Shown here: piece after piece, positions 1-64,000 of the stretch
How the letters are laid out: every line of letters begins with the position of its first letter
How positions within the stretch are numbered: the stretch's first letter is position 1
Origin: Steroidobacteraceae bacterium
GTDB lineage: Bacteria; Pseudomonadota; Gammaproteobacteria; Steroidobacterales; Steroidobacteraceae
Direction: 5' to 3'
Length of the DNA stretch: 64,000 bases
NCBI GenBank assembly: GCA_035765415.1
Contig: DASTXR010000159.1
Span: 48 to 64,047, forward strand
Notes under the pieces: model-generated
What the model saw: the letters and a program-made list of their open reading frames with translations, nothing else
The model's database searches: none
What the model was told of the DNA's origin: nothing
Translations under genes and position numbers: made by a program

Positions 1-128
1 CGATCTTGCAGCGCCGTATTTCGCGTTGTCAATAAATACTTATAATTGTTTTCATTAAAATCTGACGTTTTGGTGCAAGGCAGCAATACGCTACCGCTAC
101 CATCCGCGCGCGATCCCGATGCGAGGAG

Positions 129-1271
129 TTAGGCGAAGCGCGCGAGCGCGCTGATTTCCGCGATCGCGGCCACCAGGTGATAGAAACTGCTCGCCGGCGC
201 GGGCTCGTCGACGAGTTTTCCGTCCGCGTCGATGCGGTCGTACCAGAGACCGGGAACGGGACAGTCGAGATAACGCAGCAGTCCATCGGCCGCGGCGACC
301 GTCATCGCGAGGTAGCGTGCTTCGCCGGTCAGTCGCGCGGCGATGGCCGCCGCCTTGAGCCTCTCGGTCTGCGGCCACAGGCGTGCGCCGGCGTCATGCG
401 CCGAGAAATCGTCGAGCATGCTGTTGATGGCGAGGCCGTTGCGCACGCCGTGGGTTTCACCGATGTCGATGAGCCGCAGTGCCGCCGCGCGCGCGCGCGC
501 GTGTTTCGCACCACCCCACCGCAACAGCAGCCAGGCCCATTCGAACTGATGACCGGGCTCGACGATGCGGCCAGGAGTGCCGGGCGCGGGGTTCCAGTCT
601 TCGTCGAAGAATTCGCGCAGCGCGCCGGTGTGCGAATCGATGAACCTGGTCAGGGCCAGCTCGGCGAGTTCATCGGCCAGCGGCTTCCACAGCGATCTTT
701 CCGAACCCATCTCGCAGCCGGCGAGCGCGGCTTCGAACAGGTGCATGTGTGGATTCGACTGCAGCGGCTGGCTCGGCGGCACGCCGGTGTCGAAGCCCTG
801 GCCCTCGCGCTTCATGTTCTCGAGCACCAGTGCCAGCAACACCTGGGATTGACGCTCGCGTTCCGCCCTCGCCTCCCCGACCGACGCCGCCACGTTGAAC
901 GCCAGCAGACCGAACGCCTGGTCGTACAGCAGCGCACGATCGTCGAGAGACGATCCGTCGGCAGCCACGAGCGTGCGAAACAGCCCGTCGGGACGCTGGT
1001 ATCGCGCCACGAAATAGTCGAGCGCGTGCTTCACCAGCGCCGCGCAGTCACCGCGCCAGCCCAGCGACGGCGCGACGGCGAAGCAATACGCCTGGCGCGG
1101 ATTGACGCGGGAACGGCGCGGCTCGACCAGCGGCTCGCCGTCCTGGGCGAGCCTTTCATGGAAGCCACCGGCCGGGTCGCGGCCGCGCGTCGACCAGAGT
1201 GGATAGGCCGAATCACACAGCCAGCCGCAAAGCTGGCTGTGTTGCCGATCGATTCGCGCCTTATCGTCCAT
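129..1271 (-). CDS. AGE-family sugar epimerase/isomerase (N-acylglucosamine 2-epimerase / mannose-6-phosphate isomerase-like)
   Basis: Track ORF 129..1475 trimmed to the internal ATG at 1271 (MDDKARIDRQ...). Sequence is typical of the AGE (alpha/alpha)6-barrel family (GHQFEWAWLL, WPQTERLKA). First gene downstream of a sugar transporter. Confidence 0.8.
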   Translation of the reverse strand: MDDKARIDRQHSQLCGWLCDSAYPLWSTRGRDPAGGFHERLAQDGEPLVEPRRSRVNPRQAYCFAVAPSLGWRGDCAALVKHALDYFVARYQRPDGLFRTLVAADGSSLDDRALLYDQAFGLLAFNVAASVGEARAERERQSQVLLALVLENMKREGQGFDTGVPPSQPLQSNPHMHLFEAALAGCEMGSERSLWKPLADELAELALTRFIDSHTGALREFFDEDWNPAPGTPGRIVEPGHQFEWAWLLLRWGGAKHARARAAALRLIDIGETHGVRNGLAINSMLDDFSAHDAGARLWPQTERLKAAAIAARLTGEARYLAMTVAAADGLLRYLDCPVPGLWYDRIDADGKLVDEPAPASSFYHLVAAIAEISALARFA

Positions 1272-1285
1272 GAGTACGACTCCGG

Positions 1286-2563
1286 TCAGTGCCCGCCGCT
1301 CGCCGTCGCCGCGGCGCCGTGTACATAGAGTTTCGCCTTTGTAGAGGCCAGCGCAATCAGTACGATCACGCCGTAAGCGGCTGCCGGCAGGAAGTACGCG
1401 GCATGCAGTCCGGCGGCATCGGCGATCATGCCGTAAATGTACGGCAGGATCGCACCGCCCACGATCGCGAGGCACAGCAGCCCCGACGTGGCGGCCGGCG
1501 CTGCACTCGAGCGTTCCAGGGTCAGCGTGAAGATCACCGGGAACATGATCGAGTTGAACAGGCCGATCGAGAGCGCCAGGTAGGCCGCCGTTTCACCGTG
1601 CAGTTGCGTAACGGCGAGACACAGCGCCGCCGCACCGAGCGCGAACGTGGCTAACAACCGCGACGCGGGCACCAGTGTCAGCAGGCCGCTGCCGATGAAG
1701 CGGCCGACCATTGCACCGCCCCAGTAGAAGCTCACCAGCTTGCCGGCTTCTTCCAGCGACACGTTCAGCATGTCGGGTTCCGCCAGGAAGTTGGTCATGG
1801 CGCTGCCGATCGAGACCTCGGCGCCCACGTACAGGAAGATCGCCAGCGCGCCGATCCGGCCCCACGGGTCTTTCATGGCCGTCATGACCGAAGGCCGCTG
1901 ACCTTCGTCCACGGGCTTCGCGACATCGAGCAGGCGGCGGAACACGAAGATGAAAACGGCCAGCAGCACGATGGCCACGGCAATCGCCAGGAAGATCCAG
2001 TCGATGTTGCGCAAGGACTCGGCACGTTGTTCGGCCGTGACCGCGATGCCCTTCTGCACGGCGAATATGCCGCCCGCGAGCAGCACGCCGGACACCAGGT
2101 AGGGCGCCAGCCAGGTGCCGAAGGAATTGAACGCCTGCGAGAACGTGAGGCGGAAATGCGAGCGTTCCGGCGGCCCGAGCGCCGCGGCGAGCGGGTTGGC
2201 GACCACCTGCAGGATGGTGATGCCGCTCGCGATGATGAACAGCGCGACGAGCACGAGCGAGAACGTGTCGAAGTACGTCGCCGCGGGAACCACGAGGCAA
2301 CCCAGCACCATGACGCCGAGCGCGAAGATGATCGACTTGCTGTTGCCGAGGCGCGCGATGAGCGCCGCGGCCGGCAGCGACACGACGAAGTAGGCCATGA
2401 AGAAGGCGAACTGCGCGAGCATCGCCTCTGCGTAGTTGAGCTCGAAGATGGCCTTCAGCGCCGCGATGAGCGGATCGATGGAGACGGTGATGAAGCCCCA
2501 CATGAAGAACAGTGTGGTGACCGTCGCGAAACCCGCACGCATGCCTGTGTAGTTAGAGTTCAT
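1286..2563 (-). CDS. MFS sugar transporter, glucose/galactose (GluP/FucP-like) family
   Basis: 425-aa polytopic ORF. The N-terminus (FATVTTLFFMWGFITVSIDPLIAALKAIF) and overall pattern match the FucP/GluP subfamily. Confidence 0.85.
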   Translation of the reverse strand: MNSNYTGMRAGFATVTTLFFMWGFITVSIDPLIAALKAIFELNYAEAMLAQFAFFMAYFVVSLPAAALIARLGNSKSIIFALGVMVLGCLVVPAATYFDTFSLVLVALFIIASGITILQVVANPLAAALGPPERSHFRLTFSQAFNSFGTWLAPYLVSGVLLAGGIFAVQKGIAVTAEQRAESLRNIDWIFLAIAVAIVLLAVFIFVFRRLLDVAKPVDEGQRPSVMTAMKDPWGRIGALAIFLYVGAEVSIGSAMTNFLAEPDMLNVSLEEAGKLVSFYWGGAMVGRFIGSGLLTLVPASRLLATFALGAAALCLAVTQLHGETAAYLALSIGLFNSIMFPVIFTLTLERSSAAPAATSGLLCLAIVGGAILPYIYGMIADAAGLHAAYFLPAAAYGVIVLIALASTKAKLYVHGAAATASGGH

Positions 2564-2606
2564 CGTACCCCTCTGAAGTGATCAACGGTTCGGAACTGGA
2601 GAATTG

Positions 2607-3809
2607 TTATAACGCCGCGACTTTCATGAGCGCGGTTCGTGTCGGCAGCAGTCGATGACTGAACGGCAGGATGGCCGCGCCCACCGCCGGCGCGTCGTCG
2701 GACAGCGCGGCGCGCGCCACCGGCGCGATCGCCGGCACGGTGCCGGCGTATGCCTCGAGACGCTGATTCAGCCGGTTCGCGATCTGGTCGACGATGCCGG
2801 CAGGCAGCCGGCCGCCGATCAGCACCGCCTCGGGATTCACCAGGCAGTTGATGGCGAGGACGGTGTCGAGCAGCGTGTCGACCGCGATTTCCACCCAGGC
2901 GCCGATGATGGCCTGGCCGCTTTCGTCGAGATCGGTGAGTTCGTTCGGAGCCGAGACCCGAATGCCTTGCGCTGCCAGCCGGCTGTAGAGCGCCGACAGC
3001 GAGACGATGTTCTGGATCTGGCGTTCGTGCCCGGTGGCATCGCGGCCGCGCAGCATGCCGAGCTCGCCGCTGCGGCCGGTGGCGCCGCGAAAGTGATTGC
3101 CGTCGATCACCACGCTGCCGCCCAGGGCCGCGGTGATGAGGATGTAGAAAAAGGTCTGGTATTTCTTGCCGAGCCCGAACTGCATCTCGCCCATGGTGGC
3201 GGCCGCGGCGTCGTTTTCGACGAACACCGGCACGTGCAGTGTTTCGCGCAACAGCGACGCCACGTCGGTGGATGCCCAGATGCCGTAGTCGGCGGGCTGA
3301 TGCGGCAGGGTAGCCGCTTTCGGCATGTCGTCCGGCAGCGCGACGCCGATGCCCACCAGCCGGTCGCGGCCGATGCCCACCTTGGCGAGTAGTTTGCCCA
3401 CGCCCCTGGCGAAGAACTGCTGCACGTCCTTGGGACTGGCGAAATTCACTTCGCGTGAAGCGCGGGCCCGCACCCGGCCTTCGAAATCGAGCACCACCAT
3501 GGTGATGTGATCGCGATCGACATTGAGCCCGATTGAAAACCAGCTGTCCGGGTTGATGACCAGCTTGGTCGCGGGCTGGCCACGTCCGCCGCGGCGCCGG
3601 CCGGCGCCCTGGATCAGGTTGTCGGTGAGCAGCCGCTTGGTGATGTTGGCGATGGCGGGCGCCGTGAGCCCGGTGATGGTCGCGAGCTCGGCGCGCGTGA
3701 TCGGCCCGTTGACGCGGATGGCGTGCAGCGTGACGCGTTGGTTGTGATCGCCGGCGCGCTCGAGGTTGGTTCCCGACAACCGCATATGCTTGCCGGATCG
3801 TTCGCTCAT
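2607..3809 (-). CDS. ROK-family transcriptional regulator
   Basis: Track ORF 2607..4385 trimmed to the ATG at 3809 (MSERSGKHMRL...), which overlaps the upstream stop as ATGA. N-terminal wHTH (ITRAELATITGLTAPAIANITKRLL) followed by a ROK sugar-kinase-like fold. Confidence 0.8.
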   Translation of the reverse strand: MSERSGKHMRLSGTNLERAGDHNQRVTLHAIRVNGPITRAELATITGLTAPAIANITKRLLTDNLIQGAGRRRGGRGQPATKLVINPDSWFSIGLNVDRDHITMVVLDFEGRVRARASREVNFASPKDVQQFFARGVGKLLAKVGIGRDRLVGIGVALPDDMPKAATLPHQPADYGIWASTDVASLLRETLHVPVFVENDAAAATMGEMQFGLGKKYQTFFYILITAALGGSVVIDGNHFRGATGRSGELGMLRGRDATGHERQIQNIVSLSALYSRLAAQGIRVSAPNELTDLDESGQAIIGAWVEIAVDTLLDTVLAINCLVNPEAVLIGGRLPAGIVDQIANRLNQRLEAYAGTVPAIAPVARAALSDDAPAVGAAILPFSHRLLPTRTALMKVAAL

Positions 3810-4756
3810 CGAGACGCGGCGGTGATTACGGGAGTGTTGACGGCTGTGGCACCGATCTCCGCATCCGCCGCGAGCGCGAGAGCGCCCAGCGGGCCGGCCA
3901 TGGTGCCGAGGCCCGGCGGAACGATGAACTGGCCGAGCCCCTGTTCGAGCTGCGGCGCTTCCACGTATCGATTCAGACTGCGCTTGAGCTCCTGCTGGAT
4001 ACGTTCGAACAGGTGGGTCTGTGCGCTCATCACGCCGCCGCCGAGAAAGATTCGCGACGGCGCGGTGGTGAGCACCATGCCGTGGATGAGCTGCGCAAGC
4101 CCGTGCGCGACGAAATCCCAGGCGGGATGATCGGGCGGCAGCTTCGACGCCGGCATGCCGACGCGCGCTTCGATGGCCGGGCCCGACGCGAGCCCTTCGA
4201 TGCAATCGCCGTGGAAGGGGCACACACCGGCAAACTTGTCGCCCGCCTTGCGCACGACGCGAATGTGACCGAGCTCCGTGTGGTTCATGCCGAATATCGG
4301 CCTGCCGCGCACGATCAGGCCAACGCCAATGCCCGTACCCACGGTGACGTAAGCGAAGTCGTCGAGACCCACCGCGGCGCCCCATCGGCCTTCGGCGAGC
4401 GCCGCGCCGTTGACGTCGGTGTCGAAAGCCACGGGCGCGCCCACGCGCCGCCCGAAACGCTGCGCCACATCGGTATCGCGCCAGCCGGCCTTGGTGGTGG
4501 AGGTGATGAATCCGTAGGTCGGAGATTCGGGACGCAGGTCGACGGGACCGAACGACGCGACGCCGAGCGCGCGCGGCGAGCCATGCTGCGAACGCCAGCG
4601 ATCGAGCACCGACTCGATCTGGCGCAGGGTTTCTTCACGCTCGCCGGTCGGCAGGCGTTCGACGGCGCGCACGTCTTCCGGACCGGTGCCGAGAATACAC
4701 ACGCACTTCGTGCCGCCCAATTCGACGCCGGCAAGTAGTTTGGTGGCGGGTGACAC
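3806..4756 (-). CDS. ROK-family sugar kinase (fructokinase/mannokinase-like)
   Basis: LAGVELGGTKCV N-terminal ATP motif, CPFHGDCIEGLASGPAI zinc/ROK signature, no HTH. Confidence 0.8.
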   Translation of the reverse strand: MSPATKLLAGVELGGTKCVCILGTGPEDVRAVERLPTGEREETLRQIESVLDRWRSQHGSPRALGVASFGPVDLRPESPTYGFITSTTKAGWRDTDVAQRFGRRVGAPVAFDTDVNGAALAEGRWGAAVGLDDFAYVTVGTGIGVGLIVRGRPIFGMNHTELGHIRVVRKAGDKFAGVCPFHGDCIEGLASGPAIEARVGMPASKLPPDHPAWDFVAHGLAQLIHGMVLTTAPSRIFLGGGVMSAQTHLFERIQQELKRSLNRYVEAPQLEQGLGQFIVPPGLGTMAGPLGALALAADAEIGATAVNTPVITAASR

Positions 4757-4757
4757 G

Positions 4758-6296
4758 TCAGCCGGCCGTTTGCGCGGCGGCGGCCTTGCGCGCGCTGGCC
4801 AGTTTCGAGTTCGCCTGGGCGAAGAAGCTGTCGTGCGTGGGCGCGGCCGCGGAATCCGCGGAGACTTTCTGGCTGATGGCCAGCATCAGGCGTTTGACCT
4901 GTTCGAAATCGACCGTGTCGACCAGCGGATCGTAGTCGCGCGGCGTGACGCCCGCGCCTTCGAAGATCCAGAACCAGTCGAGGTCGGAGAACAGCTCGGG
5001 ATGCTGCTGAATGACCTTGCCGGTGGCGCGATAGAGCTCGATGCGCCCGGCGAGCCCTTCGGGCAGCGCGAGATTCCCGAACTGCTGCCAGAACGGTGAG
5101 CCGTCGCGACGCGACAGGCAGTAGTGCAGGATGGTGAAGTCACGAATGCGCTCTAACTCCTCGCCAATGACGGCGTTGTAGCTCGCAATATTCGCGGGGT
5201 CAAACTGCCTGTCCGGGAAGTGGTCGAGCAGATTGAACAATGCGTGGGCGACGAGATGCAGGTCGGCGGCGGCCAGCGGCTCGATCACACCGGCCGCGTT
5301 TCCCAGCGCCACCACGTTCTTGTGCCAGAACTGCCGGCGCCGGCCCTGGACGAAATCCTGGCGGCGAGGCACCGCCGGCGACGCGCCGCCGATGTCCGCG
5401 ACCAGTTCCTGCAGCGCGGCTTCGTCACCCTGGTGAGCACTCGAATAGACCAGCGCGTGACTGAGGTTCTGCTGCAACGGGATGCGCCGCAGCCAGCCCG
5501 AATCGCGCGCGCGCACGCGCACGTAAGGCGGACGCGCCTCTTCGAGCGCCGAAGGCGCATGCACCAGCCGGTCACAGGGCAACCAGTGCTGCCAGCTGTC
5601 GTAGGGCGTCTCGAGAATCTCGCCGATGAGCTGCCCGCGCGAACCGCTGCAGTCGATGTACAGATCGGCGCGCAAATTGCCGCCGTCCTCGAACTGCAAT
5701 TCGTCGATGAATCCGTCTTCGCGGCGCGTGGCGCTAACAACCTTGCGCGCCAGCAGGATGACCCCGGCGCGTTCGGCGAGCGTGCGCAGGTAGCGCGCCG
5801 TGAGTCCCGCGTCCACGTGCAGCGCGTAACGCAGGTTCGGCGCGACGCCCAGCGAGTTGGTCGGGAAAATGAAGCGATTGGCCATGGCCATCGCCACTTC
5901 GAAGCTGAACAGCTCGATGCGGGGCTTGAGCCCCAGGGCCTTGCCCTTGTGCCAGAAGTGATAGAACGGCCGGCGCTCGATGAGCGCGCCCAGCGCGCCG
6001 AACGGATGCCAGAAGTTCTGCCCCTCGGCCGCCCAGTCGGTGAACCGGGTTCCAAGGCTGTAAGTGGACTGCGTCTTGTCGATGAAGTCGTTCTGCTCGA
6101 TGCCGAGGAAGCGTAACAACTCGAGATGGGTTGGCTGTGTCGCCTCGGCCTGCCCCGGATACAACGCCTCCGGTGCTTCGACCACGTGAATTGAACATTG
6201 TCCGCCGAGCTTCCTGGCCAGCATGACGGCCGCGGTCCACCCCGCGATGCCACCGCCAACGATGGCAACCCGCCTGATTCTTCGATCCGGTTCCAT
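4758..6296 (-). CDS. Tryptophan-halogenase-family FAD-dependent protein
   Basis: GxGxxG (VAIVGGGIAGW) at the N-terminus. 512 aa with the family-typical WxWxIP-like FWIFEGAGV region. The stop of this gene lies 1 nt upstream of the ROK kinase start. Confidence 0.75.
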   Translation of the reverse strand: MEPDRRIRRVAIVGGGIAGWTAAVMLARKLGGQCSIHVVEAPEALYPGQAEATQPTHLELLRFLGIEQNDFIDKTQSTYSLGTRFTDWAAEGQNFWHPFGALGALIERRPFYHFWHKGKALGLKPRIELFSFEVAMAMANRFIFPTNSLGVAPNLRYALHVDAGLTARYLRTLAERAGVILLARKVVSATRREDGFIDELQFEDGGNLRADLYIDCSGSRGQLIGEILETPYDSWQHWLPCDRLVHAPSALEEARPPYVRVRARDSGWLRRIPLQQNLSHALVYSSAHQGDEAALQELVADIGGASPAVPRRQDFVQGRRRQFWHKNVVALGNAAGVIEPLAAADLHLVAHALFNLLDHFPDRQFDPANIASYNAVIGEELERIRDFTILHYCLSRRDGSPFWQQFGNLALPEGLAGRIELYRATGKVIQQHPELFSDLDWFWIFEGAGVTPRDYDPLVDTVDFEQVKRLMLAISQKVSADSAAAPTHDSFFAQANSKLASARKAAAAQTAG

Positions 6297-6437
6297 TTAC
6301 TTCTTTAGACCTATCCGCCCCGACGCGGCGGCGAGGCTATCTGTGCGACCCGAAACCTGTCAATGAAAGCGCTTTAACTCTCGAATTTCCGCGGCAGAGA
6401 GCATAGGCTGTCCGCGCTCAAAAACAGGAGTTTTTCG

Positions 6438-9008
6438 ATGTCCCCTTCCATGTCTCATGTCCGTACCAAACATGGCGCGGCGCTCGCGCTCGTGCCTTTC
6501 CTGTTGATGCTCGGATGCAAGGACGCTGCCAAGGATGCTCCCGCGCCGGTCGCCGTGGCCGAAGATCCCGCGGCTGTTCATCCGGAAATCTGGCCGTCTC
6601 CAAAGTGGCCCTTCGCCAAAGACGACGCGCTCGAAGAAAAGGTCGCCGCGCTGCTCAAGAAGATGACGGTCGAGGAGAAGGTCGGCCAGGTCATCCAGGG
6701 CGACATCTGCTGCATCAAGCCGGCGGACATGAAGCAATACCACCTGGGCTCGATCCTCGCCGGTGGCGGTTCCTCGCCCGGCAACAATGAGCGGGCCCCC
6801 GCCAAAGAATGGCTGGCGCTGGCAGACGAGTTCTACGCCGCTTCCATCGACACCAGCAACGGCGGCGTCGGCATCCCGATGATCTGGGGCATCGATGCCA
6901 TGCACGGCCACAGCAACATCGTCGGCGCCGTGCTGTTCCCGCACAACGTGGGCCTCGGCGCCACGCACAATCCCAAGTTGTTAGGCGACATCGCGCGGGT
7001 CACCGCCGAGCAGGTGCGCACCACCGGCATCGAATGGACCTTCGCGCCCACGGTGACCGTGCCGCAGGATGACCGCTGGGGCCGCGCCTACGAGGGCTAC
7101 TCCGAAGATCCGAAACTCGTGGCGTCGTATGCCGGCGTGTTCGTGAAGGGGCTGCAGGGCGATCCCGCCTCACCCGACTTCCTCAAGGGCCCGCACGTCA
7201 TCTCCTCCACCAAGCACTACCTGGCCGACGGCGGCACCGAGAGTGGCCGCGACCAGGGCGACTCGAAGGCCACGGAAACCGAGCTGCGCGACATCCACAA
7301 CGCGGGCTACGTACCGGCCATCGAGGCGGGCGTGCAGACCATCATGATCTCCTTCTCGAGCTGGCAGGGTCAGAAGCTCAGCGGACACAAGGGCCTCATC
7401 ACCGACGTGCTCAAGAAGCGCATGAACTTCGACGGCTTCACCGTCGGTGACTGGAACGGCCATGGCCAGGTGGCCGGCTGCACCAACGACAACTGTCCCG
7501 CGGCCTTCAATGCCGGCATGGACATGTTCATGGCGCCGGATAGCTGGAAGGGCCTGTACGAGAACACGCTCAAGCAGGCGAAGGACGGCACCATCCCGAT
7601 GGAACGCCTGGACGAGGCCGTGACGCGCATTCTGCGCGTGAAGTTCCGCGCCGGGGTGTTCGACGGCATGGCGCCTTCCAAGCGCCCGCTCGGCGGCGAC
7701 TTCAAGATGCTGGCCTCGACCGAACAGCGCGCGCTGGCGCGCGACGCCGTGCGCCAGTCACTGGTGCTGCTCAAGAACAACGGCGGCCTGCTGCCGCTCG
7801 CCGCTAACAAACATGTGCTGGTCACCGGCGATGGGGCCGACAACATCAGCAAGCAGAATGGCGGCTGGACCATCACCTGGCAGGGCACGGGCCTCACCAA
7901 CGCCGACTTCCCCGGCGCGACCTCGGTGTGGGGCGGCGTGAAGGCCGCGGTGAAGGCCGGCGGAGGGACCAGCGAGTTATCCACCGACGGCAGCTACAGG
8001 AAGAAGCCTGACTACGCCATCGTGGTGTTCGGTGAGAATCCTTACGCCGAGTTCCAGGGCGACCTCAAGGTGCAGACGCTGCCGGGTTCGATGACCCAGC
8101 AGCTCGAAATCATGAAGAAGCTGCAGGAGGAGAAGATTCCGGTGGTGGCGATCCTGCTGTCGGGACGCCCGCTGTGGCAGAACCGCGAGCTGAATCTTGC
8201 CAACGCGTACGTCGCGGCCTGGCTGCCCGGCACCGAAGGCGGCGGCATCAGCGATGTCCTGTTCCGCAAGAAGGATGGCTCGGTGAACTTCGACTTCACC
8301 GGCAAGCTTGCGTATTCCTGGCCGCGCGATGCCACGGGAACGCCGCTCAACGTGAACAGGGAGCCCTACGATCCGTTGTTCCCCTTCGGATTCGGGCTGA
8401 GTTATACGGCGACCGCGGAGCTCGCGGCGCTGCCGGAAGATCCGGGCGTTCCCGCGGAGCTCATGTCCACCGGTTCGTACTTCGACAAGGGAGTGCCTGT
8501 GCAGCCCTGGTCGTTGCGCGTTTCGAGCGGCGCTGACACCACGCGCATCACCACCGTGCCGACCGAAGCCGTCGGCGGCCGAGTGAAGGTCACCGCCGTG
8601 GACGATGCCGTGCAGGAAGGCGGACGCCGCTTCCAGTTCGCGGGCGACGGCCCTGCGACCATCGCGATCTCGAGCGAAGGCGCGGTCGACGTGTCACGTG
8701 AATCGAACGGCGACGTCATGCTGCTGGTGCGCCTGCGTCGCGACGCGGACGCGCCCAAGGACCTGACTATCGGCTTGAGCTGCGGCGCGGGCTGCAGCGG
8801 CAAGCTGCCGTTCGCCGACACGCTCCGCGGCATCGACGCCGGGAAGTGGCAGACCGTCGGCGTGCCGCTCAAGTGCTTCGTCAAGAATGGCGCGGACGTG
8901 AGCAAGATCAACGAGGCGCTGAGCATCGAGACGAGCGGCAAGCTCGACCTGTCGATCTCGCAGGTCAAGCTCGGAACCGTCGCCGACAAGGTAGTTAGCT
9001 GCAATTAG
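6438..9008 (+). CDS. Glycoside hydrolase family 3 (periplasmic beta-glucosidase/exo-glucanase type), lipoprotein
   Basis: AGGAG Shine-Dalgarno 8 nt upstream. Lipobox LLMLGC. GH3 motifs (GIDAMHG, KHYLADGG, GFTVGDW). 856 aa. Confidence 0.9.
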   Translation: MSPSMSHVRTKHGAALALVPFLLMLGCKDAAKDAPAPVAVAEDPAAVHPEIWPSPKWPFAKDDALEEKVAALLKKMTVEEKVGQVIQGDICCIKPADMKQYHLGSILAGGGSSPGNNERAPAKEWLALADEFYAASIDTSNGGVGIPMIWGIDAMHGHSNIVGAVLFPHNVGLGATHNPKLLGDIARVTAEQVRTTGIEWTFAPTVTVPQDDRWGRAYEGYSEDPKLVASYAGVFVKGLQGDPASPDFLKGPHVISSTKHYLADGGTESGRDQGDSKATETELRDIHNAGYVPAIEAGVQTIMISFSSWQGQKLSGHKGLITDVLKKRMNFDGFTVGDWNGHGQVAGCTNDNCPAAFNAGMDMFMAPDSWKGLYENTLKQAKDGTIPMERLDEAVTRILRVKFRAGVFDGMAPSKRPLGGDFKMLASTEQRALARDAVRQSLVLLKNNGGLLPLAANKHVLVTGDGADNISKQNGGWTITWQGTGLTNADFPGATSVWGGVKAAVKAGGGTSELSTDGSYRKKPDYAIVVFGENPYAEFQGDLKVQTLPGSMTQQLEIMKKLQEEKIPVVAILLSGRPLWQNRELNLANAYVAAWLPGTEGGGISDVLFRKKDGSVNFDFTGKLAYSWPRDATGTPLNVNREPYDPLFPFGFGLSYTATAELAALPEDPGVPAELMSTGSYFDKGVPVQPWSLRVSSGADTTRITTVPTEAVGGRVKVTAVDDAVQEGGRRFQFAGDGPATIAISSEGAVDVSRESNGDVMLLVRLRRDADAPKDLTIGLSCGAGCSGKLPFADTLRGIDAGKWQTVGVPLKCFVKNGADVSKINEALSIETSGKLDLSISQVKLGTVADKVVSCN

Positions 9009-9181
9009 GGGCAGCCCCCTTTTCCTGGCATTGGAGTCCAACGATCGCGACACAGTGAATTGGGTGGAATCGGTAACAGAAGGGGCGCTCGATCGAGCGC
9101 CCCTTTTTTTATTTGCGATCCACCCAACCCGCTTCGTCGCAGTTGATGGACTCCAATGCCATGAAAAGGGGGCTGCCCCTA
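9006..9181. mobile_element. MITE-like palindromic element: 33-bp terminal inverted repeats (32/33 match) flanked by TA on both sides
   Basis: Left arm 9008-9040 GGGGCAGCCCCCTTTTCCTGGCATTGGAGTCCA. The reverse complement of 9147-9179 differs at one base. TA at 9006-9007 and 9180-9181. Inner arms are partially complementary (TGGGTGGAATCG / GCGATCCACCCA). The centre is a terminator hairpin. Confidence 0.5.
9082..9110 (+). terminator. Rho-independent terminator (perfect 22-nt palindrome GGGGCGCTCGA/TCGAGCGCCCC plus T7)
   Basis: Read directly from the sequence, downstream of the GH3 stop. Weaker in the opposite direction. Confidence 0.8.
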
Positions 9182-9445
9182 ACGAAGCTGGCTGTCCTTG
9201 CTGCCGCGGCGGTTGTAACCGGCGTTGTTCACGAATTCGCGGTCTTCCTTCTCCTGGCAGGCCACGCAGAGGCGCACGCCCGGTATCGCCAGCTGGCGCG
9301 CTTCGGGAATCTTCGCGCCGCATTCCGCGCACGACTCGAGTGACGGCCCGGACGGCAGGCGGCTTTTCGCACGCTTGATGCCGTCTTTGACCGTCGCGTC
9401 GATCTGATCCTGGACTGCGCCGTCCTGTGCCCAACCGGTTGCCAT
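9179..9445 (-). CDS. TraR/DksA-family C4 zinc-finger protein
   Basis: CAECGAKIPEARQLAIPGVRLCVACQ four-cysteine finger in an 88-aa protein. Confidence 0.8.
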   Translation of the reverse strand: MATGWAQDGAVQDQIDATVKDGIKRAKSRLPSGPSLESCAECGAKIPEARQLAIPGVRLCVACQEKEDREFVNNAGYNRRGSKDSQLR

Positions 9446-9492
9446 GGCGCTATTTATGGCGCGTGCCCGGGTGATTGCAAGCCGGCGTTTTC

Positions 9493-10230
9493 CTACCGGA
9501 TGGCCGCCTCGGCCACCGGGCGCATCGCCGCGTAACCTTCCGGCGTCGGGTGTACCTGGTCCTTCGCAAACTCCGGCCTCACGTCGCCGTTCGCGTCAGT
9601 GAGCACGGCGGCATAGTCCGCGTACTTCGCGCCAATCTGCTTCGCATACCCGCGCATCCACGCGTTCATGGCCAGCGCCTGCGCCTTGGGTTGCGCCTCC
9701 GGCCGCCACCAGTATTTCGACGCCGGCGGCACCGCACCCAGCACGACGCGCAGCTTGTGAGCCTTCGCGATCTCGCACATCGCCATGAGATTGTTCTGCG
9801 AATCCTGCGCCGACATCGGCCCGGTGTTGTGGGCGATGTCATTGGTGCCGGCCATGATGTGCACTGTCCGAGGCTTCAGCGCGATGACGTCCGCATGCAT
9901 GCGCACCAGCAACTGCGGCGTTGTCTGCGCGCTGATGCCGCGGCCCACGTTGCCCTTCGAGAAGAACTCCGCATCGGTGCGCGCCCAGCCTTCGGTGATC
10001 GAGTCGCCGAGGAAAACCGTGTCCACTTTCGCGCCGCTCGCCATGAGCTTCGCATTGTCGTCACGATAGCGCGCGAGCCATGCCCAGTCCGTCAGCAGCA
10101 ACGGCGGCTGCAGCGCGGGTGCGGTGTTGGGCCGCTCGCCGCATTGCTCATCGGCCAGCGCCACCGCGGGCAGCGCCAGCCCAGCCCCCAAGGACCCTGC
10201 GATCAGCACTCGACGATTGAACCGGCTCAT
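9493..10230 (-). CDS. SGNH/GDSL-family hydrolase (secreted esterase)
   Basis: Trimmed to the ATG at 10230 (MSRFNRR..., ATGA overlap with the upstream stop). Signal peptide. FLGDSITEGW block I. DQVHPT block V. Confidence 0.8.
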   Translation of the reverse strand: MSRFNRRVLIAGSLGAGLALPAVALADEQCGERPNTAPALQPPLLLTDWAWLARYRDDNAKLMASGAKVDTVFLGDSITEGWARTDAEFFSKGNVGRGISAQTTPQLLVRMHADVIALKPRTVHIMAGTNDIAHNTGPMSAQDSQNNLMAMCEIAKAHKLRVVLGAVPPASKYWWRPEAQPKAQALAMNAWMRGYAKQIGAKYADYAAVLTDANGDVRPEFAKDQVHPTPEGYAAMRPVAEAAIR

Positions 10231-11573
10231 GCGCTTGCTCCTGCCTTCTTTTCGATTGCCTTGTCCATCGACTCGAGCTCCACGCCGCGAGTTTCCGGAA
10301 ACACCGCGAGCACCACGAAGAATTGCACGACCATGCACACGGCAAAGAAGCCGAAAGGCAGCCCCTGTGCCTTCGCCGCGATCATCGGGAACACGGTGGC
10401 GATCAGCGCGTTCATGAGCCAGTGCGTGGTGCTGCCGAGCGCCTGCCCGCGAGCACGCACGGCCGTGGGGAAGATCTCGGCGAGATAGACCCAGATCACC
10501 GCCCCCTGCGAGAACGCGAAGAACGCGATGAACGTGACCAGCATCGCCAGCAGATATTCGTTTCCCTGCCCGCTGCCCATGATCAACGCCACACCCGCCT
10601 GCGCCACCGCCGTGCCGACGGCGCCGATCAGCAGCAGCTTCTTGCGCCCGAACCTGTCGATGACGCGCAACGCGATCATCGTGGCGATGAGGTTGGCCGC
10701 GCCGATGGCGATGGCCTGCAGGTCCGACGACATCTTGTCGAAGCCCGCGGCGGCGAAGATGTCGTTGAGGTAGTAGAGAATCGCGTTGATGCCCGAGAGC
10801 TGGTTGAACATCGCCAGCAGTATCGCGAGCAGGATCGGCCGGCTGTAACGCGAAGAGAACAGCACGTGCGCCGCCGCCGCGCGCGCTTCGTTTGCTGCCC
10901 GCGCAAACTCCACGAGCATGCCCGTGGCATCCGCCACGCCCAGCCGCTCGAGACTCGCCTTGGCCTCGGCTTCACGTCCGCGCAGGCTGAGCCAGCGCGG
11001 GCTCTGTGGAATCGTGTACATCAGCAGCAGGAACACGAAGGCCGGCACCGCCGCGACACCCAGCTTCCATCGCCACGCGTCCACGTCGCCGGCGATCCAC
11101 TGCACGACGAAGTTGCTGACGTACGCCAGCAGGATCCCGAACACGATGTTGAACTGGAACAGTCCCGTGAGCGCGCCGCGCCGATTCGCCGGCGCGATTT
11201 CCGAGATGTAGACGGGCGCGAGCACCGACGATGCGCCGATGGCGAGCCCGCCGATGAAACGGAACACGTAGAACGACGGCAGGTTCCAGCACAACGCGCT
11301 GCCCACCGCGGACACCACGTAGAGAAACCCGACCGCCTTCAGTGAATCGCGCGAGCCGAAGGCATCGCCGGGAATTCCCGCGAACATCGCTCCCAGCGTC
11401 GTGCCGAACAGCGCGCTAGCCACTGCGAAGCCAAACCACCAGCTGCCGGGTTCCAGGTGGAACACGTCGCGCAGCGACTGCGTGACGCCCGACATCACCA
11501 CGGTGTCGAATCCAAACAGCAGCCCCGCGAGGCTCGCGGTCACGATCACCGCCAGGTTCTTCGATCCCGTCAT
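10227..11573 (-). CDS. MFS sugar porter (XylE/GalP-like sugar:H+ symporter)
   Basis: LFGFDTVVMSG, PESPRWL-type motif (PQSPRWL) and PETRG motif (FPETRGVELE). Confidence 0.85.
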   Translation of the reverse strand: MTGSKNLAVIVTASLAGLLFGFDTVVMSGVTQSLRDVFHLEPGSWWFGFAVASALFGTTLGAMFAGIPGDAFGSRDSLKAVGFLYVVSAVGSALCWNLPSFYVFRFIGGLAIGASSVLAPVYISEIAPANRRGALTGLFQFNIVFGILLAYVSNFVVQWIAGDVDAWRWKLGVAAVPAFVFLLLMYTIPQSPRWLSLRGREAEAKASLERLGVADATGMLVEFARAANEARAAAAHVLFSSRYSRPILLAILLAMFNQLSGINAILYYLNDIFAAAGFDKMSSDLQAIAIGAANLIATMIALRVIDRFGRKKLLLIGAVGTAVAQAGVALIMGSGQGNEYLLAMLVTFIAFFAFSQGAVIWVYLAEIFPTAVRARGQALGSTTHWLMNALIATVFPMIAAKAQGLPFGFFAVCMVVQFFVVLAVFPETRGVELESMDKAIEKKAGASA

Positions 11574-11664
11574 CGCTCCCCCTTCGCCCCGTATATATAG
11601 AGAGCGACCCTATTAATGAAAGTTGCTTTCGTTATAGTACGGCATCGTCAACGGGGGTGGAATC

Positions 11665-14600
11665 ATGTCGATGCGGTCCGGCGCGGTAGTTCGCGCGCCT
11701 CTAACAATCTTGTTCGCGCTGCTCACCACGACCGCCCTCGCCCAGCTCCCGCCGGGCAACGTCCTGTCCGGCCCCTACAACGTCACCATACTCGAAGGCG
11801 GCGAAGGCCTCACTCGCAAACTCGATGTCGGCGCTTCGTCGCTGGCCGCGAATCAACCCTGGGCCATGAGCGGCTGGGTGAATCCGCAGCGGATACAAGC
11901 GGGTGGCTCGGTGTTGTTCGCCGTGGGCGCATCCCAGGCCGACGGACGCGCGCTGGTCCTTCGCGACGGCAGGCCCGCGCTGTGGGCATCCGGAAAAGAT
12001 CTTTCAGGCAGCACGGCGGTGGCACCTGGCACCTGGACCTTTCTTGCCGCGAGCTTCGACGGCAAGCGCGCGCGACTCTATGTGAATGGCCGCGAAGCGG
12101 CTTCGCAGGAACTGGAAGTCGGCGCCACGGGCGCGCAAGTGCACGTGGCGCCCGTGATCGATCACCTGCGCGATGTGCCCCATTTCGGTGGCAGGCTCGC
12201 GGAGCTGACGCTGCACAACGCGGCACTCACCGCGAAACAAGTGCAGTCGCTGTTCGCTGCCCGCCCGAACTTCGACCTGGTCGTATTCCATGAAGTCGGC
12301 GGCCACTGGCCCTGGCAGGTGAAGCAATGGCGTGGCCTGCAGGAGCCACAGGACCCCTGGACACTGCCAAAGGCAAAGACACCGCACAGCAAGCCCATCG
12401 CGAAGCCGCTGGCGCTCGAACCCGAACTCGTACCCGCCGACGAGGGCACCTGGCTGCTCCGCCGCTGGCGACTGGCCGAAGCGCCCGCCTTGAATGCGAA
12501 ACCCGCGGACATCGCCAGCACAAACTACTCCGACGCCTCGTGGTACCCGGCGACGGTGCCGGGCACCGTGCTCACCACGCTCATCGATCGCGGCGTGTAT
12601 CCGGACTACGACTATGGCCTCAACAACATGGCCATCCCGGAACGCCTCGCGCGCCAGGATTACTGGTACCGCACGGCGTTCGATGCGCCGGCCGCGCTCG
12701 ACGGCAAACGACTCACGTTGACGTTCAAGGGCATCAACTACGCCGCCGAGGTGTGGATCAACGGCAGCCGTATCGGCAACATCCGCGGCGCGTTCATTCG
12801 CGGCGTGTTCGACGTCTCCGGTCGCGTCGCGCCGGGCAAGCGGAACGCGATCGCCGTTCGCGTATCGCCTCCTCCGCATCCCGGCATTCCGCACGAGGAA
12901 TCCATCGCGGCCGGCCCCGGGGAAAACGGCGGCTGGGTGGCGCTCGACGGACCCACGTTCGCGGCAGCGGAAGGTTGGGACTGGATTCCCGGCATCCGCG
13001 ATCGCAATACCGGCATCTGGCAGGACGTGGAGCTCACGGCTTCCGGCCGTGTGCGGCTATTGGACCCCCAGGTGATCACGCAACTGCCTCTGCCGAAGAC
13101 GGACAGCGCCGAGGTTTCCATCCTGGTGCCGGTAGATAGTTCGCACCGCGAGCCCGTGGAGGTGACTGTCGATGCCAGCTTCGAAGGCGTGAAGCTGACG
13201 AAGACCACCTTGGCGCCGCCCGGCAAATCGGAAGTACGCTTTACGTCGGCGGAATTCCCCGCGCTCGACGTGAAGAATCCGCGCCTGTGGTGGCCGAACG
13301 GTTACGGCCCGGCGGATCTGTATCACCTGGCGCTTGCCGTCGCGGAGCGTGGCCAGCGCTCCGATTCGAAGTCACTGCGTTTCGGCATTCGCCACGTCAC
13401 CTACGAATTCTCGCTGTTCGATTCCGCCGGACGGCTGCGACGCGTCGAGGTGGACGTCGCCGGCGGCAGCGCTCGCGGCGAGCGGCTCATCGACATCCGC
13501 CACGAGGCCATCAAGAAAAGCCCGAACGGCTGGGCGGCGTCGCTGACGAAAGCCGGCGAGACTTCCCCCGCGGTGCGCGAGCTCGACGATCCCCTGCAGT
13601 ACCCGCATCTCACATTGCGCGTGAATGGCGTGCGCATCCTGGCGCGCGGCGGCAACTGGGGCATGGACGATTCGCGCAAGCGCATCCAGCGTCAGCGCCT
13701 CGAGCCGTATTTCCGGCTGCAGAAGGACGCAAACCTCAACATCATCCGCAACTGGATGGGCACCAACACGCAGGACTCGTTCTACGACCTCTGCGACGAA
13801 TACGGGATGATGGTGCTCAACGATTTCTGGGCCTCGACCCAGGACTTCCAGGTCGAGCCGCAGGATCCGCAGCTGTTCCTGCAGAACGCCGAAGACACCG
13901 TGCAGCGTTACCGCAATCACCCGTCGATCGTGCTCTGGTTCGGCCGCAATGAAGGCGTGCCGCAGCCCATCCTCAACGAGGGCCTGGGCGACGTGGTGGC
14001 GAAGTACGACGGCACACGCCACTTCACCGGTTCCTCCAACAATGTGAACCTGCAGGGAAGCGGGCCGTATAACTACCGTCCGCCCGAAGGTTACTTCACG
14101 AATCTCGCCAGCGGATTTTCGGTGGAGACCGGCACTCCTTCGCTCGCGACTCTCGAGGCGATCGAGGCGATGGTGCCAAAGGACGATCGCTGGCCGCTGT
14201 CCGACACCATCGCCTATCACGACTGGCATTTCGGCGGTAACGGCGACATCAAGACGTTCATGGAGACCCTGGCCGCGCGTTACGGCGAAGGCACCAGCCT
14301 CGAAGACTTCGAGCGCAAGGCGCAGATGATGAACTACGACACCTATCGCGCCATGTTCGAAGGCCTGCAGGCGCACCTGTGGACGAAGAACAGCGGCCGC
14401 CTGCTGTGGATGTCGCACCCGGCCTGGCCGTCTAACCACTGGCAGATCTACTCGCACGACTACGACACGCATGCGGCGTATTACGGCGTGAAGAAGGCCG
14501 TCGAACCGGTGCACGTGCAGATGAACCTGCCCGATTACAGCGTGACCTTGGTCAACAGCACGCGCGAGCCGCGCGACGGCCTCAAGCTCGAATTGCGCGT

Positions 14601-15150
14601 GTTCACGCTCGATGGCGTTCAGCTCTTCGATCGCCTGCCGCCGGTGAACGCCAGGGCCAACGACATCACGCCGCTCGGCGATCTGGGCATCGCGGAACGC
14701 GTCGCGAAACACGGCATGGTGCTGGTCGCGTTGCGGCTGCGCGACCGTGCCGGCAATCTCGTCTCCGACAATACCTACTGGCCAGGCAAGGACGATGCGA
14801 GCCATCGATTGCTCAACGCGCTGCCGCAGCAGGATCTCCAGATCCGCGCGCAGGCCACCACTGCCGGCACGGAACGCGTGGTTGTCGTCGACCTGGTGAA
14901 TCCGGGCAAAGCGCCAGCGCTCGCCACCAAGCTCACGCTGGTGACACCCGCAGGCGAGCGCATCCTGCCCGCGCTGTACAGCGACAACTATGTCGCCGTG
15001 CTGCCGGGTGAGCCGCGAACCATCGTCATCCGGTATCCGGCGAAGATCGGTGGCCCGGCAGTGGTCCGCGTGCGCGGCTGGAACGTCAAGGCGGCGTCTG
15101 CGCGCGTCGCGGAGGCTGCGTCGTCGGCGCAGTCCTATCTACAGCCGTGA
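11665..15150 (+). CDS. Glycoside hydrolase family 2 (beta-mannosidase / exo-beta-glucosaminidase-like) with N-terminal LamG/concanavalin-like domain
   Basis: Signal peptide. LamG-like segment (TWTFLAASFDGKRARLYVNG). GH2 sugar-binding and catalytic regions (INYAAEVWINGS, WFGRNEG acid/base NE). Confidence 0.8.
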   Translation: MSMRSGAVVRAPLTILFALLTTTALAQLPPGNVLSGPYNVTILEGGEGLTRKLDVGASSLAANQPWAMSGWVNPQRIQAGGSVLFAVGASQADGRALVLRDGRPALWASGKDLSGSTAVAPGTWTFLAASFDGKRARLYVNGREAASQELEVGATGAQVHVAPVIDHLRDVPHFGGRLAELTLHNAALTAKQVQSLFAARPNFDLVVFHEVGGHWPWQVKQWRGLQEPQDPWTLPKAKTPHSKPIAKPLALEPELVPADEGTWLLRRWRLAEAPALNAKPADIASTNYSDASWYPATVPGTVLTTLIDRGVYPDYDYGLNNMAIPERLARQDYWYRTAFDAPAALDGKRLTLTFKGINYAAEVWINGSRIGNIRGAFIRGVFDVSGRVAPGKRNAIAVRVSPPPHPGIPHEESIAAGPGENGGWVALDGPTFAAAEGWDWIPGIRDRNTGIWQDVELTASGRVRLLDPQVITQLPLPKTDSAEVSILVPVDSSHREPVEVTVDASFEGVKLTKTTLAPPGKSEVRFTSAEFPALDVKNPRLWWPNGYGPADLYHLALAVAERGQRSDSKSLRFGIRHVTYEFSLFDSAGRLRRVEVDVAGGSARGERLIDIRHEAIKKSPNGWAASLTKAGETSPAVRELDDPLQYPHLTLRVNGVRILARGGNWGMDDSRKRIQRQRLEPYFRLQKDANLNIIRNWMGTNTQDSFYDLCDEYGMMVLNDFWASTQDFQVEPQDPQLFLQNAEDTVQRYRNHPSIVLWFGRNEGVPQPILNEGLGDVVAKYDGTRHFTGSSNNVNLQGSGPYNYRPPEGYFTNLASGFSVETGTPSLATLEAIEAMVPKDDRWPLSDTIAYHDWHFGGNGDIKTFMETLAARYGEGTSLEDFERKAQMMNYDTYRAMFEGLQAHLWTKNSGRLLWMSHPAWPSNHWQIYSHDYDTHAAYYGVKKAVEPVHVQMNLPDYSVTLVNSTREPRDGLKLELRVFTLDGVQLFDRLPPVNARANDITPLGDLGIAERVAKHGMVLVALRLRDRAGNLVSDNTYWPGKDDASHRLLNALPQQDLQIRAQATTAGTERVVVVDLVNPGKAPALATKLTLVTPAGERILPALYSDNYVAVLPGEPRTIVIRYPAKIGGPAVVRVRGWNVKAASARVAEAASSAQSYLQP

Positions 15151-15273
15151 AACAATGGGGACATTCCTGATTTGCAAGCAAAACGGGACGCGCCTGCCCC
15201 GAACGAGAGTCCTGGGTGGTGCTGCGGCCCCTTTTGCTAGGAAATGGGGAGTGTCCCCATTTATCCTGCGGGC

Positions 15274-16527
15274 ATGCCCGCACCGGAAATCGCGCGCGTC
15301 CGCGCCGAAATAGACAAGATCTATCGCAAGGACTCGCGCCGCATCTTTGCGACACTGATCCGCCTGCTCGGTGATTTCGAACGCGCCGAGGAAGCTCTGC
15401 ACGAAGCCTTCCGCACGGCCATGGAAAAATGGCCCGCCGAAGGCCTGCCGCAAAACCCGGTGTCGTGGCTCATTTCCGCGGGGCGCTTCAAGTCGATCGA
15501 CAAGCATCGCCGCGACCAGCGCTTCGAGCATCTCGAAGATCGTCCCGATGTGAGCGAGACGCTGACCGACCAGACGCCGGCATTCGACGAACGCGAAGAG
15601 CTGGAGGACGACCGCCTGCGCCTGGTGTTCACCTGCTGCCACCCGGCGCTCGCGCCCGACGCGCAGGTGGCGCTCACGCTGCGCGAAGTCTGCGGCCTCG
15701 CCACCGAAGAAATCGCCGCGGCCTATCTCACGCCGGCGGCCACCATCGCGCAGCGCATCGTGCGCGCCAAGGCGAAGATCCGCGACGCGAACATTCCATA
15801 CCAGGTCCCATCTCGCGACGAACTGCCCGCGCGTCTCGAAAGTGTGCTGCGCGTGGTCTACCTCGTTTTCAACGAAGGTTATTCGGCCAGCAGCGGCGAG
15901 TCGGCGACGCGCGCGGACCTGTCCGGTGAGGCGATCCGCCTCGCGCGCCTCATCGTCGAGCTCGCGCCCGAACCCGAGTCACAAGGGTTGTTAGCGTTGA
16001 TGCTGCTGCACGAGTCGCGCCGCGAGACGCGCGCGACCCCGGACGGCGAGCTGGTCCTGCTCGACGAACAGGATCGCTCGCGCTGGGACCGCAGCCTCAT
16101 CGACGAAGGCGCCGCGCTGGTTCGCACGGCGCTCGCCACGCGGCTCGTCGGACCGTACGCGGTGCAGGCCGCCATCGCCGCAGTGCACGCCGAAGCCGCG
16201 ACCCCGGCCGAAACCGACTGGCGCGAGATCGTCGGCCTCTACGACCTGCTGATGACCATCACGCCCTCGCCCATCGTCGCCCTCAATCGCACCGTGGCCA
16301 TCGCCATGCGCGACGGCCCCGAAGCCGGCCTCGTACAACTCGACCGGCTGCTGGCCGAAGGCGCGCTCGAGGGCTACCAGCTTGCGCACGCGGCCCGTGC
16401 CGACTTCTGCCGCCGCCTGGGGCGGAACCAGGAAGCGCGCGACGCCTACCAGCGCGCCATCAAGCTCACGGCGCAGGGGCCGGCACGCCGCTTCCTCGAA
16501 CGGCGGCTCGCGGCGTTGCCGGGCTGA
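15274..16527 (+). CDS. ECF sigma factor with long C-terminal extension (ECF42-like)
   Basis: Sigma-2 region (RIFATLIRLLGDFERAEEALHEAF), sigma-4 (ALTLREVCGLATEEIAAAYL) and a ~200-aa C-terminal TPR-like tail. Start chosen at the second ATG; 15244 is also possible. Confidence 0.8.
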   Translation: MPAPEIARVRAEIDKIYRKDSRRIFATLIRLLGDFERAEEALHEAFRTAMEKWPAEGLPQNPVSWLISAGRFKSIDKHRRDQRFEHLEDRPDVSETLTDQTPAFDEREELEDDRLRLVFTCCHPALAPDAQVALTLREVCGLATEEIAAAYLTPAATIAQRIVRAKAKIRDANIPYQVPSRDELPARLESVLRVVYLVFNEGYSASSGESATRADLSGEAIRLARLIVELAPEPESQGLLALMLLHESRRETRATPDGELVLLDEQDRSRWDRSLIDEGAALVRTALATRLVGPYAVQAAIAAVHAEAATPAETDWREIVGLYDLLMTITPSPIVALNRTVAIAMRDGPEAGLVQLDRLLAEGALEGYQLAHAARADFCRRLGRNQEARDAYQRAIKLTAQGPARRFLERRLAALPG

Positions 16528-16636
16528 CGCCCGAGTGCGCAATTTCAAAGGCTTACGCACCGGCAAATATATCTGCGGCGCGATGTCGAAAACCCCTTCG
16601 CCCGTTCGACCAACTCTCAACCGAAGGAGATTCCGC

Positions 16637-17002
16637 GTGAAGTACCTCTGCCTGGTCTACCTCTCACCCGAACATTGGACTTCCGCGCCCGACGAAGCCT
16701 GCATGGCCTGCGGCAACGAACTGCGCGCCAGCGGTCATTTCATCACCGGCACGCCACTGCACCCCACGCACACCGCCACCACCGTGCGCGTGCGCAACGG
16801 ACAGATCGCGATCACCGACGGCCCCTTCGCCGAAACCAAGGAACAGCTCGCGGGCTTCTATCTCATCGAAGCGCGCGATCTCAACGAAGCCATCCACATT
16901 GCTTCGAAGATACCGCCCGCTCAATTCGGCAGCATCGAAATCCGCCCCACGCGCGAGCTGGTCGTCAGCACTCAACACGCCGCGGCGGCCGCCGCGCCCT
17001 GA
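16637..17002 (+). CDS. YCII-related (DGPF) domain protein
   Basis: GTG start with AAGGAG 8 nt upstream. Contains DGPFAETKEQLAGFYLIEA. Confidence 0.8.
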   Translation: MKYLCLVYLSPEHWTSAPDEACMACGNELRASGHFITGTPLHPTHTATTVRVRNGQIAITDGPFAETKEQLAGFYLIEARDLNEAIHIASKIPPAQFGSIEIRPTRELVVSTQHAAAAAAP

Positions 17003-17028
17003 ACCCGTAACCCAGAGGAATTCGCGTC

Positions 17029-17433
17029 ATGCACTCGCAGATCTTCGTCAATCTCCCGGTCAAGGACCTGAACCGCTCCGTGGATTTCTTCACGAAGCTC
17101 GGCTACACGTTCAACCCCACGTTCACCGACGACAACGCGACCTGCATGATCCTCGGCGACAACCTGTTCGTGATGCTGCTGGTCGAGAAATTCTTCGGCA
17201 CTTTCACGAGCAAGACCATCACCGATACGAGCAGGTCCACCGAAGTGCTCAACTGCGTGGCCTGCGGCAGCCGCGAACAGGTCGATTCGCTGGTCAGCAA
17301 GGCGCGCGCCGCCGGTGCAAAAGTGCCGCGAGAGCCGCAGGACCACGGCTTCATGTACGCGCACGGTTACGAAGATCTCGACGGCCATACCTGGGAGCTC
17401 ATCCACATGGTCGGCGAGCCGCCGAAGCAGTAG
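17029..17433 (+). CDS. VOC (glyoxalase/bleomycin-resistance) family protein
   Basis: 134 aa, FVNLPVKDLNRSVDFFTKLGY ... DLDGHTWEL pattern. Confidence 0.8.
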   Translation: MHSQIFVNLPVKDLNRSVDFFTKLGYTFNPTFTDDNATCMILGDNLFVMLLVEKFFGTFTSKTITDTSRSTEVLNCVACGSREQVDSLVSKARAAGAKVPREPQDHGFMYAHGYEDLDGHTWELIHMVGEPPKQ

Positions 17434-17447
17434 CGCCGCGCCCGATC

Positions 17448-18227
17448 ATGCCCGAGGTAGTCTCGCGCGACGGCACGCGCATTGCGTACGACAAGACTGG
17501 CAGCGGCCCGTCGGTGATCCTCATCGACGGCGCGTTCTGCAGTCGCGAATTCGGGCCCATGAAAAAGCTGGCTGCCGTGCTCGAGAAGCAATTCACGGTG
17601 GTGAGTTACGACCGTCGTGCGCGCGGCGCCAGCGGCGACACCGCGCCCTATGCCGTGCAGCGGGAGATCGAAGACATCGACGCGCTCATGGGCGCCGCCG
17701 GTGGTCGCGTCACCCTGTATGGCGTCTCTTCGGGCGCGGTACTCGCGCTGCTGGCCGCCGCGTCGCTGCCCGTCGCCAAACTCGCTCTCTACGAACCGCC
17801 ATTCATGGTGGGACCACACGCGCGCACGCTGCCTCCCGAGCGCACGGCGGTGCTCACGCGCATGATTGCCGAAGACCGCCGTAGTGACGCCGTGAAGTAC
17901 TACATGGGCGACATCATCGGCATCCCGCGCTTCATGCCTTTCGTGTTTCAGTTCCTGCCGATGTGGAGAAAGCTCAAGGCCGTGGCCCCTTCGCTGCCCT
18001 ACGACTCCGCGGTCATGGGTGATTTCGCCATCCCGGCCGAAGCCGGGGCCATCCAGGTGCCCACGCTGGTCATGGCCGGCACCAGGACCTGGCCGGTTCT
18101 GCTGGATGCAGCGAGGGCGCTGGCGGCGGCGATCCCGCATGCGCGCCACGAGACGCTCGCCGGTCAGACTCATAATGTGGCGGCACAGGCCGTCGCGCCC
18201 GTGCTCGAGGCCTTTATCAAGGCCTAA
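17448..18227 (+). CDS. Alpha/beta hydrolase
   Basis: Track ORF 16899..18227 trimmed to the ATG at 17448. Nucleophile elbow GVSSG and a C-terminal His (GQTHNV). Confidence 0.75.
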   Translation: MPEVVSRDGTRIAYDKTGSGPSVILIDGAFCSREFGPMKKLAAVLEKQFTVVSYDRRARGASGDTAPYAVQREIEDIDALMGAAGGRVTLYGVSSGAVLALLAAASLPVAKLALYEPPFMVGPHARTLPPERTAVLTRMIAEDRRSDAVKYYMGDIIGIPRFMPFVFQFLPMWRKLKAVAPSLPYDSAVMGDFAIPAEAGAIQVPTLVMAGTRTWPVLLDAARALAAAIPHARHETLAGQTHNVAAQAVAPVLEAFIKA

Positions 18228-18305
18228 CCTGTTGATTCTGAAGCCGGTCAAGTGCGTGCATTCCCGGCCGTTAACCGGGACGGGTCAATCCACTAGCAAG
18301 ATGTC

Positions 18306-19193
18306 ATGCACAGAACAGCCGCTGCGACCGTTACGAACGATTTAGACCGGGTTTTACAGGCCGCCATGGCCGACGAGTCGCTGGAGCTGCCGCCTCCGCC
18401 GCAGGTCGCCGTCGAAGTCACGCGCCTGACGCGCGCGAACATGAACGACGACGGGCGGGCCGATGCGAACGCCGCGGCACTCTGCGCGCTGATACAGCGC
18501 GACGTCGCGCTCGCCGGGCAGGTCATGCGCGTGGCGAATTCCGCGTTGTATGTGCGGCGTTCTCCCGTGGTGACGTTGCAGCAGGCCATCGCGTTGCTCG
18601 GCATGCGCGAGATCCGCACGATTGCCTTCGCCGTCGCGGTGCAGGGCCAGGTTTTTGCGTCCACCTACTTTCGCCGGGAGATGGCCGACCTGTGGCGCGA
18701 GTCGGTGATCACCGCATTGTTTGCCCAGGAAGTCGCCCGTCTCAAACGCCGCGATGGCGAATCCGCATATCTGTGCGGACTGCTGCATCGCGTGGGGCTG
18801 GCCGTGGTGCTCGGCCGCGTCGGCGCCGCGGCCCTGACGCACCGCCTGTCGCCGGAAGCGGGCATGGTGATGCAATTCGCGCAGGAACACGAAACGCGCG
18901 TCGGCACCCAGCTCGCCGTGAGCTGGAACCTGCCGCCCGCCGTGAGCGCGTCGATTGCGCACTGGCGCAACCCGCTGGGCGCGACCGAATGGCGCACCGA
19001 AGTCATGGAAGTGGCGCTCGCGCGGCAGATCTCCGACGAGCTGCGCACGCCCGGCATCGGCGGCGAGCTTCCGGATTCCATGCTGGGCCCGGTATCGAAG
19101 TGGATGGACGACCTCTCTATCTACCCGGACGAGCTCTTTTCCATCATGGCGCAGCGCGCGGCGATCCACGCCACCGCCGAAAGTTACTCGTAA
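18306..19193 (+). CDS. HDOD domain signalling protein
   Basis: LIQRDVALAGQVMRVANSALY ... TLQQAIALLGMREIR ... GLLHRVG pattern. Confidence 0.75.
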   Translation: MHRTAAATVTNDLDRVLQAAMADESLELPPPPQVAVEVTRLTRANMNDDGRADANAAALCALIQRDVALAGQVMRVANSALYVRRSPVVTLQQAIALLGMREIRTIAFAVAVQGQVFASTYFRREMADLWRESVITALFAQEVARLKRRDGESAYLCGLLHRVGLAVVLGRVGAAALTHRLSPEAGMVMQFAQEHETRVGTQLAVSWNLPPAVSASIAHWRNPLGATEWRTEVMEVALARQISDELRTPGIGGELPDSMLGPVSKWMDDLSIYPDELFSIMAQRAAIHATAESYS

Positions 19194-19609
19194 CGCGGCT
19201 TCGAACCACGCTCGACGATGGCGCCGCACAGCAGCGTCGCCACGATGGCTGGCACGATCACTATCTGCCACGACTCGACTGCGAGCAGACCGCGGTGAAG
19301 TCCATCGCGCAACGCGATGGCGCCGCCACACAACACGGCCGCGACGACCGCGGACAAGGCCAAGGCGGCCAGCGCGCCGACCGCCGTCTTCGACCGCAAC
19401 GCCCAGTAGACGATTCCGATCAGGATGGCGGGTATGAGCCCCACGAACCACGCCATCGGAATGCCGAAAGGCGCAGCCAGGACGACTGCGAACGGAACCT
19501 TCAGGATGTCGAGCACGCCGTCGGATTCCGCTATCACCATCAGCGAGATGACTGTCGCGTAGCCGAAAAACGGACCCAGCGCGGCGAAAATCCACAGGCA
19601 CCGCTTCAT
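19184..19609 (-). CDS. Small integral membrane protein (4 predicted TM helices), unknown function
   Basis: Trimmed to MKRCLWIFAAL... Hydrophobic throughout. Its 3' end overlaps the convergent HDOD gene by 10 nt. Confidence 0.55.
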   Translation of the reverse strand: MKRCLWIFAALGPFFGYATVISLMVIAESDGVLDILKVPFAVVLAAPFGIPMAWFVGLIPAILIGIVYWALRSKTAVGALAALALSAVVAAVLCGGAIALRDGLHRGLLAVESWQIVIVPAIVATLLCGAIVERGSKPRYE

Positions 19610-19641
19610 GGTCACCGCGCTGCCACTTGTTTCCGGTGGAT

Positions 19642-19989
19642 TCATCCGCGGCAGAACATCGGACCGGCCTTCGCTTCCAGCAGGCGGATCAGCATCGGAT
19701 CCATGTACGCAAAATCGTCGGGGATGTCGAGACAGATCACGCGCTTGTCCCCGAGGTGAGCCCGAAACTGTTTGCTGAGTTTGTTTCGGTGCGCGCGCTC
19801 CATGACGATGATGACATCCGCCCACTCGATGATTTCAGGGGACACGGGATTGCCACAGGTTTGATCGGTGCCCGCCGATGTGACTTCGAAGCCCGGGCGG
19901 TTGGAGAACACCTGTTCCGCCGTGGGACTGCGCAGCCGGTTCTGTGAGCACACGAACAGCACTCGCGTGATTTTTCGACTGCCTACCAA
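19642..19989 (-). CDS. Low-molecular-weight phosphotyrosine phosphatase-like protein
   Basis: CX5R(S) P-loop VLFVCSQNRLRS. Start uncertain (TTG at 19989 overlapping the upstream stop). Confidence 0.6.
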   Translation of the reverse strand: MVGSRKITRVLFVCSQNRLRSPTAEQVFSNRPGFEVTSAGTDQTCGNPVSPEIIEWADVIIVMERAHRNKLSKQFRAHLGDKRVICLDIPDDFAYMDPMLIRLLEAKAGPMFCRG

Positions 19990-20336
19990 TGTTTCTTCGA
20001 TCTGTTCCACTTGTACAAGGCCGCGGCAAACAGGTTGTAACCGAAACGACACAGATGTTTGATGACTGGAAGGCCAAGCACCCGAGCCTTCCAGCGCTCC
20101 GTCGGCGAGTTCATCCAGATTGCCAGGAATGCGTCGAACCCGACATGCAGCTTTTGCTCTTCATCCACCACGTGCAGACGTTCGCGAACGAACTCCAGGT
20201 CCGCGTGAACCTCTGAGACCAGCTCATTGTCTTTGTGCACGTCGGCCCATTGGATCTCGCAGCTGCTGCCCTTCTCCATCTGGCCTTCGATGCCGGCCTT
20301 GCAGACCGGGCAGGCGGAGTTGTAGTAGACCTTCAT
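19983..20336 (-). CDS. DCC-family thiol-disulfide oxidoreductase (DUF393)
   Basis: N-terminal VYYNSACPVCKAGI CxxC motif; 117 aa. Confidence 0.75.
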   Translation of the reverse strand: MKVYYNSACPVCKAGIEGQMEKGSSCEIQWADVHKDNELVSEVHADLEFVRERLHVVDEEQKLHVGFDAFLAIWMNSPTERWKARVLGLPVIKHLCRFGYNLFAAALYKWNRSKKHW

Positions 20337-20671
20337 CCTCGATGGCTCCTGGGAGAATCCAGGTGATAAACCCGGTGATGCATTCTGTCACCTGGCAAAC
20401 ATTGCTGACACCACCGACGGCGATTTTGTGAATTACGCAGGCAAGCGCCGACGTTGCTCATTGAAACTCTTGCGACGCAACCCAGGCCCACGTATTAACT
20501 AACTATTGGCTTGCTGGTCGCAGGGGGTCTGCACTAGTCTCGCCGGCAACGCACAGCCTGGAGCAACAGCGAGTGCGAACTATCTAGATCGCCAGGCCAC
20601 GAGGGGCAGGGAACATGACCGATCCGGGCGCGCAGCCCAACTACCAGTGCTGAAACAGGGAGGATTCGCAT

Positions 20672-22201
20672 ATGTTCACTCGTCTTCGTTGGATATCGAT
20701 GCTGGCAGTGCTGGCCACGAACTGGCCTGCATTGATGCCCGTCGCCCATGCCCAGGTCGCCGGTCAGGTTATTGACCTGCCCTCCATCACGGTTGGCCGG
20801 GGTGGGCTCAGGGGCCTGGCCGCCGGATACTGCACGTCGGAGGCATCCTGGTGTTTGGGTAATTTCGGTTCCGCAACCCCGGTCACTTCGCCCGACGGCC
20901 TGACCATTGTGGCGTTCGCGGATCAGCCCGGGACGGCCAAAGCGGGCGACGTGTACCAGCGTACCGCGCTGAACATCAAAGGCTTCGCCTCGGACCCGGG
21001 CCAAAACTGGCTCGCGTCGGTCAACTGCGATGGCGTGACATACCAAGCGGCGACAGCTACGAGCTATTCGTTCTCGGGTGGACGCGCGGCCTGGTCCTGG
21101 GGAAGACCGGACGGTGCGCAGCCAGCTTTCCAGGGTCGCACCAACGTCAGCTGCACCATTCAACGCAGGGGCGTGTCCGGCTGGGTGCGGCCGAAGTACC
21201 AGGTCGTAGGACTGACCTACGCGCCTCCGGGATCGCGAAGCACCGCTGCGTACGCGAACGCGTTCATGAACGGCACCAGCACCTCGCATACCTCGAGCTT
21301 TACGACTGGCATCTCGCAGTCCGTCACGGTGACGACCGGTTTCAATCTCTTCGGTGTTTTCGAGGGCAAGACGACGCAGAACTATTCGGCGGGTTGGAGC
21401 CAGCAGAAGGACAACAGCAATTCGCTGCGAATCAGCCAGCAGATTTCCAATGAGTTGCTCGTGCCGGGGCCCGCCGCTTCATCGGCGGGCGTGGACCATG
21501 ACTACGACACGATCTACGTCTGGCTGAATCCCATGATATTCGCGATGGTATTTCCGACGACTGTGGTCATCGGCGGTTATGGATATGACACTCGGGACAC
21601 CATCACCGGCATGGACGTGATTCCCTTGACCGTCGGTCAATTGAGAGGAGTCCAGCCGATCCCGCCTCAGGTTTGGGCACGTTTGAATCGTACTTGGGAC
21701 ACCGCGCTCGGTGGGCTGACGAGTGTGGACCTCCTGGCCATCATGCAGGCCAACCCATTCGCCGCGAATCCTGGATACAACCCGAACACGGATCCCAATC
21801 GCCGATACGAACTGCCGCTCAGCGGCAATCCGCCGCTACCGGCAAATATCATCATGAACTTTGCGCCCGTTCCACCGGGGGGCCAACCCACCGGGCAGAC
21901 CTACTCGACGAGTTACTCGAGCACGACGGAGTCCGGGAAATTGGCGAGAGACACCTACAGAGTTGCTCATTCCCTCGAAGGAGAAGCGAGTTTCCTGACG
22001 GGTTGGAGCACGAAACTCAGGACCCAGACGGAATTGAGCACGTCGAATCAATGGAGCAGCACCATCACGAGCCAGACTACCCAGTCCGCGCGGTTCACGA
22101 TCTTCCCGCCGCTGGCTTCGGACAATTACACGGGACCGACGGCAATGCAGGTGTGGAAGGACAACGTCTATGGGACGTTCATGTTCTTCCCGCAAAACTG
22201 A
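20672..22201 (+). CDS. Secreted Ser/Thr/Asn/Gln-rich beta-rich protein, unknown family (paralog A)
   Basis: GGGAGG Shine-Dalgarno. Signal peptide ending AHA-Q. About 65-70% identical over the C-terminal ~330 aa to the 24560..26080 product. Confidence 0.8.
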   Translation: MFTRLRWISMLAVLATNWPALMPVAHAQVAGQVIDLPSITVGRGGLRGLAAGYCTSEASWCLGNFGSATPVTSPDGLTIVAFADQPGTAKAGDVYQRTALNIKGFASDPGQNWLASVNCDGVTYQAATATSYSFSGGRAAWSWGRPDGAQPAFQGRTNVSCTIQRRGVSGWVRPKYQVVGLTYAPPGSRSTAAYANAFMNGTSTSHTSSFTTGISQSVTVTTGFNLFGVFEGKTTQNYSAGWSQQKDNSNSLRISQQISNELLVPGPAASSAGVDHDYDTIYVWLNPMIFAMVFPTTVVIGGYGYDTRDTITGMDVIPLTVGQLRGVQPIPPQVWARLNRTWDTALGGLTSVDLLAIMQANPFAANPGYNPNTDPNRRYELPLSGNPPLPANIIMNFAPVPPGGQPTGQTYSTSYSSTTESGKLARDTYRVAHSLEGEASFLTGWSTKLRTQTELSTSNQWSSTITSQTTQSARFTIFPPLASDNYTGPTAMQVWKDNVYGTFMFFPQN

Positions 22202-22210
22202 GGTCGGTGC

Positions 22211-22238
22211 AAGGCGCGCGTCGCGTGACGCGCGCCTT
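22211..22238. terminator. Bidirectional terminator-like hairpin (AAGGCGCGCGTC-GCGT-GACGCGCGCCTT)
   Basis: Perfect 12-bp stem between convergent stops at 22201 and 22252. No strong T-run. Confidence 0.5.
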
Positions 22239-22251
22239 CGACTCCGGAACT

Positions 22252-22947
22252 TCACTGTGTCTTCTTCGCCTCGGACTCCTGGACTGTGCCCAGCCGCAGC
22301 ATCACTCCGGTCACACGACCTTCGTCGCCGACGCGGAAGATCATCTCGGAGTCCGTGCCCTCCGCGAAAAAGTGCCTCTCCGAGAGAGGCAGGAGCTTCA
22401 CGACAGGCCTGCCTCCTCCCTTCCACAGGAGCGCGTCTCCTTCCTTTGTCACCACGGCAACCGCACCTGGAGCGAACTCGTAGCGACCCGTGAATCTGTC
22501 GAGCGTTCCCGGATCGACCGCAATCGCTTTGCGCTCGGCAGGGAGTCGAGTGCTCTGTGCGTGGAGGAAACACCAGCGTCCCTCGATCTTCGCCAGGACG
22601 GTGGTTGAGTAGATTCCCCTTTCGAGAGCTCCCCGGAGCAACGCGATATTCCCGTATTCATCGAGTCGCTCGAGGGATGGCATGGGGGCGGCGCGCCAGT
22701 CGTCACGCAGGATGTTTCGAAGGTGGGTTTCCCTGTCGACCACCCTTCCATTGGCCTGGACCCAGACCCAGCCTTCGGCAAAAAGACGTTCGAGCGCAAT
22801 CCTGTCCTTCTTCGCCCCGGCCTCGTTGTAGGCGCGCCAGAGCGACCCGACTTCGGCCGCTACCGTCGCGGTGGAGGCGACCTTGTTTTCAGCGAGAGCA
22901 GCGGGCATCGCGAGGAAGACGCAGAGACAAGCAGCTACGAGTCGCAT
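22252..22947 (-). CDS. Secreted SnoaL/DUF4440-like protein with C-terminal DUF3471-like domain
   Basis: Trimmed to MRLVAACLCVFLAMPAALA. NTF2-like N-half. C-half FTGRYEF...LLWKGGG...L.PLSERHFF resembles the beta-lactamase-associated DUF3471. Confidence 0.55.
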   Translation of the reverse strand: MRLVAACLCVFLAMPAALAENKVASTATVAAEVGSLWRAYNEAGAKKDRIALERLFAEGWVWVQANGRVVDRETHLRNILRDDWRAAPMPSLERLDEYGNIALLRGALERGIYSTTVLAKIEGRWCFLHAQSTRLPAERKAIAVDPGTLDRFTGRYEFAPGAVAVVTKEGDALLWKGGGRPVVKLLPLSERHFFAEGTDSEMIFRVGDEGRVTGVMLRLGTVQESEAKKTQ

Positions 22948-23029
22948 CCATGACTCCTTCGGAAGTGAGCGATCCTGGCCTGGCACTTTATCTTTCACGC
23001 GTCCGGTCCAGAGATCTGTGAGGCCGCGG

Positions 23030-23440
23030 CTACCGCAAGAAACTCCCGGCACACTCCCGAATGGACGGCTCAATATCCGAGCGCGCCGCGATCTCGCGCA
23101 AGAGAGCATGAATGTCGGCATCACCGGCCGCAAGCTGGCCAACGTTGAGCATCCGATTGAGCATCACAACCCCGAGTTCGCTCGGGCGACGACGCAGTGA
23201 GTCAACCAGGTATGGCTCGTAGCCAGGAAGGGATTCCAGGCCATGCACGATCGACCAAGCGGGACCGACTGCCTCGTCCAGAGGAAAACGCTCGAAGACG
23301 CGTAACATGGCCTTGATGCCTTCTGCATCCACGGGCTGCTGGAATAGTTCGCCCAGCAAGTCGTCGAGGCGAAGCCACGACCCATCGGTGGGCATGAAGC
23401 CGTCTATATCGCGAAGGATCTCTGCCGCTGGCCGGATCAT
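23030..23440 (-). CDS. Hypothetical all-helical 136-aa protein (immunity-protein-like)
   Basis: Clean ORF with no signal peptide. Conserved-looking FERFP...WSIVHGLE...NRMLN blocks. Confidence 0.5.
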   Translation of the reverse strand: MIRPAAEILRDIDGFMPTDGSWLRLDDLLGELFQQPVDAEGIKAMLRVFERFPLDEAVGPAWSIVHGLESLPGYEPYLVDSLRRRPSELGVVMLNRMLNVGQLAAGDADIHALLREIAARSDIEPSIRECAGSFLR

Positions 23441-23476
23441 GGCGGGCCCTGGGAGCAGCCTGACTCTTGCGGGGGG

Positions 23477-23797
23477 CTAACACTTCCCCGACGGCATCTG
23501 CGACAGCCAGGTGCGCGCGGGTTGCTCGGCGCTGAAGAACCGCACCGTCGGATGGATCCGGTGTTCGTAGGTGAGCTCGCTGAACCGCGCACCGTAACCC
23601 GCCGGGTCGCGCACGATGATCGCGAGCTTGGTGCGGTAGCTAACAAACTTCTGCAGCACCTGGCCGGCAAGACCGGTTTTCAGGTCGAAGAAGTCGGGTG
23701 ACAGGTTCTTTTCATCGATGACCAGCCCGCCTCGCTCGACGCTGGCCGTGAGGGCAGCGGAAATGTCGCTGGGGGATTGAATGCCGATGAGTGTCAT
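23477..23797 (-). CDS. DUF4180 domain protein
   Basis: FFDLKTGLAGQVLQKFVSYRTKLAIIV matches my memory of the DUF4180 signature. Confidence 0.65.
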   Translation of the reverse strand: MTLIGIQSPSDISAALTASVERGGLVIDEKNLSPDFFDLKTGLAGQVLQKFVSYRTKLAIIVRDPAGYGARFSELTYEHRIHPTVRFFSAEQPARTWLSQMPSGKC

Positions 23798-23807
23798 GGC
23801 GGCGAGT

Positions 23808-24287
23808 CTACAGGCCTAACGCGCTCAAGCCGGGGTGATCGTCGGGTCTGCGTCCCAACTCCCACCGAAACTTGCGGTTGGCCTCCGTTAACATGACGTC
23901 ATTGATGCTGGCGTGCCGCTGGCGCATCAATCCGAGCTCATCGAACTCCCAGTTCTCGTTCCCGTACGAACGGAACCAGTGGCCCGAATCGTCGTGCCAC
24001 TCATAGGCGAACCGCACCGCAATACGCGCGCCTTCGAAGGCCCACACCTCCTTGATGAGGCGGTAGTCGAGCTCCCTGGCCCATTTGCGCTTGAGGAACT
24101 CGACGATGGCCGGCCGGCCCGAGAAGAACTCGGCGCGATTGCGCCAGGTGCTATCCACCGTGTACGCGAGCGATACGCGCTCCGGATCGCGCGAGTTCCA
24201 CGCGTCTTCCGCGGCGCGAGCCTTCTGCGCTGCCGTCTCGCGTGTGAACGGTGGAACCGGCGGGCGTCCTTGCCTTGGCGCGTTCAT
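23808..24287 (-). CDS. DUF1348 (NTF2-like) family protein
   Basis: Trimmed to [38 protein letters not shown]...; the family-typical sequence continues to the C-terminus. Confidence 0.7.
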
Positions 24288-24349
24288 TGGAACCTCTTGG
24301 AGAAAGTGAGTTCGAAAGTGCGCGGAAGCGTGGTCACCGTGCAGGGCTG
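24250..24349. repeat. 100-bp direct repeat, copy 1 (about 88% identical to 26083-26182)
   Basis: Hand alignment gives about 12 mismatches in about 100 nt. Spans the DUF1348 start plus a relic of the TBDR 3' end. Confidence 0.85.
24284..24349 (-). pseudogene. Relic of a TonB-dependent receptor C-terminus ([21 protein letters not shown])
   Basis: The translation matches the last 20 aa of the intact TBDR at 26120.. ([20 protein letters not shown]). Nothing TBDR-like lies upstream of it. Confidence 0.75.
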
Positions 24350-24559
24350 ACACCGGGATTGCTTTCTGTCGCATACCCCGAGTATGTGACACCTCATGCG
24401 GTCACGCACCCTAACCTAACGGATCACACTCGCTCGCAGCCTGTGAGCGGTTGCTATTTATTGCTGGCCAATCGGACCTGCGTTAGGCTGCTCCGGCCTT
24501 ACAACGTCAAGGACTGACTCGTAGCGCATCGCGTGCACTGGATCAGGGAGGAACCGCTC

Positions 24560-26080
24560 ATGAAACGTCTCACCACGACGACGATTGCTATCGTGACATT
24601 GGGCTTGCTCGATCTCACGTCACCGGCTATCGCTCAAACCAACGGCATGATCGGGAGCGAGCACACCATCACGGTGGGCGGCAACACAAACGGAAGGGCG
24701 GGTTACTGCCCGGTGGGCGGGTGCGGCACGGCCTACGTTTTCGGTTCCATTTCTACTGCGACAACGCCCGACACCCTCACCGTCACATCGTTCGTGGACC
24801 TTCCCGGCCCAAGGGTGACCAATGGTTACAACCGTACGCAATTGTCGCTCGCGGGCTTCACATCGGATCCCGGGAGGAACTGGCTTTCTCGAGCCACCTG
24901 CGGGGCGGTGACATACGCTGGTGCAAACGCGAGCGTATACAACTACGCGAACGGAGAAGCGAGCTGGTGGTGGGCCGCGACACATGGCGCGCAGCCCGCG
25001 TTCCAGGGCCGGTCCAGCGTGAGCTGCACCATTTCCCGCAGCGGTGACGCCAACTGGATCACTACGAAGTACCAGGTGGTTGGTTTGACATACGCACCGC
25101 CGGGATCCAGGAGCACTGCGACCTACAGCAGCGGCTTCGTCAATGGCACGGCCACCAACCACGTCTCGAGCTTCCAGAATGGCATTACGCAGGAAGTCTC
25201 ACTCACAACAGGCGGCGGCCTCTTCGGAATCCTCGACGGTGAGGTCACGCAGACATTCACTGCAGGCTGGAAGCAGACCAGGGATAACAGTTCCTCGTTG
25301 ACGATCAGTCAACAGACATCGAGTGGACTGATCGTCCCGGGGCCGGCTTCCTCAGCCGCCGGCGTGGATCACGATTACGACACTATCTACGTCTGGGTAA
25401 ATCCCGCGGTATTCATGATGGTATTTCCGACGAAGGTGGTCGTCGGAGGGTATGGTTGGAACGCGCGCAGCCCGGTCAGCGGAATGGATGTCGTTCCTCT
25501 GACTGTGGGTCAGCTCAGGGGCACTCAGCCCATCGCCCCCAATACGTGGGCGCGATTGAATCGGTCATGGGACTCGCAACTGGGCGGCCTTACGACAGCG
25601 GATTTCCAGTTGATCCTGCGAGCAAATCCGTTCGCAATCAACCCGGCATACAACCCCAACACGGATCCGACGCGTCGTTACGAACTTCCTCTCAGTGGCA
25701 ATCCGCCAACGCCTACGAATTTGATTCTCAACTACGTTCCCGCTCCACCAGGCGGGCAACCAACCGGCCAGACCTACAGCTCGAGCTATTCCAGTACTTC
25801 AGTCCAGGGAAGGTCGTCGAAGGATGAGTACACCGCCTCCTACTCGATCAGCGGCTCGGCGTCATTCGACTTCCTGATCAAATTCCAGCAAAAGCTGAAG
25901 ACCACGACGAGCATCACGTATTCCAATCAGTGGAGCCAGTCGGTGACGAACGGCACCTCGCAAGCGGCGAGCTTCACGATTTTTCCGCCGTTTGCCGCGG
26001 ACAATTACGTCGGTCCGACGGCTATCCAGGTGTGGAAAGACAACGTGTACGGCACGTTCATGTTCTATCCACAGTTCTGA
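24560..26080 (+). CDS. Secreted Ser/Thr/Asn/Gln-rich beta-rich protein, unknown family (paralog B)
   Basis: Trimmed to MKRLTTTTIAIVTLGLL... with AGGGAGG Shine-Dalgarno. Signal peptide ending AIA-Q. Paralog of 20672..22201. Confidence 0.8.
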   Translation: MKRLTTTTIAIVTLGLLDLTSPAIAQTNGMIGSEHTITVGGNTNGRAGYCPVGGCGTAYVFGSISTATTPDTLTVTSFVDLPGPRVTNGYNRTQLSLAGFTSDPGRNWLSRATCGAVTYAGANASVYNYANGEASWWWAATHGAQPAFQGRSSVSCTISRSGDANWITTKYQVVGLTYAPPGSRSTATYSSGFVNGTATNHVSSFQNGITQEVSLTTGGGLFGILDGEVTQTFTAGWKQTRDNSSSLTISQQTSSGLIVPGPASSAAGVDHDYDTIYVWVNPAVFMMVFPTKVVVGGYGWNARSPVSGMDVVPLTVGQLRGTQPIAPNTWARLNRSWDSQLGGLTTADFQLILRANPFAINPAYNPNTDPTRRYELPLSGNPPTPTNLILNYVPAPPGGQPTGQTYSSSYSSTSVQGRSSKDEYTASYSISGSASFDFLIKFQQKLKTTTSITYSNQWSQSVTNGTSQAASFTIFPPFAADNYVGPTAIQVWKDNVYGTFMFYPQF

Positions 26081-26082
26081 CC

Positions 26083-26120
26083 GGCGGAAACGGCGGGCGT
26101 CCCTGCCCTGGCGCGTTCAT
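26083..26120 (-). pseudogene. Relic of DUF1348 gene 5' end (MNAPGQGRPPFPP...)
   Basis: ATG at 26120 overlaps the TBDR stop as ATGA. The first 13 codons match the intact DUF1348 gene, then similarity is lost at the paralog B stop. Confidence 0.7.
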
Positions 26121-26182
26121 CAGAACCGCTTGGAGAAAGTGAGCCCGAAAGTGCGCGGCAGTGTGGTCACCGTGTAGGGCTG
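26083..26182. repeat. 100-bp direct repeat, copy 2
   Basis: See copy 1. Spans the intact TBDR 3' end plus a relic of the DUF1348 start. Confidence 0.85.
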
Positions 26183-28576
26183 CAGTCCGCACAGCGGCAC
26201 TGCGTTCGGCGCCGGATCGTCGTCCGGGTCGTACGGCTTGAACTCCGCACACTCCGTGAACCGCGAAAGCACTGCGCGTTCGTCGAAGGCATTCTTCACG
26301 AACACTTCGAGGCCCCAACTCTCTTTCTCGACGCCAAAAGAAAAGTCGAAGATGTCGTACGAGGGCTGCTTGCCCAGCAGTTCGCGTTCATCGGTGCGCA
26401 GATCGGTCCACGCCGAGCCGGAATATACCCACGCACCCTGGAAGTGCGCGTCCATGCCGGCCATCGCAAACTCGTAGCGGCCCACGGCATTGGCCTTGAA
26501 CTCCGCCTGCACCGGCAGTTCCTGGCCGGCAGGCGCCTGGAGAAACGTGCCCACAGGGGCCAGCGGATCGTCGCAGTTGGTGACGATTTCACCTTCATTG
26601 GGACCCGTGTCATAGGTGGTGCCGCAGTAATCCTGCGTCGACTGCGCGTCGAGAACCGAGAAGGCACTCGAAAGCGTGAACGCGTCCGTGACGCTCCACA
26701 TGATGTCCGCCTCGATGCCCTTGATGCGGGCCTGACCGGCATTGCGGATTTCCGTGAGGCCGTTGGCGCCGAGGAACGAGTACTGGAAATCGTCCCAGTC
26801 CTGCTGGAACACGGCGCCGTTGATTCGAACGCGGTTGCCGGCCAGCTCAGTCTTGAAGCCCAACTCCACGTTGGTGAGGAAGTCCGCCTCGTACGGCGGC
26901 AGCGTGCCGCGGCGGTTGATGCCGCCCGGACGAAAACCTTCCGACCACGTGGCGTAGAGCATCACGTCGTCGTTGGCGTGCCACGTGAGGTTGAACCGCT
27001 TGGAATTGCCGTCTTCCTTCGTTGTCTTGTCGAGGTTCGTGCAGGGAGCGCGGCGGAACGGATCCGAGCCGGCAAAACAGGCCGCCTCGCCCGTGCCGGA
27101 CGAATAACCCGCTCCGTATCCGAAGAAGCCCTTGAGTGAATTCTCCGATTCGAAGAAGCGGATGCCGCCCGTGATGGCCAGTGTCTCGGTGATGTCGAAA
27201 GTGACTTCGCCGAACAGCGCGTCGTCAGCGTCCTCGCGCTCCTGGTCGGTGAGCCACAAGGTGTCGGGGTTGCCGGGCACTTCCAGGCCGTCGTTGAGAT
27301 TTTCGATGCGATACGACTGGTAGATGCTGTGGCTCTGGCGTTGCGTGAACGCACCGACCGTCAGGCGCCAGCGGTTCTCCGCGGACGACGACAAGCGCAA
27401 CTCGTGGCTGTTCTTCTTGTACTTGTCGCCGCCGACGATGAACTGCGTGGGGTCGATGAGAGCCCCGTCGTTGTCGCGGATGTAATCGCCGTACTGGCAG
27501 CAGGAGTCGTAGAAAAAGGAATAATCCGCGTAGTCCAGGCGCGTGGTGTCGTCACGATCGAGAAATGCGCCTGCGTACGTGAGATCCCAGCTGCCGATCT
27601 TTCCCTGCAGGGTGAGCGCGGCCTGCACGAACTTGTCTTCGGAAGACTCGTCCTTCGCGTGCGCGACCTTGAGGTCGCCCTCGAGCGGATCGAAGCCGAA
27701 CGTGCCGGTCGTCTTCGTATTCTGCGCCATCACGGTCGGAGTGATCGTCCAGGAATCGTTGAGGTCGATGCCGAGCGCGACGCGTGCGCCGTATTTCTGC
27801 CAGCCGTTGTAGTTGTCCTCGACCTTGTCGGTGTTGTCGACCGCGATGCCGGACACGGGGTACACGCGCGTCGAACGCACGTTGTCGATGTATCCGGGCT
27901 CGTCTTTCGACCAGCCGACGATGCGGATGGCCGCGTTGTCGCTCAGCGGGATGTTGACGAAACCTTCGCCGGTGTAGCCGAGATCGCCCTCGAGCGTGGC
28001 TCCCGTGAGATCGAAGCCCGCCGCGAACTGGGACGGATCGGGCTTGTTCGTGATGATGCGGATGGTGCCGGCCTGGGAGCTCGCGCCGTACAGCGTGCCC
28101 TGCGGGCCCGCGAGCACTTCGACGCGCGCGATGTCGTAGATCTGGACGTCGAGCGCGCCCTGGATCGTGGTGATCGGCTGCTCGTCGAGATACATGCCGA
28201 CCGAAGGTTGGGGACCCGAGTGGTTGGCATTTTCACCGCTGGCGACACCGCGCATGTACGGGCGCGCGAAGCCGGGACCGCCACTCTGAAAGGCCACATT
28301 CGGCAGGAATTTCACATAGTCGTCGAAGGTCTCGACCTTGAGGTTCGCGAGCTGCTCCTGGCCAATGGCCTGGATGGACATCGGCACATCCTGGAGGCTC
28401 TCATCCCGCTTGTTGGCGGAGACGACGACTTCGTCGAGCTTGGCGTCATCTGCCTGTTGTGCCTGTACGACGCCGGTGCCGGCGAGCAAGGCGCCGGCGA
28501 ATGGCAGCGCACGTCTAACAGCGGAAGCAAGGGAGCTTGAATCACGCGAAATAGTCCCGTTTCTGCTCACTGACAT
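26120..28576 (-). CDS. TonB-dependent receptor
   Basis: Signal peptide. Plug-domain motifs (DEVVVSANKRDESLQDVPMSIQAI, TLYGASSQAGTIRIITNKP). C-terminal aromatic residue (FSKRF). Confidence 0.9.
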   Translation of the reverse strand: MSVSRNGTISRDSSSLASAVRRALPFAGALLAGTGVVQAQQADDAKLDEVVVSANKRDESLQDVPMSIQAIGQEQLANLKVETFDDYVKFLPNVAFQSGGPGFARPYMRGVASGENANHSGPQPSVGMYLDEQPITTIQGALDVQIYDIARVEVLAGPQGTLYGASSQAGTIRIITNKPDPSQFAAGFDLTGATLEGDLGYTGEGFVNIPLSDNAAIRIVGWSKDEPGYIDNVRSTRVYPVSGIAVDNTDKVEDNYNGWQKYGARVALGIDLNDSWTITPTVMAQNTKTTGTFGFDPLEGDLKVAHAKDESSEDKFVQAALTLQGKIGSWDLTYAGAFLDRDDTTRLDYADYSFFYDSCCQYGDYIRDNDGALIDPTQFIVGGDKYKKNSHELRLSSSAENRWRLTVGAFTQRQSHSIYQSYRIENLNDGLEVPGNPDTLWLTDQEREDADDALFGEVTFDITETLAITGGIRFFESENSLKGFFGYGAGYSSGTGEAACFAGSDPFRRAPCTNLDKTTKEDGNSKRFNLTWHANDDVMLYATWSEGFRPGGINRRGTLPPYEADFLTNVELGFKTELAGNRVRINGAVFQQDWDDFQYSFLGANGLTEIRNAGQARIKGIEADIMWSVTDAFTLSSAFSVLDAQSTQDYCGTTYDTGPNEGEIVTNCDDPLAPVGTFLQAPAGQELPVQAEFKANAVGRYEFAMAGMDAHFQGAWVYSGSAWTDLRTDERELLGKQPSYDIFDFSFGVEKESWGLEVFVKNAFDERAVLSRFTECAEFKPYDPDDDPAPNAVPLCGLQPYTVTTLPRTFGLTFSKRF

Positions 28577-28666
28577 GTGTTTCCCCGATTTTTTTATTCG
28601 ACGTCGCTTCGACGGCGATTCCCGATGTGGGCGTTAGGGCTGAATAGTATGCCTTCCGCCACGGAA

Positions 28667-30586
28667 TCAAAACTGGGCTGAGACCGGATACTTTTCCAGC
28701 ACGGAACCGAGCGCCTGCTTCAACGGATCGAGCCACGGCTCGTAGTGCCGCCACTGGTCGACGCCCTCGCGAAATATCGGGCGACGCACCTGTTCGGAGC
28801 TGGCGGTGCGCACCGCTCGCTGGTTCTCGTGGAACCGGAGCACGCCGTCTTCGAACGGCAAGCCGCAGTATTCGAGCAGGCGGCGGATCTCGCCCTCGGT
28901 GTCCTCGACCATGTTTTCGTAGAACACGCGATGCACGCGTCCGGGTAACACGGCATCGAAATGGTCCATGAGCTCGACGTAGTTGCGGTAGTAGCGGCCG
29001 ATTTCCGCGAGGTCATATGTGAAACTCTGGCCGCGCGCAAAGTGCTGCTTGAAGCAGGAGAAGCAGCAGCCGAGCGGGTGCCTTCGGGCGTCGACGATCC
29101 TGGAATTCGGCAGCATCAGGTGAATGAGCCCGACGTGCGCGAAGTTATTAGGCATCTTGTCGATGAAGAATGGCCGGTCGGTCTTGCGCTGGATGCGTGT
29201 TTGCGCCAGGTATTGCTCGCCGAACGCCCGCAGCTCGTCCGCGGAATACCGCTCGAGCGCGCGCGGATACGCGGACCCTTCCGCGCGTGTGGTCCGCTTG
29301 CCGATGATGCGCGCGATCATCGTGACGTCCGGCAGCTCCTGCGTGCCCTCGACCTGCGAGTGTGTCGCGAGAATCTGTTCGATGAGCGTGGAACCGGACC
29401 GGGGCAGCCCGACCACGAAGATCGGGTCGGGCGCGGGGCAACCCATGCCACTGCGCGCGGCAAAAAACGCCGGCGTGAACAGCTTCTTCGAGCGCGCGAC
29501 ATGCGCTTCGTTGTCCTCGGCGTCGTAGCGGATCAGCTTGCGGCGCAACGCGTTGCCGCGCCGGTAGTGTTCGAACGATTCCGCGTACTCGCTCGTGTCC
29601 TCGAGCGCCTTGCCGAGCGCGAAATCGAAGTGAAACCGGTCTTCGTTCGTCAGGTCCGTACGCTCGAGCTGCGCGCGCATCGTCGCGATGTCATCGCTGC
29701 TGAAACGGTAGGTCTTGAGGTTGGCCAGGCTCCACCACACTTCCCCGAAGCGCGGCGTCAGTTCAATACAGCGACGATACGCGTCGATGCTCGCAGCGTT
29801 CTGGCCCGCCGTTTTCAATGCGTGACCCAGGCTCATCCATATGCGCGGCTGCCGCGGATAGTCCGCGAGCACGGCTTTGTATTGCTGGATCGACTTTTCG
29901 AACTCGCCGATGCGGCCGAGGATCGCCGCCTTGAGATTTCGAAGGCCGGGGTTCGTCGGATCCTCGGCGAGCAATGCCTGCACCTCTTGAAGCGCAGCCT
30001 CGGGCTTGTTTGCCCGGTGCAGCACCATTGCATAGTTCTGCCGCGCCACCTTGAAACCGGGTGCGAGTTCGAGGCAACGCGCGAGCAGGACCTCCGCGTC
30101 GGCGGTACGCCCGATGCGCGCCGCAACTTCGGCGAGCATCCGGATGGCGGCGACGTCGGTGGGATAGTGCCGCAGGTGTTCGCGCAGCGAAGCTTCCGCT
30201 TCCGGGATGCGGTTCTCGCTGAGCGCGAGCGCCGGCACCATGAGTTTCGGGTCGCTCGTCGAATACCGCAGATGCTGCGCGAAAGCTTCGTCCGCGGCTT
30301 CGCGCATCTCGAGCGCGCTGTAGTGATCCGCAAGCGCACGCCAGACGTCAGGCAGCGACGGCTTGAAGTGGACCGCGCGCCGCAGCGCCTCGATCGCATC
30401 GTCGCCCTTCCCGATGCGCCCCAACGCCAGACCCTTGAGCGCGAGCGCATCGGGCTGGTCAGGCAGCACCTTCAGTATTTCGTCGGCCTGCTCGATCGCC
30501 AACGGCGGGTCGCGGTCCAGCAGGCGCATCGCTTGCGCAAGCGCGAGCGCGAGCGTGCCAAGCGGATCTGCCGACGTACCGGTCAC
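28667..30586 (-). CDS. TPR-repeat sulfotransferase-family protein
   Basis: About 330 aa of TPR repeats, then a sulfotransferase 5'-PSB loop (VVGLPRSGSTLIEQIL). Start set at a GTG overlapping the upstream stop (GTGA); an ATG at 30529 is an alternative. Confidence 0.75.
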   Translation of the reverse strand: MTGTSADPLGTLALALAQAMRLLDRDPPLAIEQADEILKVLPDQPDALALKGLALGRIGKGDDAIEALRRAVHFKPSLPDVWRALADHYSALEMREAADEAFAQHLRYSTSDPKLMVPALALSENRIPEAEASLREHLRHYPTDVAAIRMLAEVAARIGRTADAEVLLARCLELAPGFKVARQNYAMVLHRANKPEAALQEVQALLAEDPTNPGLRNLKAAILGRIGEFEKSIQQYKAVLADYPRQPRIWMSLGHALKTAGQNAASIDAYRRCIELTPRFGEVWWSLANLKTYRFSSDDIATMRAQLERTDLTNEDRFHFDFALGKALEDTSEYAESFEHYRRGNALRRKLIRYDAEDNEAHVARSKKLFTPAFFAARSGMGCPAPDPIFVVGLPRSGSTLIEQILATHSQVEGTQELPDVTMIARIIGKRTTRAEGSAYPRALERYSADELRAFGEQYLAQTRIQRKTDRPFFIDKMPNNFAHVGLIHLMLPNSRIVDARRHPLGCCFSCFKQHFARGQSFTYDLAEIGRYYRNYVELMDHFDAVLPGRVHRVFYENMVEDTEGEIRRLLEYCGLPFEDGVLRFHENQRAVRTASSEQVRRPIFREGVDQWRHYEPWLDPLKQALGSVLEKYPVSAQF

Positions 30587-32019
30587 TTCCTGCCGGTCCC
30601 CGCGAGATCCTTCACGAGCAGGTACCACATCTCGAGCCCGTCATAGAACGACTTCACGGGGATGCGCTCGTTGAGGCCGTGCGCGAACGCGTCCTTGTCC
30701 TTGATGAACGTGGGATCCACGCCGTAGGTCGGAATGCCGACCGCGCGGAACACCAGGCCGTCGGTGGCGCCCGAAGCCTGCTGGGGCACGATGTTGGCGG
30801 CGGGATAGAACTTGTGCACGACGCGCGTGACGGCCGCGACGATGTCGTTGCGCAGCGGCGAGGCGTCGCTCGACATGGGCTCGCCATCCACCGTCACCTC
30901 GACGCCCTCGCCCACGACGCCCGCCAGCGCCAGGCGTACGTCGTCGACCTTCACGCCCGGGAAAATGCGGCAGTTGACGTTGGCGACGGCGCTCTGCGGA
31001 AGCGCGTTTTCGGCGTGCCCGCCTTCGAGCATGGTGGCCACGCAGGTGGTGCGCGTCTGTCCGACGTACGCCGGATTCGCCGCGAGCGCGGCGGCCGCGG
31101 CTTCGTCCTTGGGATTGGCGGCGAATTTCGACATCGCCGCGCCCAGTTCTCCCGGCGTGTTCTTCGCTGCCGACCGGAAACTCGCGACGGTGGTGTCGTT
31201 CCACATGACCGGGAAGCTGAACTGGCGCAGCTTCACGAGCGCCGTGGCGAGATCGTAGATCGCGTTGTCGGCGCGCGGCATCGAGCTGTGACCGCCCGGG
31301 TTGCGCGTGGTGAGTTTGAAGTCCGCGTAGGTTTTCTCGGCGGTCTGCAAGCCGTAGAACAACGGCTTGCCGGTGTCGTCGTCGAGCGTGCCGCCGCCGC
31401 CGTCGGAGTTCAGCGCGTATTCGGCGTCGATGAGATGCCGATGTTTGTTTGCGACCGCCACCGTGGTGGCCATCGAGGTTTCCTCGTCGCCGCTGAAATA
31501 GATGATGAGGTCGCGCTTCGGGACGAACTTTTCCGCCTTGAGGCGCAGGAAAAGCGTTGTCAGCCCGGCGACGCCGTGTTTCACGTCGTAGGTGCCGCGC
31601 CCGTAGAAGTAGCCGTTCTCTTCGATGAGCTTGTAAGGGTCGCGCACCCAGTCCGACGCCCTGGCCGTCACCACGTCCATGTGGGCGAGCAGCAGGATGG
31701 GTTTGCCGCCGCTGCCGTCGCCGCGGTAACGCACGACGAGCGCCGCGGTGCAGTCCGCCGGTAGTTTGAACGGCACGATGGTGACGTCTTCGGCCGGAAA
31801 ACCCGCGGCACGAAACTCGCCGGCGAGATATTCGGCCATCTCCGGAACCTTGCCGAGGCCCAGCGAGGTGGGGATGGAGATCACTTTCTCGAAGATTTCG
31901 CGCGCCTTGGCGTCGAACGGGCCGCGCGCGGGACGCAGGGCGGCGCTCGCGGAGGAGCCAGCGGTGAACGCCAGCAACACCCCGGCCGTTAACAATGTCA
32001 GCTTCTGTTTGGATTTCAT
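30583..32019 (-). CDS. M20-family metallopeptidase (secreted)
   Basis: Trimmed to MKSKQKLTLL... signal peptide. LLLAHMDVV, SGDEET and GGHAENALP motifs. Confidence 0.8.
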   Translation of the reverse strand: MKSKQKLTLLTAGVLLAFTAGSSASAALRPARGPFDAKAREIFEKVISIPTSLGLGKVPEMAEYLAGEFRAAGFPAEDVTIVPFKLPADCTAALVVRYRGDGSGGKPILLLAHMDVVTARASDWVRDPYKLIEENGYFYGRGTYDVKHGVAGLTTLFLRLKAEKFVPKRDLIIYFSGDEETSMATTVAVANKHRHLIDAEYALNSDGGGGTLDDDTGKPLFYGLQTAEKTYADFKLTTRNPGGHSSMPRADNAIYDLATALVKLRQFSFPVMWNDTTVASFRSAAKNTPGELGAAMSKFAANPKDEAAAAALAANPAYVGQTRTTCVATMLEGGHAENALPQSAVANVNCRIFPGVKVDDVRLALAGVVGEGVEVTVDGEPMSSDASPLRNDIVAAVTRVVHKFYPAANIVPQQASGATDGLVFRAVGIPTYGVDPTFIKDKDAFAHGLNERIPVKSFYDGLEMWYLLVKDLAGTGRK

Positions 32020-32139
32020 TGGCCTCGACCCCAAGTACGATGCCGGAATCTTACCTACACAACACTTGCATTGGGGGCGCGTGCCTTTATTCTTCGGGTT
32101 CGCGCGCTCGTTGCGCGCTCGTTCCCGCGGGAGGGTTCC

Positions 32140-32889
32140 ATGTTCAGCCGCATCGCCAACCTGTTCAAAGGTTTCCTGTCGTTGTTTGTCTCGGGCGTCG
32201 AGAGGCGCAATCCCGAAGCGCTGCTGGAACTCGAACAGGAAAACCTGCGCAAGCAGGTCGGCAACTTCAACCAGGGACTCGCCTCACACGCCGGCTTGTC
32301 CGAACGCCTCATGAGCCAGGTGCGCAAGCTCGAAGCCGAGCAGAAAGATCTGCGCGCCAAGACCACCGCGCACGTGCGCGCCGGCAACAACTCCGCCGCC
32401 GGCCAGTACGCGCTGCGCCTGCAGTCCGTGGAAGCCCAGCTCACCGAGAACCGCGCCCAGCTCGAGCAGGCCGAAACCACTTACAAGAACCTGGTGAAGG
32501 CCCGCGACGTCGCCGTGCAGACGGCGCGCGCCAAGATCGAAAGCCTGAAAGGCGCCATCAACGACATGCGCATGAAACAGGCCATGGCTGAAATCCACGA
32601 GATGTCGGCCGGCATGATCACCAACATCGGCGGCGCAGGCGACACGCTGAACCGCCTCGAAGGCATGGTCATGGAAGAGCGCGACAAGGCGGCCGGCCGT
32701 GCGCGCGTGGCCCGCGACGCCGTCGACATGTCGCAGGTCGAGGTCAAGGAAGCCGAGATGACCGCGCTCGCCGACCAGGCGCTGGCGGACTTCGCGGCGC
32801 GCGAGGGCATCTCGCTGAAGGGCACGGCCGCACCCGCACCGGCGGAGCGCTCCATGGGCACGGCTGAAAAGCCCCAGGGAAATGCATAA
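32140..32889 (+). CDS. PspA/IM30 (ESCRT-III superfamily) family protein
   Basis: Trimmed to MFSRIANLFKGFLSLFVSGVERRNPEALLELEQENL with GGGAGG Shine-Dalgarno. Long coiled-coil heptads typical of PspA/Vipp1. Confidence 0.8.
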   Translation: MFSRIANLFKGFLSLFVSGVERRNPEALLELEQENLRKQVGNFNQGLASHAGLSERLMSQVRKLEAEQKDLRAKTTAHVRAGNNSAAGQYALRLQSVEAQLTENRAQLEQAETTYKNLVKARDVAVQTARAKIESLKGAINDMRMKQAMAEIHEMSAGMITNIGGAGDTLNRLEGMVMEERDKAAGRARVARDAVDMSQVEVKEAEMTALADQALADFAAREGISLKGTAAPAPAERSMGTAEKPQGNA

Positions 32890-32929
32890 GGTCAATAGTT
32901 AGCTGAACGCCATACCACGAGAATCGGGC

Positions 32930-34579
32930 GTGCCCGCTCCGTCCGCAACACCCGCCTGGGCCGCCGAGCTCAGGCTCGCCTACGAAAGCGGCGCGTCCAG
33001 CCAGTTCATCCTGTTCGGCAACGTGCACGACCGGCTGGCCGTGGACCAACGCCTGGTCAGCCTCGCGGACTTCCTCGAGGACACGCTGCTCAAGAGCTTC
33101 GGCGTGGTGCTGTCTTACGACCTCGGCAGCGGCCTCAACATCGAGCGCGGCGGCGAAATCGTCGACAAGTGGCAGGGCGCGGAGCTCAAGCGCATGGCGC
33201 GCGAGCCGTTGGCGGCCGTCCAGTGGATCGACCGCTACCTGCGCTACCTCGGCAACCTGCGCGCGCTCGGCACCAGCGAGAAAACGCCGAACGTCGCAGT
33301 GATCCTGCGCAGCGTCGATCACATCGTGCCCGCGGACGGCGCCGGTTTCGAACACGGCAGCATCACCAGCATGCTGCGCGCGTGGTCCTGCGACTCGCCG
33401 TTCACCGACCTGCCGTTCACCAGCCTGTTGATCGCCGACAACCTCAACGACGTCGAACCGCTGCTCGCCAGCGCGGCTCACACCGTGCGCACGCGCGTGC
33501 CGCTGCCCGACGCGGCCGCGCTTGCGCAGGCGCTCGAAATCATGCGCAAGCAGAGCCCGCGGGCTTTCGCGCCAGAGGCCAACCTGCCGCAGATCGCCGG
33601 CATGCTCACGGGCGTCACCGTGTCGAGCCTCGGCAGCCTCACGAGTATTCGCCACTTCGAGTCGAAACCCCTCGCCGACGCCGACCTCGCAAGGCTCAAG
33701 AAAGAGCTGGTGGAACGCGATTCCTCGGGGCTGGTGGAATTCATCGAAGGCAAACGCACGCTCAACGACTACCACGGGCAGGAATCGCTGAAGACCTGGC
33801 TGCGCCAGGACATCGCCTTGTGGCGCGCCGGCGACCTGAAGGCGCTGCCCATGGGCTATCTACTGTGCGGCCCGGTGGGCACGGGCAAAACCTACCTCGT
33901 CGAGTGCCTCGCGGGTGAAGCCGGCGTGCCCGTGGTCAAGCTCAAGAACTTCCGCGACCGCTGGGTGGGTTCGTCCGAAGGCAACCTCGAGAAGATTTTC
34001 CGGCTCATTCGCGCGCTCGGCCGCTGCATGGTGTTCATCGACGAGGCCGACCAGACGCTCGGCAAACGCGACTCGGGCGCGAACGATTCGGGTCTTTCCG
34101 GCCGCATTTACTCGATGATCGCCCAGGAGATGTCGGACAGCGGCAATCGCGGGCGCGTGTTGTGGTTGTTAGCCTCGTCGCGGCCGGATCTCATCGAGGT
34201 CGACCTGAAGCGCCCGGGGCGCATCGACGTGAAGGTGCCGTTGCTGCCCACGAGCACACCCGCCGAGAGTGCGCAGCTCGTCGGCATGCTGGCGAAGCGC
34301 TACGGCCTCGAAATCGGCGCCGCGGATCTCGCGCGCCTCGAGCCGCGCATGCCCACGCTGCTGACGCCCGGCGCGGCCGAGGCGCTCGTGGTCAAGGCCT
34401 ATCGGCACGCCCGCACGCAGAACGTCCCCGGCGGCGCCGCGCTCGAAGCCAGCCTCGATGGCTACCAGAACCCCGTGCCCGCCGACGTCCTCGAATTCCA
34501 GATGCGCATCGCCATCCGCGAGGCGACGGACCTCGGCTTCGTGCCGCCGGCGTTTCGCGCGATGGCCAAAGCGGAATGA
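32930..34579 (+). CDS. Classical-clade AAA+ ATPase with ~280-aa N-terminal non-ATPase region
   Basis: Walker A GPVGTGKT, Walker B VFIDEAD, SRH-like KRPGRIDVKV. GTG start. Confidence 0.8.
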   Translation: MPAPSATPAWAAELRLAYESGASSQFILFGNVHDRLAVDQRLVSLADFLEDTLLKSFGVVLSYDLGSGLNIERGGEIVDKWQGAELKRMAREPLAAVQWIDRYLRYLGNLRALGTSEKTPNVAVILRSVDHIVPADGAGFEHGSITSMLRAWSCDSPFTDLPFTSLLIADNLNDVEPLLASAAHTVRTRVPLPDAAALAQALEIMRKQSPRAFAPEANLPQIAGMLTGVTVSSLGSLTSIRHFESKPLADADLARLKKELVERDSSGLVEFIEGKRTLNDYHGQESLKTWLRQDIALWRAGDLKALPMGYLLCGPVGTGKTYLVECLAGEAGVPVVKLKNFRDRWVGSSEGNLEKIFRLIRALGRCMVFIDEADQTLGKRDSGANDSGLSGRIYSMIAQEMSDSGNRGRVLWLLASSRPDLIEVDLKRPGRIDVKVPLLPTSTPAESAQLVGMLAKRYGLEIGAADLARLEPRMPTLLTPGAAEALVVKAYRHARTQNVPGGAALEASLDGYQNPVPADVLEFQMRIAIREATDLGFVPPAFRAMAKAE

Positions 34580-34589
34580 ATCGAGCGCA

Positions 34590-35441
34590 ATGAAGAAGAA
34601 GCCGTCCTACCTGCGAGCCGCGTTCAATGCGCGGCCGCTGGGCATGCCGATACCGCCCAACTGGTTCGGAGTGGCCGCGTTCGGATTGCTGGGCGCGTTG
34701 ATCAATCCCGGGCTGTGGCTCATCGGCGCCGGCCTCGAAGGGTTCTACCTGTGGTGGCTGTCGAAGAACGAGCGCTTCCGCGCCACGGTGGATGCCGAAC
34801 ATGGCTTCTCCGACAGCACGTCACGCTACGAGGAAATGCTCGCGAAACTCGACTCCGCCGCGCAGGGGCACCAGTACGAAATCGAGCAGGAAGCCGCCGA
34901 GATCGTCCAGCTCCTGCAACGCAGTGAGGCGCATGGTTCGCAGATCGGCGACGTGCGCCAGATGGCGTGGCTGCACCTGAAGCTGCTGGCGGCGCGCGAT
35001 TCGTTTGCCGAAGTCGTCGAAGCGGCCGATCGCGAGCGCAAGAAACTCGACGAGCAGGAACGCCGCTGCCGCGAGCGGCTCGCCGCCACGGGCACCGACG
35101 AAGAGCTGCGCCGCAGCCTCGAGCAACAGATCGAAGTCATCGGTTCGCGGCGCGCCGCGCATGCCGATGCCCAGCGCCGCATGGAACTGGTCGACGCGGA
35201 GCTCGGCCGCCTGCGCCAGCAGGTGTCGCTGGTGCGCGAGCAGGCGTTGCTGGTCACCGAGGAAGGCAACATCGGCCAGTCGCTCGACGCCCTGTCGGCG
35301 TCGCTCAATGAAGCGAATCGCTGGCTCAAGGATCAGCGCGAGTTGTTCGCGGGCCTCGAAAATTTCACCGACGAACCGCCACCGGCGGATCTGTTGGCGT
35401 CGAAGCGCGGAGTCAGACGTTCCGCGAAAGTTTCGGAGTAA
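34590..35441 (+). CDS. Membrane protein with two N-terminal TM helices and a long cytoplasmic coiled-coil, unknown function
   Basis: Track ORF trimmed to the ATG at 34590 (MKKKPSYLRAAF...). WFGVAAFGLLGALINPGLWLIGAGLEGFYLWWL, then Glu/Arg/Leu-rich heptads. Confidence 0.65.
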   Translation: MKKKPSYLRAAFNARPLGMPIPPNWFGVAAFGLLGALINPGLWLIGAGLEGFYLWWLSKNERFRATVDAEHGFSDSTSRYEEMLAKLDSAAQGHQYEIEQEAAEIVQLLQRSEAHGSQIGDVRQMAWLHLKLLAARDSFAEVVEAADRERKKLDEQERRCRERLAATGTDEELRRSLEQQIEVIGSRRAAHADAQRRMELVDAELGRLRQQVSLVREQALLVTEEGNIGQSLDALSASLNEANRWLKDQRELFAGLENFTDEPPPADLLASKRGVRRSAKVSE

Positions 35442-35454
35442 AGGAGAAGTGCAC

Positions 35455-37164
35455 ATGTCCTCGAGTCATCGTTATGCACGCGGTTCGGCCGCCGGCAACC
35501 TCATCACGTTGCTGCTGCTGGTCGGCGTGGTCGCCCTGGGCGCATGGCTGTGGCTGGGAAAGAAGGAAGAACCCAAGGCCGCGGGTGAATCGGCGAGGCC
35601 GAGTGCTTCGCAGCCGGCACGCGAAAAAGCCGTTGCCGCGCCGGAAGGTGATGCGCCCTCACCCATCGAACCGGTGATCGGCACGCCGACGCTCGAAGCG
35701 GCGAACACCTTCGTGCCGAAGGACAACATCCTGCGCATCGACATCAGCGAATACGCCGGCTACGGCGGCCTCATCGTCGCCAATGGCGGCCTCGAACCGA
35801 ACGCCGATTCGTTCTTCGCGAAGGAGTACGGCTTCAAGGTGGCGATCTCGATGAGCGAAAGCGAGACCTGGGGCCCGCTCAACAACGGCCGCCTCGCCGC
35901 CACGGCGACCACGGCCGACGCGCTGGCCGTGCTCGGACGGCAATTCGAAGCGGTGATCCCGGTACAGCTCGGATACTCGCGCGGCGCGGACATGGTGGTG
36001 GTGGATCGCGGCATCGCTTCGGTGAACGCGCTCGGCGGCAAGGTCCTGGCCGCTTCGCAATTCAACGAAAGCGAGTTCTTCATTCGCTATCTCGCGCAGG
36101 AAGCCGGCATCCCCGTGGTGGTGTTGCGCGACCTCGATGGAAAGCCCAAGGCCGGCTCGCTCGGCCTGGTGTTCTACGAAGATGCGTTTGCCGCCTGCGA
36201 CGCCTATCAACACGAGCTCGCCGGCGGCGGCGGCCGCCTGAACGGCTGCGTCGGCTGGACGCCGAAAACCGACGAAGTCATCGAAGCCAGCAAAGGCGCC
36301 GCCAAGGCGCTGGTATCCAACCGCAACCTGCTGGTCATTGCCGACGTGCTGGCGGTGAACAAGGGATTCGCGAAAGCCCACCCGGAAATGGTGAAAGGCC
36401 TCGTGCACGGCATTCTCGAAGGCAATCGCCGCCTGCGTGACAACCAGGCGGAGAACATCGCCGTGGTCGCCAAGGCGTTCAAGTGGACCGAGGAGGAAGC
36501 GCGCGACGAGCTCGCGCACGTGCATCTGTCGAACGCGCCGGAAAACCGCGCATTCTTCGCCGGCACCATCGATTCCGCCGGTTCGTTCGGCGGCATCTTC
36601 CAGTCTTCGGTGCTGGCCTACGGCAGCCTGCTGCGCAATCCCGCCGATCCTTCGCGGTTCGCGGACTCGAGCTTTCTCGACGCGATCGTCAAGCGTGCGC
36701 CGTTCTCCGAGCAGAAAATTGCCATCGCGCCGATCCGCACGTCGACACAGGCCGCGCTCGAAGGCGACCCGCTGCTCAGCAAGGACATCCGGTTCTTCTT
36801 CGAACCCAACTCCTCGAACCTCGACCGCTCCGCGGCCCAGAACCAGGAGTACCTGCAGACCATCAAGCGGTTCCTGCAGGTGAGCCCCGGCTCCACCGTG
36901 CTTCTGCGCGGCCACGTGGACAACGCGCGCGTCGATGAATTCCGCAAGTCGGGCGGCGAGCAGCTCGTGCAGAGCATGGCGCTGAAGGCCATGGAGCTGT
37001 CACGTCAACGCGCGATGGCGGTGAGCACAGCCCTGCTCGAAAAATTCCCGGAGATCGACAAGACAAGAGTGGAGTCGGTGGGCCGTGGCTGGGAAGAGCC
37101 CACGGGCGCCACCGACAACGCTCAGAACCGCCGCGTAGAGGTGCAGTGGTTCACCGTCGAGTAG
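35455..37164 (+). CDS. Membrane-anchored periplasmic-binding-protein-like (NMT1/ABC SBP type) domain fused to a C-terminal OmpA-like peptidoglycan-binding domain
   Basis: AAGGAGAAG Shine-Dalgarno. N-terminal TM helix. C-terminus GHVDNAR...LSRQRAMAV...NRRVEVQWF is OmpA_C-like. Confidence 0.7.
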   Translation: MSSSHRYARGSAAGNLITLLLLVGVVALGAWLWLGKKEEPKAAGESARPSASQPAREKAVAAPEGDAPSPIEPVIGTPTLEAANTFVPKDNILRIDISEYAGYGGLIVANGGLEPNADSFFAKEYGFKVAISMSESETWGPLNNGRLAATATTADALAVLGRQFEAVIPVQLGYSRGADMVVVDRGIASVNALGGKVLAASQFNESEFFIRYLAQEAGIPVVVLRDLDGKPKAGSLGLVFYEDAFAACDAYQHELAGGGGRLNGCVGWTPKTDEVIEASKGAAKALVSNRNLLVIADVLAVNKGFAKAHPEMVKGLVHGILEGNRRLRDNQAENIAVVAKAFKWTEEEARDELAHVHLSNAPENRAFFAGTIDSAGSFGGIFQSSVLAYGSLLRNPADPSRFADSSFLDAIVKRAPFSEQKIAIAPIRTSTQAALEGDPLLSKDIRFFFEPNSSNLDRSAAQNQEYLQTIKRFLQVSPGSTVLLRGHVDNARVDEFRKSGGEQLVQSMALKAMELSRQRAMAVSTALLEKFPEIDKTRVESVGRGWEEPTGATDNAQNRRVEVQWFTVE

Positions 37165-37167
37165 TCC

Positions 37168-37989
37168 TCAGCTCGTGGCGCAGCGCGCCACCAGGATGTT
37201 GGACCACGGGCTGGTGCCGTTCATCGTCACGTCGCTGCGGGTGATCTGGTAGTAACCACCGTTCGCGGTGAATGCAGTGCTGCACGTGCGGCCGATCGCA
37301 ATGCGGCCGACGATGGCGCGCGGCGACCAGCTGCCGTTCGACTGCTGGAGCACGTCGTACACGTCCACGGACGTGGTACGCAGCGTGCCGGTCGGCGGCG
37401 GCACGGGCGGCGTCGTGCCGGTGATGGTGATGTTCACCGTGCGGGCAGCCGTCGCACCCGTGATCGTCTTGGACGCCACGTTGCTGGTGTCGGATTCCAC
37501 GTTGCTCGTATTGAACGCGCGCACCGCGAAGTACCACGTGCCCGGCGTCAGCGGACTGATCGTGGCCGAACGCCGCGTCATGTCGTCGACGAGGTAGGTG
37601 TTGGTCAGCGACGTGCTGCTGGTGCCGTAGTACACGCGGAAGCCGGCGAGATTGACCAGCGGGCTGCCGTCGGTGTTCGTCGTGGGCGCAACCCACGAGA
37701 CACTCGTCGAACCGTTGGCCCAGGCGCAGGTGAGCGTGTAGTTAGTGCTGGCGGTGATGGTCGGCAGGGTCTGGGTGCCCGAAACCGCCTTGGTCCCGGA
37801 CCAGCCGCCGCTCGCGGTGCAGCTCGAGGCCACCGGGTTGGTCGACCACGTCAGCACCGGCGCAAAGCTTCCGGTCGAGGAAGTCCGATTGGCTTGCAGC
37901 GTCACCGTTCCGGCGGTCTGCGCTTGCGCGACACCGGCCGCAAAAATGAATCCAGCAACGAACAGATGACGAATTGTCTTGGCGCTCAC
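37168..37989 (-). CDS. Secreted protein with fibronectin-type-III-like domain
   Basis: Signal peptide FAAGVAQA-Q. VSWVAPTTNTDGSPLVNLAGFRVYYG...GTWYFAVRAFN is FN3-like. GTG start is a guess. Confidence 0.6.
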   Translation of the reverse strand: MSAKTIRHLFVAGFIFAAGVAQAQTAGTVTLQANRTSSTGSFAPVLTWSTNPVASSCTASGGWSGTKAVSGTQTLPTITASTNYTLTCAWANGSTSVSWVAPTTNTDGSPLVNLAGFRVYYGTSSTSLTNTYLVDDMTRRSATISPLTPGTWYFAVRAFNTSNVESDTSNVASKTITGATAARTVNITITGTTPPVPPPTGTLRTTSVDVYDVLQQSNGSWSPRAIVGRIAIGRTCSTAFTANGGYYQITRSDVTMNGTSPWSNILVARCATS

Positions 37990-38298
37990 GAACGGACCCC
38001 ACGAGTCAGAATGAATTGGGATCAGAGTGAGAGAGCAGGACAGGTGCCGCAAACGAACTGCGGGATTCTGCTTACGTGAAAAAAGGTAAACCCTGACGCT
38101 TGCGGGCGACACGCGCGCCTGGAAAAACGCTGGAGCGCCCGCGCCCGGGCGCAAAAAATCCAAAGGTTTACAAGAAACCCCTGCGCGCCACCACATGTGC
38201 CGGAAAATCTCCGCAACCTTAGAACAATCGCGGAGTCGCGCAAAATCGCGATGTGTTTTCCGTCACGCGCGCGCGGTGACGGCATCTGGCGACAAAAA

Positions 38299-39300
38299 TC
38301 AGAATTGCGACGAGCACCTGCTCGGTTCGAGTACGAGAGTGGATGTCACCGCGGCCTCGATGTGCCTGCGAGTGTCGAGCACCGCCTCCTTCAGCGGCGA
38401 CGCCAGCGCGCCGACATCCACGGCCTGCAGCTGCTCGAGCGCGCGCGCGGGGCAGCCGAGATCGAGCAGCGACTGCGCGAGATTGTTGCGCGCGCCAATG
38501 TTGTTAGGATCGAGGCGCAATGCCGCGGCATAGTCGCGCGCCGCGCCCGCGAAATTGCCGGCGCGATACTCCGCCGTGCCGCGCCCGGTCCACGCCACCG
38601 ATTGCGCCGGCCAGCGCTGCACGGCCGCGTCGAACGCCAGGCGCGCATCGGCCGGGCTCGCGCCGCGTTCGAAATCGGCGGCGGCCTGTAGATAGAGCGT
38701 GGGGTCCGCGCTGGCCGGCGTCTCGCCGGGACGCAAGACGACCATCGCCCAGCGGCCACCGTTGTGCCAGGCCACCATGAATGTCCGGGCGCGCCACTCC
38801 TGTCGCCGCTTCTTGCCGGAACGCAGGATGAAGCTGTCGGTGGCCGCGTCGTAGCCGATCACCACGGCGTAATGCCACCTGGGCCAGAACGACAGGCCGT
38901 AGTTGTGCAGCACGAGCACCGGCCGGCCCGCGGCGAGCTCTTCGAGGATGGATTGCAGGTTGCGCGACAGCTCGTAGGAGAGCCGGCCGAACCTTCGCGG
39001 CGCAGCCTGCATCTCCACCTGCAGGCTGCCCTTGCGCGCCGGCAGATAGACGACCGGCACGAGCGCCTCGGGCGTCGTATCCGCGTTCGAAGCGACGAGC
39101 ACCGTGGCCAGCGCGGCGGGTCCGCACTGGTACTTGTCCTGGGGAAAGAATGGCGTGGCGTCGAGCTCGACGCCCTGCTGCGCGCCGGCCGGCAGATGGG
39201 CGGGAATGAACGGCTCGCGCGTGACGCACGCGGACAGCAAGCCTGTGGATGCGAGAAGGAAGGCGAAGCGCGCAGCCCATCCGGCTGCGCGCTTCTTCAT
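38299..39300 (-). CDS. PA2778-family cysteine peptidase lipoprotein with C-terminal TPR
   Basis: Lipobox LLSAC. FPQDKYQCGPAALATVL catalytic-Cys region. HYAVVIGYD. TPR tail. Confidence 0.7.
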   Translation of the reverse strand: MKKRAAGWAARFAFLLASTGLLSACVTREPFIPAHLPAGAQQGVELDATPFFPQDKYQCGPAALATVLVASNADTTPEALVPVVYLPARKGSLQVEMQAAPRRFGRLSYELSRNLQSILEELAAGRPVLVLHNYGLSFWPRWHYAVVIGYDAATDSFILRSGKKRRQEWRARTFMVAWHNGGRWAMVVLRPGETPASADPTLYLQAAADFERGASPADARLAFDAAVQRWPAQSVAWTGRGTAEYRAGNFAGAARDYAAALRLDPNNIGARNNLAQSLLDLGCPARALEQLQAVDVGALASPLKEAVLDTRRHIEAAVTSTLVLEPSRCSSQF

Positions 39301-39325
39301 CGACGATTCCTCTGGCGGAATGGAC

Positions 39326-39706
39326 TCAGGTCTTCTTGAAGATATCGATGACGCCGGTCAGCTCGAGGATGATCAAAACGATGAACACCGCGCCGACGAT
39401 CCAGACGACGTCGCCGCCCGCGGGCGCGTTCTGCATGTCAACCGCGAGCCGGTGGAGTTCCCGATCGTTGAGGCTGGCGATACGCCGATCGACGGCGGCC
39501 GCATCCATGCCCATTTCTTCCATGTGAGCGCGCACTTCGGCGCGATCGAGCTGGCTGCGCACCACGCTCATGTCCGCCGCGCGATCGGTGGCGATCAGCT
39601 CGGCGGTGTCCACGACAGCCGCGGAGGCGGCGCCTGCCATTCCCATGTTCAGGATGGCGACGGAGAGGATGCCGACGGCGAATTTCCGCCACGGTGAATG
39701 ATTCAT
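39326..39706 (-). CDS. PA2779-family small secreted/membrane protein
   Basis: Signal peptide, VRSQLDRAEVRAHMEEMGMDAAAVDRRIASLNDRELHRLA repeat-like helices, C-terminal TM. Sits directly upstream of the PA2778-like gene. Confidence 0.65.
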   Translation of the reverse strand: MNHSPWRKFAVGILSVAILNMGMAGAASAAVVDTAELIATDRAADMSVVRSQLDRAEVRAHMEEMGMDAAAVDRRIASLNDRELHRLAVDMQNAPAGGDVVWIVGAVFIVLIILELTGVIDIFKKT

Positions 39707-39902
39707 GTAAAGAGACCTCCGAAAGTTGAGCAAGCGGGCGGAACATTAGCAAAAGCAGCGGACAGAAATGTAGGACGGCAGGAGAGCGTGACGGAAGTAA
39801 CGTAATCGCCTCCTGTCGCTGGCGTTTGCCGACAGTATTAGGTGGGCGGGCACGATTAGGGCCATAGTCGCGCAAGCTGCAGGTTTCGCCGGGAGGCATG
39901 TC

Positions 39903-42269
39903 GTGTTGCAGCAGTGGGGATCGTTCCGCACGGTTCGCGGACGGTTGCTGTTCTGGACGCTGGCCGTCACCGTGCCCATCTACGCCGGTGCGCTGTACAT
40001 GTCGTACCAGGAGTCGGCGCGAGGCCTCGAGGCCGGCGCGGAGCGCGATGTGGACGAACTCGCGGCGCGGCTGGCCGCCGGCCTCGATGCCGTCATTCGC
40101 CCCATCGAAGGCGGCGTTCGCACGGTGGCCGGACAACTCGAGGAAATCGATCCGCCGCGCGAGCAATACGAAGCCCGCATTCGGGGCATCCTGGCGTCGT
40201 GGCCGGAAGTGTACGGCTCCACCATCGCCACCGAGGTCGACGAAGCAAACAAGGCGAGGCCGTTCGCCCCCTATCTGTTCTGGCGCGACGGCGTCATCGC
40301 GCGGTCCGACCTGGCAACGGACGACTACGGCTACCGCAAACTACCCTGGTACCGGCGCGCCGCCGACGGCCGGCAGCCGGTGTGGTCGCTGCCCTATTTC
40401 GATACCGGCGGCGGCGAAGCGTGGATGGTCACCTACTCCGTGCCCTTCTTCCGGAAACTCGGTGAACGCCGCGTGTTAGGCGGAGTCGTCACCGCCGATC
40501 TCGACCTCAACTGGATGACGGGTGTCGCGGCAAAGGTCTCGCCCGGACCCATCGGCATGGGCTGGCTGGTCTCTCCGGCGGGCACGCACGCTTTCGTCAG
40601 CGCGATCGGCCCCACGCAGAGCCGGCTGCGCGAATTCGATGCATCGCTTCAACCGGATCGCCTGCGCGGCATCGCCGAAGACATGCTCGCCACTCACAAG
40701 ACGTTCATGCGCCTGCCGGAGGGAACGACGGCTCACGCCGCCTATCTCGCCGTACGAAACCTGGACACATTGAATTGGCGATTGATGCTCGTGATCCCGC
40801 GCGCTCAATTGCTTGCCGAAGCGCGCAACCTGCTGAACCGGCAACTTCTGCTGGGCATTGCCGGGCTCGTGCTGCTCATCGTGGCAATTTCCGTGGTCGC
40901 CGCGGGCATCTCGCGTCCGCTGCACGCACTTGCCGAGGCCGTCGGGAAATCCTCCGAAGAGGATCCGGATTTCCAGCTGCACGAAGTTCCGCGACGCGAC
41001 GAGATCGGCGTGCTCGCGCAGGCACTGCGGCGCATGCGCGACTCGCTTCGCAAACACATCGAACTACGTGTTCAGACCATGGCGGACCAGGCACGCGCCG
41101 AACACGAGCTGCAGATCGCCGCGAGCATTCAGCAGTCGATGCTGCCGCGAACCGACTCGCGCGTGCTGGCCGCCACCGTTGCCGCTGCGCTGGTGCCTGC
41201 AAGGCAGGTGGGAGGCGATCTCTATGATTACTACAACGCTCCCGATGGCAACCTGCTGTTCGCCATCGGCGATGTCTCCGACAAGGGCGTCCCCGCGGCA
41301 TTACTCATGGCCAGGTTGTCGACGCTGCTGCGTACGCTCGGCGCGTCCGGCGATGCTCCCGATCGCCTGCTCTTCGGCATCAACGCTCGCCTGGCCGAAG
41401 GCAACGAGGCGTGCATGTTCGTGACACTGGGCTGCGGACAGCTCAATGCGCGAACCGGACAGGTCCGTTACGCAAGCGCGGGGCACGAGCCGCCGCTGCT
41501 GCGGCAACACGACGGAACAGTTAGAGTGCTGGCGACCGAGAACGGACCGGCCCTGGGCATCGACACGGGCGTGGACTACCGGCTGACCGAGGGATTCATG
41601 GCACCCGGCGATACCCTGGTTCTGTACACCGATGGCGTCACCGAAGCGGCCGCAGCCGACGGCTCGCTGTTCGGCATCGATCGCCTGACCGCGCTCCTCG
41701 GTGCAAGCGCGAGTGGCGAACCCGCGTCGCTCGTCCAGCAAATCCTGGACACCGTCAACGCCAGCGGAAGCAGCTTTCACACGGCGGACGACCTGACCGT
41801 TCTGGCGATCAGCCTGAATCCGCCCGACGTGACCGTTCATCGCGAATCCGAGGCCACGAGATGGCGCATCGTGCCGGAGCGCTCGTTCGCCGGCGTACGC
41901 CAGGTTCAGCAGTGGCTGCGCGCCATCCTCGCGTCCCGCGAATTCGCGGCCGATGTCATTGGCGATGTCGAGCTGATCGCCGAAGAACTGTTGACCAACA
42001 TCCTGCGAGCCAACGAAGGCCGGGAAGTGAAAGTGGCTGTCGACTGCGGAATCGTTCGCGGGAACATCCTGTTGACCGCCATCGATGATGGCCTGCCCTT
42101 CAATCCGCTTGCGCGCGAATCACCGCGGCTCGACGCCGATATCGCGGACCGCGAGACCGGCGGACTGGGCATCGAGATCGTTCGCCAGCTCGCCGACCGT
42201 TGCCACTACGCGCACATCGATGGCCGCAACCACCTGGACGTCTTCTTTCAGCGAAGCTCCCCGCAATAA
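39903..42269 (+). CDS. Sensor PP2C (SpoIIE-type) phosphatase: TM/Cache-like sensor - HAMP - PP2C - C-terminal RsbW-like HATPase domain
   Basis: GTG start. PP2C motifs (GGDLYDY, FAIGDVSDKGVPAALLMA, LVLYTDGVTEA). C-terminal ELIAEELLTNILRAN ... ETGGLGIEIV kinase-like fold. Confidence 0.8.
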   Translation: MLQQWGSFRTVRGRLLFWTLAVTVPIYAGALYMSYQESARGLEAGAERDVDELAARLAAGLDAVIRPIEGGVRTVAGQLEEIDPPREQYEARIRGILASWPEVYGSTIATEVDEANKARPFAPYLFWRDGVIARSDLATDDYGYRKLPWYRRAADGRQPVWSLPYFDTGGGEAWMVTYSVPFFRKLGERRVLGGVVTADLDLNWMTGVAAKVSPGPIGMGWLVSPAGTHAFVSAIGPTQSRLREFDASLQPDRLRGIAEDMLATHKTFMRLPEGTTAHAAYLAVRNLDTLNWRLMLVIPRAQLLAEARNLLNRQLLLGIAGLVLLIVAISVVAAGISRPLHALAEAVGKSSEEDPDFQLHEVPRRDEIGVLAQALRRMRDSLRKHIELRVQTMADQARAEHELQIAASIQQSMLPRTDSRVLAATVAAALVPARQVGGDLYDYYNAPDGNLLFAIGDVSDKGVPAALLMARLSTLLRTLGASGDAPDRLLFGINARLAEGNEACMFVTLGCGQLNARTGQVRYASAGHEPPLLRQHDGTVRVLATENGPALGIDTGVDYRLTEGFMAPGDTLVLYTDGVTEAAAADGSLFGIDRLTALLGASASGEPASLVQQILDTVNASGSSFHTADDLTVLAISLNPPDVTVHRESEATRWRIVPERSFAGVRQVQQWLRAILASREFAADVIGDVELIAEELLTNILRANEGREVKVAVDCGIVRGNILLTAIDDGLPFNPLARESPRLDADIADRETGGLGIEIVRQLADRCHYAHIDGRNHLDVFFQRSSPQ

Positions 42270-42281
42270 CGAGGTGCCGAT

Positions 42282-42650
42282 ATGTCTCTCAAGATCGAGT
42301 CCGACGCATCGAACACGCCGACCATCAAACTCGGCGGACGCCTCGACAGCGAAACCGCTCCCAGCCTCGATCGCGCGCTCGATCCGCTGCTCGCGAATAC
42401 GTCGCTGCAGCGCATGGTCTTCGATCTCGGTGACCTCGAGTACCTGAGCAGCGCCGGCATCCGGTGCTTCATCCGCGCACGCAAGGCCATCGAACCTCGT
42501 GGCGGCAAGGTGGCCGTCATCAACCCGCAACCCGCGGTGCGCAAGGTGCTGGAGATCGTGAAAGCGATTCCTGGCGGCGTCTTCCGGAATGTCACGGAGC
42601 TCGACGCGTATCTCGACGAAATGCAGCGGAAGGTGCGGGAGCAGGAATAA
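42282..42650 (+). CDS. STAS-domain anti-sigma-factor antagonist
   Basis: 122 aa. DLGDLEYLSSAGIRCF carries the phosphorylatable Ser context. Confidence 0.8.
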   Translation: MSLKIESDASNTPTIKLGGRLDSETAPSLDRALDPLLANTSLQRMVFDLGDLEYLSSAGIRCFIRARKAIEPRGGKVAVINPQPAVRKVLEIVKAIPGGVFRNVTELDAYLDEMQRKVREQE

Positions 42651-42656
42651 GCCGCG

Positions 42657-45600
42657 CTAAGACGCGGCGCGCAGGCGACTCTGTTCTGCTTCGCTGCGCC
42701 AGCGAAGCGCGTCGTCGACGAGATTCACGATCTCGGGCCGCGCCGCCAGAGTTGCGCCTTGACCATAGATGAGTTGCAACAAACGTTCCCCGGCGCGCAC
42801 CGCCATCGATGCCTCACCGAGCACATGGTAAGCACAGCCGATGGTATGAACGATGTTGTCGTCGCGAACCTTGTTGATGCCTTCCGGGTGCAGGCACTGC
42901 GTCAGGAAAATCAGGTCGTGACTTCGAAAGGACTCGTGCAACTGGGTGTAGTCGTTTCGAACTTCCAGGAAAAGCGTGGCCGCGTAGACGACGTTGTTGA
43001 TGCGCCGCTCCGCCTCCAGCTTCAGGAAAACTTCCGATTCCGGATCAGTCGGAGGCAGGCTCCTGCCAAAAGGAAGGTTGTCGTACACGATGCGAAACGC
43101 CTGGCGCACGACATCCAGGTATTCAAGCACTTTCGCGTCGCTGGGCGCCGCAGTGCCAAATTCTTTCCTGAGTTTCCTGGCCTTGTCGAACAAGGGCGAT
43201 GCGCGCCGACGACACATCGTGCTTCGCACCCAATGGCCCGGAAGGTCATTCAACATTCCGTCCGAATCGAGGAGATCGGTTGCGGCCTGAAGCTCACTTT
43301 GTGCAAGTTCACCGGCGAGCTGATCGCCCCTTTCCGCCAGCTCTGAATAGACGACGTGTAATCTGAAATGCGTGGTCGCGGCTTTCGGATAGTCCCTGGT
43401 CAGCGATTCATATTGAGTGACGAGAGAACGCAACCGTTGCTCCGTATCTCTTGGATCCGCCGCGACCAATGCCTCCAGCAGGCGTGCGTAGCAACCCTCC
43501 ATGCGCAGCATGAAATCGGCAGGCGACGGCACCTCATGTTGGCCCTGGCGCAGCTTGTCCAGGGCCCGGTCGAAAAACCTGGCTGCGCGCCGAAATGCGC
43601 GCCGATGCGCGGGATCGACGCCCAACTGCGTAGGCCCTGCCACGGAAGACAGGATGTCGAGACCGCTCACTGCATCCGCGAGCGCGTGCGGGATCTTCAG
43701 TTCTTTCGCAATGATTTCCTTGCTTCGAATGCTGGGCCAGATCGGCGCGTATACGACTTCCCAATGCAGATAAAGATTTTGCTGGCCAACGAGTTTTTCG
43801 AGCTCACCGGCGATGAGGCGGCCGATCTGATCGTGGGAACCCTTCAATTGCAGGTGCAACTCCCGCGCAAAATGGCGCGCCGGTTCCGGAACCATGTCGG
43901 TGATGACGCGACGCGCCTCCAGGCTGAACGCACCCGAAGTCGGGTGCGCGTATGCGTCGCCGGCGTCCGATTCGTGTTCGAGAATGTAGCCGATGATTTC
44001 CATCGACATGACGCGCCGGGGGATTTCGTCCGGCCCCATCTTCTCGCGAAGGCGCACCAGCACCTCGCACAGACTCTTGTGCCAGCCGCGAATCAGCGTC
44101 GGCAGTTCCGGGGTCCGCCAGCCCAATCGACATCGCACTGCGGCGAGCCCGTACGCCAGCATCTGCGAAAGAGAACGTGCCGCGTTGAAGGTATCGCCTT
44201 TGTCGATACAGATCTTGTTGGCTGACTTCAGCAGATCGATTCCCTGATCGAGAAGGGCGTCATGACCCATCTCTTCCGGCGCGACATTCAGGATGAACTC
44301 GAGAATCTGCGCAGCCTTCTCCATGGGCACGCGCGGGTCGGCGGTGTCACTTCGCACGACCAGGTGCGAGTTCACCGACGTGAACCGCGTCCGCGCAGCG
44401 CGCACCTTGTCGGATTCGCCGTCGATACCGCCCAGCCGCCTCACCTGCGCGAGAAGCAGGTTCGCTTCCTGTATCGTCGAAGCGTCGTCCCTGGATGAAG
44501 CGAGCAAGGCCACATCCGCCGCACTGCGTGCGTAGATCCGCGCGAGATCCCACCGGGTCCGGCACGCATGCAACAGCGCCCAGGCCAGATAGCGTTCGGC
44601 GGTTTTGCCCTTGAGATTCCCGAGCAGTTCTTCCAGGTTGTCGCAGGTGCCGACTGATTCGCGGACTTTCGTGGAGGCGAAATTGACCGGACCTGGCGCT
44701 CCGGCGATCAGGGGACGGACGGTGGCCATCGGCAGCGTTGGGTGCCGTTCGATGAGTGCGTCAATATGCGCATCGAACTGCTCGCGTCCGTGCGCCTGGC
44801 CAAGCGAATAGGTCTTGTATCCAAACGTCTGCACGCACCCAGCGACCTCATCACGAATGACTTTCTCGAACGCTTCGTCATTCGCAAACCATTGCAGGAG
44901 CTGTTCGACGTCAACGCTCTGCGTTGCCTCGAGGTCCCGTGGCATCGTCCCGGCCTCTGCGCGCAGGTCGAGCGCAAAACTCGCTCGCTCGAAATCGTGC
45001 AGGGCGTTGACGAAGATTTTCCGGGCCTCTTCGACTTCGGCGCCGCGATCGTCGGTCTCCCGAGGTCCGGCGCGCAGTTGCCGGTCGAACGTGTCGAGCG
45101 CAACCGCAAGCGTCGCCATGATCTCTTCTGACACGCGTGGTACGGAGGCGGGAAGCAACAACATCCGCGGATGTCTCAGAAAATCCACGTCGTCGAGGCC
45201 TTTTGCCTTGAGCGCATCGGAGTTGCGGGTGGTTCGGATGAGCGACATCACGCGGGTCACGAGCACGACGCGCACGTGATCTTTCTTCAGGCGCCGCAGC
45301 CCCTTCGAGAGGACATCCATGCAGGCCATTGCCTCGGCATCGATGCGATTCGAATTCGTCGAACGATCTCTGCGCTCGTCGCTGGCCTCTATGAAGTCGT
45401 ACCACCGGCCGATGTGCTCTTCCGTGGGACGCAACGCGCGCAGGGTCTGCGCCTCTTCGCGGGTAAACGAGAGTTTTTCCCACGCGTACTCGCTCAACCC
45501 GGAAAGATCGCTGCGCTCCAGCAGATCCTTGATCCTGGATCGGGGCGTCGATGGCGCCTTGCGCAGCATGACGATGAGCGCCGGCGCATAACCTTCGAGT

Positions 45601-46106
45601 AGTTGGAGAGTCTTCTGGCGGGACTCGGGAGACGCCTGTTTCCCGAGCTTTCGCTCCTGAATAAGCTGCAATGCCAGCGGATTGCGACGCAGCTTCTGGT
45701 ACTGCTTCTTCGCCTCCACCAGAAGCGAGAGTTTTTGCTCCTGGTAGTGAGCTGCGTGGTAGGTGATCTGGTCCTGGAGTTCATCGGCGTGCGATGGAAG
45801 CAGGCCCACCTGCTTGTCTCCGTCGAACAGCAATCGATGCAGGATCTGATCACTCTTGAGTTTGAAGTCAGCCTCCGAGGGCACGCCGCGATCGGCGCGC
45901 TCCGCCTCGAACAGGAAGCCGCTCAAACTATCGGGTTTGTCCGGCGCGATGAAGGAGTCGAGGTCATGCGCGTCGACGAAGTAGACCAGCTGCGAGTTGG
46001 GATGAGCCGACTTGAAATGCCAGTCGTCGCGGAACTGCCGCAAGAGATGACTGAGGATCGCCGCTTCTCTGCGCAATTTCGCGGGTTCGGGGCGGGCAAT
46101 AGACAT
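42657..46106 (-). CDS. 1149-aa all-helical hypothetical protein with possible PIN-like N-terminal ~330 aa and long TPR-like/helical-repeat C-terminus
   Basis: Long clean ORF, last gene of a tight operon. Acidic motifs are spaced as in PIN-like folds: LVYFVDAHDL, LLPSHADELQDQI, NRIDAEAMACMDVL, VRVVLVTRV. Confidence 0.6.
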   Translation of the reverse strand: MSIARPEPAKLRREAAILSHLLRQFRDDWHFKSAHPNSQLVYFVDAHDLDSFIAPDKPDSLSGFLFEAERADRGVPSEADFKLKSDQILHRLLFDGDKQVGLLPSHADELQDQITYHAAHYQEQKLSLLVEAKKQYQKLRRNPLALQLIQERKLGKQASPESRQKTLQLLEGYAPALIVMLRKAPSTPRSRIKDLLERSDLSGLSEYAWEKLSFTREEAQTLRALRPTEEHIGRWYDFIEASDERRDRSTNSNRIDAEAMACMDVLSKGLRRLKKDHVRVVLVTRVMSLIRTTRNSDALKAKGLDDVDFLRHPRMLLLPASVPRVSEEIMATLAVALDTFDRQLRAGPRETDDRGAEVEEARKIFVNALHDFERASFALDLRAEAGTMPRDLEATQSVDVEQLLQWFANDEAFEKVIRDEVAGCVQTFGYKTYSLGQAHGREQFDAHIDALIERHPTLPMATVRPLIAGAPGPVNFASTKVRESVGTCDNLEELLGNLKGKTAERYLAWALLHACRTRWDLARIYARSAADVALLASSRDDASTIQEANLLLAQVRRLGGIDGESDKVRAARTRFTSVNSHLVVRSDTADPRVPMEKAAQILEFILNVAPEEMGHDALLDQGIDLLKSANKICIDKGDTFNAARSLSQMLAYGLAAVRCRLGWRTPELPTLIRGWHKSLCEVLVRLREKMGPDEIPRRVMSMEIIGYILEHESDAGDAYAHPTSGAFSLEARRVITDMVPEPARHFARELHLQLKGSHDQIGRLIAGELEKLVGQQNLYLHWEVVYAPIWPSIRSKEIIAKELKIPHALADAVSGLDILSSVAGPTQLGVDPAHRRAFRRAARFFDRALDKLRQGQHEVPSPADFMLRMEGCYARLLEALVAADPRDTEQRLRSLVTQYESLTRDYPKAATTHFRLHVVYSELAERGDQLAGELAQSELQAATDLLDSDGMLNDLPGHWVRSTMCRRRASPLFDKARKLRKEFGTAAPSDAKVLEYLDVVRQAFRIVYDNLPFGRSLPPTDPESEVFLKLEAERRINNVVYAATLFLEVRNDYTQLHESFRSHDLIFLTQCLHPEGINKVRDDNIVHTIGCAYHVLGEASMAVRAGERLLQLIYGQGATLAARPEIVNLVDDALRWRSEAEQSRLRAAS

Positions 46107-46133
46107 GGGAACCTGGTGATTGTTATGAGTGCT

Positions 46134-47789
46134 TCACGCCGCGATTCGCAGTTCCGCCTGGCGTCGCTGCTGGAGCAGTGCAATGAAGTTGTCCGCCTCG
46201 GAAGAGGCACTCTGTCCGCTCGTCGAGAAGTCGACCTTGAACGCCCGTTGCCCGCGCAGCGTCGCCGAGTCGCGGAGGATCAGCCTCTTCAGTATTTGCC
46301 CGGACTCGCTCCGCGGATCGACAGGCACCTGGGCATGATAGGCATCGGCAAGATCACCGGCCTGGAGCAGCGCGCGACCCGGCGACAACACGAACCCCAG
46401 ATCATCGTTCCCGCGCAAGCGAATGGCGCCGTAGTCGCGATTCGCGAATGACGCAACAAATCGTTCACCAGCAGCCTTGCAAACGAGGTTGGGCAATATC
46501 GCCGCCAGTGTTTGCATGCGATCCGTGGTGAACGCCGCCGCGAGATTGCGCATGAGAGAACGCTCCTCGATCGATTCGTCGGCGACGACATCTGAACCGG
46601 AGCCATACAGAGAGCTGGCAACCTCTTCCATCAACTGACGCCCCGACACCATGTCTCCACGAACTGTCGCGGGCAGCAGCGCCGTGAGGTCCCGTTCGCG
46701 TGTTTCCGATCTGTTCAACAGGACATAAGAAACGAGCGCCGCGCGCTCAGCATCGTCGGTGGAACTGGGTCGCGCGAATCTCGCAATGGAGCGCAACACG
46801 ATCTTCCGTGCGTCACCTGCGATTTGCGCATTGAAGCCGGGACGTGTGACTGCCGTAAGCAACGGCTCGAGCGATTCACTGGACCCGCATACGGCGGCAC
46901 AGGCGACCAAAGAGGTGAACCGCGAGGCCTGCTGCAGGACATCGCGCTCGGCAAGACATTCAGCGATACGGCGCCTGACCTGGCGCGTGCGTTCGCCGTC
47001 GACTGGGCGAGCTGCCAGCGCAGCCGCAGGCAGCAGAATCTGTTCAGGGCCGGAGACCGAAAAGCCGTTGCCATTCAAGAGATGGCCTAACAAGGTCTCC
47101 GCGGGTTCGAGCTCGTTGGATTCATTGGCCTTGGCGGCAATGCTCTGGAGACTCTCGGTCCAATCGCGCTGCCAGTCCTCCACAGCCCGTGGCGAGATCC
47201 ATCCGCGCGAAGGAATTTCCACCTTCGGCGCCAGAACGTTATCCATTTTCGCCTGCAGCGCGGAGAGCTGACGGCGGAAGGTGTCGTGTTCGGGCGATTC
47301 CTCCGCCAGCGCGAGCGCGGTGCGCGCTGCACGCATGAGCCTGGGAATCGTGCGCGTCAGCGCATCGGTTTCGTCGGGCTCGTTCGTGGAAGACAGCTTC
47401 GTGAGTGCGCTTTGCGCAGACGCAAGCGCGACGTTGAAATGCTTCTCGACGTTGGGCCCGGCCAGGCGAGGTTCGTCGGCCAACTTGTCCTTCGAGACGA
47501 GACGGAAATCGGCCTCCACCGCCTCCCGGAGCTCATCGCGAAAACGAAACCGGTTGGGCTGCCCTCCACGCCGACCGGTAGCCACGGATTCGAGATGGTC
47601 GAAATATTTCGACTGACGGTCGATCACACCCTGGACGGTGCCAAGCTTGACGCCGGAGAACGCCGCCAGCTCTGCGACGGTGAATTCACGCAATGCCAGC
47701 GCGGCGCTGAGGACACGGGCTTTGGCGGGAAGGAGAGAACGTTTGCTCATGGCTGATCCACGAGCCGAACGTATGCCTTTGTGATTCAT
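46134..47789 (-). CDS. 551-aa hypothetical protein with N-terminal winged-HTH
   Basis: LALREFTVAELAAFSGVKLGTVQGVIDR reads as an HTH; the rest is unassignable. The ATG lies 3 nt after the upstream stop (an alternative ATG is at 47750). Confidence 0.6.
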   Translation of the reverse strand: MNHKGIRSARGSAMSKRSLLPAKARVLSAALALREFTVAELAAFSGVKLGTVQGVIDRQSKYFDHLESVATGRRGGQPNRFRFRDELREAVEADFRLVSKDKLADEPRLAGPNVEKHFNVALASAQSALTKLSSTNEPDETDALTRTIPRLMRAARTALALAEESPEHDTFRRQLSALQAKMDNVLAPKVEIPSRGWISPRAVEDWQRDWTESLQSIAAKANESNELEPAETLLGHLLNGNGFSVSGPEQILLPAAALAARPVDGERTRQVRRRIAECLAERDVLQQASRFTSLVACAAVCGSSESLEPLLTAVTRPGFNAQIAGDARKIVLRSIARFARPSSTDDAERAALVSYVLLNRSETRERDLTALLPATVRGDMVSGRQLMEEVASSLYGSGSDVVADESIEERSLMRNLAAAFTTDRMQTLAAILPNLVCKAAGERFVASFANRDYGAIRLRGNDDLGFVLSPGRALLQAGDLADAYHAQVPVDPRSESGQILKRLILRDSATLRGQRAFKVDFSTSGQSASSEADNFIALLQQRRQAELRIAA

Positions 47790-47792
47790 TTG

Positions 47793-49070
47793 TCAAATGA
47801 ATTGTGAATCAACATTCGCCCACCTGGTATCAAGCTCCTTGATCCAAGCTGTTGTTTGTATTGGGCTAAACATCAAGTCGTGCAGGTCATTGGAGAACAC
47901 ACGGCTGCCTTTGTCCGATGCCGCGAAGGCGCTCAGGGCGTCGAGCGCGAGGACGATCTGGGACGCCTCGTCCCTCGTCGGATCCCGCCGCTGAATACAT
48001 CGCGAGAGGCGAACGAGCAGCTTGAGCGCCAAGTCGTAATCCTTCCCGGCGACTATTCGCAGCCGGAAGAAGCTCAACGCGTTCTGCGCCGCCAGTTGTC
48101 CTTGCTCCCAGGTCGTTTCGGGCGAGCCGCGGCCTGGCTCGTCGGTCTTGTAGCGCCATTTCCTGAAATCGCTCATCGCCTTGCTGACGTGGCTCGCGTG
48201 CTCATTGAAGAGTGCCGGCCGCTTTGCCCCGCGTGGAATGTGCTCGCCACGCACGACGATGGCGTCGAGCAACAATGACGCCACCTCATCCATCCACCCT
48301 TCGTAGAAGGGGCAGTCCCGCTCGCATGACGTTCTCTTGACCCCTATGCGCCCCTGGAACGCGTGACACACCAGTTCGTGCGCAATGACATAGGGGATGC
48401 TCAGGAGCGCGCGCCGCTCGAACGACCTTCCATCGAGCTCCAGCGTGACCTTTGACAGACGCCTGCCGGGATGAGGATCGTCATCGAAGTCCGTGAACCC
48501 ACCTACCGCACCCAGGTAGCGGTCCTTGCTTCTCGTCCCTTTCGGATCGCCGCCAACAAAATGCCGTTTGAACTGGACGTCGATCGGCTGATGGACGGCG
48601 GAATCGTCCAGTCCCCACGTCTCGTGGATAGCCTCGATCTGCTCACGAATGTATCCGTAACACTTGTTGATCACTTCGATGCAGAGGCCACGGCTCTCGA
48701 GAAGCTGCGAGTCATACAGGTAAGCGTCCTTGCACGGCTTCAGGCCGCCACCCGCGCACTTCTTGCACAGCTTGTTCGCGACGCGCGCGCGGAGCTGCGC
48801 GAAGAAACGATCGAAAATCGCCACTTCCGTCTGCGATCTCATCAACGAGCGCACCGGCACGACGCGCTCCAGTTGCTGCTGAATGAGCGCCTGAACGGTG
48901 ACGTCGGCAGATTCGAACTCGCCCTCGGCCCCGGAAACGTCCAGGAATGCGCTGCGAACCCTTTCGGCGATTCGCTCTTCTGCCTCGGCGCTTCTGGTCC
49001 CCGGCCGGGGACGCAGCTCCTCGATGGCGATGAGCCGCAGAACGAGTCGCTTGTGATCCGGGAGCGGCAT
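47793..49070 (-). CDS. Putative HExxH zinc metallopeptidase with N-terminal Cys cluster
   Basis: GGAG Shine-Dalgarno. VIAHELVCHAFQG followed 24 aa later by FYEGWMDE (possible third ligand). CKKCAGGGLKPC...C...C cluster. Confidence 0.6.
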   Translation of the reverse strand: MPLPDHKRLVLRLIAIEELRPRPGTRSAEAEERIAERVRSAFLDVSGAEGEFESADVTVQALIQQQLERVVPVRSLMRSQTEVAIFDRFFAQLRARVANKLCKKCAGGGLKPCKDAYLYDSQLLESRGLCIEVINKCYGYIREQIEAIHETWGLDDSAVHQPIDVQFKRHFVGGDPKGTRSKDRYLGAVGGFTDFDDDPHPGRRLSKVTLELDGRSFERRALLSIPYVIAHELVCHAFQGRIGVKRTSCERDCPFYEGWMDEVASLLLDAIVVRGEHIPRGAKRPALFNEHASHVSKAMSDFRKWRYKTDEPGRGSPETTWEQGQLAAQNALSFFRLRIVAGKDYDLALKLLVRLSRCIQRRDPTRDEASQIVLALDALSAFAASDKGSRVFSNDLHDLMFSPIQTTAWIKELDTRWANVDSQFI

Positions 49071-49089
49071 GGTGGCTCCGATTGACTAA

Positions 49090-49431
49090 CTACCGCCTGC
49101 GAACAGCGCCTCTGCCGTACTTGCGTTCCAGCCAGGGAAGCACGATGCGGTCCCAGATGTCGGTGGCCATCTTGACACTGAGTTTTGCCGCCCCGGTGCC
49201 GAGCGCAATCAGGATGGCGGCGGTTACGGGGTCCACGCCCTGCGATCCCTTCGTTTTGAATGGAACCTCGCCGGCCGGGATCTGTTCACGCCGAACGGTC
49301 TCCTGGAGCCAGGCATCGGACTCGAGCCCCTCCTTCCATGCCTTCTCCAGATCTTCCCGGAGTTTCGTTTCGGTCACATCGGCGGGAACCAGGAGTTCGT
49401 AATTGAAGATATCGCCGTCCACCTTGTTCAT
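49090..49431 (-). CDS. 113-aa small protein, EACC1-like layout (acidic/amphipathic N-part, Gly/Ala-rich hydrophobic helix, basic tail)
   Basis: First gene of the operon. DPVTAAILIALGTGAAKLSVKMATDIWDRIVLPWLERK. Confidence 0.5.
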   Translation of the reverse strand: MNKVDGDIFNYELLVPADVTETKLREDLEKAWKEGLESDAWLQETVRREQIPAGEVPFKTKGSQGVDPVTAAILIALGTGAAKLSVKMATDIWDRIVLPWLERKYGRGAVRRR

Positions 49432-49861
49432 ATGATTGTTCTCGGCCTATCTAATGGATTCTTGTTTGATCGATCCTTGAATCGATGCTACCCCGCGCGC
49501 GAAGACGCGTGCAATCGCCCTCACCGGCTTGTTAGCTGTTGCACGCTCCCGAAACCGGCGACCGCAATGCACAACCGCCGCCAGCCGGGCGCTCCCGTAT
49601 ACATCTGTCGCGAGTCGATGGGTTGTTTCGAATTTCGCGGACTATTTCGCCGGGGACGCGCACCGCCCTGGAGCATGCATTGAAGTTCATGCGAGTAGCC
49701 CTGAGCGGCGCCTGCAGTAGAGAGGAGGTATGGTGTTACCCGCATCGCCTCGAGCGCTTCGCCGATCGCCCGGTCATCGTCACCACTGACAGGGATGTTG
49801 CAACTTTCCGGCGATCCGTCGCGTCTGATGTTTCGCACCGCAACGTGATTCCGGGAAACTC

Positions 49862-50857
49862 ATGAATCCACGCCTTCGCGCCGTGGCCTTTTGCCTGTTC
49901 GCTGCCTGCTGCTCCGTCGCTTTCGGACAGGCTGGCAAATTCCGCGAGGCCGCCGAATCGATCAACCAGACCATTCGCGCCAATCACTACCGCCCCGCCG
50001 AACTCGACAGCAACGCGTATCGGCTCATCGAAGCGGATGTGCTCGCGCTCGGCGAGAAATCCACCTCGGCCAGCGAGTTCATGAACGGCTTCAACGCGCT
50101 CTGGCGCAACGGACCCTTTTCCCATGTAGCACTGCGAAAGGCGGAGGAGTCGGCAGCGGATCGAATCCAGCGAATCGACACCGAGCCTGCCGGCAAAGGC
50201 GCGGTGGCGCTCACGTGGAACGGATCCGCCGCCATCCTGACGGTCACGACGATGAACGGCGCCGACACCATCGAGGCGATCGACGCCGCCTATGTGGAGA
50301 TCGTCGCGCGCAAGGCTCAAAAACTGATCATCGATCTGCGGCGCAACGGAGGTGGTGCATTTGCCGTGGTGCCCCTGGTCGGACATCTCATCGACAAACC
50401 CTTCGATGCCGGCGTCTTCGTCGTCGGGACGTGGTATGCGAATCATCAGCAACCGCCCGGGCGCGACGATCTTGCATCCGCCACGCCGTGGCGCGGATAT
50501 TCGGTGAAAGCCTTCCAGGCCGATGTGCTGACGCGACCGCTGACTAGCTATCGCATCGATCCGTTGAAGCCTCGCTTCGAGGGCCCGGTCGTCGTGCTCA
50601 CCAGCAGCCGCTCGTTCAGCGCCGCGGAAATCGCCGCCGACGCGTTGAAGTCGACGGGCCTTGCCAGGATCGTCGGCGAAAAGACCCCGGGCGCCGTGTT
50701 GTCGTCGAAGCTGTTCGATATCCCGGGCGGCTTTCATCTGCGTGTGCCGATCGCCGACTACTACTCCATCAAAGGTGGGCGCCTGGAAGGCGTTGGCGTG
50801 ACACCGGACATCCCCGCCAGCGCCGAACAATCGCTCGCGGTCGCGCTTGGGCTGTAG
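49862..50857 (+). CDS. S41-family (C-terminal-processing-type) serine peptidase, secreted
   Basis: Signal peptide. LIIDLRRNGGG. SSRSFSAAEIAADAL catalytic Ser region. Confidence 0.75.
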   Translation: MNPRLRAVAFCLFAACCSVAFGQAGKFREAAESINQTIRANHYRPAELDSNAYRLIEADVLALGEKSTSASEFMNGFNALWRNGPFSHVALRKAEESAADRIQRIDTEPAGKGAVALTWNGSAAILTVTTMNGADTIEAIDAAYVEIVARKAQKLIIDLRRNGGGAFAVVPLVGHLIDKPFDAGVFVVGTWYANHQQPPGRDDLASATPWRGYSVKAFQADVLTRPLTSYRIDPLKPRFEGPVVVLTSSRSFSAAEIAADALKSTGLARIVGEKTPGAVLSSKLFDIPGGFHLRVPIADYYSIKGGRLEGVGVTPDIPASAEQSLAVALGL

Positions 50858-50962
50858 TTTTCCGCGCTCGTGAGCGGCCTGCCCGCGCTGGTTCGAAAGG
50901 AATCGGCCGGGAGAAAACCGCGCTCTAAGGTGTGAGCCTCGTCAAACACCCAGGAGCAGTCC

Positions 50963-51778
50963 ATGCGCAAGTCCACCAGTTTTCTCACGCTCGCCTGTCT
51001 CGCGGCCGCGGGCACGTTCGCGGCCTCCGATCGGGAACACGAGACGCTCGCCCGTGCACGCCAGCTGCAAATGCAATTCCGCGAGGGGAACCTGCAGGTT
51101 GTTGGGCCGCTCGTGAAGGACCTCGAGTCCGCGGTCGCGCGATCTCCCGGCAATGCCGACCTGTGGGAAGCTCTCGGCAATGCCTACATGTCGCAGCAAG
51201 GGTCCATGTATGCGTCGAAGCCGGATCCGGCCGCGTTGATTGCCGTGGGCACACGCGCGCGCGACGCCTATGCGCGCGCGCTCGCCATGGACCCCGAGAA
51301 CGCATTGCTGATGGCCAGTCATGGAATGGCGGGAATGTCGATCGCCAGTCTCGGGCAGGATGGGCCAGGCCTCATGAGCTCGGTCGAGGAAATGAACGCC
51401 GCCGTGCGCCGGGCGCCCAATTCCACGCCGGTACGGTTGACGCGCGGGTTCACGATCATTCACCTTCCCGTCGCCATGCGCGACACCACAGCAGTGACGG
51501 ACGATTTGAAGTTCGTGCTGCAGACCGCGCCCGGCGGGCGCCCCGAGGATGTCCTGCACGTGCTGCTCGGAGACGTGTACGCCGAAACCGGCGCGCTCGA
51601 AGACGCGCGTCGCGAATATGCACAGGTGAGCGGCGCCTCCCGTTTCGCGGCGGATCAGGCGAAGTCGCGGCTGGTCGATCTCGAGAAAGGCGCGGTGCCG
51701 CCCGCCTCCATCCGCATGGTGCGCTCGGGCACGGGCACCCGGTGCGCGATGTGTCACACGCCCGGCTCCGACAGCTGA
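50963..51778 (+). CDS. Secreted TPR-like hypothetical protein
   Basis: Signal peptide. Helical repeats (ADLWEALGNAYMSQ, ARDAYARALAMDPEN). The stop lies 1 nt before the kinase start. Confidence 0.55.
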   Translation: MRKSTSFLTLACLAAAGTFAASDREHETLARARQLQMQFREGNLQVVGPLVKDLESAVARSPGNADLWEALGNAYMSQQGSMYASKPDPAALIAVGTRARDAYARALAMDPENALLMASHGMAGMSIASLGQDGPGLMSSVEEMNAAVRRAPNSTPVRLTRGFTIIHLPVAMRDTTAVTDDLKFVLQTAPGGRPEDVLHVLLGDVYAETGALEDARREYAQVSGASRFAADQAKSRLVDLEKGAVPPASIRMVRSGTGTRCAMCHTPGSDS

Positions 51779-51779
51779 C

Positions 51780-53624
51780 ATGCCCATCGATCTCAACCAT
51801 GCCGCGTTTCACGCCATCGGATTTGCAGCGAGTGCCGCGCTCTGTGCACTGCTGTGGATCATGCAGCGTCGCGTCGATCGAACTACCGGCGGACCCAGTG
51901 GATACCAGATCCTCTGGGCCGTCGGTTTCGTCTGGACGCTCGGCAACTTCCTGCGGTACTCGCTGCTGCTGGCAGGCGTGAGCGCGGCCGCCACGAGCTT
52001 CCGCCTTGCCGGGATGCTGGCATGGAGCAGCACGATACTGGGGCCGATGGCGATCGGCCGATTTCTTCAGGCGGGGATCGGGACCACGAGTCGAGTGTCG
52101 CGCGCGATCCTGATGTTCAGCGGCGCAGTCTCACTGGTGAATTTCGGCCTGATGACCTACGCGGCAGCAACCCACTCGCTCGATCTCGACGCAAGCTGGT
52201 ATCCGAAGACATCGTTCTACCTCGCGCTGGTCGTGACCGCCATTGCGCTGATTCTCTATCGGATGCTTCGCCATGAACCCGATTCGGCAGCCAGGCCATC
52301 GAAGCCTCGCTGGTTCGGCCGCGGCGTCTTCCTGCTCGCCGCGGTGCAGGTGACGGCCACACTGCTCAGCATGCAGGACTCGTGGTTGCCTGCCGAATCG
52401 CGCGACGCCGTGGGTCTCATCAGCAAACACTGGGCAATCCCCTGGTCGATACTCATCGCCGTTTCGCTGGCGCAGATTCACCACGCCGATCTCGTGCTCA
52501 AGCGAAGCCTGTGGCTGCTCGCCAGCATGGCGACCGCGGCCCTGGCCACCGTGTTCGTATTTGAGCCCGCGCCAGGATTGGCGATGGTCGCGTCCACTCT
52601 CTTGTGCGCGGCCCTGCTGCTAGGCGCACCACTGCTCATCCGCGCGCTGAATTTTCTCGTCGACCGTATATTTCTGCATCGCCCCGACTACCGCGTGGCA
52701 GCGCGAACCTTCGAAGAGGCGGTACGCCGTATCTACGACCAGGAACAGCTCTTCGATACCGCCGTGCAGACGGTGCGATCCGCGCTGCACCTCGAGGCCC
52801 GGTTCGTTGCAGCCCCGGCGGTCGCGCTCGCCTCCATCTCGATCGAGACCGCGAACCTCCCGGGGCTTCGCCTCGAAGTCTCGGCCAGCCACCATGCGCG
52901 TACGCTGATGCAGCAGGAATTCGAATTCCTGAATGCCATCGGCGCGCACGTGGGTCGCCGGCTGGACGCCATTCACTTTGAAAAGGAGCAGCGCGCGCAC
53001 CACCTGCGCGAGGAGAAACTCAAACGCCTGTTGACCGAGGCTGAGCTGAAGGCGCTGCGTACCCAGGTCGATCCGCATTTCCTGTTCAATACGCTGAACA
53101 CCATCGCGGACCTGGTCAGCTCCAATCCGCAACAGGCCGAAGGCATGATCGAACGGCTCGCCGAATGTTTCCGCTACGCGCTGACCAGGCATTCCCGCGA
53201 CCTGTCGACGTTGGACGACGAGCTCGAATTCGCCCGGCACTACCTCGAGATCGAACGCGTGAGATTCGGTGAACGGCTGCGCATCGAACTGTCGCGCGGC
53301 AACGCGCGCGGAACCGAACCCGTGCCTTCGCTGCTGCTCCAGCCGCTGCTCGAGAACGCCATCCGGCACGGGCTCTCGCCCATGCGTGAAGGCGGCTCCA
53401 TCCGGGTCGTAGCGCATCTCGAGGGCGACTACCTGCGCCTGCAGATCGATGACGATGGCGTTGGTCTGCGGGCGGATTTCGCCGAGAAACCGGGAGTCGG
53501 GCTGCAGAATGTGAAAGAGCGTTTGCATACCCTGTACTCCAGGGCTGCCAGCCTGGGCGTTGGCAGCCGTCCGGGCGAACGCGGGACCTCCGTAACCATC
53601 CTGGTGCCGCTGCATGGAAATTAG
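51780..53624 (+). CDS. LytS/YehU-type sensor histidine kinase with polytopic N-terminal sensor
   Basis: QVDPHFLFNTLNTIADLV (His_kinase PF06580-type H box). LLLQPLLENAIRHG N box. About 7 TM helices. Confidence 0.85.
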   Translation: MPIDLNHAAFHAIGFAASAALCALLWIMQRRVDRTTGGPSGYQILWAVGFVWTLGNFLRYSLLLAGVSAAATSFRLAGMLAWSSTILGPMAIGRFLQAGIGTTSRVSRAILMFSGAVSLVNFGLMTYAAATHSLDLDASWYPKTSFYLALVVTAIALILYRMLRHEPDSAARPSKPRWFGRGVFLLAAVQVTATLLSMQDSWLPAESRDAVGLISKHWAIPWSILIAVSLAQIHHADLVLKRSLWLLASMATAALATVFVFEPAPGLAMVASTLLCAALLLGAPLLIRALNFLVDRIFLHRPDYRVAARTFEEAVRRIYDQEQLFDTAVQTVRSALHLEARFVAAPAVALASISIETANLPGLRLEVSASHHARTLMQQEFEFLNAIGAHVGRRLDAIHFEKEQRAHHLREEKLKRLLTEAELKALRTQVDPHFLFNTLNTIADLVSSNPQQAEGMIERLAECFRYALTRHSRDLSTLDDELEFARHYLEIERVRFGERLRIELSRGNARGTEPVPSLLLQPLLENAIRHGLSPMREGGSIRVVAHLEGDYLRLQIDDDGVGLRADFAEKPGVGLQNVKERLHTLYSRAASLGVGSRPGERGTSVTILVPLHGN

Positions 53625-54375
53625 AGCGCTGATTGCCGACGACGAGGCCTCGGCGAGATCACGCCTGCGCAAACTTCTCGCGGCGCATCCCGGCATCGTG
53701 GTCGAAGCCGATGCTCACGATGGCGTGGCAACCCTGGAAGCAATCCGCAAACATCGTCCCGCGGTCGTGTTCCTCGACGTGCAGATGCCGGGACTCAATG
53801 GCTTCGAAGTCATCCAGGCATTGACGCCGGAAGAGCTGCCGCTGGTCGTCTTCGTGACCGCTTACGACGAATACGCCCTGGCGGCCTTCGAAGCCAACGC
53901 CGTGGCATACCTGCTCAAGCCCGTGGAGCGTTCACGCCTGCAGGCGGTCGTGCAACGGCTCGAGCAGATCGCCCGCACGCCGGGCGAAGCATCGCAGGAG
54001 CAGGTCCGCACGCAGGTCGTTGCGCGGTCCCGGCCCCAGCCGCTGCATCATGTGCTGGCACTGCAGCGGGACGGCTACCTGCTGATTCCATTGGCCGACG
54101 TGTGTTTCTTTCGCGTCGAAGACGGCGTCACGCGCGTGAAAACCGCCACCGCGGTGTATCGCACGCACTACGCGATCGGCGACCTCGAATCCCGATTGCC
54201 GAGTCCGCCGTTCTTCCGCGCCCACCGCTCCGTCATCGCCAACCTCGACATGGTGGCGACGATCAGCCCGATGTTCAAAGGCTCGCTGCAGCTCACGATG
54301 AAGGACGCGGCGGGCAGCGAAATCCAGGTCAGCGAACGGCAAGCGAAGGCCGTGCGGGAGATTTTGCAGATCTGA
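53614..54375 (+). CDS. LytTR-family response regulator
   Basis: The receiver domain (ALIADDE...VFLDVQMPGLNGFE) is followed by a LytTR DNA-binding domain. Overlaps the kinase stop. Confidence 0.85.
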   Translation: MEIRALIADDEASARSRLRKLLAAHPGIVVEADAHDGVATLEAIRKHRPAVVFLDVQMPGLNGFEVIQALTPEELPLVVFVTAYDEYALAAFEANAVAYLLKPVERSRLQAVVQRLEQIARTPGEASQEQVRTQVVARSRPQPLHHVLALQRDGYLLIPLADVCFFRVEDGVTRVKTATAVYRTHYAIGDLESRLPSPPFFRAHRSVIANLDMVATISPMFKGSLQLTMKDAAGSEIQVSERQAKAVREILQI

Positions 54376-54477
54376 GGCTTTCCTTTGTAAACCCGTAGCT
54401 ATTCCGTAGCTCTTCCTGAGGACTCCTCTGCCGCTTCCCGGCTGAAGTGACGCCAGGCAAACAAGAGGTCTACGGTC

Positions 54478-55023
54478 ATGAACAACAAGGGATTAGTCGC
54501 TTTTCTTCTGCTTTCCGGCGTCGCGCTGGCAGGCGACCAGGGTCAGGGAGTCAGCCAGCACAAACAGCACACGGGCGATTTCGTTCGCGTGGTCCGCGAC
54601 GCCACGCGGCGCTTTCACGACGTCAACCAGGCCATGGCGGAGGGCTACCAGCTGGCCTTCGGTTGCGTCAGCGGGCCCGATGACGGCGCGATGGGATTGC
54701 ACTACGTCAACATGGACCTGGTCGGCGACGGCGTGCTGGATCCGCGCAAGCCCGAGATCGTCATCTACGAGCCGCTGCCGAACGGCGGCCGCCGGCTGAT
54801 CGGCGCGGATTACCTGGTGTTCGTCGACGCCTGGCATGCCAACAATGCCGGCACACCGGAGCTCGGCGGGCAGCTCATGCACCTGTTCGAAAGCCCGAAC
54901 CGCTTCGGCCTGCCCGCCTTCTACACGCTGCACGTGTGGGCGTGGAAACCGAATCCGACCGGCGCGTTCGTGAACTGGCATTCCGACGTGTCCTGCGAAC
55001 AGTTCAACGGCGCGCAGGATTGA
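54478..55023 (+). CDS. Secreted hypothetical protein
   Basis: Signal peptide LLLSGVALA-GD. 181 aa. No motif I recognise. Confidence 0.5.
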   Translation: MNNKGLVAFLLLSGVALAGDQGQGVSQHKQHTGDFVRVVRDATRRFHDVNQAMAEGYQLAFGCVSGPDDGAMGLHYVNMDLVGDGVLDPRKPEIVIYEPLPNGGRRLIGADYLVFVDAWHANNAGTPELGGQLMHLFESPNRFGLPAFYTLHVWAWKPNPTGAFVNWHSDVSCEQFNGAQD

Positions 55024-55025
55024 TC

Positions 55026-55823
55026 ATGTCCACTATCTACCGCACCGCGGCCTTTCTGTTCAGCATAGTCAGCTACGGCGTCTTCCTGCTGGTGTTCCTC
55101 TACCTGCTCGCCTTCCTCGGCAACCTGCAAGCGACACCGCTCGCGGATTCCCTGCCGATGATCCGCGCGCTGGTCCCGGCATCCGTCGATCTCGGGCGCG
55201 ACATGGGTTCACTGGGAACCGCGTTGCTGGTGGATATCGGCCTGATCCTGCTCTTCGGCGTGCAGCATTCCGTGATGGCGCGGCCCGGGTTCAAACGGAT
55301 GTGGACCCGGGCCGTGCCGAAGGAACTGGAACGCAGCATCTACGTGCTCATCGCGAGCGCGGTGCTGGCGCTCGTCATGTGGCAGTGGCGACCCATCCCG
55401 ACTCCCGTGCTGTGGCACGCGGACGCGGCGTGGAGCGCCGCCCTCGCCTGGTCCGTCATGGGCGCAGGCGTGGCGGTGCTGCTGTGGGCGACGTTCCTCA
55501 TCAATCATTTCGAACTGTTCGGCCTCCAGCAGGGCTGGATCACGCTGCGCGGCGGCGAGATTCGCGGCCCCGCGTTCGTCACGCCCTATCTATACAAGAT
55601 CGTGCGTCATCCGCTGTACGTGGGGTGGCTGCTGATCTTCTGGGGGGTGCCGACCATGACGGCCGGTCATTTCGTGTTCTCGGCAGGCATGAGCGCTTAC
55701 ATCCTGCTGGCCATTCGCTTTGAAGAACGCGATCTCGTGCAGCAGATCGGCGAGCCGTACCAGCGATACCGGCAGCAGGTGCCGGCGCTGGTGCCGCATC
55801 CCGGCCGGCGATTCAGTGGTTAG
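55026..55823 (+). CDS. Membrane methyltransferase of the ICMT/NnrU/MddA-like family
   Basis: Track ORF trimmed to the ATG at 55026. HSVMARPGFKRMW, NHFELFGLQQ, YKIVRHPLYVGWLLIFW and FEERDL motifs. Confidence 0.7.
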   Translation: MSTIYRTAAFLFSIVSYGVFLLVFLYLLAFLGNLQATPLADSLPMIRALVPASVDLGRDMGSLGTALLVDIGLILLFGVQHSVMARPGFKRMWTRAVPKELERSIYVLIASAVLALVMWQWRPIPTPVLWHADAAWSAALAWSVMGAGVAVLLWATFLINHFELFGLQQGWITLRGGEIRGPAFVTPYLYKIVRHPLYVGWLLIFWGVPTMTAGHFVFSAGMSAYILLAIRFEERDLVQQIGEPYQRYRQQVPALVPHPGRRFSG

Positions 55824-57655
55824 ACGCGGCCGTGGGCTTCGACCATGCGGCGGAAGCGATCGTGGCAGGCCATGGCTTTTTCGCGGATGCGCTGGAACTC
55901 GGGATCGTTTCGAAGGCCAGCCCAGACCGGATCCAGGTCGAGCGCGGGGTAGGAGCAGTAGTGGCCATCCACCCCGCGCTCCACGAAACGCAGCGCGTCT
56001 TGCGGACGGCCACAGAAGCTCAGCATCGGCGCGATGGCGTAGGCAGTTTCCGGATCGTCGCTCAACTCCCAGTGGCGGATGAACTCGGCGACCGGAACGT
56101 CGAGTGCCGCGCCGGTCGCGCCTTCGAGGCAAGGCTGCATGAGTCGCCGCGTGGGGTCATCGGCCGCCTGTCGCGCGGAATTCAGGGCCACCGCGCGGTC
56201 GTTGATGCGCAGCGAATAGAGCACCGTGGCCCAATGGACGAAATAGGAACCCTCGTCGAGGCGGAAATATTCCATGGGCTGCGAAAGTTTTCCGCCGTAG
56301 AGATAGGCATAGCCGCAGGACCGCAGGCGCGGATTCTTGGGATCGCGGTCGCGCGCCAGCTCGCAGTGTCGCTGCGAATCCTCCATCAGGCCTCCATAGC
56401 GATACACGTAGGAGACCGTGAAATTCGTTTCGGCGCCGGGACCGAAGTGTTGGAGCAGACGGCGGGCGTCAAGGTAGGCGCCTTCGAGATCGCCGGCTTC
56501 GGCGCGATGAGTCACGACCGACCGTGCGGCCGTGATCAGGTCCGGATCGAGCTCCAGGGCCTTGCGATATGCAGCCAGCGACTTCTGCCGCGCCGGCACC
56601 GAGCCACCCCACCAGGTGCCGAGCGCGTAGTAGCGAAACCCGAGCGCGTCCCAGGCAGGCGCGAACGCCGGGTCCAGCGCCACGACTCGCTCCAGCAGCT
56701 CGATGGCCTGCTCGGAGGGCTTCTGCTGCTGCGGAAACGCAAGACTGCGCAGATAGAGCTGATACGCCTCATCGTGCGCGGGCGTGACTCCGGCCGACGC
56801 CACCGCGCGCGCTCCGAGTGCGGGCAGCAATCCCTGCCGCACGCCTTCGGCGATGCCACCGCGCATCGCCAGCAGGTCGCCGGCGGGCACCGTGATGCGC
56901 GTGCGCCAGATCACGCGTTCCTGCACGACGTTCTGCGCCTCGATGGCGAGGCTCAACTGGTTGTTGTCCTCGCGGTAGTAGCGGCCGCTCACGATGTGAT
57001 CCACCTGGCGCTCACGGGCCGCGGCGAGCGGATTTTTCTCCGCGACATAACCGAAAGGGCGCACGGCGACGGCCTGTGACTTGGTGAGCATCGTCGCGGT
57101 TTCGTCGGAGAGCGCGAGCGCCAGGTAGTCGAGCGTTTCATCGCCCGCCGCGTTCTCGAAGCGCATGACCGCCACGCTGGTGGGCGCGCCCGGTGACGAA
57201 CTCCGCCACCAGAACCACGCGCCGCCCACAAGCGCGATGCCGAGCAGCAACGACCCGCCCGCGACGAGTCGCCTGCGGGATTGCGGAGGCAGGTCATCCG
57301 TTGAAGCCTGAGCAGGCTGCATCTGCGCCGGCAAAACCTGCGCCTTCAGGCAATAGCCGCGCTTCGGAATCGTTTCGATGACGCGATGAACCGAGCGATC
57401 GTCGCCCAGGTGATGGCGCAGTTCGGAGATGCAGTTGGTCACCGCCTGGTCGGTGACCACGATCTGGCCCCACACTTTTTCGTTGAGCGTCTCGCGCGAG
57501 ACGACTTCGCCGGCGTGCTCGGCCAGGCACACGAGCACATCCATGACCCGGGGCTCGAGACGCACCTCCACTTCGCCCCGCACGATGCGGTTCTGTCGAG
57601 GCTCGACGAGGCACTCGCCAATGCGGAAGCCAGCTTGCAGTTGCTGAAGGTTCAC
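55820..57655 (-). CDS. CadC/OmpR-type winged-helix transcriptional regulator - TM - periplasmic TPR domain (copy 1)
   Basis: GTG start overlapping the upstream stop (GTGA). LEPRVMDVLVCLAEHAGEVVSRETLNEKVWG...IETIPKRGY. Confidence 0.75.
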   Translation of the reverse strand: MNLQQLQAGFRIGECLVEPRQNRIVRGEVEVRLEPRVMDVLVCLAEHAGEVVSRETLNEKVWGQIVVTDQAVTNCISELRHHLGDDRSVHRVIETIPKRGYCLKAQVLPAQMQPAQASTDDLPPQSRRRLVAGGSLLLGIALVGGAWFWWRSSSPGAPTSVAVMRFENAAGDETLDYLALALSDETATMLTKSQAVAVRPFGYVAEKNPLAAARERQVDHIVSGRYYREDNNQLSLAIEAQNVVQERVIWRTRITVPAGDLLAMRGGIAEGVRQGLLPALGARAVASAGVTPAHDEAYQLYLRSLAFPQQQKPSEQAIELLERVVALDPAFAPAWDALGFRYYALGTWWGGSVPARQKSLAAYRKALELDPDLITAARSVVTHRAEAGDLEGAYLDARRLLQHFGPGAETNFTVSYVYRYGGLMEDSQRHCELARDRDPKNPRLRSCGYAYLYGGKLSQPMEYFRLDEGSYFVHWATVLYSLRINDRAVALNSARQAADDPTRRLMQPCLEGATGAALDVPVAEFIRHWELSDDPETAYAIAPMLSFCGRPQDALRFVERGVDGHYCSYPALDLDPVWAGLRNDPEFQRIREKAMACHDRFRRMVEAHGRV

Positions 57656-59493
57656 GGCTTGCTGCCGACTTTATCGTAAGCCTCGACCATCCGTCGGAAC
57701 CGGTCCTCGCAGGTCATGGCCTTGCCGCGAATCCGCTGGAATTCCGGATCGCCGCGCAACCCCGCCCAGATCGGATCCAGGTCGATCGAAGGGTACGAAC
57801 AGAAGCCGCCATCCACCGCGCGTTCCACGAAGCGCAGGGCATCAGCTGTCCGGCCGCAGAAGACCAGCAACGCCGCCATGGCGTGGGCGGGTTCAGGGTC
57901 TTCACTGCGTTGCCAGTGCTGGATGAACTCAGCGGCGGGCGCTTCGAGATCCGCGCCGCGGGCGCCTTCGAGACAGGGCTCCATGAATCGCCGCGTCGGC
58001 TCGTCAGCGGCCTGCCGCGTGACGCGCAAGGCCGCATCGCGGCCATTGAGCCGCAGCTGATACTGCACCAGGCCCCAATGAACGAAGAATGAGCCCTCTT
58101 CCAGCTCGAGGAAATCCATGACACGGGACAGTTCACCCGCGTACAGGTAGGCAAACGCACAGGAACGCAGGCGCGGATCCTGCGGGTCGCGATCGAGCGC
58201 CAGCTCGCAGTGACGCTGTGAATTCTCCAGCATGCCTCCGTACCGATAGACATAGGAGATGGCGAAATGCGTGTCGGCGCCGGGTCCGAACTGATCGAGC
58301 AGTTGCCGGGCGTCGCGATAGGCGCCCTCGTGGTCGCCGGTTTCAACACGACGCATGACGATCGCCCGGGCCGCCGAGATAAGCCTTGGATCGAGCTCCA
58401 AAGCCTTGCGATGCGCGGCAAGTGACTTCTGTCGCGCCTGCTCTGCGCCGCCCCACCAGGAGCCGAAGTCATAGTAGCGGCGCCCCAGCGCGTCCCATGC
58501 CGGGGCGAACGCCGGCTCCAGCGCCACGGCCTGCTCGAGCATCTCGATGGCCCGTTCGTTCGGCTTGGGCTGCTGCGGAAACGCGATGCTGCGCAGATAG
58601 AGTTGATAGGCCTCGGCGTTCGCGGGTATCGATCCCGACTTCCGGACGGCGTGCTCGCCGAGTGCAGGCAGCAACCCCTGCTGCACGCCCGCCGCGATAC
58701 GTTCACGCATCGCCAGCAGATCACCGGCGGGCAGCGTGATTCGCGTGCGCCAGATCACGCGTTCCTGTTCGACATGCTGAGCCTCGACCGCGAGGCTCAA
58801 TTGTCCGTTGTCCTCCAGGTAATACCGGCCGCTCACGATGTGATCGACGTGGCGTTTGCGCGCGCTGGCGACCGGATCCTCACCATCCAGGTAACCGAGT
58901 GGACGCACCGCGAGACCTTGGGAAGCGATGAGCAGCGTCGCAATCTCGTCGGGCAGCGCCAGCGCGAGGTAGTCCAGCGCTTCGTCACGGGCGGCATTCT
59001 CGAAGCGCACTACAGCCACGCTGGTGAGAGGCTGCGGCGAAGAACTTCGCCACCGGAACCACGCGCCGACCGACAGCGCGATAAACAGCAGCGCAACCCC
59101 GAGCAGCATCTTCCGGTTTGCGAACGGACGGCGCTGGCCGGCGGCGGGCGTGTGCTCGATGAGCGCCACCGGCGCTGTGAGGCGATAACCGCGCTTCGGA
59201 ATCGTCTCGATGACGCGATGCGCGGCGCGGTCATCGCCCAGATGCTGGCGCAGTTCGGAAATGCAGTTCGTCACCGCCTGATCGGTGACGATGACGTTGC
59301 CCCAAACCTTCTCGTTCAGCGTTTCACGCGACACCACTTCGCCGGCGTGTTCGGCCAGGCAGACCAGCACGTCCACCACCCGGGGTTCGAGGCGCGCCTC
59401 GACGCCACCGCGCACGATGCGGTTCTGGCTGGGCTCGATGAGACATTCGCCGATGCGGAAGCCCGCTTGCAGCTGCTGACGCGTGAATGCCAT
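57652..59493 (-). CDS. CadC/OmpR-type winged-helix transcriptional regulator - TM - periplasmic TPR domain (copy 2, tandem paralog)
   Basis: Trimmed to MAFTRQQLQAGF... Collinear with copy 1 along its whole length. Confidence 0.75.
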   Translation of the reverse strand: MAFTRQQLQAGFRIGECLIEPSQNRIVRGGVEARLEPRVVDVLVCLAEHAGEVVSRETLNEKVWGNVIVTDQAVTNCISELRQHLGDDRAAHRVIETIPKRGYRLTAPVALIEHTPAAGQRRPFANRKMLLGVALLFIALSVGAWFRWRSSSPQPLTSVAVVRFENAARDEALDYLALALPDEIATLLIASQGLAVRPLGYLDGEDPVASARKRHVDHIVSGRYYLEDNGQLSLAVEAQHVEQERVIWRTRITLPAGDLLAMRERIAAGVQQGLLPALGEHAVRKSGSIPANAEAYQLYLRSIAFPQQPKPNERAIEMLEQAVALEPAFAPAWDALGRRYYDFGSWWGGAEQARQKSLAAHRKALELDPRLISAARAIVMRRVETGDHEGAYRDARQLLDQFGPGADTHFAISYVYRYGGMLENSQRHCELALDRDPQDPRLRSCAFAYLYAGELSRVMDFLELEEGSFFVHWGLVQYQLRLNGRDAALRVTRQAADEPTRRFMEPCLEGARGADLEAPAAEFIQHWQRSEDPEPAHAMAALLVFCGRTADALRFVERAVDGGFCSYPSIDLDPIWAGLRGDPEFQRIRGKAMTCEDRFRRMVEAYDKVGSKP

Positions 59494-59522
59494 GTGAGGC
59501 AATGCTACGCGAAGTCCCCTCG

Positions 59523-61235
59523 TCAAACCCGGCGCAGAACGAACAGAATGAGTCCCCAGTAGATAGCGAATGCAAAGCCGCGTGACCAGTCGTTCGGCAG
59601 GCCATCAGCAAGGCGACCCCATGTCCACAGGAGCAGCCACACGAGCAGTCCCCATACGACCAGCGGGAAAAAGCCGAGGATGCCGACGATCCAGTTGCGC
59701 CTCGGCTTCGGGGTGGGCATTGGCGGGACTCGCCCGGACACCATGAACTGGGCGATGTCTTCCCACATGTGCTCCTGGATCGCCGCACCGTGACCGCCGC
59801 TGACGCTGATCTGCTGAATCAGGTTCGGCGTGACTGGATGAAACCCCCTGTGGCCAGCGCTGCCGAGATCCTGAATCCGGATTCCTTCGAACAACCCCGG
59901 GAAGAATGCGACCACCCAGTCGCGCGTGCCGACGAAATTGAGCACGGATTCAATCTGCTCGCGTGCCTGCGCTTCGTACCAGCGGAAACTCCGACGTACG
60001 ACGCTGCCCGCGAAGACGACGCGCCGGAAACGGCACGCGCGGTATCGCTCCAGCGCCTTGGCGAGCAGGTAGGTGCCGTTACTATGGCCGACGTAGTTGA
60101 ATTCCGCGTCCGGATAGCGGGCGAGCGCCTCGACGTACTGCTCCATCATCCACTCAACCTTCTCCACGCGACGCTGCGGCAGCAGGAACGGCAGCATCGC
60201 GAAGTATCCGTAGCTCGACGTCTCCATCGCCCATTTTTCGTTGCGCATCCATCCAAGCTTCATCACGCGCCGCGCGATCTTGTGGGTCCAGTGACCTTCG
60301 TCGCGGATGCCGTGGATGACGAACACCACCTGCCGCACGGTGCGATCGGGTTCCGCCAGCTTGTCGTCCGACGGGATCATCGCTGCACGGTAGAGATCGG
60401 CAAGCGGCAGAGTCAGTGCGTCGATGAATATTTCCCGGCGCGCCAGTGCGGCAAAACTTCCGGCCAGTTCGATGACGGTCTGGTGCGTGGACCTCGGCAC
60501 GTCTAGGTAGATGAAATTTCTGCCTGAGACGAGATCGACGTTGTCATCCGGCGCAACCATGTCATCGATGGATCCCAGCAGCTGAATCATCAGCGGCCCG
60601 CTCTCCTGTCTCAGCACCTGCTCGTTGCGCAATACGATCCACTGGATACGAAGGTTCGTGATGAACCGGGAGCCGTGTCTTATCGCGAGGATGATGGGTA
60701 TCCGGCGCGTGACTCCAGAGACCAGGAAACCGAACCAGGTGCCGAGTTTCCATGCGGCGGCGCGCCAGGGTTTCAGATGGTGCGAAATCCGCCACCCACG
60801 ATTCATTGCGGCCAGCAGAACAATTCGCCGTATTTCCTTCGCCCAGTGGTAACCGGCAAACAACTGCCCCGGCTCCAGGCCGAGCGCCTCGCGAAGACTA
60901 TCTTCGAATGGCGCGCGGATGTGTTCGCCGCACGCGACGAGATACAACTTGCGTGCGAGCAGCGCGCCAAAGCTGTGACCGACGAACACGATCTCGTCAT
61001 AGCCGCCGTTCTCGCGCCATTGCGCATCAACGAGTTCCGCGAGTCGCGCGACGATCTCGTTAGGCTTCGCCAGCGACAATAGGTGCAGCGGCATCGCCGG
61101 CACGACGATCTTTGCCGCCGGCCAGGCGGCGCGTACCGCGTCCGTCACCTGTTCCATGTCGTCAGGTGTGTGCATGAACCCGTGCAGCACGAGCACGAGG
61201 CGACGCTTGGAGAAATCGGGGGTCATCGCATTCAT
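59523..61235 (-). CDS. Tandem double alpha/beta-hydrolase (lipase/esterase-like) protein with C-terminal TM anchor
   Basis: Two nucleophile elbows (GHSFG, GHSNG), each in an LVLHGF/FVIHGI-type fold. C-terminal WIVGILGFFPLVVWGLLVWLLLW. Start uncertain (ATG 61235 preferred over TTG 61271). Confidence 0.65.
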   Translation of the reverse strand: MNAMTPDFSKRRLVLVLHGFMHTPDDMEQVTDAVRAAWPAAKIVVPAMPLHLLSLAKPNEIVARLAELVDAQWRENGGYDEIVFVGHSFGALLARKLYLVACGEHIRAPFEDSLREALGLEPGQLFAGYHWAKEIRRIVLLAAMNRGWRISHHLKPWRAAAWKLGTWFGFLVSGVTRRIPIILAIRHGSRFITNLRIQWIVLRNEQVLRQESGPLMIQLLGSIDDMVAPDDNVDLVSGRNFIYLDVPRSTHQTVIELAGSFAALARREIFIDALTLPLADLYRAAMIPSDDKLAEPDRTVRQVVFVIHGIRDEGHWTHKIARRVMKLGWMRNEKWAMETSSYGYFAMLPFLLPQRRVEKVEWMMEQYVEALARYPDAEFNYVGHSNGTYLLAKALERYRACRFRRVVFAGSVVRRSFRWYEAQAREQIESVLNFVGTRDWVVAFFPGLFEGIRIQDLGSAGHRGFHPVTPNLIQQISVSGGHGAAIQEHMWEDIAQFMVSGRVPPMPTPKPRRNWIVGILGFFPLVVWGLLVWLLLWTWGRLADGLPNDWSRGFAFAIYWGLILFVLRRV

Positions 61236-61425
61236 TGCGGCACCTGCACCATGGCTGCTGCGATGCGACAAGTCGATGTACGATCGATTTCGCTCGCCAG
61301 CTTTTGAGTAGTTGGAGCTAAGATATCAAACAGCAACAACAAACGTCCGCGCCACTCCTTCGGCGAGAGACACAAACAACGGCTCGTGCGCACGCGACAG
61401 CCGGGCCCGGCATGGGAGAACGATC

Positions 61426-62283
61426 ATGGATTTCGTGTTCCTGTTCGAACCCGGGAAGGTCAAGGAGGTCGTCGGCGAGCTGACCGACTTCATCCTCGAA
61501 TACGCGATCGCGCTGGCAGCCGTCAGTGCGCTCGCCATGGCGCTCATCGAGGGCTTCAAGAGCCTGGCGAAGACACGTGAGCGCTTCCACATGCGGCGGC
61601 TGCACGAGTGGATAGTCTCGTCGCCGATTCCGACGATCCAGATCGAAGGTCTCACGGCCGAAACTGCGGCGGCGCACCAGTTTCGGGAACTGGTGTTCCG
61701 GCAGCTCATGCACCTGTCGACGGGCATCGACCTGGTCGATCGATCACTGGCGACGCTGCAGAGCATCGATGGCAAACATTTCTACCCGTCTACCGCCAAC
61801 GCGCTGTTTACATTGGAGCTGGAGAAGATGATGGGCCAGATCCAGGATGCGGCCGACATCGCGCTGAACACTCCCGAGGTGCACAAGGAGCTTTTCCTGT
61901 TCCTGACCTCCGGTGCGCGGATCGACGATGTCAGGACGTGGGTCAATGCGTCGAGGTTGACGGCGGCGAAACAGTCGGACGAGATGAAGAAAAATGGCGT
62001 CGAAGCCTACGGCCGGCTGAGCAAGTACGTGCGGCGCCGTCTCGACGGGCTGCAGCTCGCCGCTAACTACACGTGGGCGAAGAAAAACCAGTGGTGGTCG
62101 ATCGTTGTCGGCGGAATCCTGATGGCCGCCAGCCTCTTCTACCTGGAGTCCCTGAAGCCGGGTGAGGCGACGAACGTAACGGGATGGATCCAGATCATTG
62201 TCGCGTCGCTGCTTGGCGGCATAGTGGCCCCGATTGCCAAGGACCTCGTCAGCGCGCTCAAGAAGGTACGCCAGGTTGGCTAG
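61426..62283 (+). CDS. Hypothetical membrane protein (1 N-terminal + 2 C-terminal TM helices)
   Basis: Track ORF trimmed to the ATG at 61426 (MDFVFLFEPGK...). No recognisable domain. Confidence 0.55.
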   Translation: MDFVFLFEPGKVKEVVGELTDFILEYAIALAAVSALAMALIEGFKSLAKTRERFHMRRLHEWIVSSPIPTIQIEGLTAETAAAHQFRELVFRQLMHLSTGIDLVDRSLATLQSIDGKHFYPSTANALFTLELEKMMGQIQDAADIALNTPEVHKELFLFLTSGARIDDVRTWVNASRLTAAKQSDEMKKNGVEAYGRLSKYVRRRLDGLQLAANYTWAKKNQWWSIVVGGILMAASLFYLESLKPGEATNVTGWIQIIVASLLGGIVAPIAKDLVSALKKVRQVG

Positions 62284-63211
62284 ATACTTTCCACCGCCCG
62301 AGGCCTATCGACCGGGCCTCATCCTGCAACTGCGCGAGCGGCCCGAAGGCGGTGGTTTGCTCGCGGAGGTCCTGCAGGTTCCCCTGTCGGATCTGGCGCC
62401 GCGGACCGACATGATCGTGCTCGTTCACGGGTTCAACAATCACTACGGCGAAGCGGCGACCGCGTACTTTGGATTTCGCAGCAGGCAGCGCGAGCGGGAT
62501 CCGGCCTGTGCGAACAGCCTCGAATCAAAGCTGGGAGACGCCTTCTGGCCCGGTGATGCGGCCTGGGGCATCGCGGACAAGGCGGACTTCCTGGTGTACT
62601 CGTCGGCGGTCGGAACCGCGATCGAGGCCGCGGAAATCCTTGCGAGTCATCTTGCTCAAATGCCAACGCTGCGCCGTGTGAATTTCCTCGGACATTCGCT
62701 CGGGTGTCGCGTGGTGCTCGAAACCGTTCGCCTCCTCGCGAGCAATCACGGCCCGCACGTGGGGAATGTATGCCTGATGGCGGCTGCCGTTCCGCTCTTC
62801 AAGGTCGTGCGCGGCGGCGAGCTCGAGGCTGCAATGGACCACGCGGATCAAGTACTCATTCTCTATTCGGAAGCGGACACGGTTTTGAAATGGGCTTTCC
62901 CAGCGGGGCAGACGCTGGCGAGAGGCGACGAGGGTTTCTGCCCTCGCGCCCTGGGCCGCAGGGAGCCGCCGCCGACCATCGCGGGTCGCAGCACAAAGTC
63001 GAAGCAGGTGAACGGAGCCAGGCATGGCGACTATTGGGGGCACTCTGAAACCGTGCCTGCACGTTCCTCCATTGCATTCGTCAGCGAATTCTTTTCGCTC
63101 GGCGCATTGTCACGTTCGGTCGACAGCCGCGAGGTTGGCGAGGCCAACACGTTTGAGGCGCGCCCCTCTTCGAGCAAACGCAGGGGAGCCGCCTCGGTGC
63201 GTCGCATCTAG
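62276..63211 (+). CDS. Alpha/beta hydrolase (DUF900-like esterase/lipase)
   Basis: MIVLVHGFNN ... NFLGHSLGCRVVLE nucleophile elbow. Putative TTG start overlapping the upstream stop. Confidence 0.6.
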   Translation: MARYFPPPEAYRPGLILQLRERPEGGGLLAEVLQVPLSDLAPRTDMIVLVHGFNNHYGEAATAYFGFRSRQRERDPACANSLESKLGDAFWPGDAAWGIADKADFLVYSSAVGTAIEAAEILASHLAQMPTLRRVNFLGHSLGCRVVLETVRLLASNHGPHVGNVCLMAAAVPLFKVVRGGELEAAMDHADQVLILYSEADTVLKWAFPAGQTLARGDEGFCPRALGRREPPPTIAGRSTKSKQVNGARHGDYWGHSETVPARSSIAFVSEFFSLGALSRSVDSREVGEANTFEARPSSSKRRGAASVRRI

Positions 63212-63278
63212 GTGACCGCACGCGCACCGCCTCGTCCCGGGCGAACGGATGTGGTCGTGCAGGCGCTGGTCGACTGGA

Positions 63279-64000
63279 TCAGGCCGCCGCGACCCGCGCA
63301 GTGACGATCCAGGCGCGCGAGTCGAACAGCACTCCGTCCCCGGTGAGACGGTCGGTGAGCATCCTGCGAAGTTGCCCGAGTGCGCGTGATGCCGCGTCCG
63401 CGTCGAGCCTGCCGAGAAAGTCCTTCGTGTTCCTGAAACTGCGAATGATGTGGTATGCCGTGTCCACATCCGGCCCGTAGTACACGGGCTCGTGCACGTC
63501 GGTGAATGCAACTTCAACGAAGCCAGACTTCTGAAGCACCGCTTCCACGACCGCGGGTTCGGCAAGCGAAAACAGTGTGTCGCCCCAGGTGACACGAGCT
63601 TCGTGATCCGGCAGCGCCACTGCCTGCGGTATCACCAGGGCCCATTCATTGCGCTCGCAGCTCTGCCACACCAGCATCACCAGCCGCGCACCAAGCCTGC
63701 CGGCATGCGCGAGATTCGTGAACGCGGCGACGGAGTCCGCAAAGAACATCGTGCCAAACCGGCTGATCAGAACGTCGAAAGAGGCCGGCGCAAAGCGGTG
63801 GACCTGCGCGTCGCCCTGCTCGTAGCGCACGTTCTCCAAGCCGGCTTCCAGCGTCAGGCGGCGTGCGCGCTCGAGCATTTCACCGGAGATGTCCACACCC
63901 AGGACGCTTCCGGACGATGCGGCGCGCGCCGCGTCGCGCGTGGTCTGCCCTGCTCCGCACCCGATGTCCAGCACCCGATCGGTCGAGGCGATAGCCGTGG
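63279..64000 (-). CDS. Class I SAM-dependent methyltransferase (5' end beyond window)
   Basis: Motif I VLDIGCGAGQTT lies close to the window edge. The N-terminus must lie beyond 64000. Confidence 0.7.
   Translation of the reverse strand, partial: TAIASTDRVLDIGCGAGQTTRDAARAASSGSVLGVDISGEMLERARRLTLEAGLENVRYEQGDAQVHRFAPASFDVLISRFGTMFFADSVAAFTNLAHAGRLGARLVMLVWQSCERNEWALVIPQAVALPDHEARVTWGDTLFSLAEPAVVEAVLQKSGFVEVAFTDVHEPVYYGPDVDTAYHIIRSFRNTKDFLGRLDADAASRALGQLRRMLTDRLTGDGVLFDSRAWIVTARVAAA

Follow-up and report, generated by a model that had tools for sequence, protein, structure and literature searches.

The genes of a PspA/IM30 subfamily and of a tandem classical AAA ATPase family are almost always adjacent, and their functional linkage is real and conserved. 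One such pair opens a four-gene operon in the MAG of a Steroidobacteraceae soil bacterium, at positions 32140–37164 of the 64,000-nucleotide stretch that was analysed (the window). We read the two genes as the obligate pair at the centre of a cross-phylum envelope system, in which a dedicated ATPase remodels a divergent PspA/IM30 protein; to this reading we give about an even chance of being right. The module is widespread and tightly conserved; it has been described computationally before and is not a new architecture.

Organisation of the operon

Four genes on one strand form a single, discrete operon with intergenic gaps of 40, 10 and 13 nt, preceded by two upstream elements:

32066–32093, + strand: promoter-like element, TTGCAT (32066–32071), 16 nt spacer, TATTCT (32088–32093)
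32102–32118, + strand: GC palindrome GCGCGC-tcgtt-GCGCGC, between the promoter-like element and the ribosome-binding site
32140–32889, + strand: g1, PspA/IM30-family protein of the ESCRT-III superfamily, 249 aa (NCBI HEU5138082.1)
32930–34579, + strand: g2, tandem (type II) classical AAA ATPase, 549 aa, GTG start
34590–35441, + strand: g3, inner-membrane hairpin protein with a predicted cytoplasmic helical domain, 283 aa
35455–37164, + strand: g4, inner-membrane-anchored periplasmic binding-protein domain with a fused OmpA-like, peptidoglycan-binding domain, 569 aa (NCBI HEU5138085.1)

The four gene calls and the gaps given in a preliminary description of this DNA were correct, as judged by open reading frames and family matches. 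Codon-position GC of g1–g4 follows the pattern of real genes (GC3 0.83–0.89; genome 65 % GC), and Shine–Dalgarno-like sequences lie 5′ of g1 (GGGAGG) and of g4 (AAGGAG). In an alignment of upstream regions the promoter-like element is kept in close relatives; it falls under the threshold of a consensus promoter scan and is presumably a promoter. The palindrome persists with altered sequence in relatives (e.g., CGCGCAcgTGCGCG) and is a candidate for either an operator or a 5′-UTR hairpin. The cluster is bordered by opposite-strand genes, for an M20 peptidase upstream and an fn3-containing protein downstream. PspF, PspB and PspC had been reported missing, and this was borne out: the sigma-54 activator motif GAFTGA is absent from all frames of the 64 kb window, PspB and PspC were found neither in the operon nor among seven flanking ORFs scanned, and the same seven ORFs contained no ABC ATPase or ABC permease domain.

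The PspA/IM30 protein

PspA is a membrane-repair protein related to ESCRT-III. The g1 product matches PF04012 (PspA_IM30) over profile positions 3–217 of 220 (E=6e-12; 46.1 bits, cut-off 33.9), as do all sampled orthologues (28/28), and mean column identity of its subfamily is 67 % across phyla. A search of the subfamily profile against solved PspA and Vipp1 structures gave no sequence match; polymer formation by g1 is assumed, from Pfam membership alone. Two regions stand out:

32143–32202, + strand: N-terminal amphipathic helix, aa 2–21, FSRIANLFKGFLSLFVSGVE, likely α0
32746–32862, + strand: C-terminal tail of conserved helix, variable Pro/Ala linker and [KR]-x-M-G

The helical hydrophobic moment of aa 2–21 (0.52) is the maximum of the protein, and this segment is likely the membrane-binding helix α0, with binding carried over from published work on PspA and Vipp1. 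The tail helix, KEAEx-ALADQALADFAAxEGI at aa ∼203–226, is conserved in the subfamily. The terminal motif reads RSMG in g1 (aa 237–240); [KR]xM[GAST] occurs in 53 of 62 genomic and 62 of 80 metagenomic orthologues, and most displayed orthologues without it carry near variants such as RSLG. The tail is a candidate for a region by which the ATPase is recruited or engaged.

The tandem-AAA ATPase

Assignment of g2 to the classical AAA clade, made in the preliminary description, was confirmed by a match to PF00004 at aa 310–436 (E=5e-24) and by the motifs GPVGTGKT (aa 314–321), VFIDEAD and RPGRID. The ∼280-aa N-terminal region noted there is present; it is not an extra region, as had been supposed, and represents a degenerate AAA domain, since hhalign aligned the N half with the C half at a probability of 87 % (E=4e-6) with the motifs in register. 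The protein was accordingly divided as follows:

32987–33715, + strand: D1, degenerate AAA domain, aa ∼20–262, Walker A and B motifs lost
33716–34576, + strand: D2, AAA domain catalytically complete by its motifs, Walker A GPVGTGKT at 33869–33892

D1 carries FILFGNVHDR at the Walker A position and AVILRSVD at the Walker B position; F-x-L-H-G-N-V-x-D takes the place of Walker A, and column counts over 41 diverse homologues gave no GK[ST] in D1. In D2, Walker A is joined by an aromatic pore loop (R-W-V-G), Walker B (VFIDEAD) and the SRH arginines (RPGRID), and residues G317, K320, D371, E372, R428, G430 and R431 are invariant in the 41 homologues (28–55 % identity). An AF2 model of g2 (pLDDT 92.2, pTM 0.88), searched at full length by using Foldseek, aligned with D1–D2 of Afg2 (7z11), Rix7 (7swl), Cdc48 (6omb) and p97 over ∼580–600 columns (E∼1e-21, TM∼0.6). 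The predicted structure thus establishes g2 as a Cdc48/Afg2/Rix7-like D1–D2 protein.

The likeness to Vps4/CdvC that had been proposed for the ATPase did not hold. Best sequence scores were obtained with unfoldases of the Cdc48/Afg2/FtsH type, not with Vps4; the CdvC model, whose cut-off is 650 bits, scored 32.6, less than either the CDC48 or the FtsH model. An MIT domain, a separate N-terminal substrate domain, a membrane anchor and a protease domain are all absent from g2.

The membrane proteins

No Pfam or NCBIfam family was matched by g3. Outside its hydrophobic stretch the protein is all-helical with a long helical hairpin; helices span residues 116–165, 171–223 and 228–252 in an AF2 model (pLDDT 70.8).

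34659–34760, + strand: hydrophobic hairpin of g3, aa 24–57, 34 aa in two segments of ∼15 aa

A conserved N-P-G splits this stretch, in which E50 is likewise conserved. Flank charges of +5 and +2, net positive on both sides, would place both termini in the cytoplasm by the positive-inside rule. Similarity of g3 to PspA or Snf7 was not detectable, and the published Snf7 label was not reproduced. The gene accompanies the PspA–AAA pair in 42 of 80 genomic loci; what it does in the module is a guess.

The N-terminal anchor of g4 lies within a hydrophobicity peak at aa 8–37 and was put at aa ∼15–33 (nt 35497–35553). It is followed by the binding-protein domain:

35638–36774, + strand: binding-protein domain of g4, aa 62–440, TauA/SsuA/NMT1-like

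A g4 family profile matched the taurine-binding protein 6ssy (E=1.7e-5) and, weakly, SsuA; g4 itself gave a weak binding-protein signal of the SsuA/NMT1 type (TIGR01728 SsuA_fam, E=3.5e-6), and NMT1 was significant in the Luteolibacter orthologue. The OmpA domain (PF00691, aa 448–559, nt 36796–37131, E=1.4e-9) shows the signature residues GH-x-D and LS-x-x-RA-x-x-V.

Conservation of gene order

The preliminary description linked PspA and the ATPase from a single locus; a synteny survey upheld the linkage. In 58 of the 69 genomic loci, the ATPase gene has a same-strand PspA gene no more than ∼1.2 kb upstream of it. These loci span at least six phyla and belong to Gammaproteobacteria, Alphaproteobacteria, Myxococcota, Acidobacteriota, Planctomycetota, Verrucomicrobiota, Abditibacteriota and Desulfuromonadales; cultured carriers include Pseudoxanthomonas mexicana, Arenimonas composti and Pseudomonas tumuqii. 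In the reciprocal search, the ATPase was encoded in 41/41 metagenomic loci that were reached through the PspA subfamily and had sufficient downstream sequence. Recurrence in several phyla puts the arrangement far beyond chance. The ATPase stands without a nearby PspA in the other 11 of the 69 loci, so its family can work, or be encoded, separately.

A longer form occurs at a Luteolibacter locus (L023), in the order SBP–OmpA, BPD_transp_1 permease, ABC_tran ATPase, g3, PspA, AAA. Pfam matches verify the ABC pair at this one locus, and two more Verrucomicrobiota loci have matching spacing. The window has a short form of the module, without ABC genes.

Proposed mechanism and alternatives

In the mechanism that we propose, PspA would attach to the inner membrane on the cytoplasmic side, by way of the N-terminal amphipathic helix, and polymerise there. 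The g3 protein, anchored by its hairpin, may offer a helical platform in the cytoplasm on which PspA is positioned or nucleated. The ATPase would be a double-ring hexamer with the inert D1 ring as scaffold; it would grip the exposed C-terminal tail of PspA (conserved helix, linker, [KR]xMG) and thread PspA subunits through the D2 pore, so that the polymer is disassembled and recycled. Another branch of the classical AAA proteins would here do for PspA what Vps4 does for ESCRT-III. The g4 protein would fasten this site to the peptidoglycan and may also link it with a solute in the periplasm. Action of the ATPase on PspA polymers is what we infer from these features; the literature searched contained no experimental paper on the module or on contact between the ATPase and PspA.

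The absence of PspA beside some ATPase homologues, the fold and top scores of g2 and the presence of two membrane proteins among the four operon products would all suit a membrane-protein extractase or quality-control unfoldase with Cdc48-, Msp1- or FtsH-like logic, which acts on inner-membrane proteins (possibly g3, g4 or damaged ones) while PspA merely seals the bilayer. We consider this unlikely, if the foremost of the alternatives: linkage is strictly reciprocal in this PspA subfamily, a direct partner is the simplest explanation for the conserved C-terminal linear motif of PspA, and the ATPase has neither membrane anchor nor protease domain. Ravi et al. (PMC11237479) read the ATPase instead as a chaperone for assembly of a sub- or trans-membrane complex; PspA would then be a recruited scaffold and not a substrate. 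Complex maturation is indeed served by type II AAA proteins, among them Rix7 and Afg2, here structural neighbours only. The operon encodes no candidate client complex besides its own four proteins, however, and the known type II "assembly" factors extract or unfold a component, whereby this proposal collapses into either PspA remodelling or extraction; as a separate explanation it is improbable.

Slightly more credible than the chaperone, and still doubtful, is a module primarily for NitT/TauT-type binding-protein-dependent transport or sensing, to which PspA, the ATPase and g3 would be accessories that assemble, gate or protect, with permease and ABC ATPase encoded elsewhere. The Luteolibacter locus and its two Verrucomicrobiota counterparts favour it, and Ravi et al., who report the long form, suggest a connection with solute transport. 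Against it, only 23 of the 80 genomic loci contain SBP–OmpA and one a verified ABC pair, compared with 58 for the PspA–AAA pair; the transporter is therefore an optional part. A binding protein fused to a peptidoglycan anchor would also be unusual as a diffusible transport receptor. A true bacterial orthologue of Vps4/CdvC, within an ESCRT system acquired from archaea, is far less probable than any of these. An ESCRT-III-superfamily gene does adjoin a classical AAA gene, but the AAA domains are tandem and not single, the low CdvC score and the missing MIT domain weigh against it, and the partner belongs to the PspA and not the Snf7 family. Orthology is contradicted by the domain architecture of the ATPase. 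PspA remodelling by the dedicated ATPase is the reading retained here.

Comparison with known systems

The closest precedent is computational. Ravi, Anantharaman et al. (mSystems 2024, PMC11237479) described neighbourhoods of PspA, inactive-AAA/AAA, TM-"divergent Snf7" and PBPB–OmpA, also with ABC permease and ATPase (e.g., Candidatus Handelsmanbacteria OGG56892.1, Clostridium AEY64321.1). The parts list is shared with the window, including a two-AAA ATPase with an inactive N-terminal copy, and the full long form is present in the Luteolibacter relative. The window differs in gene order (PspA, AAA, TM protein, SBP–OmpA), in having no ABC permease and ATPase, and in a binding domain that is TauA/SsuA/NMT1-like in place of the PBPB label. 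The earlier statement that such PspA–ATPase linkages had at most been noted computationally was accurate, whereas the novelty implied for the architecture, TM coiled-coil protein and SBP–OmpA fusion included, was forestalled by that paper. The earlier interpretation as a whole is partly supported.

The PspF–PspABC system of Enterobacteria likewise centres on a PF04012 PspA with an N-terminal amphipathic helix. PspF, PspB and PspC have no counterpart in the window, whose AAA+ protein is of the classical-clade unfoldase type and not a sigma-54 activator. With Cdc48/p97/VAT, Afg2/Drg1 and Rix7/NVL, its best sequence neighbours, g2 shares the D1–D2 tandem fold; it differs in having no N-terminal substrate or adaptor domain and no Walker A in D1, scores far under the family cut-off in this comparison (68.7 against 802 bits), and is bacterial and PspA-linked. 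The C-terminal PF00691 domain of g4 is that of inner-membrane-to-peptidoglycan anchors of the MotB, TssL and Pal/YiaD type, but occurs here in a fusion with a binding-protein domain, the gene being part of a PspA operon.

Two archaeal loci, compared by description only, combine similar elements (Makarova et al., mBio 2024, PMC10936438): Halo_adaptin has a PspA-like gene upstream of an MIT-less Vps4-like ATPase, and the Meth_adaptin ESCRT locus encodes the substrate-binding protein ProX. Unlike the tandem g2, the ATPases of these loci are relatives of Vps4 with one AAA domain, to which that of Halo_adaptin adds a VAT-like N domain, and unlike the window both loci encode winged-helix and adaptin-like proteins. 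None of the seven flanking ORFs that were scanned matched an ESCRT-II-like winged-helix protein. With ESCRT-III/Vps4 (CdvB/CdvC) the operon shares the adjoining ESCRT-III-superfamily and classical AAA genes, an aromatic pore loop in g2 and, in the C-terminal part of PspA, a short motif that recalls MIM motifs and is set off by a flexible linker; it differs in the tandem, MIT-less g2 with its poor CdvC score and in a g1 of the PspA and not the Snf7 type. With a degenerate AAA domain for its N-terminal region, no MIT domain and a fold of the Cdc48 type, g2 would parallel Vps4 in function if at all, not in family.

Operon structure and genomic surroundings

Four open reading frames were found on the forward strand at 32140-37164, separated by intergenic gaps of 40, 10 and 13 nt, which bears out the gene content, positions and spacing given in the preliminary description. 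The features of the region are:

32066-32118, forward strand: promoter-like TTGCAT-N16-TATTCT followed by a GC palindrome, kept among close relatives only
32140-32889, forward strand: g1, PspA/IM30 protein (NCBI HEU5138082.1)
32930-34579, forward strand: g2, AAA ATPase
34590-35441, forward strand: g3, membrane hairpin protein
35455-37164, forward strand: g4, fusion of a solute-binding-protein domain and an OmpA-like domain (NCBI HEU5138085.1)

GC3 was 0.83-0.89 in all four genes, as real genes in this window (GC ca. 65 %) should have. The operon is flanked by an M20 peptidase gene upstream (minus strand) and by a convergent gene for an fn3-containing protein downstream. Genes for PspB, PspC, an ABC permease or an ABC ATPase were not present among seven scanned flanking ORFs, and g3, g4 and the neighbouring proteins gave no Pfam match to PspB or PspC. 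An adjacent PspF gene was not found either; neither GAFTGA nor ESELFGH occurs in any frame of the whole 64-kb window. The absence of PspF, PspB and PspC had already been noted in the preliminary description and was upheld. Since the flanking genes lie on the opposite strand, no Psp or ABC genes lie alongside and sigma-54 activator motifs are missing, the four genes are a discrete operon.

A scan of the operon for consensus promoters and terminators returned nothing exceeding shuffle expectation, and the ribosome-binding site was the sole part to align across phyla in the region 5′ of pspA. The palindrome (GCGCGC-tcgtt-GCGCGC) is located just before this site and is preserved in the variants of relatives; it may serve as an operator or form a hairpin in the leader.

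Further genes in the window: A 788-amino-acid sensor is encoded ca. 2.7 kb past the operon on its 3′ side (39903-42269, forward strand). It contains a dCache-like periplasmic domain, HAMP, a SpoIIE/PP2C phosphatase and an anti-sigma-kinase-like HATPase_c_2 domain, and by its predicted domains looks like a one-protein partner-switching module. A TPR-repeat protein fused to a sulfotransferase domain (28667-30628, minus strand) adjoins a TonB-dependent receptor (26120-28576). GC content falls to ca. 0.60-0.62 at 20001-26000 and 42001-50000, compared with ca. 0.65 elsewhere; these segments could be acquired DNA.

Linkage of PspA and ATPase genes

When 1.84 billion representatives were scanned in full with HMMER, 742 proteins matched g2 at E < 1e-30, many of which span both of its halves. 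By scanning one genome per species, 80 loci with g2 homologues were collected from Steroidobacteraceae, Lysobacterales (Arenimonas, Pseudoxanthomonas), Pseudomonas, Atopomonas, Dongiaceae, Anaeromyxobacter, Acidobacteriota, Planctomycetota, Verrucomicrobiota, Abditibacteriota and Desulfuromonadales. Upstream sequence of 1.5 kb or more was available at 69 loci, and at 58 of these a PspA gene was encoded on the same strand within ca. 1.2 kb of the ATPase gene. In the reverse direction, the ATPase was encoded at 41/41 metagenomic loci of the PspA subfamily with enough downstream sequence, a sample biased to close relatives (69-95 % identity). The synteny of PspA-AAA pairs, which the preliminary description had named as a check, was thus found in both directions, and its two-way quantification is new here. 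Within this PspA subfamily the pairing is essentially obligate, and chance adjacency of the two genes was rejected.

The order seen in the window (PspA-AAA-g3-g4) was found at 19 loci, mainly in Proteobacteria, and the order PspA-g3-AAA at 15, among them loci of Acidobacteriota, Planctomycetota and Desulfuromonadales; at 21 loci the pair PspA-AAA stood by itself. Counts of g3 are based on envelope-trimmed HMM matches with a coverage filter. The Verrucomicrobiota order is g4, ABC permease, ABC ATPase, g3, PspA, AAA, and was verified with Pfam for Luteolibacter.

Eleven genomic loci carried the ATPase gene with no PspA gene nearby. Their neighbours vary (MacB/FtsX permeases, YkuD transpeptidase, radical SAM enzyme, esterases), and a second conserved context for the ATPase did not emerge among them.

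Individual loci: Three loci from Steroidobacteraceae and Povalibacter MAGs (L005, L006 and L007), in assemblies other than that of the window, encode an ATPase with ca. 59 % identity to g2 and no PspA gene beside it, possibly a second paralogue. The gene at L006 (8001-9662) is preceded by genes for a BlaR1-like M56 peptidase, an ABC ATPase and two MacB/FtsX-type permeases; the context at L007 differs. Akkermansia muciniphila (L057, 4280-5956) has an ATPase homologue (ca. 51 % identity) with no PspA nearby; its neighbours are a YkuD L,D-transpeptidase on one side and a large protein of the dienelactone hydrolase family on the other. L053 and L073, also from Verrucomicrobiota, likewise carry the homologue away from PspA. 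For L016, a 91 % identical relative, the ORF-based scan recovered g4 alone as intact and tblastn matched the ATPase over its full length; the broken ORFs are likely due to frameshift errors in the assembly.

The PspA protein

g1 was matched to PF04012 (PspA/IM30) with 46.1 bits (cut-off 33.9) over profile positions 3-217 of 220, and 28/28 orthologues sampled across phyla gave the same family match. Solved PspA and Vipp1 chains were not reached when PDB chains were searched by sequence with g1 or its family profile. From these sequence comparisons, g1 is assigned to a divergent subfamily within PspA/IM30, of which Pfam membership stands. Mean column identity within the subfamily is unusually high (67 %) from Proteobacteria to Acidobacteriota and Verrucomicrobiota.

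PspA and Vipp1 bind membranes through an N-terminal helix, alpha0. Residues 2-21 of g1 have the highest hydrophobic moment of the protein (0.52), and the N-terminal segment of ca. 20 residues fits such a predicted helix. Towards the C-terminus, a helix that is strongly conserved (KEAE-x-ALADQALADFAA-x-EGI) gives way to a variable linker, 15-29 residues long and rich in Pro and Ala; a short conserved [KR]-x-M-G motif (RSMG in the window) and a few variable residues complete the protein. The motif was present in 53/62 genomic and 62/80 metagenomic orthologues; among the exceptions shown, most had near variants such as RSLG. Recognition of this conserved C-terminal motif, as read from the alignments, is new here.

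The tandem AAA ATPase

The C-terminal half of g2 (D2) is a complete classical AAA domain (Pfam, residues ca. 263-549). G317 and K320 of Walker A, D371 and E372 of Walker B, and the SRH arginines R428 and R431 are invariant in 41 homologues (28-55 % identity), and the same alignment shows conservation of an aromatic segment at the pore loop, which reads R-W-V-G in the window. This set of active-site motifs is confined to D2; the N-terminal half (D1) is without Walker A and has a degenerate F-x-L-H-G-N-V-x-D at the P-loop position and A-V-I-I-D-Y-A-E at that of the Walker B strand. Profiles of the two halves were aligned by hhalign with 87 % probability (E=4e-6), which indicates an internal duplication. 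The N-terminal region gave no Pfam match, and an MIT domain is absent. The preliminary description had reported an extra N-terminal region of ca. 280 residues; the region exists, but by profile comparison it is a degenerate AAA domain and not a new one. D1 starts ca. 20 residues from the N-terminus, and an N-terminal double-psi-barrel adaptor domain is missing.

An AlphaFold2 model built on a diverse alignment (pLDDT 92.2, pTM 0.88) was superimposed by Foldseek on D1-D2 of Afg2/Drg1, Rix7 and Cdc48/p97 over ca. 580-600 columns (E ca. 1e-21, TM ca. 0.6). By sequence, the closest proteins of solved structure were Afg2, NVL, p97, Cdc48 and VAT. Among family models the active domain scored 68.7 bits against CDC48 (TIGR01243, cut-off 802), 61.9 against FtsH and 49 against PAN, and the CdvC model NF041006 gave 32.6 bits (cut-off 650), less than CDC48 and FtsH. 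Because of the modelled tandem fold and the best scores with CDC48 and FtsH, g2 is classified as a type II Cdc48-like ATPase with an inert D1 and no N-terminal adaptor domain, rather than as a Vps4/CdvC-type enzyme. This structural assignment to the Cdc48/Afg2/Rix7 type is new here. A true Vps4 orthologue was rejected. The label 'SpoVK/Ycf46/Vps4 family' given to some homologues by JGI is a generic COG name. A reading as anti-phage defence was also rejected; PADLOC returned no more than an unspecific AAA resemblance to IetA and coiled-coil noise below threshold.

Membrane and periplasmic partners

g3 belongs to no family in Pfam or NCBIfam. A conserved N-P-G divides its hydrophobic stretch of 34 residues into two segments of ca. 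15 residues; the stretch encloses a conserved glutamate and has a net positive charge on either flank, so that the positive-inside rule predicts a cytoplasmic location for both ends. Outside this stretch the protein is helical, and in an AlphaFold2 model (pLDDT 70.8) a long hairpin (116-165 and 171-223) is followed by one more helix.

The gene equivalent in position to g3 was described by Ravi et al. (PMC11237479) as a membrane-anchored divergent Snf7, and the transmembrane helical protein g3 fills this position. A Snf7 or PspA signal was not obtained for g3 by Pfam on 34 diverse members, by PDB profile searches with shallow and diverse alignments, or by hhalign against the cognate PspA family and against human CHMP4B. 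Foldseek of the model returned BAR and SMC coiled coils (best E 0.33) and no Snf7 match. These negatives weigh little because the positive control, PspA family against CHMP4B, failed as well. The Snf7 assignment was thus not confirmed, though not refuted either; this outcome is also new here.

g4 consists of an N-terminal membrane anchor with no lipobox, a low-complexity linker, the binding-protein domain and a C-terminal OmpA-like domain. NCBI names it 'phosphate ABC transporter substrate-binding/OmpA family protein', but at E<0.01 no NCBIfam model so named gave a match. The family profile of the binding domain matched taurine-binding TauA (E=1.7e-5) and, weakly, SsuA. Contrary to the phosphate name, the profile matches point to a TauA/SsuA/NMT1-type domain, an assignment that is new here.

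Proposed mechanism and alternatives

Operons of the PspA-AAA type are the best genomic candidate for an ATPase activity that disassembles and recycles bacterial ESCRT-III relatives such as PspA and Vipp1. In the most likely mechanism, PspA would polymerise on the cytoplasmic face of the inner membrane, where g3 would act as a membrane-fixed helical platform. A hexamer of the ATPase, with the inert D1 ring as scaffold, would engage the C-terminal tail of PspA and thread its subunits through the D2 pore, so that the polymer is disassembled and recycled. g4 would anchor the site to peptidoglycan; sensing or delivery of a solute in the periplasm may be a further role. The scheme is based on the findings that the two genes are an obligate pair, that the translocation motifs are intact, that three of the partners are placed on the cytoplasmic side and that the tail motif is conserved. 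It leads to a broader claim, held tentatively and at slightly less than even odds: many bacteria in at least six phyla would have a remodeller that is driven by ATP and dedicated to a polymer of the ESCRT-III superfamily, namely a Cdc48-like tandem AAA protein that recognises the helix-linker-[KR]xMG tail of the PspA paired with it and takes the polymer apart, as a convergent, non-orthologous counterpart of Vps4.

Three other readings are ranked below remodelling by disassembly. That the ATPase is an extractase of membrane proteins, with PspA as sealant, is unlikely; the conserved tail of PspA speaks against it. A transport-centred system is rated a little lower still, and an assembly chaperone is the least probable of the three.

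The pair occurs in many phyla and in culturable strains (Pseudomonas, Pseudoxanthomonas, Arenimonas, Verrucomicrobium), so that the hypothesis is directly testable with two purified proteins, and the C-terminal motif of PspA is a concrete handle for mutagenesis. Since g2 is Cdc48-like rather than Vps4-like, any shared function would be convergent. A dedicated PspA remodeller, if true, would contradict recent reviews, which know of no Vps4-like ATPase in bacteria; in one from 2025 (PMC7619361) it "appears absent in bacteria".

Comparison with known systems

Exactly this association of PspA and AAA proteins was described by Ravi, Anantharaman et al. (mSystems 2024, preprint 2020; PMC11237479). 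In some cases a divergent Snf7 anchored in the membrane is encoded as well, and longer operons add a PBPB+OmpA protein together with a permease and an ABC ATPase. The authors proposed that the system remodels membranes at the expense of ATP, in a manner comparable to Snf7/Vps4. A literature search found no experimental study of the PspA-AAA system. The novelty suggested in the preliminary description therefore cannot be maintained, and because the architecture is already published the value of the present work is refinement and testability, not discovery. Makarova et al. 2024 (PMC10936438) confine ESCRT systems (Vps4 and ESCRT-III) to archaea and eukaryotes and report archaeal loci with a PspA-like gene beside an MIT-less Vps4-like ATPase, as well as loci with a ProX binding protein.

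g1 shares with the PspA/IM30 family the full-length profile match and the amphipathic alpha0-like helix. PspF, PspB and PspC of the canonical PspF-PspABC regulon are missing from the operon and its neighbours. Vps4 and CdvC have an MIT domain and a single AAA cassette; g2 has no MIT domain and a tandem D1-D2, yet like them it lies beside an ESCRT-III-superfamily gene (58/69 and 41/41 loci), here of the PspA type. The bacterial ESCRT-III/Vps4-like reading of the preliminary description thus keeps its logic and loses its ATPase family. Two stacked AAA domains are shared with the type II proteins Cdc48, p97, Afg2 and Rix7, but the N-terminal adaptor domain is missing and the family-model score stays below its cut-off. 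With the system of Ravi et al. the window has in common PspA beside a protein with two AAA domains, of which the N-terminal one is inactive, and the solute-binding and OmpA fusion. The ABC permease and ABC ATPase of their long form are absent from the operon and its immediate flanks and present in the Luteolibacter relative; the locus is the short form, with no ABC genes, of a system described computationally and experimentally untouched.

Follow-up and report, generated by a model that had tools for sequence, protein, structure and literature searches.

A rare A-B-C(-D) operon of a Steroidobacteraceae bacterium as a candidate protease-gated conflict module

From what the analysis showed, which is the order of the genes, the rules of their co-occurrence, the conserved residues, the predicted folds and a rare and patchy occurrence, we tentatively regard a four-gene operon in the Steroidobacteraceae window (the whole 64 000-nucleotide stretch of DNA that was analysed) as a member of an unannotated, horizontally spread A-B-C(-D) module that may act as a protease-gated conflict system of a defence or abortive-infection-like kind, a reading to which we give somewhat less than an even chance. 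A sensor-gated metallopeptidase would cut A and/or C in this module, which we hold to be slightly more doubtful than not. The four open reading frames all start with ATG, and the operon and its features are as follows.

49432..49861, minus strand: leader of 430 bp, intergenic between gene A and the divergent S41-peptidase gene
49090..49431, minus strand: gene A, 113 aa
47793..49070, minus strand: gene B, 425 aa, predicted gluzincin-like metallopeptidase and universal core of the module
48363..48380, minus strand: B motif H231-E-L-V-C-H236 (HExxxH), in the predicted active-site helix 219–239 (AF2 model)
48288..48302, minus strand: B motif E257-G-W-M-D261 (ExxxD), on the next helix (254–274), 21 residues after H236
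46134..47789, minus strand: gene C, 551 aa
47505..47717, minus strand: N-terminal winged-HTH-like region of C, approximately residues 25–95, from sub-threshold HTH matches
46260..46982, minus strand: C-terminal domain of C, approximately residues 270–510, present only in loci with D (HMM coverage)
42657..46106, minus strand: gene D, 1149 aa
45147..46004, minus strand: predicted N-terminal alpha/beta domain of D, approximately residues 35–320
42684..44609, minus strand: C-terminal TPR-like alpha-superhelix of D, approximately residues 500–1141, from Foldseek
42651..42668, minus strand: terminator-like GC hairpin, a pattern match alone, overlapping the stop of D and common to the convergent STAS gene

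The compact layout described in the initial annotation was reproduced in all of its measurements, namely the sizes of the reading frames, the gaps of 19 nt (A/B), 3 nt (B/C) and 27 nt (C/D), the 430 bp leader and the 6 bp left between the stop of D and the convergent STAS gene, which ends there (42282–42650) and the assignment of which was likewise confirmed. The block is also A/T-richer than its surroundings, as had been proposed, and its composition is mildly foreign: the GC content is 0.608 for the operon block versus 0.643 for the remainder of the window, only 2.6% of windows of equal size have a GC content as low, the GC3 of the operon genes is 0.70–0.75 versus a mean of 0.805 (Mann–Whitney p = 0.002), and the GC content of 47 760–47 900 is 0.44. 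The leader, with a GC content of 0.591, contains an ATCGAT-N6-ATCGAT dyad at approximately −52 from the ATG of gene A, and an Rfam search of it returned no element.

The families recur together in other genomes, those of rare soil Proteobacteria. The A-B-C order is kept in approximately 40 loci from gammaproteobacterial, betaproteobacterial and alphaproteobacterial genomes, soil metagenomes and one plasmid, and since the gene order is identical in these independent loci the operon is not a chance pattern of open reading frames. Gene A lies directly 5′ of B in every complete locus, B and C are neighbours in every locus and, from the HMM coverage across loci, D is found exactly where C has its long C-terminal domain. 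The proposal that the four families occur as one block in other genomes is supported, but D is not universal: a three-gene A-B-C variant also occurs, as in the cultured strains Rhizobium mayense CCGE526 and Fertoeibacter niger RG-N-1a and, in Rhizobium sp. 007, on a conjugative plasmid. The module has a patchy distribution and is very rare, with B in ten and D in none of 185 579 species representatives, and a search of phage genomes for it gave no match. One copy (L012) is pseudogenised, and in one clade of the Steroidobacteraceae the module is reduced to a B-C pair, which lies next to glmS in conserved housekeeping surroundings.

None of the four proteins was matched in searches against Pfam, NCBIfam and PDB sequences, and A–D show no significant homology to known families of peptidases, toxins, nucleases or defence proteins. 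The statement that the operon bears no signature of a named defence system agrees with the PADLOC-DB v2.0 search, in which none of the four proteins matched a model at E ≤ 1, and the statement that it encodes no P-loop NTPase agrees with a reading of the four sequences by eye, in which no canonical Walker A motif was seen.

The protein on which the proposal turns is B, an unannotated family of approximately 770 clusters, which we read as a divergent gluzincin-type zinc metallopeptidase from its motif spacing and predicted topology, not from a family match. The HELVCH string at residues 231–236, noted initially as an HExxH peptidase signature, is present and conserved in homologues, but the canonical zincin HExxH had to be rejected, as the motif spans six residues and is instead the M49-like variant HExxxH; in the majority of members it includes a cysteine (HExxCH). 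Among 120–139 diverse members that share only approximately 20% identity, H231, E232, H236, E257-G-W-M-D261, R306 and four cysteines are at least 90% conserved. In the AF2 model (pLDDT 73.7; the models of both B and D are of moderate confidence, with a pLDDT of about 74), a three-stranded sheet is followed by the HExxxH helix and then by the ExxxD helix, and this predicted order of elements is the gluzincin layout. The HExxxH motif is used by DPP III, and the ExxxD motif and its 21-residue spacing match those of thermolysin-type and neprilysin-type zincins. Searches of B against Pfam and NCBIfam gave no matches, those against PDB sequences were empty, and the Peptidase_M78/ImmA-IrrE, M56 and caspase models did not match, while Pfam against 120 members of the family gave isolated sub-threshold matches only, including WLM, M48 and M13. 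Foldseek with the B model returned nothing at E ≤ 0.001; the best relevant matches, 4fgm (probability 0.57), 7qfy and 3csk, all lie above this value, and the only fold matches with any logic, to an M1-like aminopeptidase, M36 and DPP III, are without significance.

The small protein A comprises, from the N- to the C-terminus, an acidic module with an invariant W32, a P57/G65 linker, a hydrophobic segment and an amphipathic helix with an invariant W93. The hydrophobic segment (residues 68–86) is rich in small residues (10 of 19), and its KD19 of 1.3–2.1 across the family is borderline for a transmembrane helix, with charged residues being frequent. Membership of the EACC1 family was considered and rejected: the Pfam EACC1 model (PF19953) did not match A at E ≤ 1 or any of five A-family members at E ≤ 10, and hhalign of the A profile against KrEACC1 gave a probability of 0.07, although KrEACC1 itself, as a positive control, matched the Pfam model with 28.2 bits against a cutoff of 23.6. 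The description of A as EACC1-like thus failed every sequence test, and the remaining analogy is one of size, position and charge/hydrophobicity layout.

Protein C belongs to a family of 300–650 aa with large extra domains, in which conservation by BLAST is confined to the N-terminal 80–190 aa and the winged-HTH-like region is the sole part kept in all clades. The HTH matches of this N-terminus are all sub-threshold (HTH_23 at E 0.086–0.4, Sigma70_r4_2 at E 7.7e-4 for a single member, and models of the HTH_17, GntR and Crp types for others), the winged helix of TFE aligned weakly with it (E 1.5) and an XRE-type model did not match. The winged HTH proposed initially thus has only sub-threshold matches in its favour.

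Protein D is recorded by NCBI with 970 aa, the conserved N-terminus being cut off. This N-terminus contains the VDAHD string (residues 44–48), which is conserved in homologues, and the invariant residues of the domain are D45, H47, E69, K84, H106, E109, R191, S249, N253, R254, D256, T284, R311, H312 and R314, and the strands of the model alternate (39–44, 99–102, 201–203, 278–283 and 310–311). With its invariant Asp, Glu, His and Arg residues the domain may be an enzyme, perhaps a PIN-like nuclease. PIN domains have four conserved acidic residues at strand ends; in D three invariant acidic residues are D45, E109 and D256, strand 4 is followed by T284, and R or H stands where the fourth acidic residue would be expected. 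As D gave no match in Pfam and its N-terminal profile gave none among PDB sequences, the PIN-like N-terminus proposed initially was not confirmed. The Foldseek matches of D are dominated by the TPR region, with the C-terminus matching Ski3, TPR subunits of APC/C, OGT and IFIT1 with probabilities of 0.97–1.0 (E 5e-4 to 3e-2); D also resembles viral TPR/Sel1 proteins by Foldseek, and the Pfam TPR models do not match it. A TPR superhelix is a common type of sensor scaffold.

As for the catalysis, substrates, trigger and phenotype of the module, A would be a small latent effector or a substrate of B, the acidic N-terminal part of which masks the hydrophobic/amphipathic, small-residue-rich C-terminal part, and cleavage of the conserved P57–G65 linker by B would render the C-terminal part membrane-active, as suggested by analogy with EACC1 and Pepco modules. 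Through a winged-HTH module that is kept constant, C may bind DNA or act in autoregulation, and B may cut C as well; the variable C-terminal domain of C would dock the optional D, in which the TPR-like superhelix is the presumed sensor of a ligand or invader and the N-terminal alpha/beta domain may be a second effector, possibly a PIN-like nuclease. Read jointly, these steps would describe a new protease-gated abortive-infection class built entirely from undescribed families, in which a TPR sensor licenses a stand-alone, gluzincin-like HExxxH peptidase via a modular HTH adaptor, the peptidase cuts a small protein that has an acidic cap and no relation to EACC1, Pepco or gasdermin to give a membrane-permeabilising fragment, and the four-gene form adds a nuclease-like effector on the sensor; with all of its parts taken together, we consider this fuller scheme to be unlikely.

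The constant adjacency of B and C, with the HTH-like N-terminus as the sole universal part of C, would also be expected of a protease-repressor switch, in which B, on a stress signal, cuts the HTH protein C and so switches how the operon, or a set of other genes, is transcribed, as with CapP/CapH, ImmA/ImmR, IrrE/DdrO or BlaR1/BlaI, and in which A (a membrane tether) and D (a TPR sensor) are modulators and not effectors. Such a switch, which is compatible with the protease-gated model, is a possibility that we rate as rather improbable. The reduced clade fits it in having kept B-C but neither A nor D, at a chromosomal location that is stable, and the pairing of a metallopeptidase with an HTH protein is an established form of regulation that is linked to defence loci (CapH/CapP preprint, 10.1101/2022.04.27.489752). 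However, B has no match to Peptidase_M78/ImmA-IrrE or M56, C greatly exceeds such repressors in size and has a sub-threshold HTH, a constant cargo operon is absent beside the module, and a search for an operator common to the leaders of different loci found none. Moreover, the second motif histidine of B is lost in two loci of the reduced clade (L015 and L025), a loss that speaks for decay and against a functioning switch, and the retention of A in all complete loci would be left unexplained.

The gene neighbourhoods bear on the protease-gated conflict reading from both sides. Lamassu adjoins the block in L007, AbiEii (placed by reading the sequence) in L017, an integrase in L009 and Tn3 with a resolvase in L016; the L043 block is carried by a conjugative plasmid, in a region that also holds ISKra4, ImmA/IrrE-HTH and multiubiquitin-ThiF, and a tyrosine integrase and a MORC-like ATPase are among the flanking genes of homologous blocks. 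The 113 neighbour genes scanned are nevertheless mostly ordinary (efflux pumps, MCPs, LysR and metabolism), so that the expected placement in defence islands or beside mobile elements applies to only some loci, whereas many others, including that of the window, lie among ordinary genes. The flanks in the window are signalling and envelope genes (SpoIIE/HATPase-STAS, S41 peptidase, TPR, LytS/LytTR and OmpA), and no tRNA, flanking repeats or nearby integrase were found around the operon. This setting, the mostly ordinary neighbours across loci and the vertical inheritance of the reduced form in one clade could indicate a horizontally acquired non-conflict function, for example in envelope or protein quality control or as a signalling accessory, with the peptidase processing a membrane-associated small protein in normal physiology. 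We regard this as improbable in view of the extreme rarity of the module, flanks that differ from clade to clade and are linked to no specific pathway, the recurrence of defence systems and mobile genes beside complete copies, and the occurrence of decayed copies. An addiction or toxin–antitoxin-like module of mobile elements, in which A or the N-terminal domain of D would be a toxin restrained by the other components and persistence would come from post-segregational killing and not from defence, would account for the patchy distribution, the conjugative plasmid copy, the adjoining transposases and integrases, a block GC content below that of the host and the pseudogenised copy, but is very improbable, as an addiction module of four large genes (6.8 kb) would come at an unusual cost, none of the components matches a known toxin–antitoxin family and many chromosomal copies, that of the window included, have no obvious mobile element nearby. 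Rarity, patchiness, lower GC content, a decayed copy and varied flanks together form a conflict-like population signature, and the conflict or defence system proposed in the initial annotation keeps the recurrence of the block and some defence and mobile neighbours in its favour, with the lack of significant homology and the many ordinary neighbourhoods against it.

If the protease-gated reading is correct, the module would extend the protease-effector logic, lately demonstrated for caspase-linked and trypsin-linked modules, by a branch that a metallopeptidase drives, and would bring a new small effector family and, in B, a new peptidase family annotated in no database. The strict rule that C is long if and only if D is present provides a ready-made case of modular sensor exchange. 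Because three-gene versions exist in cultured strains and on a plasmid, and the candidate catalytic residues and a putative cleavage linker have been defined, the module is directly testable.

The closest analogy is to the two-gene EACC1-caspase conflict system, in which the EACC1 family was defined (Kaur et al., 2020, PMC7159879) and for which KrEACC1 has been shown by experiment to form pores once a protease has activated it (Evans et al., 2025, bioRxiv 10.1101/2025.11.14.688446). In both cases a small protein of approximately 113 aa is encoded directly 5′ of the peptidase gene and the peptidase component is tied to variable sensor-like modules, and A shares with KrEACC1 an acidic N-terminal part, a more basic C-terminal part and a hydrophobic helix rich in small residues. 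However, the partner B is zincin-like with no caspase match, the C-terminal beta-strand region of EACC1 is absent from A, and B is a stand-alone protein of approximately 400 aa that is never fused to sensors, the sensor-like parts being separate (C and D). The hosts also differ, being mainly multicellular actinobacteria and cyanobacteria for EACC1-caspase and Proteobacteria for A-B-C(-D).

With the gluzincins (thermolysin M4, neprilysin M13 and the M1 aminopeptidases) B shares, in its predicted topology, a His-Glu…His helix after a small beta-sheet and the invariant Glu of ExxxD on the next helix, approximately 20 residues downstream, and with DPP III (M49) the motif that is longer by one residue. 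B nevertheless matches none of these enzymes significantly, by sequence or by fold, and differs from them in the prevalent HExxCH, the N-terminal four-Cys cluster, the unique EGWMD and unrelated N- and C-terminal helical domains. The CapP/CapH, ImmA/ImmR, IrrE/DdrO and BlaR1/BlaI pairs resemble the module in that a predicted metallopeptidase gene lies beside a gene for an HTH protein and in that some copies accompany mobile elements or defence loci, whereas B matches neither M78 nor M56, C is no small repressor at 300–650 aa, two more conserved partners (A and D) are present and no regulated cargo operon is adjacent. The TPR arms of Avs/STAND proteins are further TPR-based immune sensors or scaffolds, which are not among the matches of D. 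The approximately 650 C-terminal residues of D form a predicted TPR-like superhelix with a fold-level match to IFIT proteins and Ski3, but unlike TPR sensors D has no NTPase domain, is missed by the Pfam TPR models and carries this superhelix fused to an uncharacterised alpha/beta domain.

The best-supported synthesis of the present data is that the four-gene block at 42657–49431 is a protease-gated conflict module. At the level of the genes, this synthesis rests on the constant adjacency of A and B, the design of C as a constant plus a variable part and the co-occurrence of a long C with D; at the level of the proteins, it rests on the metal-site-like invariant residues of B within a gluzincin topology, the capped hydrophobic layout of A and the TPR fold of D. 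From these parts, we infer the function of the block by analogy. The genes, denoted A to D, and the leader are arranged as follows.

49431–49090, minus strand: gene A, 113 aa
49070–47793, minus strand: gene B, 425 aa
47789–46134, minus strand: gene C, 551 aa
46106–42657, minus strand: gene D, 1149 aa
49432–49861: leader of 430 bp between A and a divergent S41-peptidase gene

Re-reading of the ORFs agreed exactly with the positions given in the initial annotation, with intergenic gaps of 19 (A/B), 3 (B/C) and 27 nt (C/D), and the stop codon of D, over which a GC hairpin is placed, is separated by 6 bp from that of a convergent gene, identified by Pfam as STAS. The block had also been described as richer in A/T than its flanks, and this compositional difference is present but modest: the GC content is 0.608 compared with 0.643 in the remaining window, only 2.6% of windows of equal size are as low in GC, GC3 is 0.70–0.75 against a window mean of 0.805 (Mann–Whitney p = 0.002) and the GC content at 47,760–47,900 is 0.44. 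No tRNA was found in the window, and neither flanking direct repeats (att sites) nor, with the leader included, Rfam elements were found around the block. No operator dyad is shared among the leaders of different loci, in which the dyads are short, non-homologous and at chance level. Elsewhere in the window, a second lower-GC stretch (19000–30000; 0.58–0.63) contains several ORFs of low GC3, such as 19184–19825 and 22252–23142, and two long ORFs with atypical codon-position GC (20672–22201 and 24533–26080), and may be a further acquired region. The operon is adjoined at 39903–42650 by a partner-switching-type pair, in which a 788-aa dCache/HAMP–SpoIIE phosphatase–HATPase_c_2 fusion is followed by the STAS protein. 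On the far side of the leader, at 49862–54375, the S41-peptidase gene is accompanied by genes for a TPR protein and for a histidine kinase of the LytS type with a response regulator of the LytTR type. A cluster at 35005–39733 comprises genes for a 719-aa protein with an OmpA domain, a protein containing fn3, a Peptidase_C39-like+TPR protein and a DUF6627 protein.

The four families co-occur as a block elsewhere, and the same A/B/C/D order is found in every D homologue with a sufficient contig. D is represented by only eight clusters among 5.8 billion proteins, and B has eight close clusters; in the homologue record P0018, B is only 20% identical and still lies within a block of 138, 403, 525 and 1136 aa. 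Scanning with a B profile identified ten loci in 185,579 species-representative genomes, with hosts among the Steroidobacteraceae, the Burkholderiaceae, and alpha- and gammaproteobacterial MAGs, plus the two isolates Rhizobium mayense CCGE526 and Fertoeibacter niger RG-N-1a, and a further 24 loci in metagenomes, for the most part from soil. A pattern scan of the species-representative genomes for D gave no relative. When the loci were annotated with HMMs built from confirmed blocks, the order A-B-C was universal, apart from a reduced B-C clade in the Steroidobacteraceae. Loci with a long C (513–556 aa, with full HMM coverage) all encode D, and no locus does so in which the match to the C model is confined to its first ~180 residues. 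By BLAST, the N-terminal 80–190 residues of C are the only part common to all clades, and its C-terminal part is clade-specific. The core of the module is therefore A-B-C, and D together with the C-terminal domain of C forms an optional, co-inherited pair; this co-inheritance suggests a physical interaction between C and D.

Degraded or reduced forms were also observed. In a gammaproteobacterial MAG (L012, 9869–14807), A-B-C-D is pseudogenised, with B, C and D present only as frameshifted fragments. In the reduced Steroidobacteraceae clade (L011, L013, L015, L021 and L025), only an N-terminally truncated B and a short C are found, with no A and no D, and the second His of the B motif is replaced by Asn in L015 and L025. 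At the four of these loci with scanned flanks (L011, L013, L015 and L021), the B-C pair lies in a conserved chromosomal housekeeping context, with a PAS-MCP gene upstream in L011, L013 and L021, glmS downstream in L015 and L021, and AcrB or glmS nearby in this clade. We interpret such B-C pairs as relics or as having been repurposed.

For B, an exhaustive profile search of 1.84 billion representatives recovered a family of 770 clusters, defined at 50% identity, of which 503 have E ≤ 1e-10. Nearly all relatives among the 150 matches listed are stand-alone proteins of ~400 aa, with no fusions. In alignments of 120–139 members sharing ~20% identity, C102, C105, C113, C130, H231, E232, H236, E257, G258, W259, M260, D261, R306 and S356 are at least 90% conserved, and most members have Cys at position 235 (C235). 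What was initially given as HExxH is HExxxH (H231, E232 and H236). The assignment to the metallopeptidases is probable from the motifs and the predicted topology. In the AF2 model (pLDDT 73.7, pTM 0.65), strands at 163–172, 189–197 and 204–213 are followed by a helix at 219–239 containing HExxxH and a helix at 254–274 containing EGWMD. In gluzincins, the catalytic core is built from a sheet and an active-site helix, with ExxxD ~20 residues downstream on a 'glutamate helix', as in thermolysin (H146 to E166, E-x-x-x-D170); neprilysin and ACE also contain ExxxD, and DPP III (M49) has the longer HExxxH motif. The order of elements in the B model fits this layout, with a sheet, a putative active-site helix and then an ExxxD helix, and B shares HExxxH with M49. 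Foldseek gave no significant match for this model, and the only matches with any logic, all non-significant, were an M1-like aminopeptidase (4fgm, probability 0.57), an M36 protease and DPP III. Comparison of 120 members with Pfam gave no consistent family, with isolated sub-threshold matches including WLM, M48 and M13. Judging from the motifs and the modelled topology, B probably represents an unannotated family of metallopeptidases of a divergent gluzincin type.

The N-terminus of C carries the consensus FTxxELAxxxGVKxxTV, for which different members gave sub-threshold matches to several HTH families, and can be aligned, though weakly, with the archaeal TFE winged helix; the remainder of C is helical. 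The winged-HTH assignment of the initial annotation is plausible on these alignments, although no match rose above threshold. The main rival to a conflict module is a pure protease–repressor switch following the logic of CapP/CapH, ImmA/ImmR or BlaR1/BlaI, which accounts for B-C but leaves the universal A without explanation and for which no M78 or M56 match exists. An addiction module or a housekeeping function is less likely than a protease-gated conflict module.

In the source record, D is called as 970 aa (P0001, 84% coverage), with ~179 fewer N-terminal residues, and the strongly conserved motifs FVDAHDL and GLLPSH..E fall within the residues dropped by this NCBI call; since the homologues clearly support the N-terminal region, the 1149-aa start is preferred. 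In the AF2 model (pLDDT 74.6, pTM 0.70), the C-terminal ~650 residues form a TPR-like superhelix, which matched Ski3, APC/C subunits, OGT and IFIT1 with Foldseek probabilities of 0.97–1.0, as well as viral TPR/Sel1 proteins, and this region dominated the matches of full-length D to the PDB and a viral library. The N-terminal ~320 residues consist of alternating strands and helices. Seven sequences, down to 29% identity, share invariant D45, H47, E69, K84, H106, E109, R191, S249, N253, R254, D256, T284, R311, H312 and R314, and this density of invariant polar residues suggests that the N-terminal domain is an enzyme. D45 ends strand 1, E109 follows strand 2, D256 starts a helix and T284 ends strand 4, positions that are compatible with the PIN-like layout proposed earlier. 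An acidic residue at the fourth position is lacking, however, and neither family models nor structures gave a match to a PIN-like domain, so that the PIN reading is a lead only. Assignments of this domain as HAD, receiver or Toprim were considered and rejected, since its motifs appear to be wrongly placed for them.

Even with the threshold relaxed to E ≤ 1, none of A, B, C and D matched Pfam, NCBIfam or PADLOC, in keeping with the earlier statement that no named defence system is recognizable. When profiles of B (built from 8 and from 120 sequences), C, D and the D N-terminus were compared with PDB sequences, the outcome was nothing or helical-bundle noise. All four proteins are annotated as 'hypothetical protein' in the source MAG record, and all four families are without annotation in every library searched. 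Searching the literature for EGWMD, HELVCH and HExxCH returned nothing relevant, and neither the motif nor the block was described in any paper found.

The neighbourhoods of the module differ between clades, as in the following homologous loci and contigs.

L007: complete Lamassu/ABC-3C system and HNH protein directly upstream of the module
L009: tyrosine integrase immediately after C; MORC-like GHKL ATPase upstream
L016: 991-aa and 192-aa ORFs, assigned as Tn3 transposase/resolvase from size and sequence reading; HTH_36 protein, confirmed
P0017 contig: Tn3 fragment
L017 (Rhizobium mayense CCGE526): 312-aa protein ~5 kb upstream, assigned by sequence reading to the AbiEii match among the neighbours
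L017, 8073–8633: gene divergent from A with a sub-threshold Trypco2/Pepco match (20.5 bits; cutoff 24.2)
P0004 contig: RadC
L001: DUF3800, Tle1-like lipase and two nucleases
L043 (NZ_CP064191.1, 26487–45608): three-gene copy (A-B-C) on a 441-kb conjugative plasmid of Rhizobium sp. 007

The plasmid copy is flanked by an ISKra4 transposase and, within 7 kb, by an ImmA/IrrE peptidase and HTH pair and a multiubiquitin–ThiF (ubiquitin-like conjugation) module. Tn3 transposase and resolvase domains were found among the scanned neighbours. The expected placement in defence islands or beside mobile genes is thus seen at some loci, such as L007, L009 and L043, and not at others: most of the 113 scanned neighbours are ordinary genes, and the flanks of the block in the window are signalling genes. 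PADLOC matches among these 113 flanking proteins (L001–L042) comprise Septu (PtuA/PtuB), a ThsB-like TIR and Csa3. A conserved ~530-aa protein, 57% identical between L009 (4583–6193) and L010 (7506–9077), is encoded just upstream of the three-gene module and has no match in Pfam. A search of plasmids and phages for gamma-type B gave no match, and no phage containing the module was found. The association of the block with defence islands is only partial; as a candidate, it is clean, rare and conserved, and it is amenable to experiment through mutations that are already defined.

In the protease-gated conflict module, a trigger would be sensed by the TPR region of D or, at loci with three genes only, by the variable part of C, and B would thereby be activated. 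B may then cleave A in the P57–G65 linker, releasing a membrane-active fragment, and/or cleave C, changing transcription, and the N-terminal domain of D may be a further enzymatic effector. The layout of A is constant across 23 members: an N-terminal module of ~50 residues with invariant W32 is followed by the linker with P57 and G65, a ~20-residue hydrophobic segment rich in G/A/S/T (KD19 1.3–2.1, charges often at the edges) and an amphipathic helix in which W93 is invariant. Of 21 members, 19 have an acidic N-terminal part (mean −4.3) and 19 have a C-terminal part of more positive charge. Pepco, the family matched sub-threshold beside A in L017, is a further family of protease-activated pore-forming effectors.

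[quoted passage not shown] It was found by experiment to be a ~114-aa pro-toxin, in which cleavage near residue 49 frees a pore-forming C-terminal fragment (bioRxiv 10.1101/2025.11.14.688446). By sequence, A, initially called EACC1-like, is not a member of this family: the characterised protein KrEACC1 matches the Pfam EACC1 model (28.2 bits), whereas A and its homologues do not, and hhalign of the A profile with KrEACC1 gave a probability of 0.07. The C-terminal beta region of EACC1 is also missing in A. The likeness to KrEACC1 is a physical one: the lengths are nearly equal (113 and 114 aa), both proteins combine an acidic N part with a basic C part, both contain a small-residue-rich hydrophobic helix (KD 1.54 in A and 1.71 in KrEACC1) and both are encoded 5' of a peptidase gene, predicted as such in the case of B. 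By this analogy, A could work in an EACC1-like manner, and the organisational logic of the block resembles that of known protease–effector modules.
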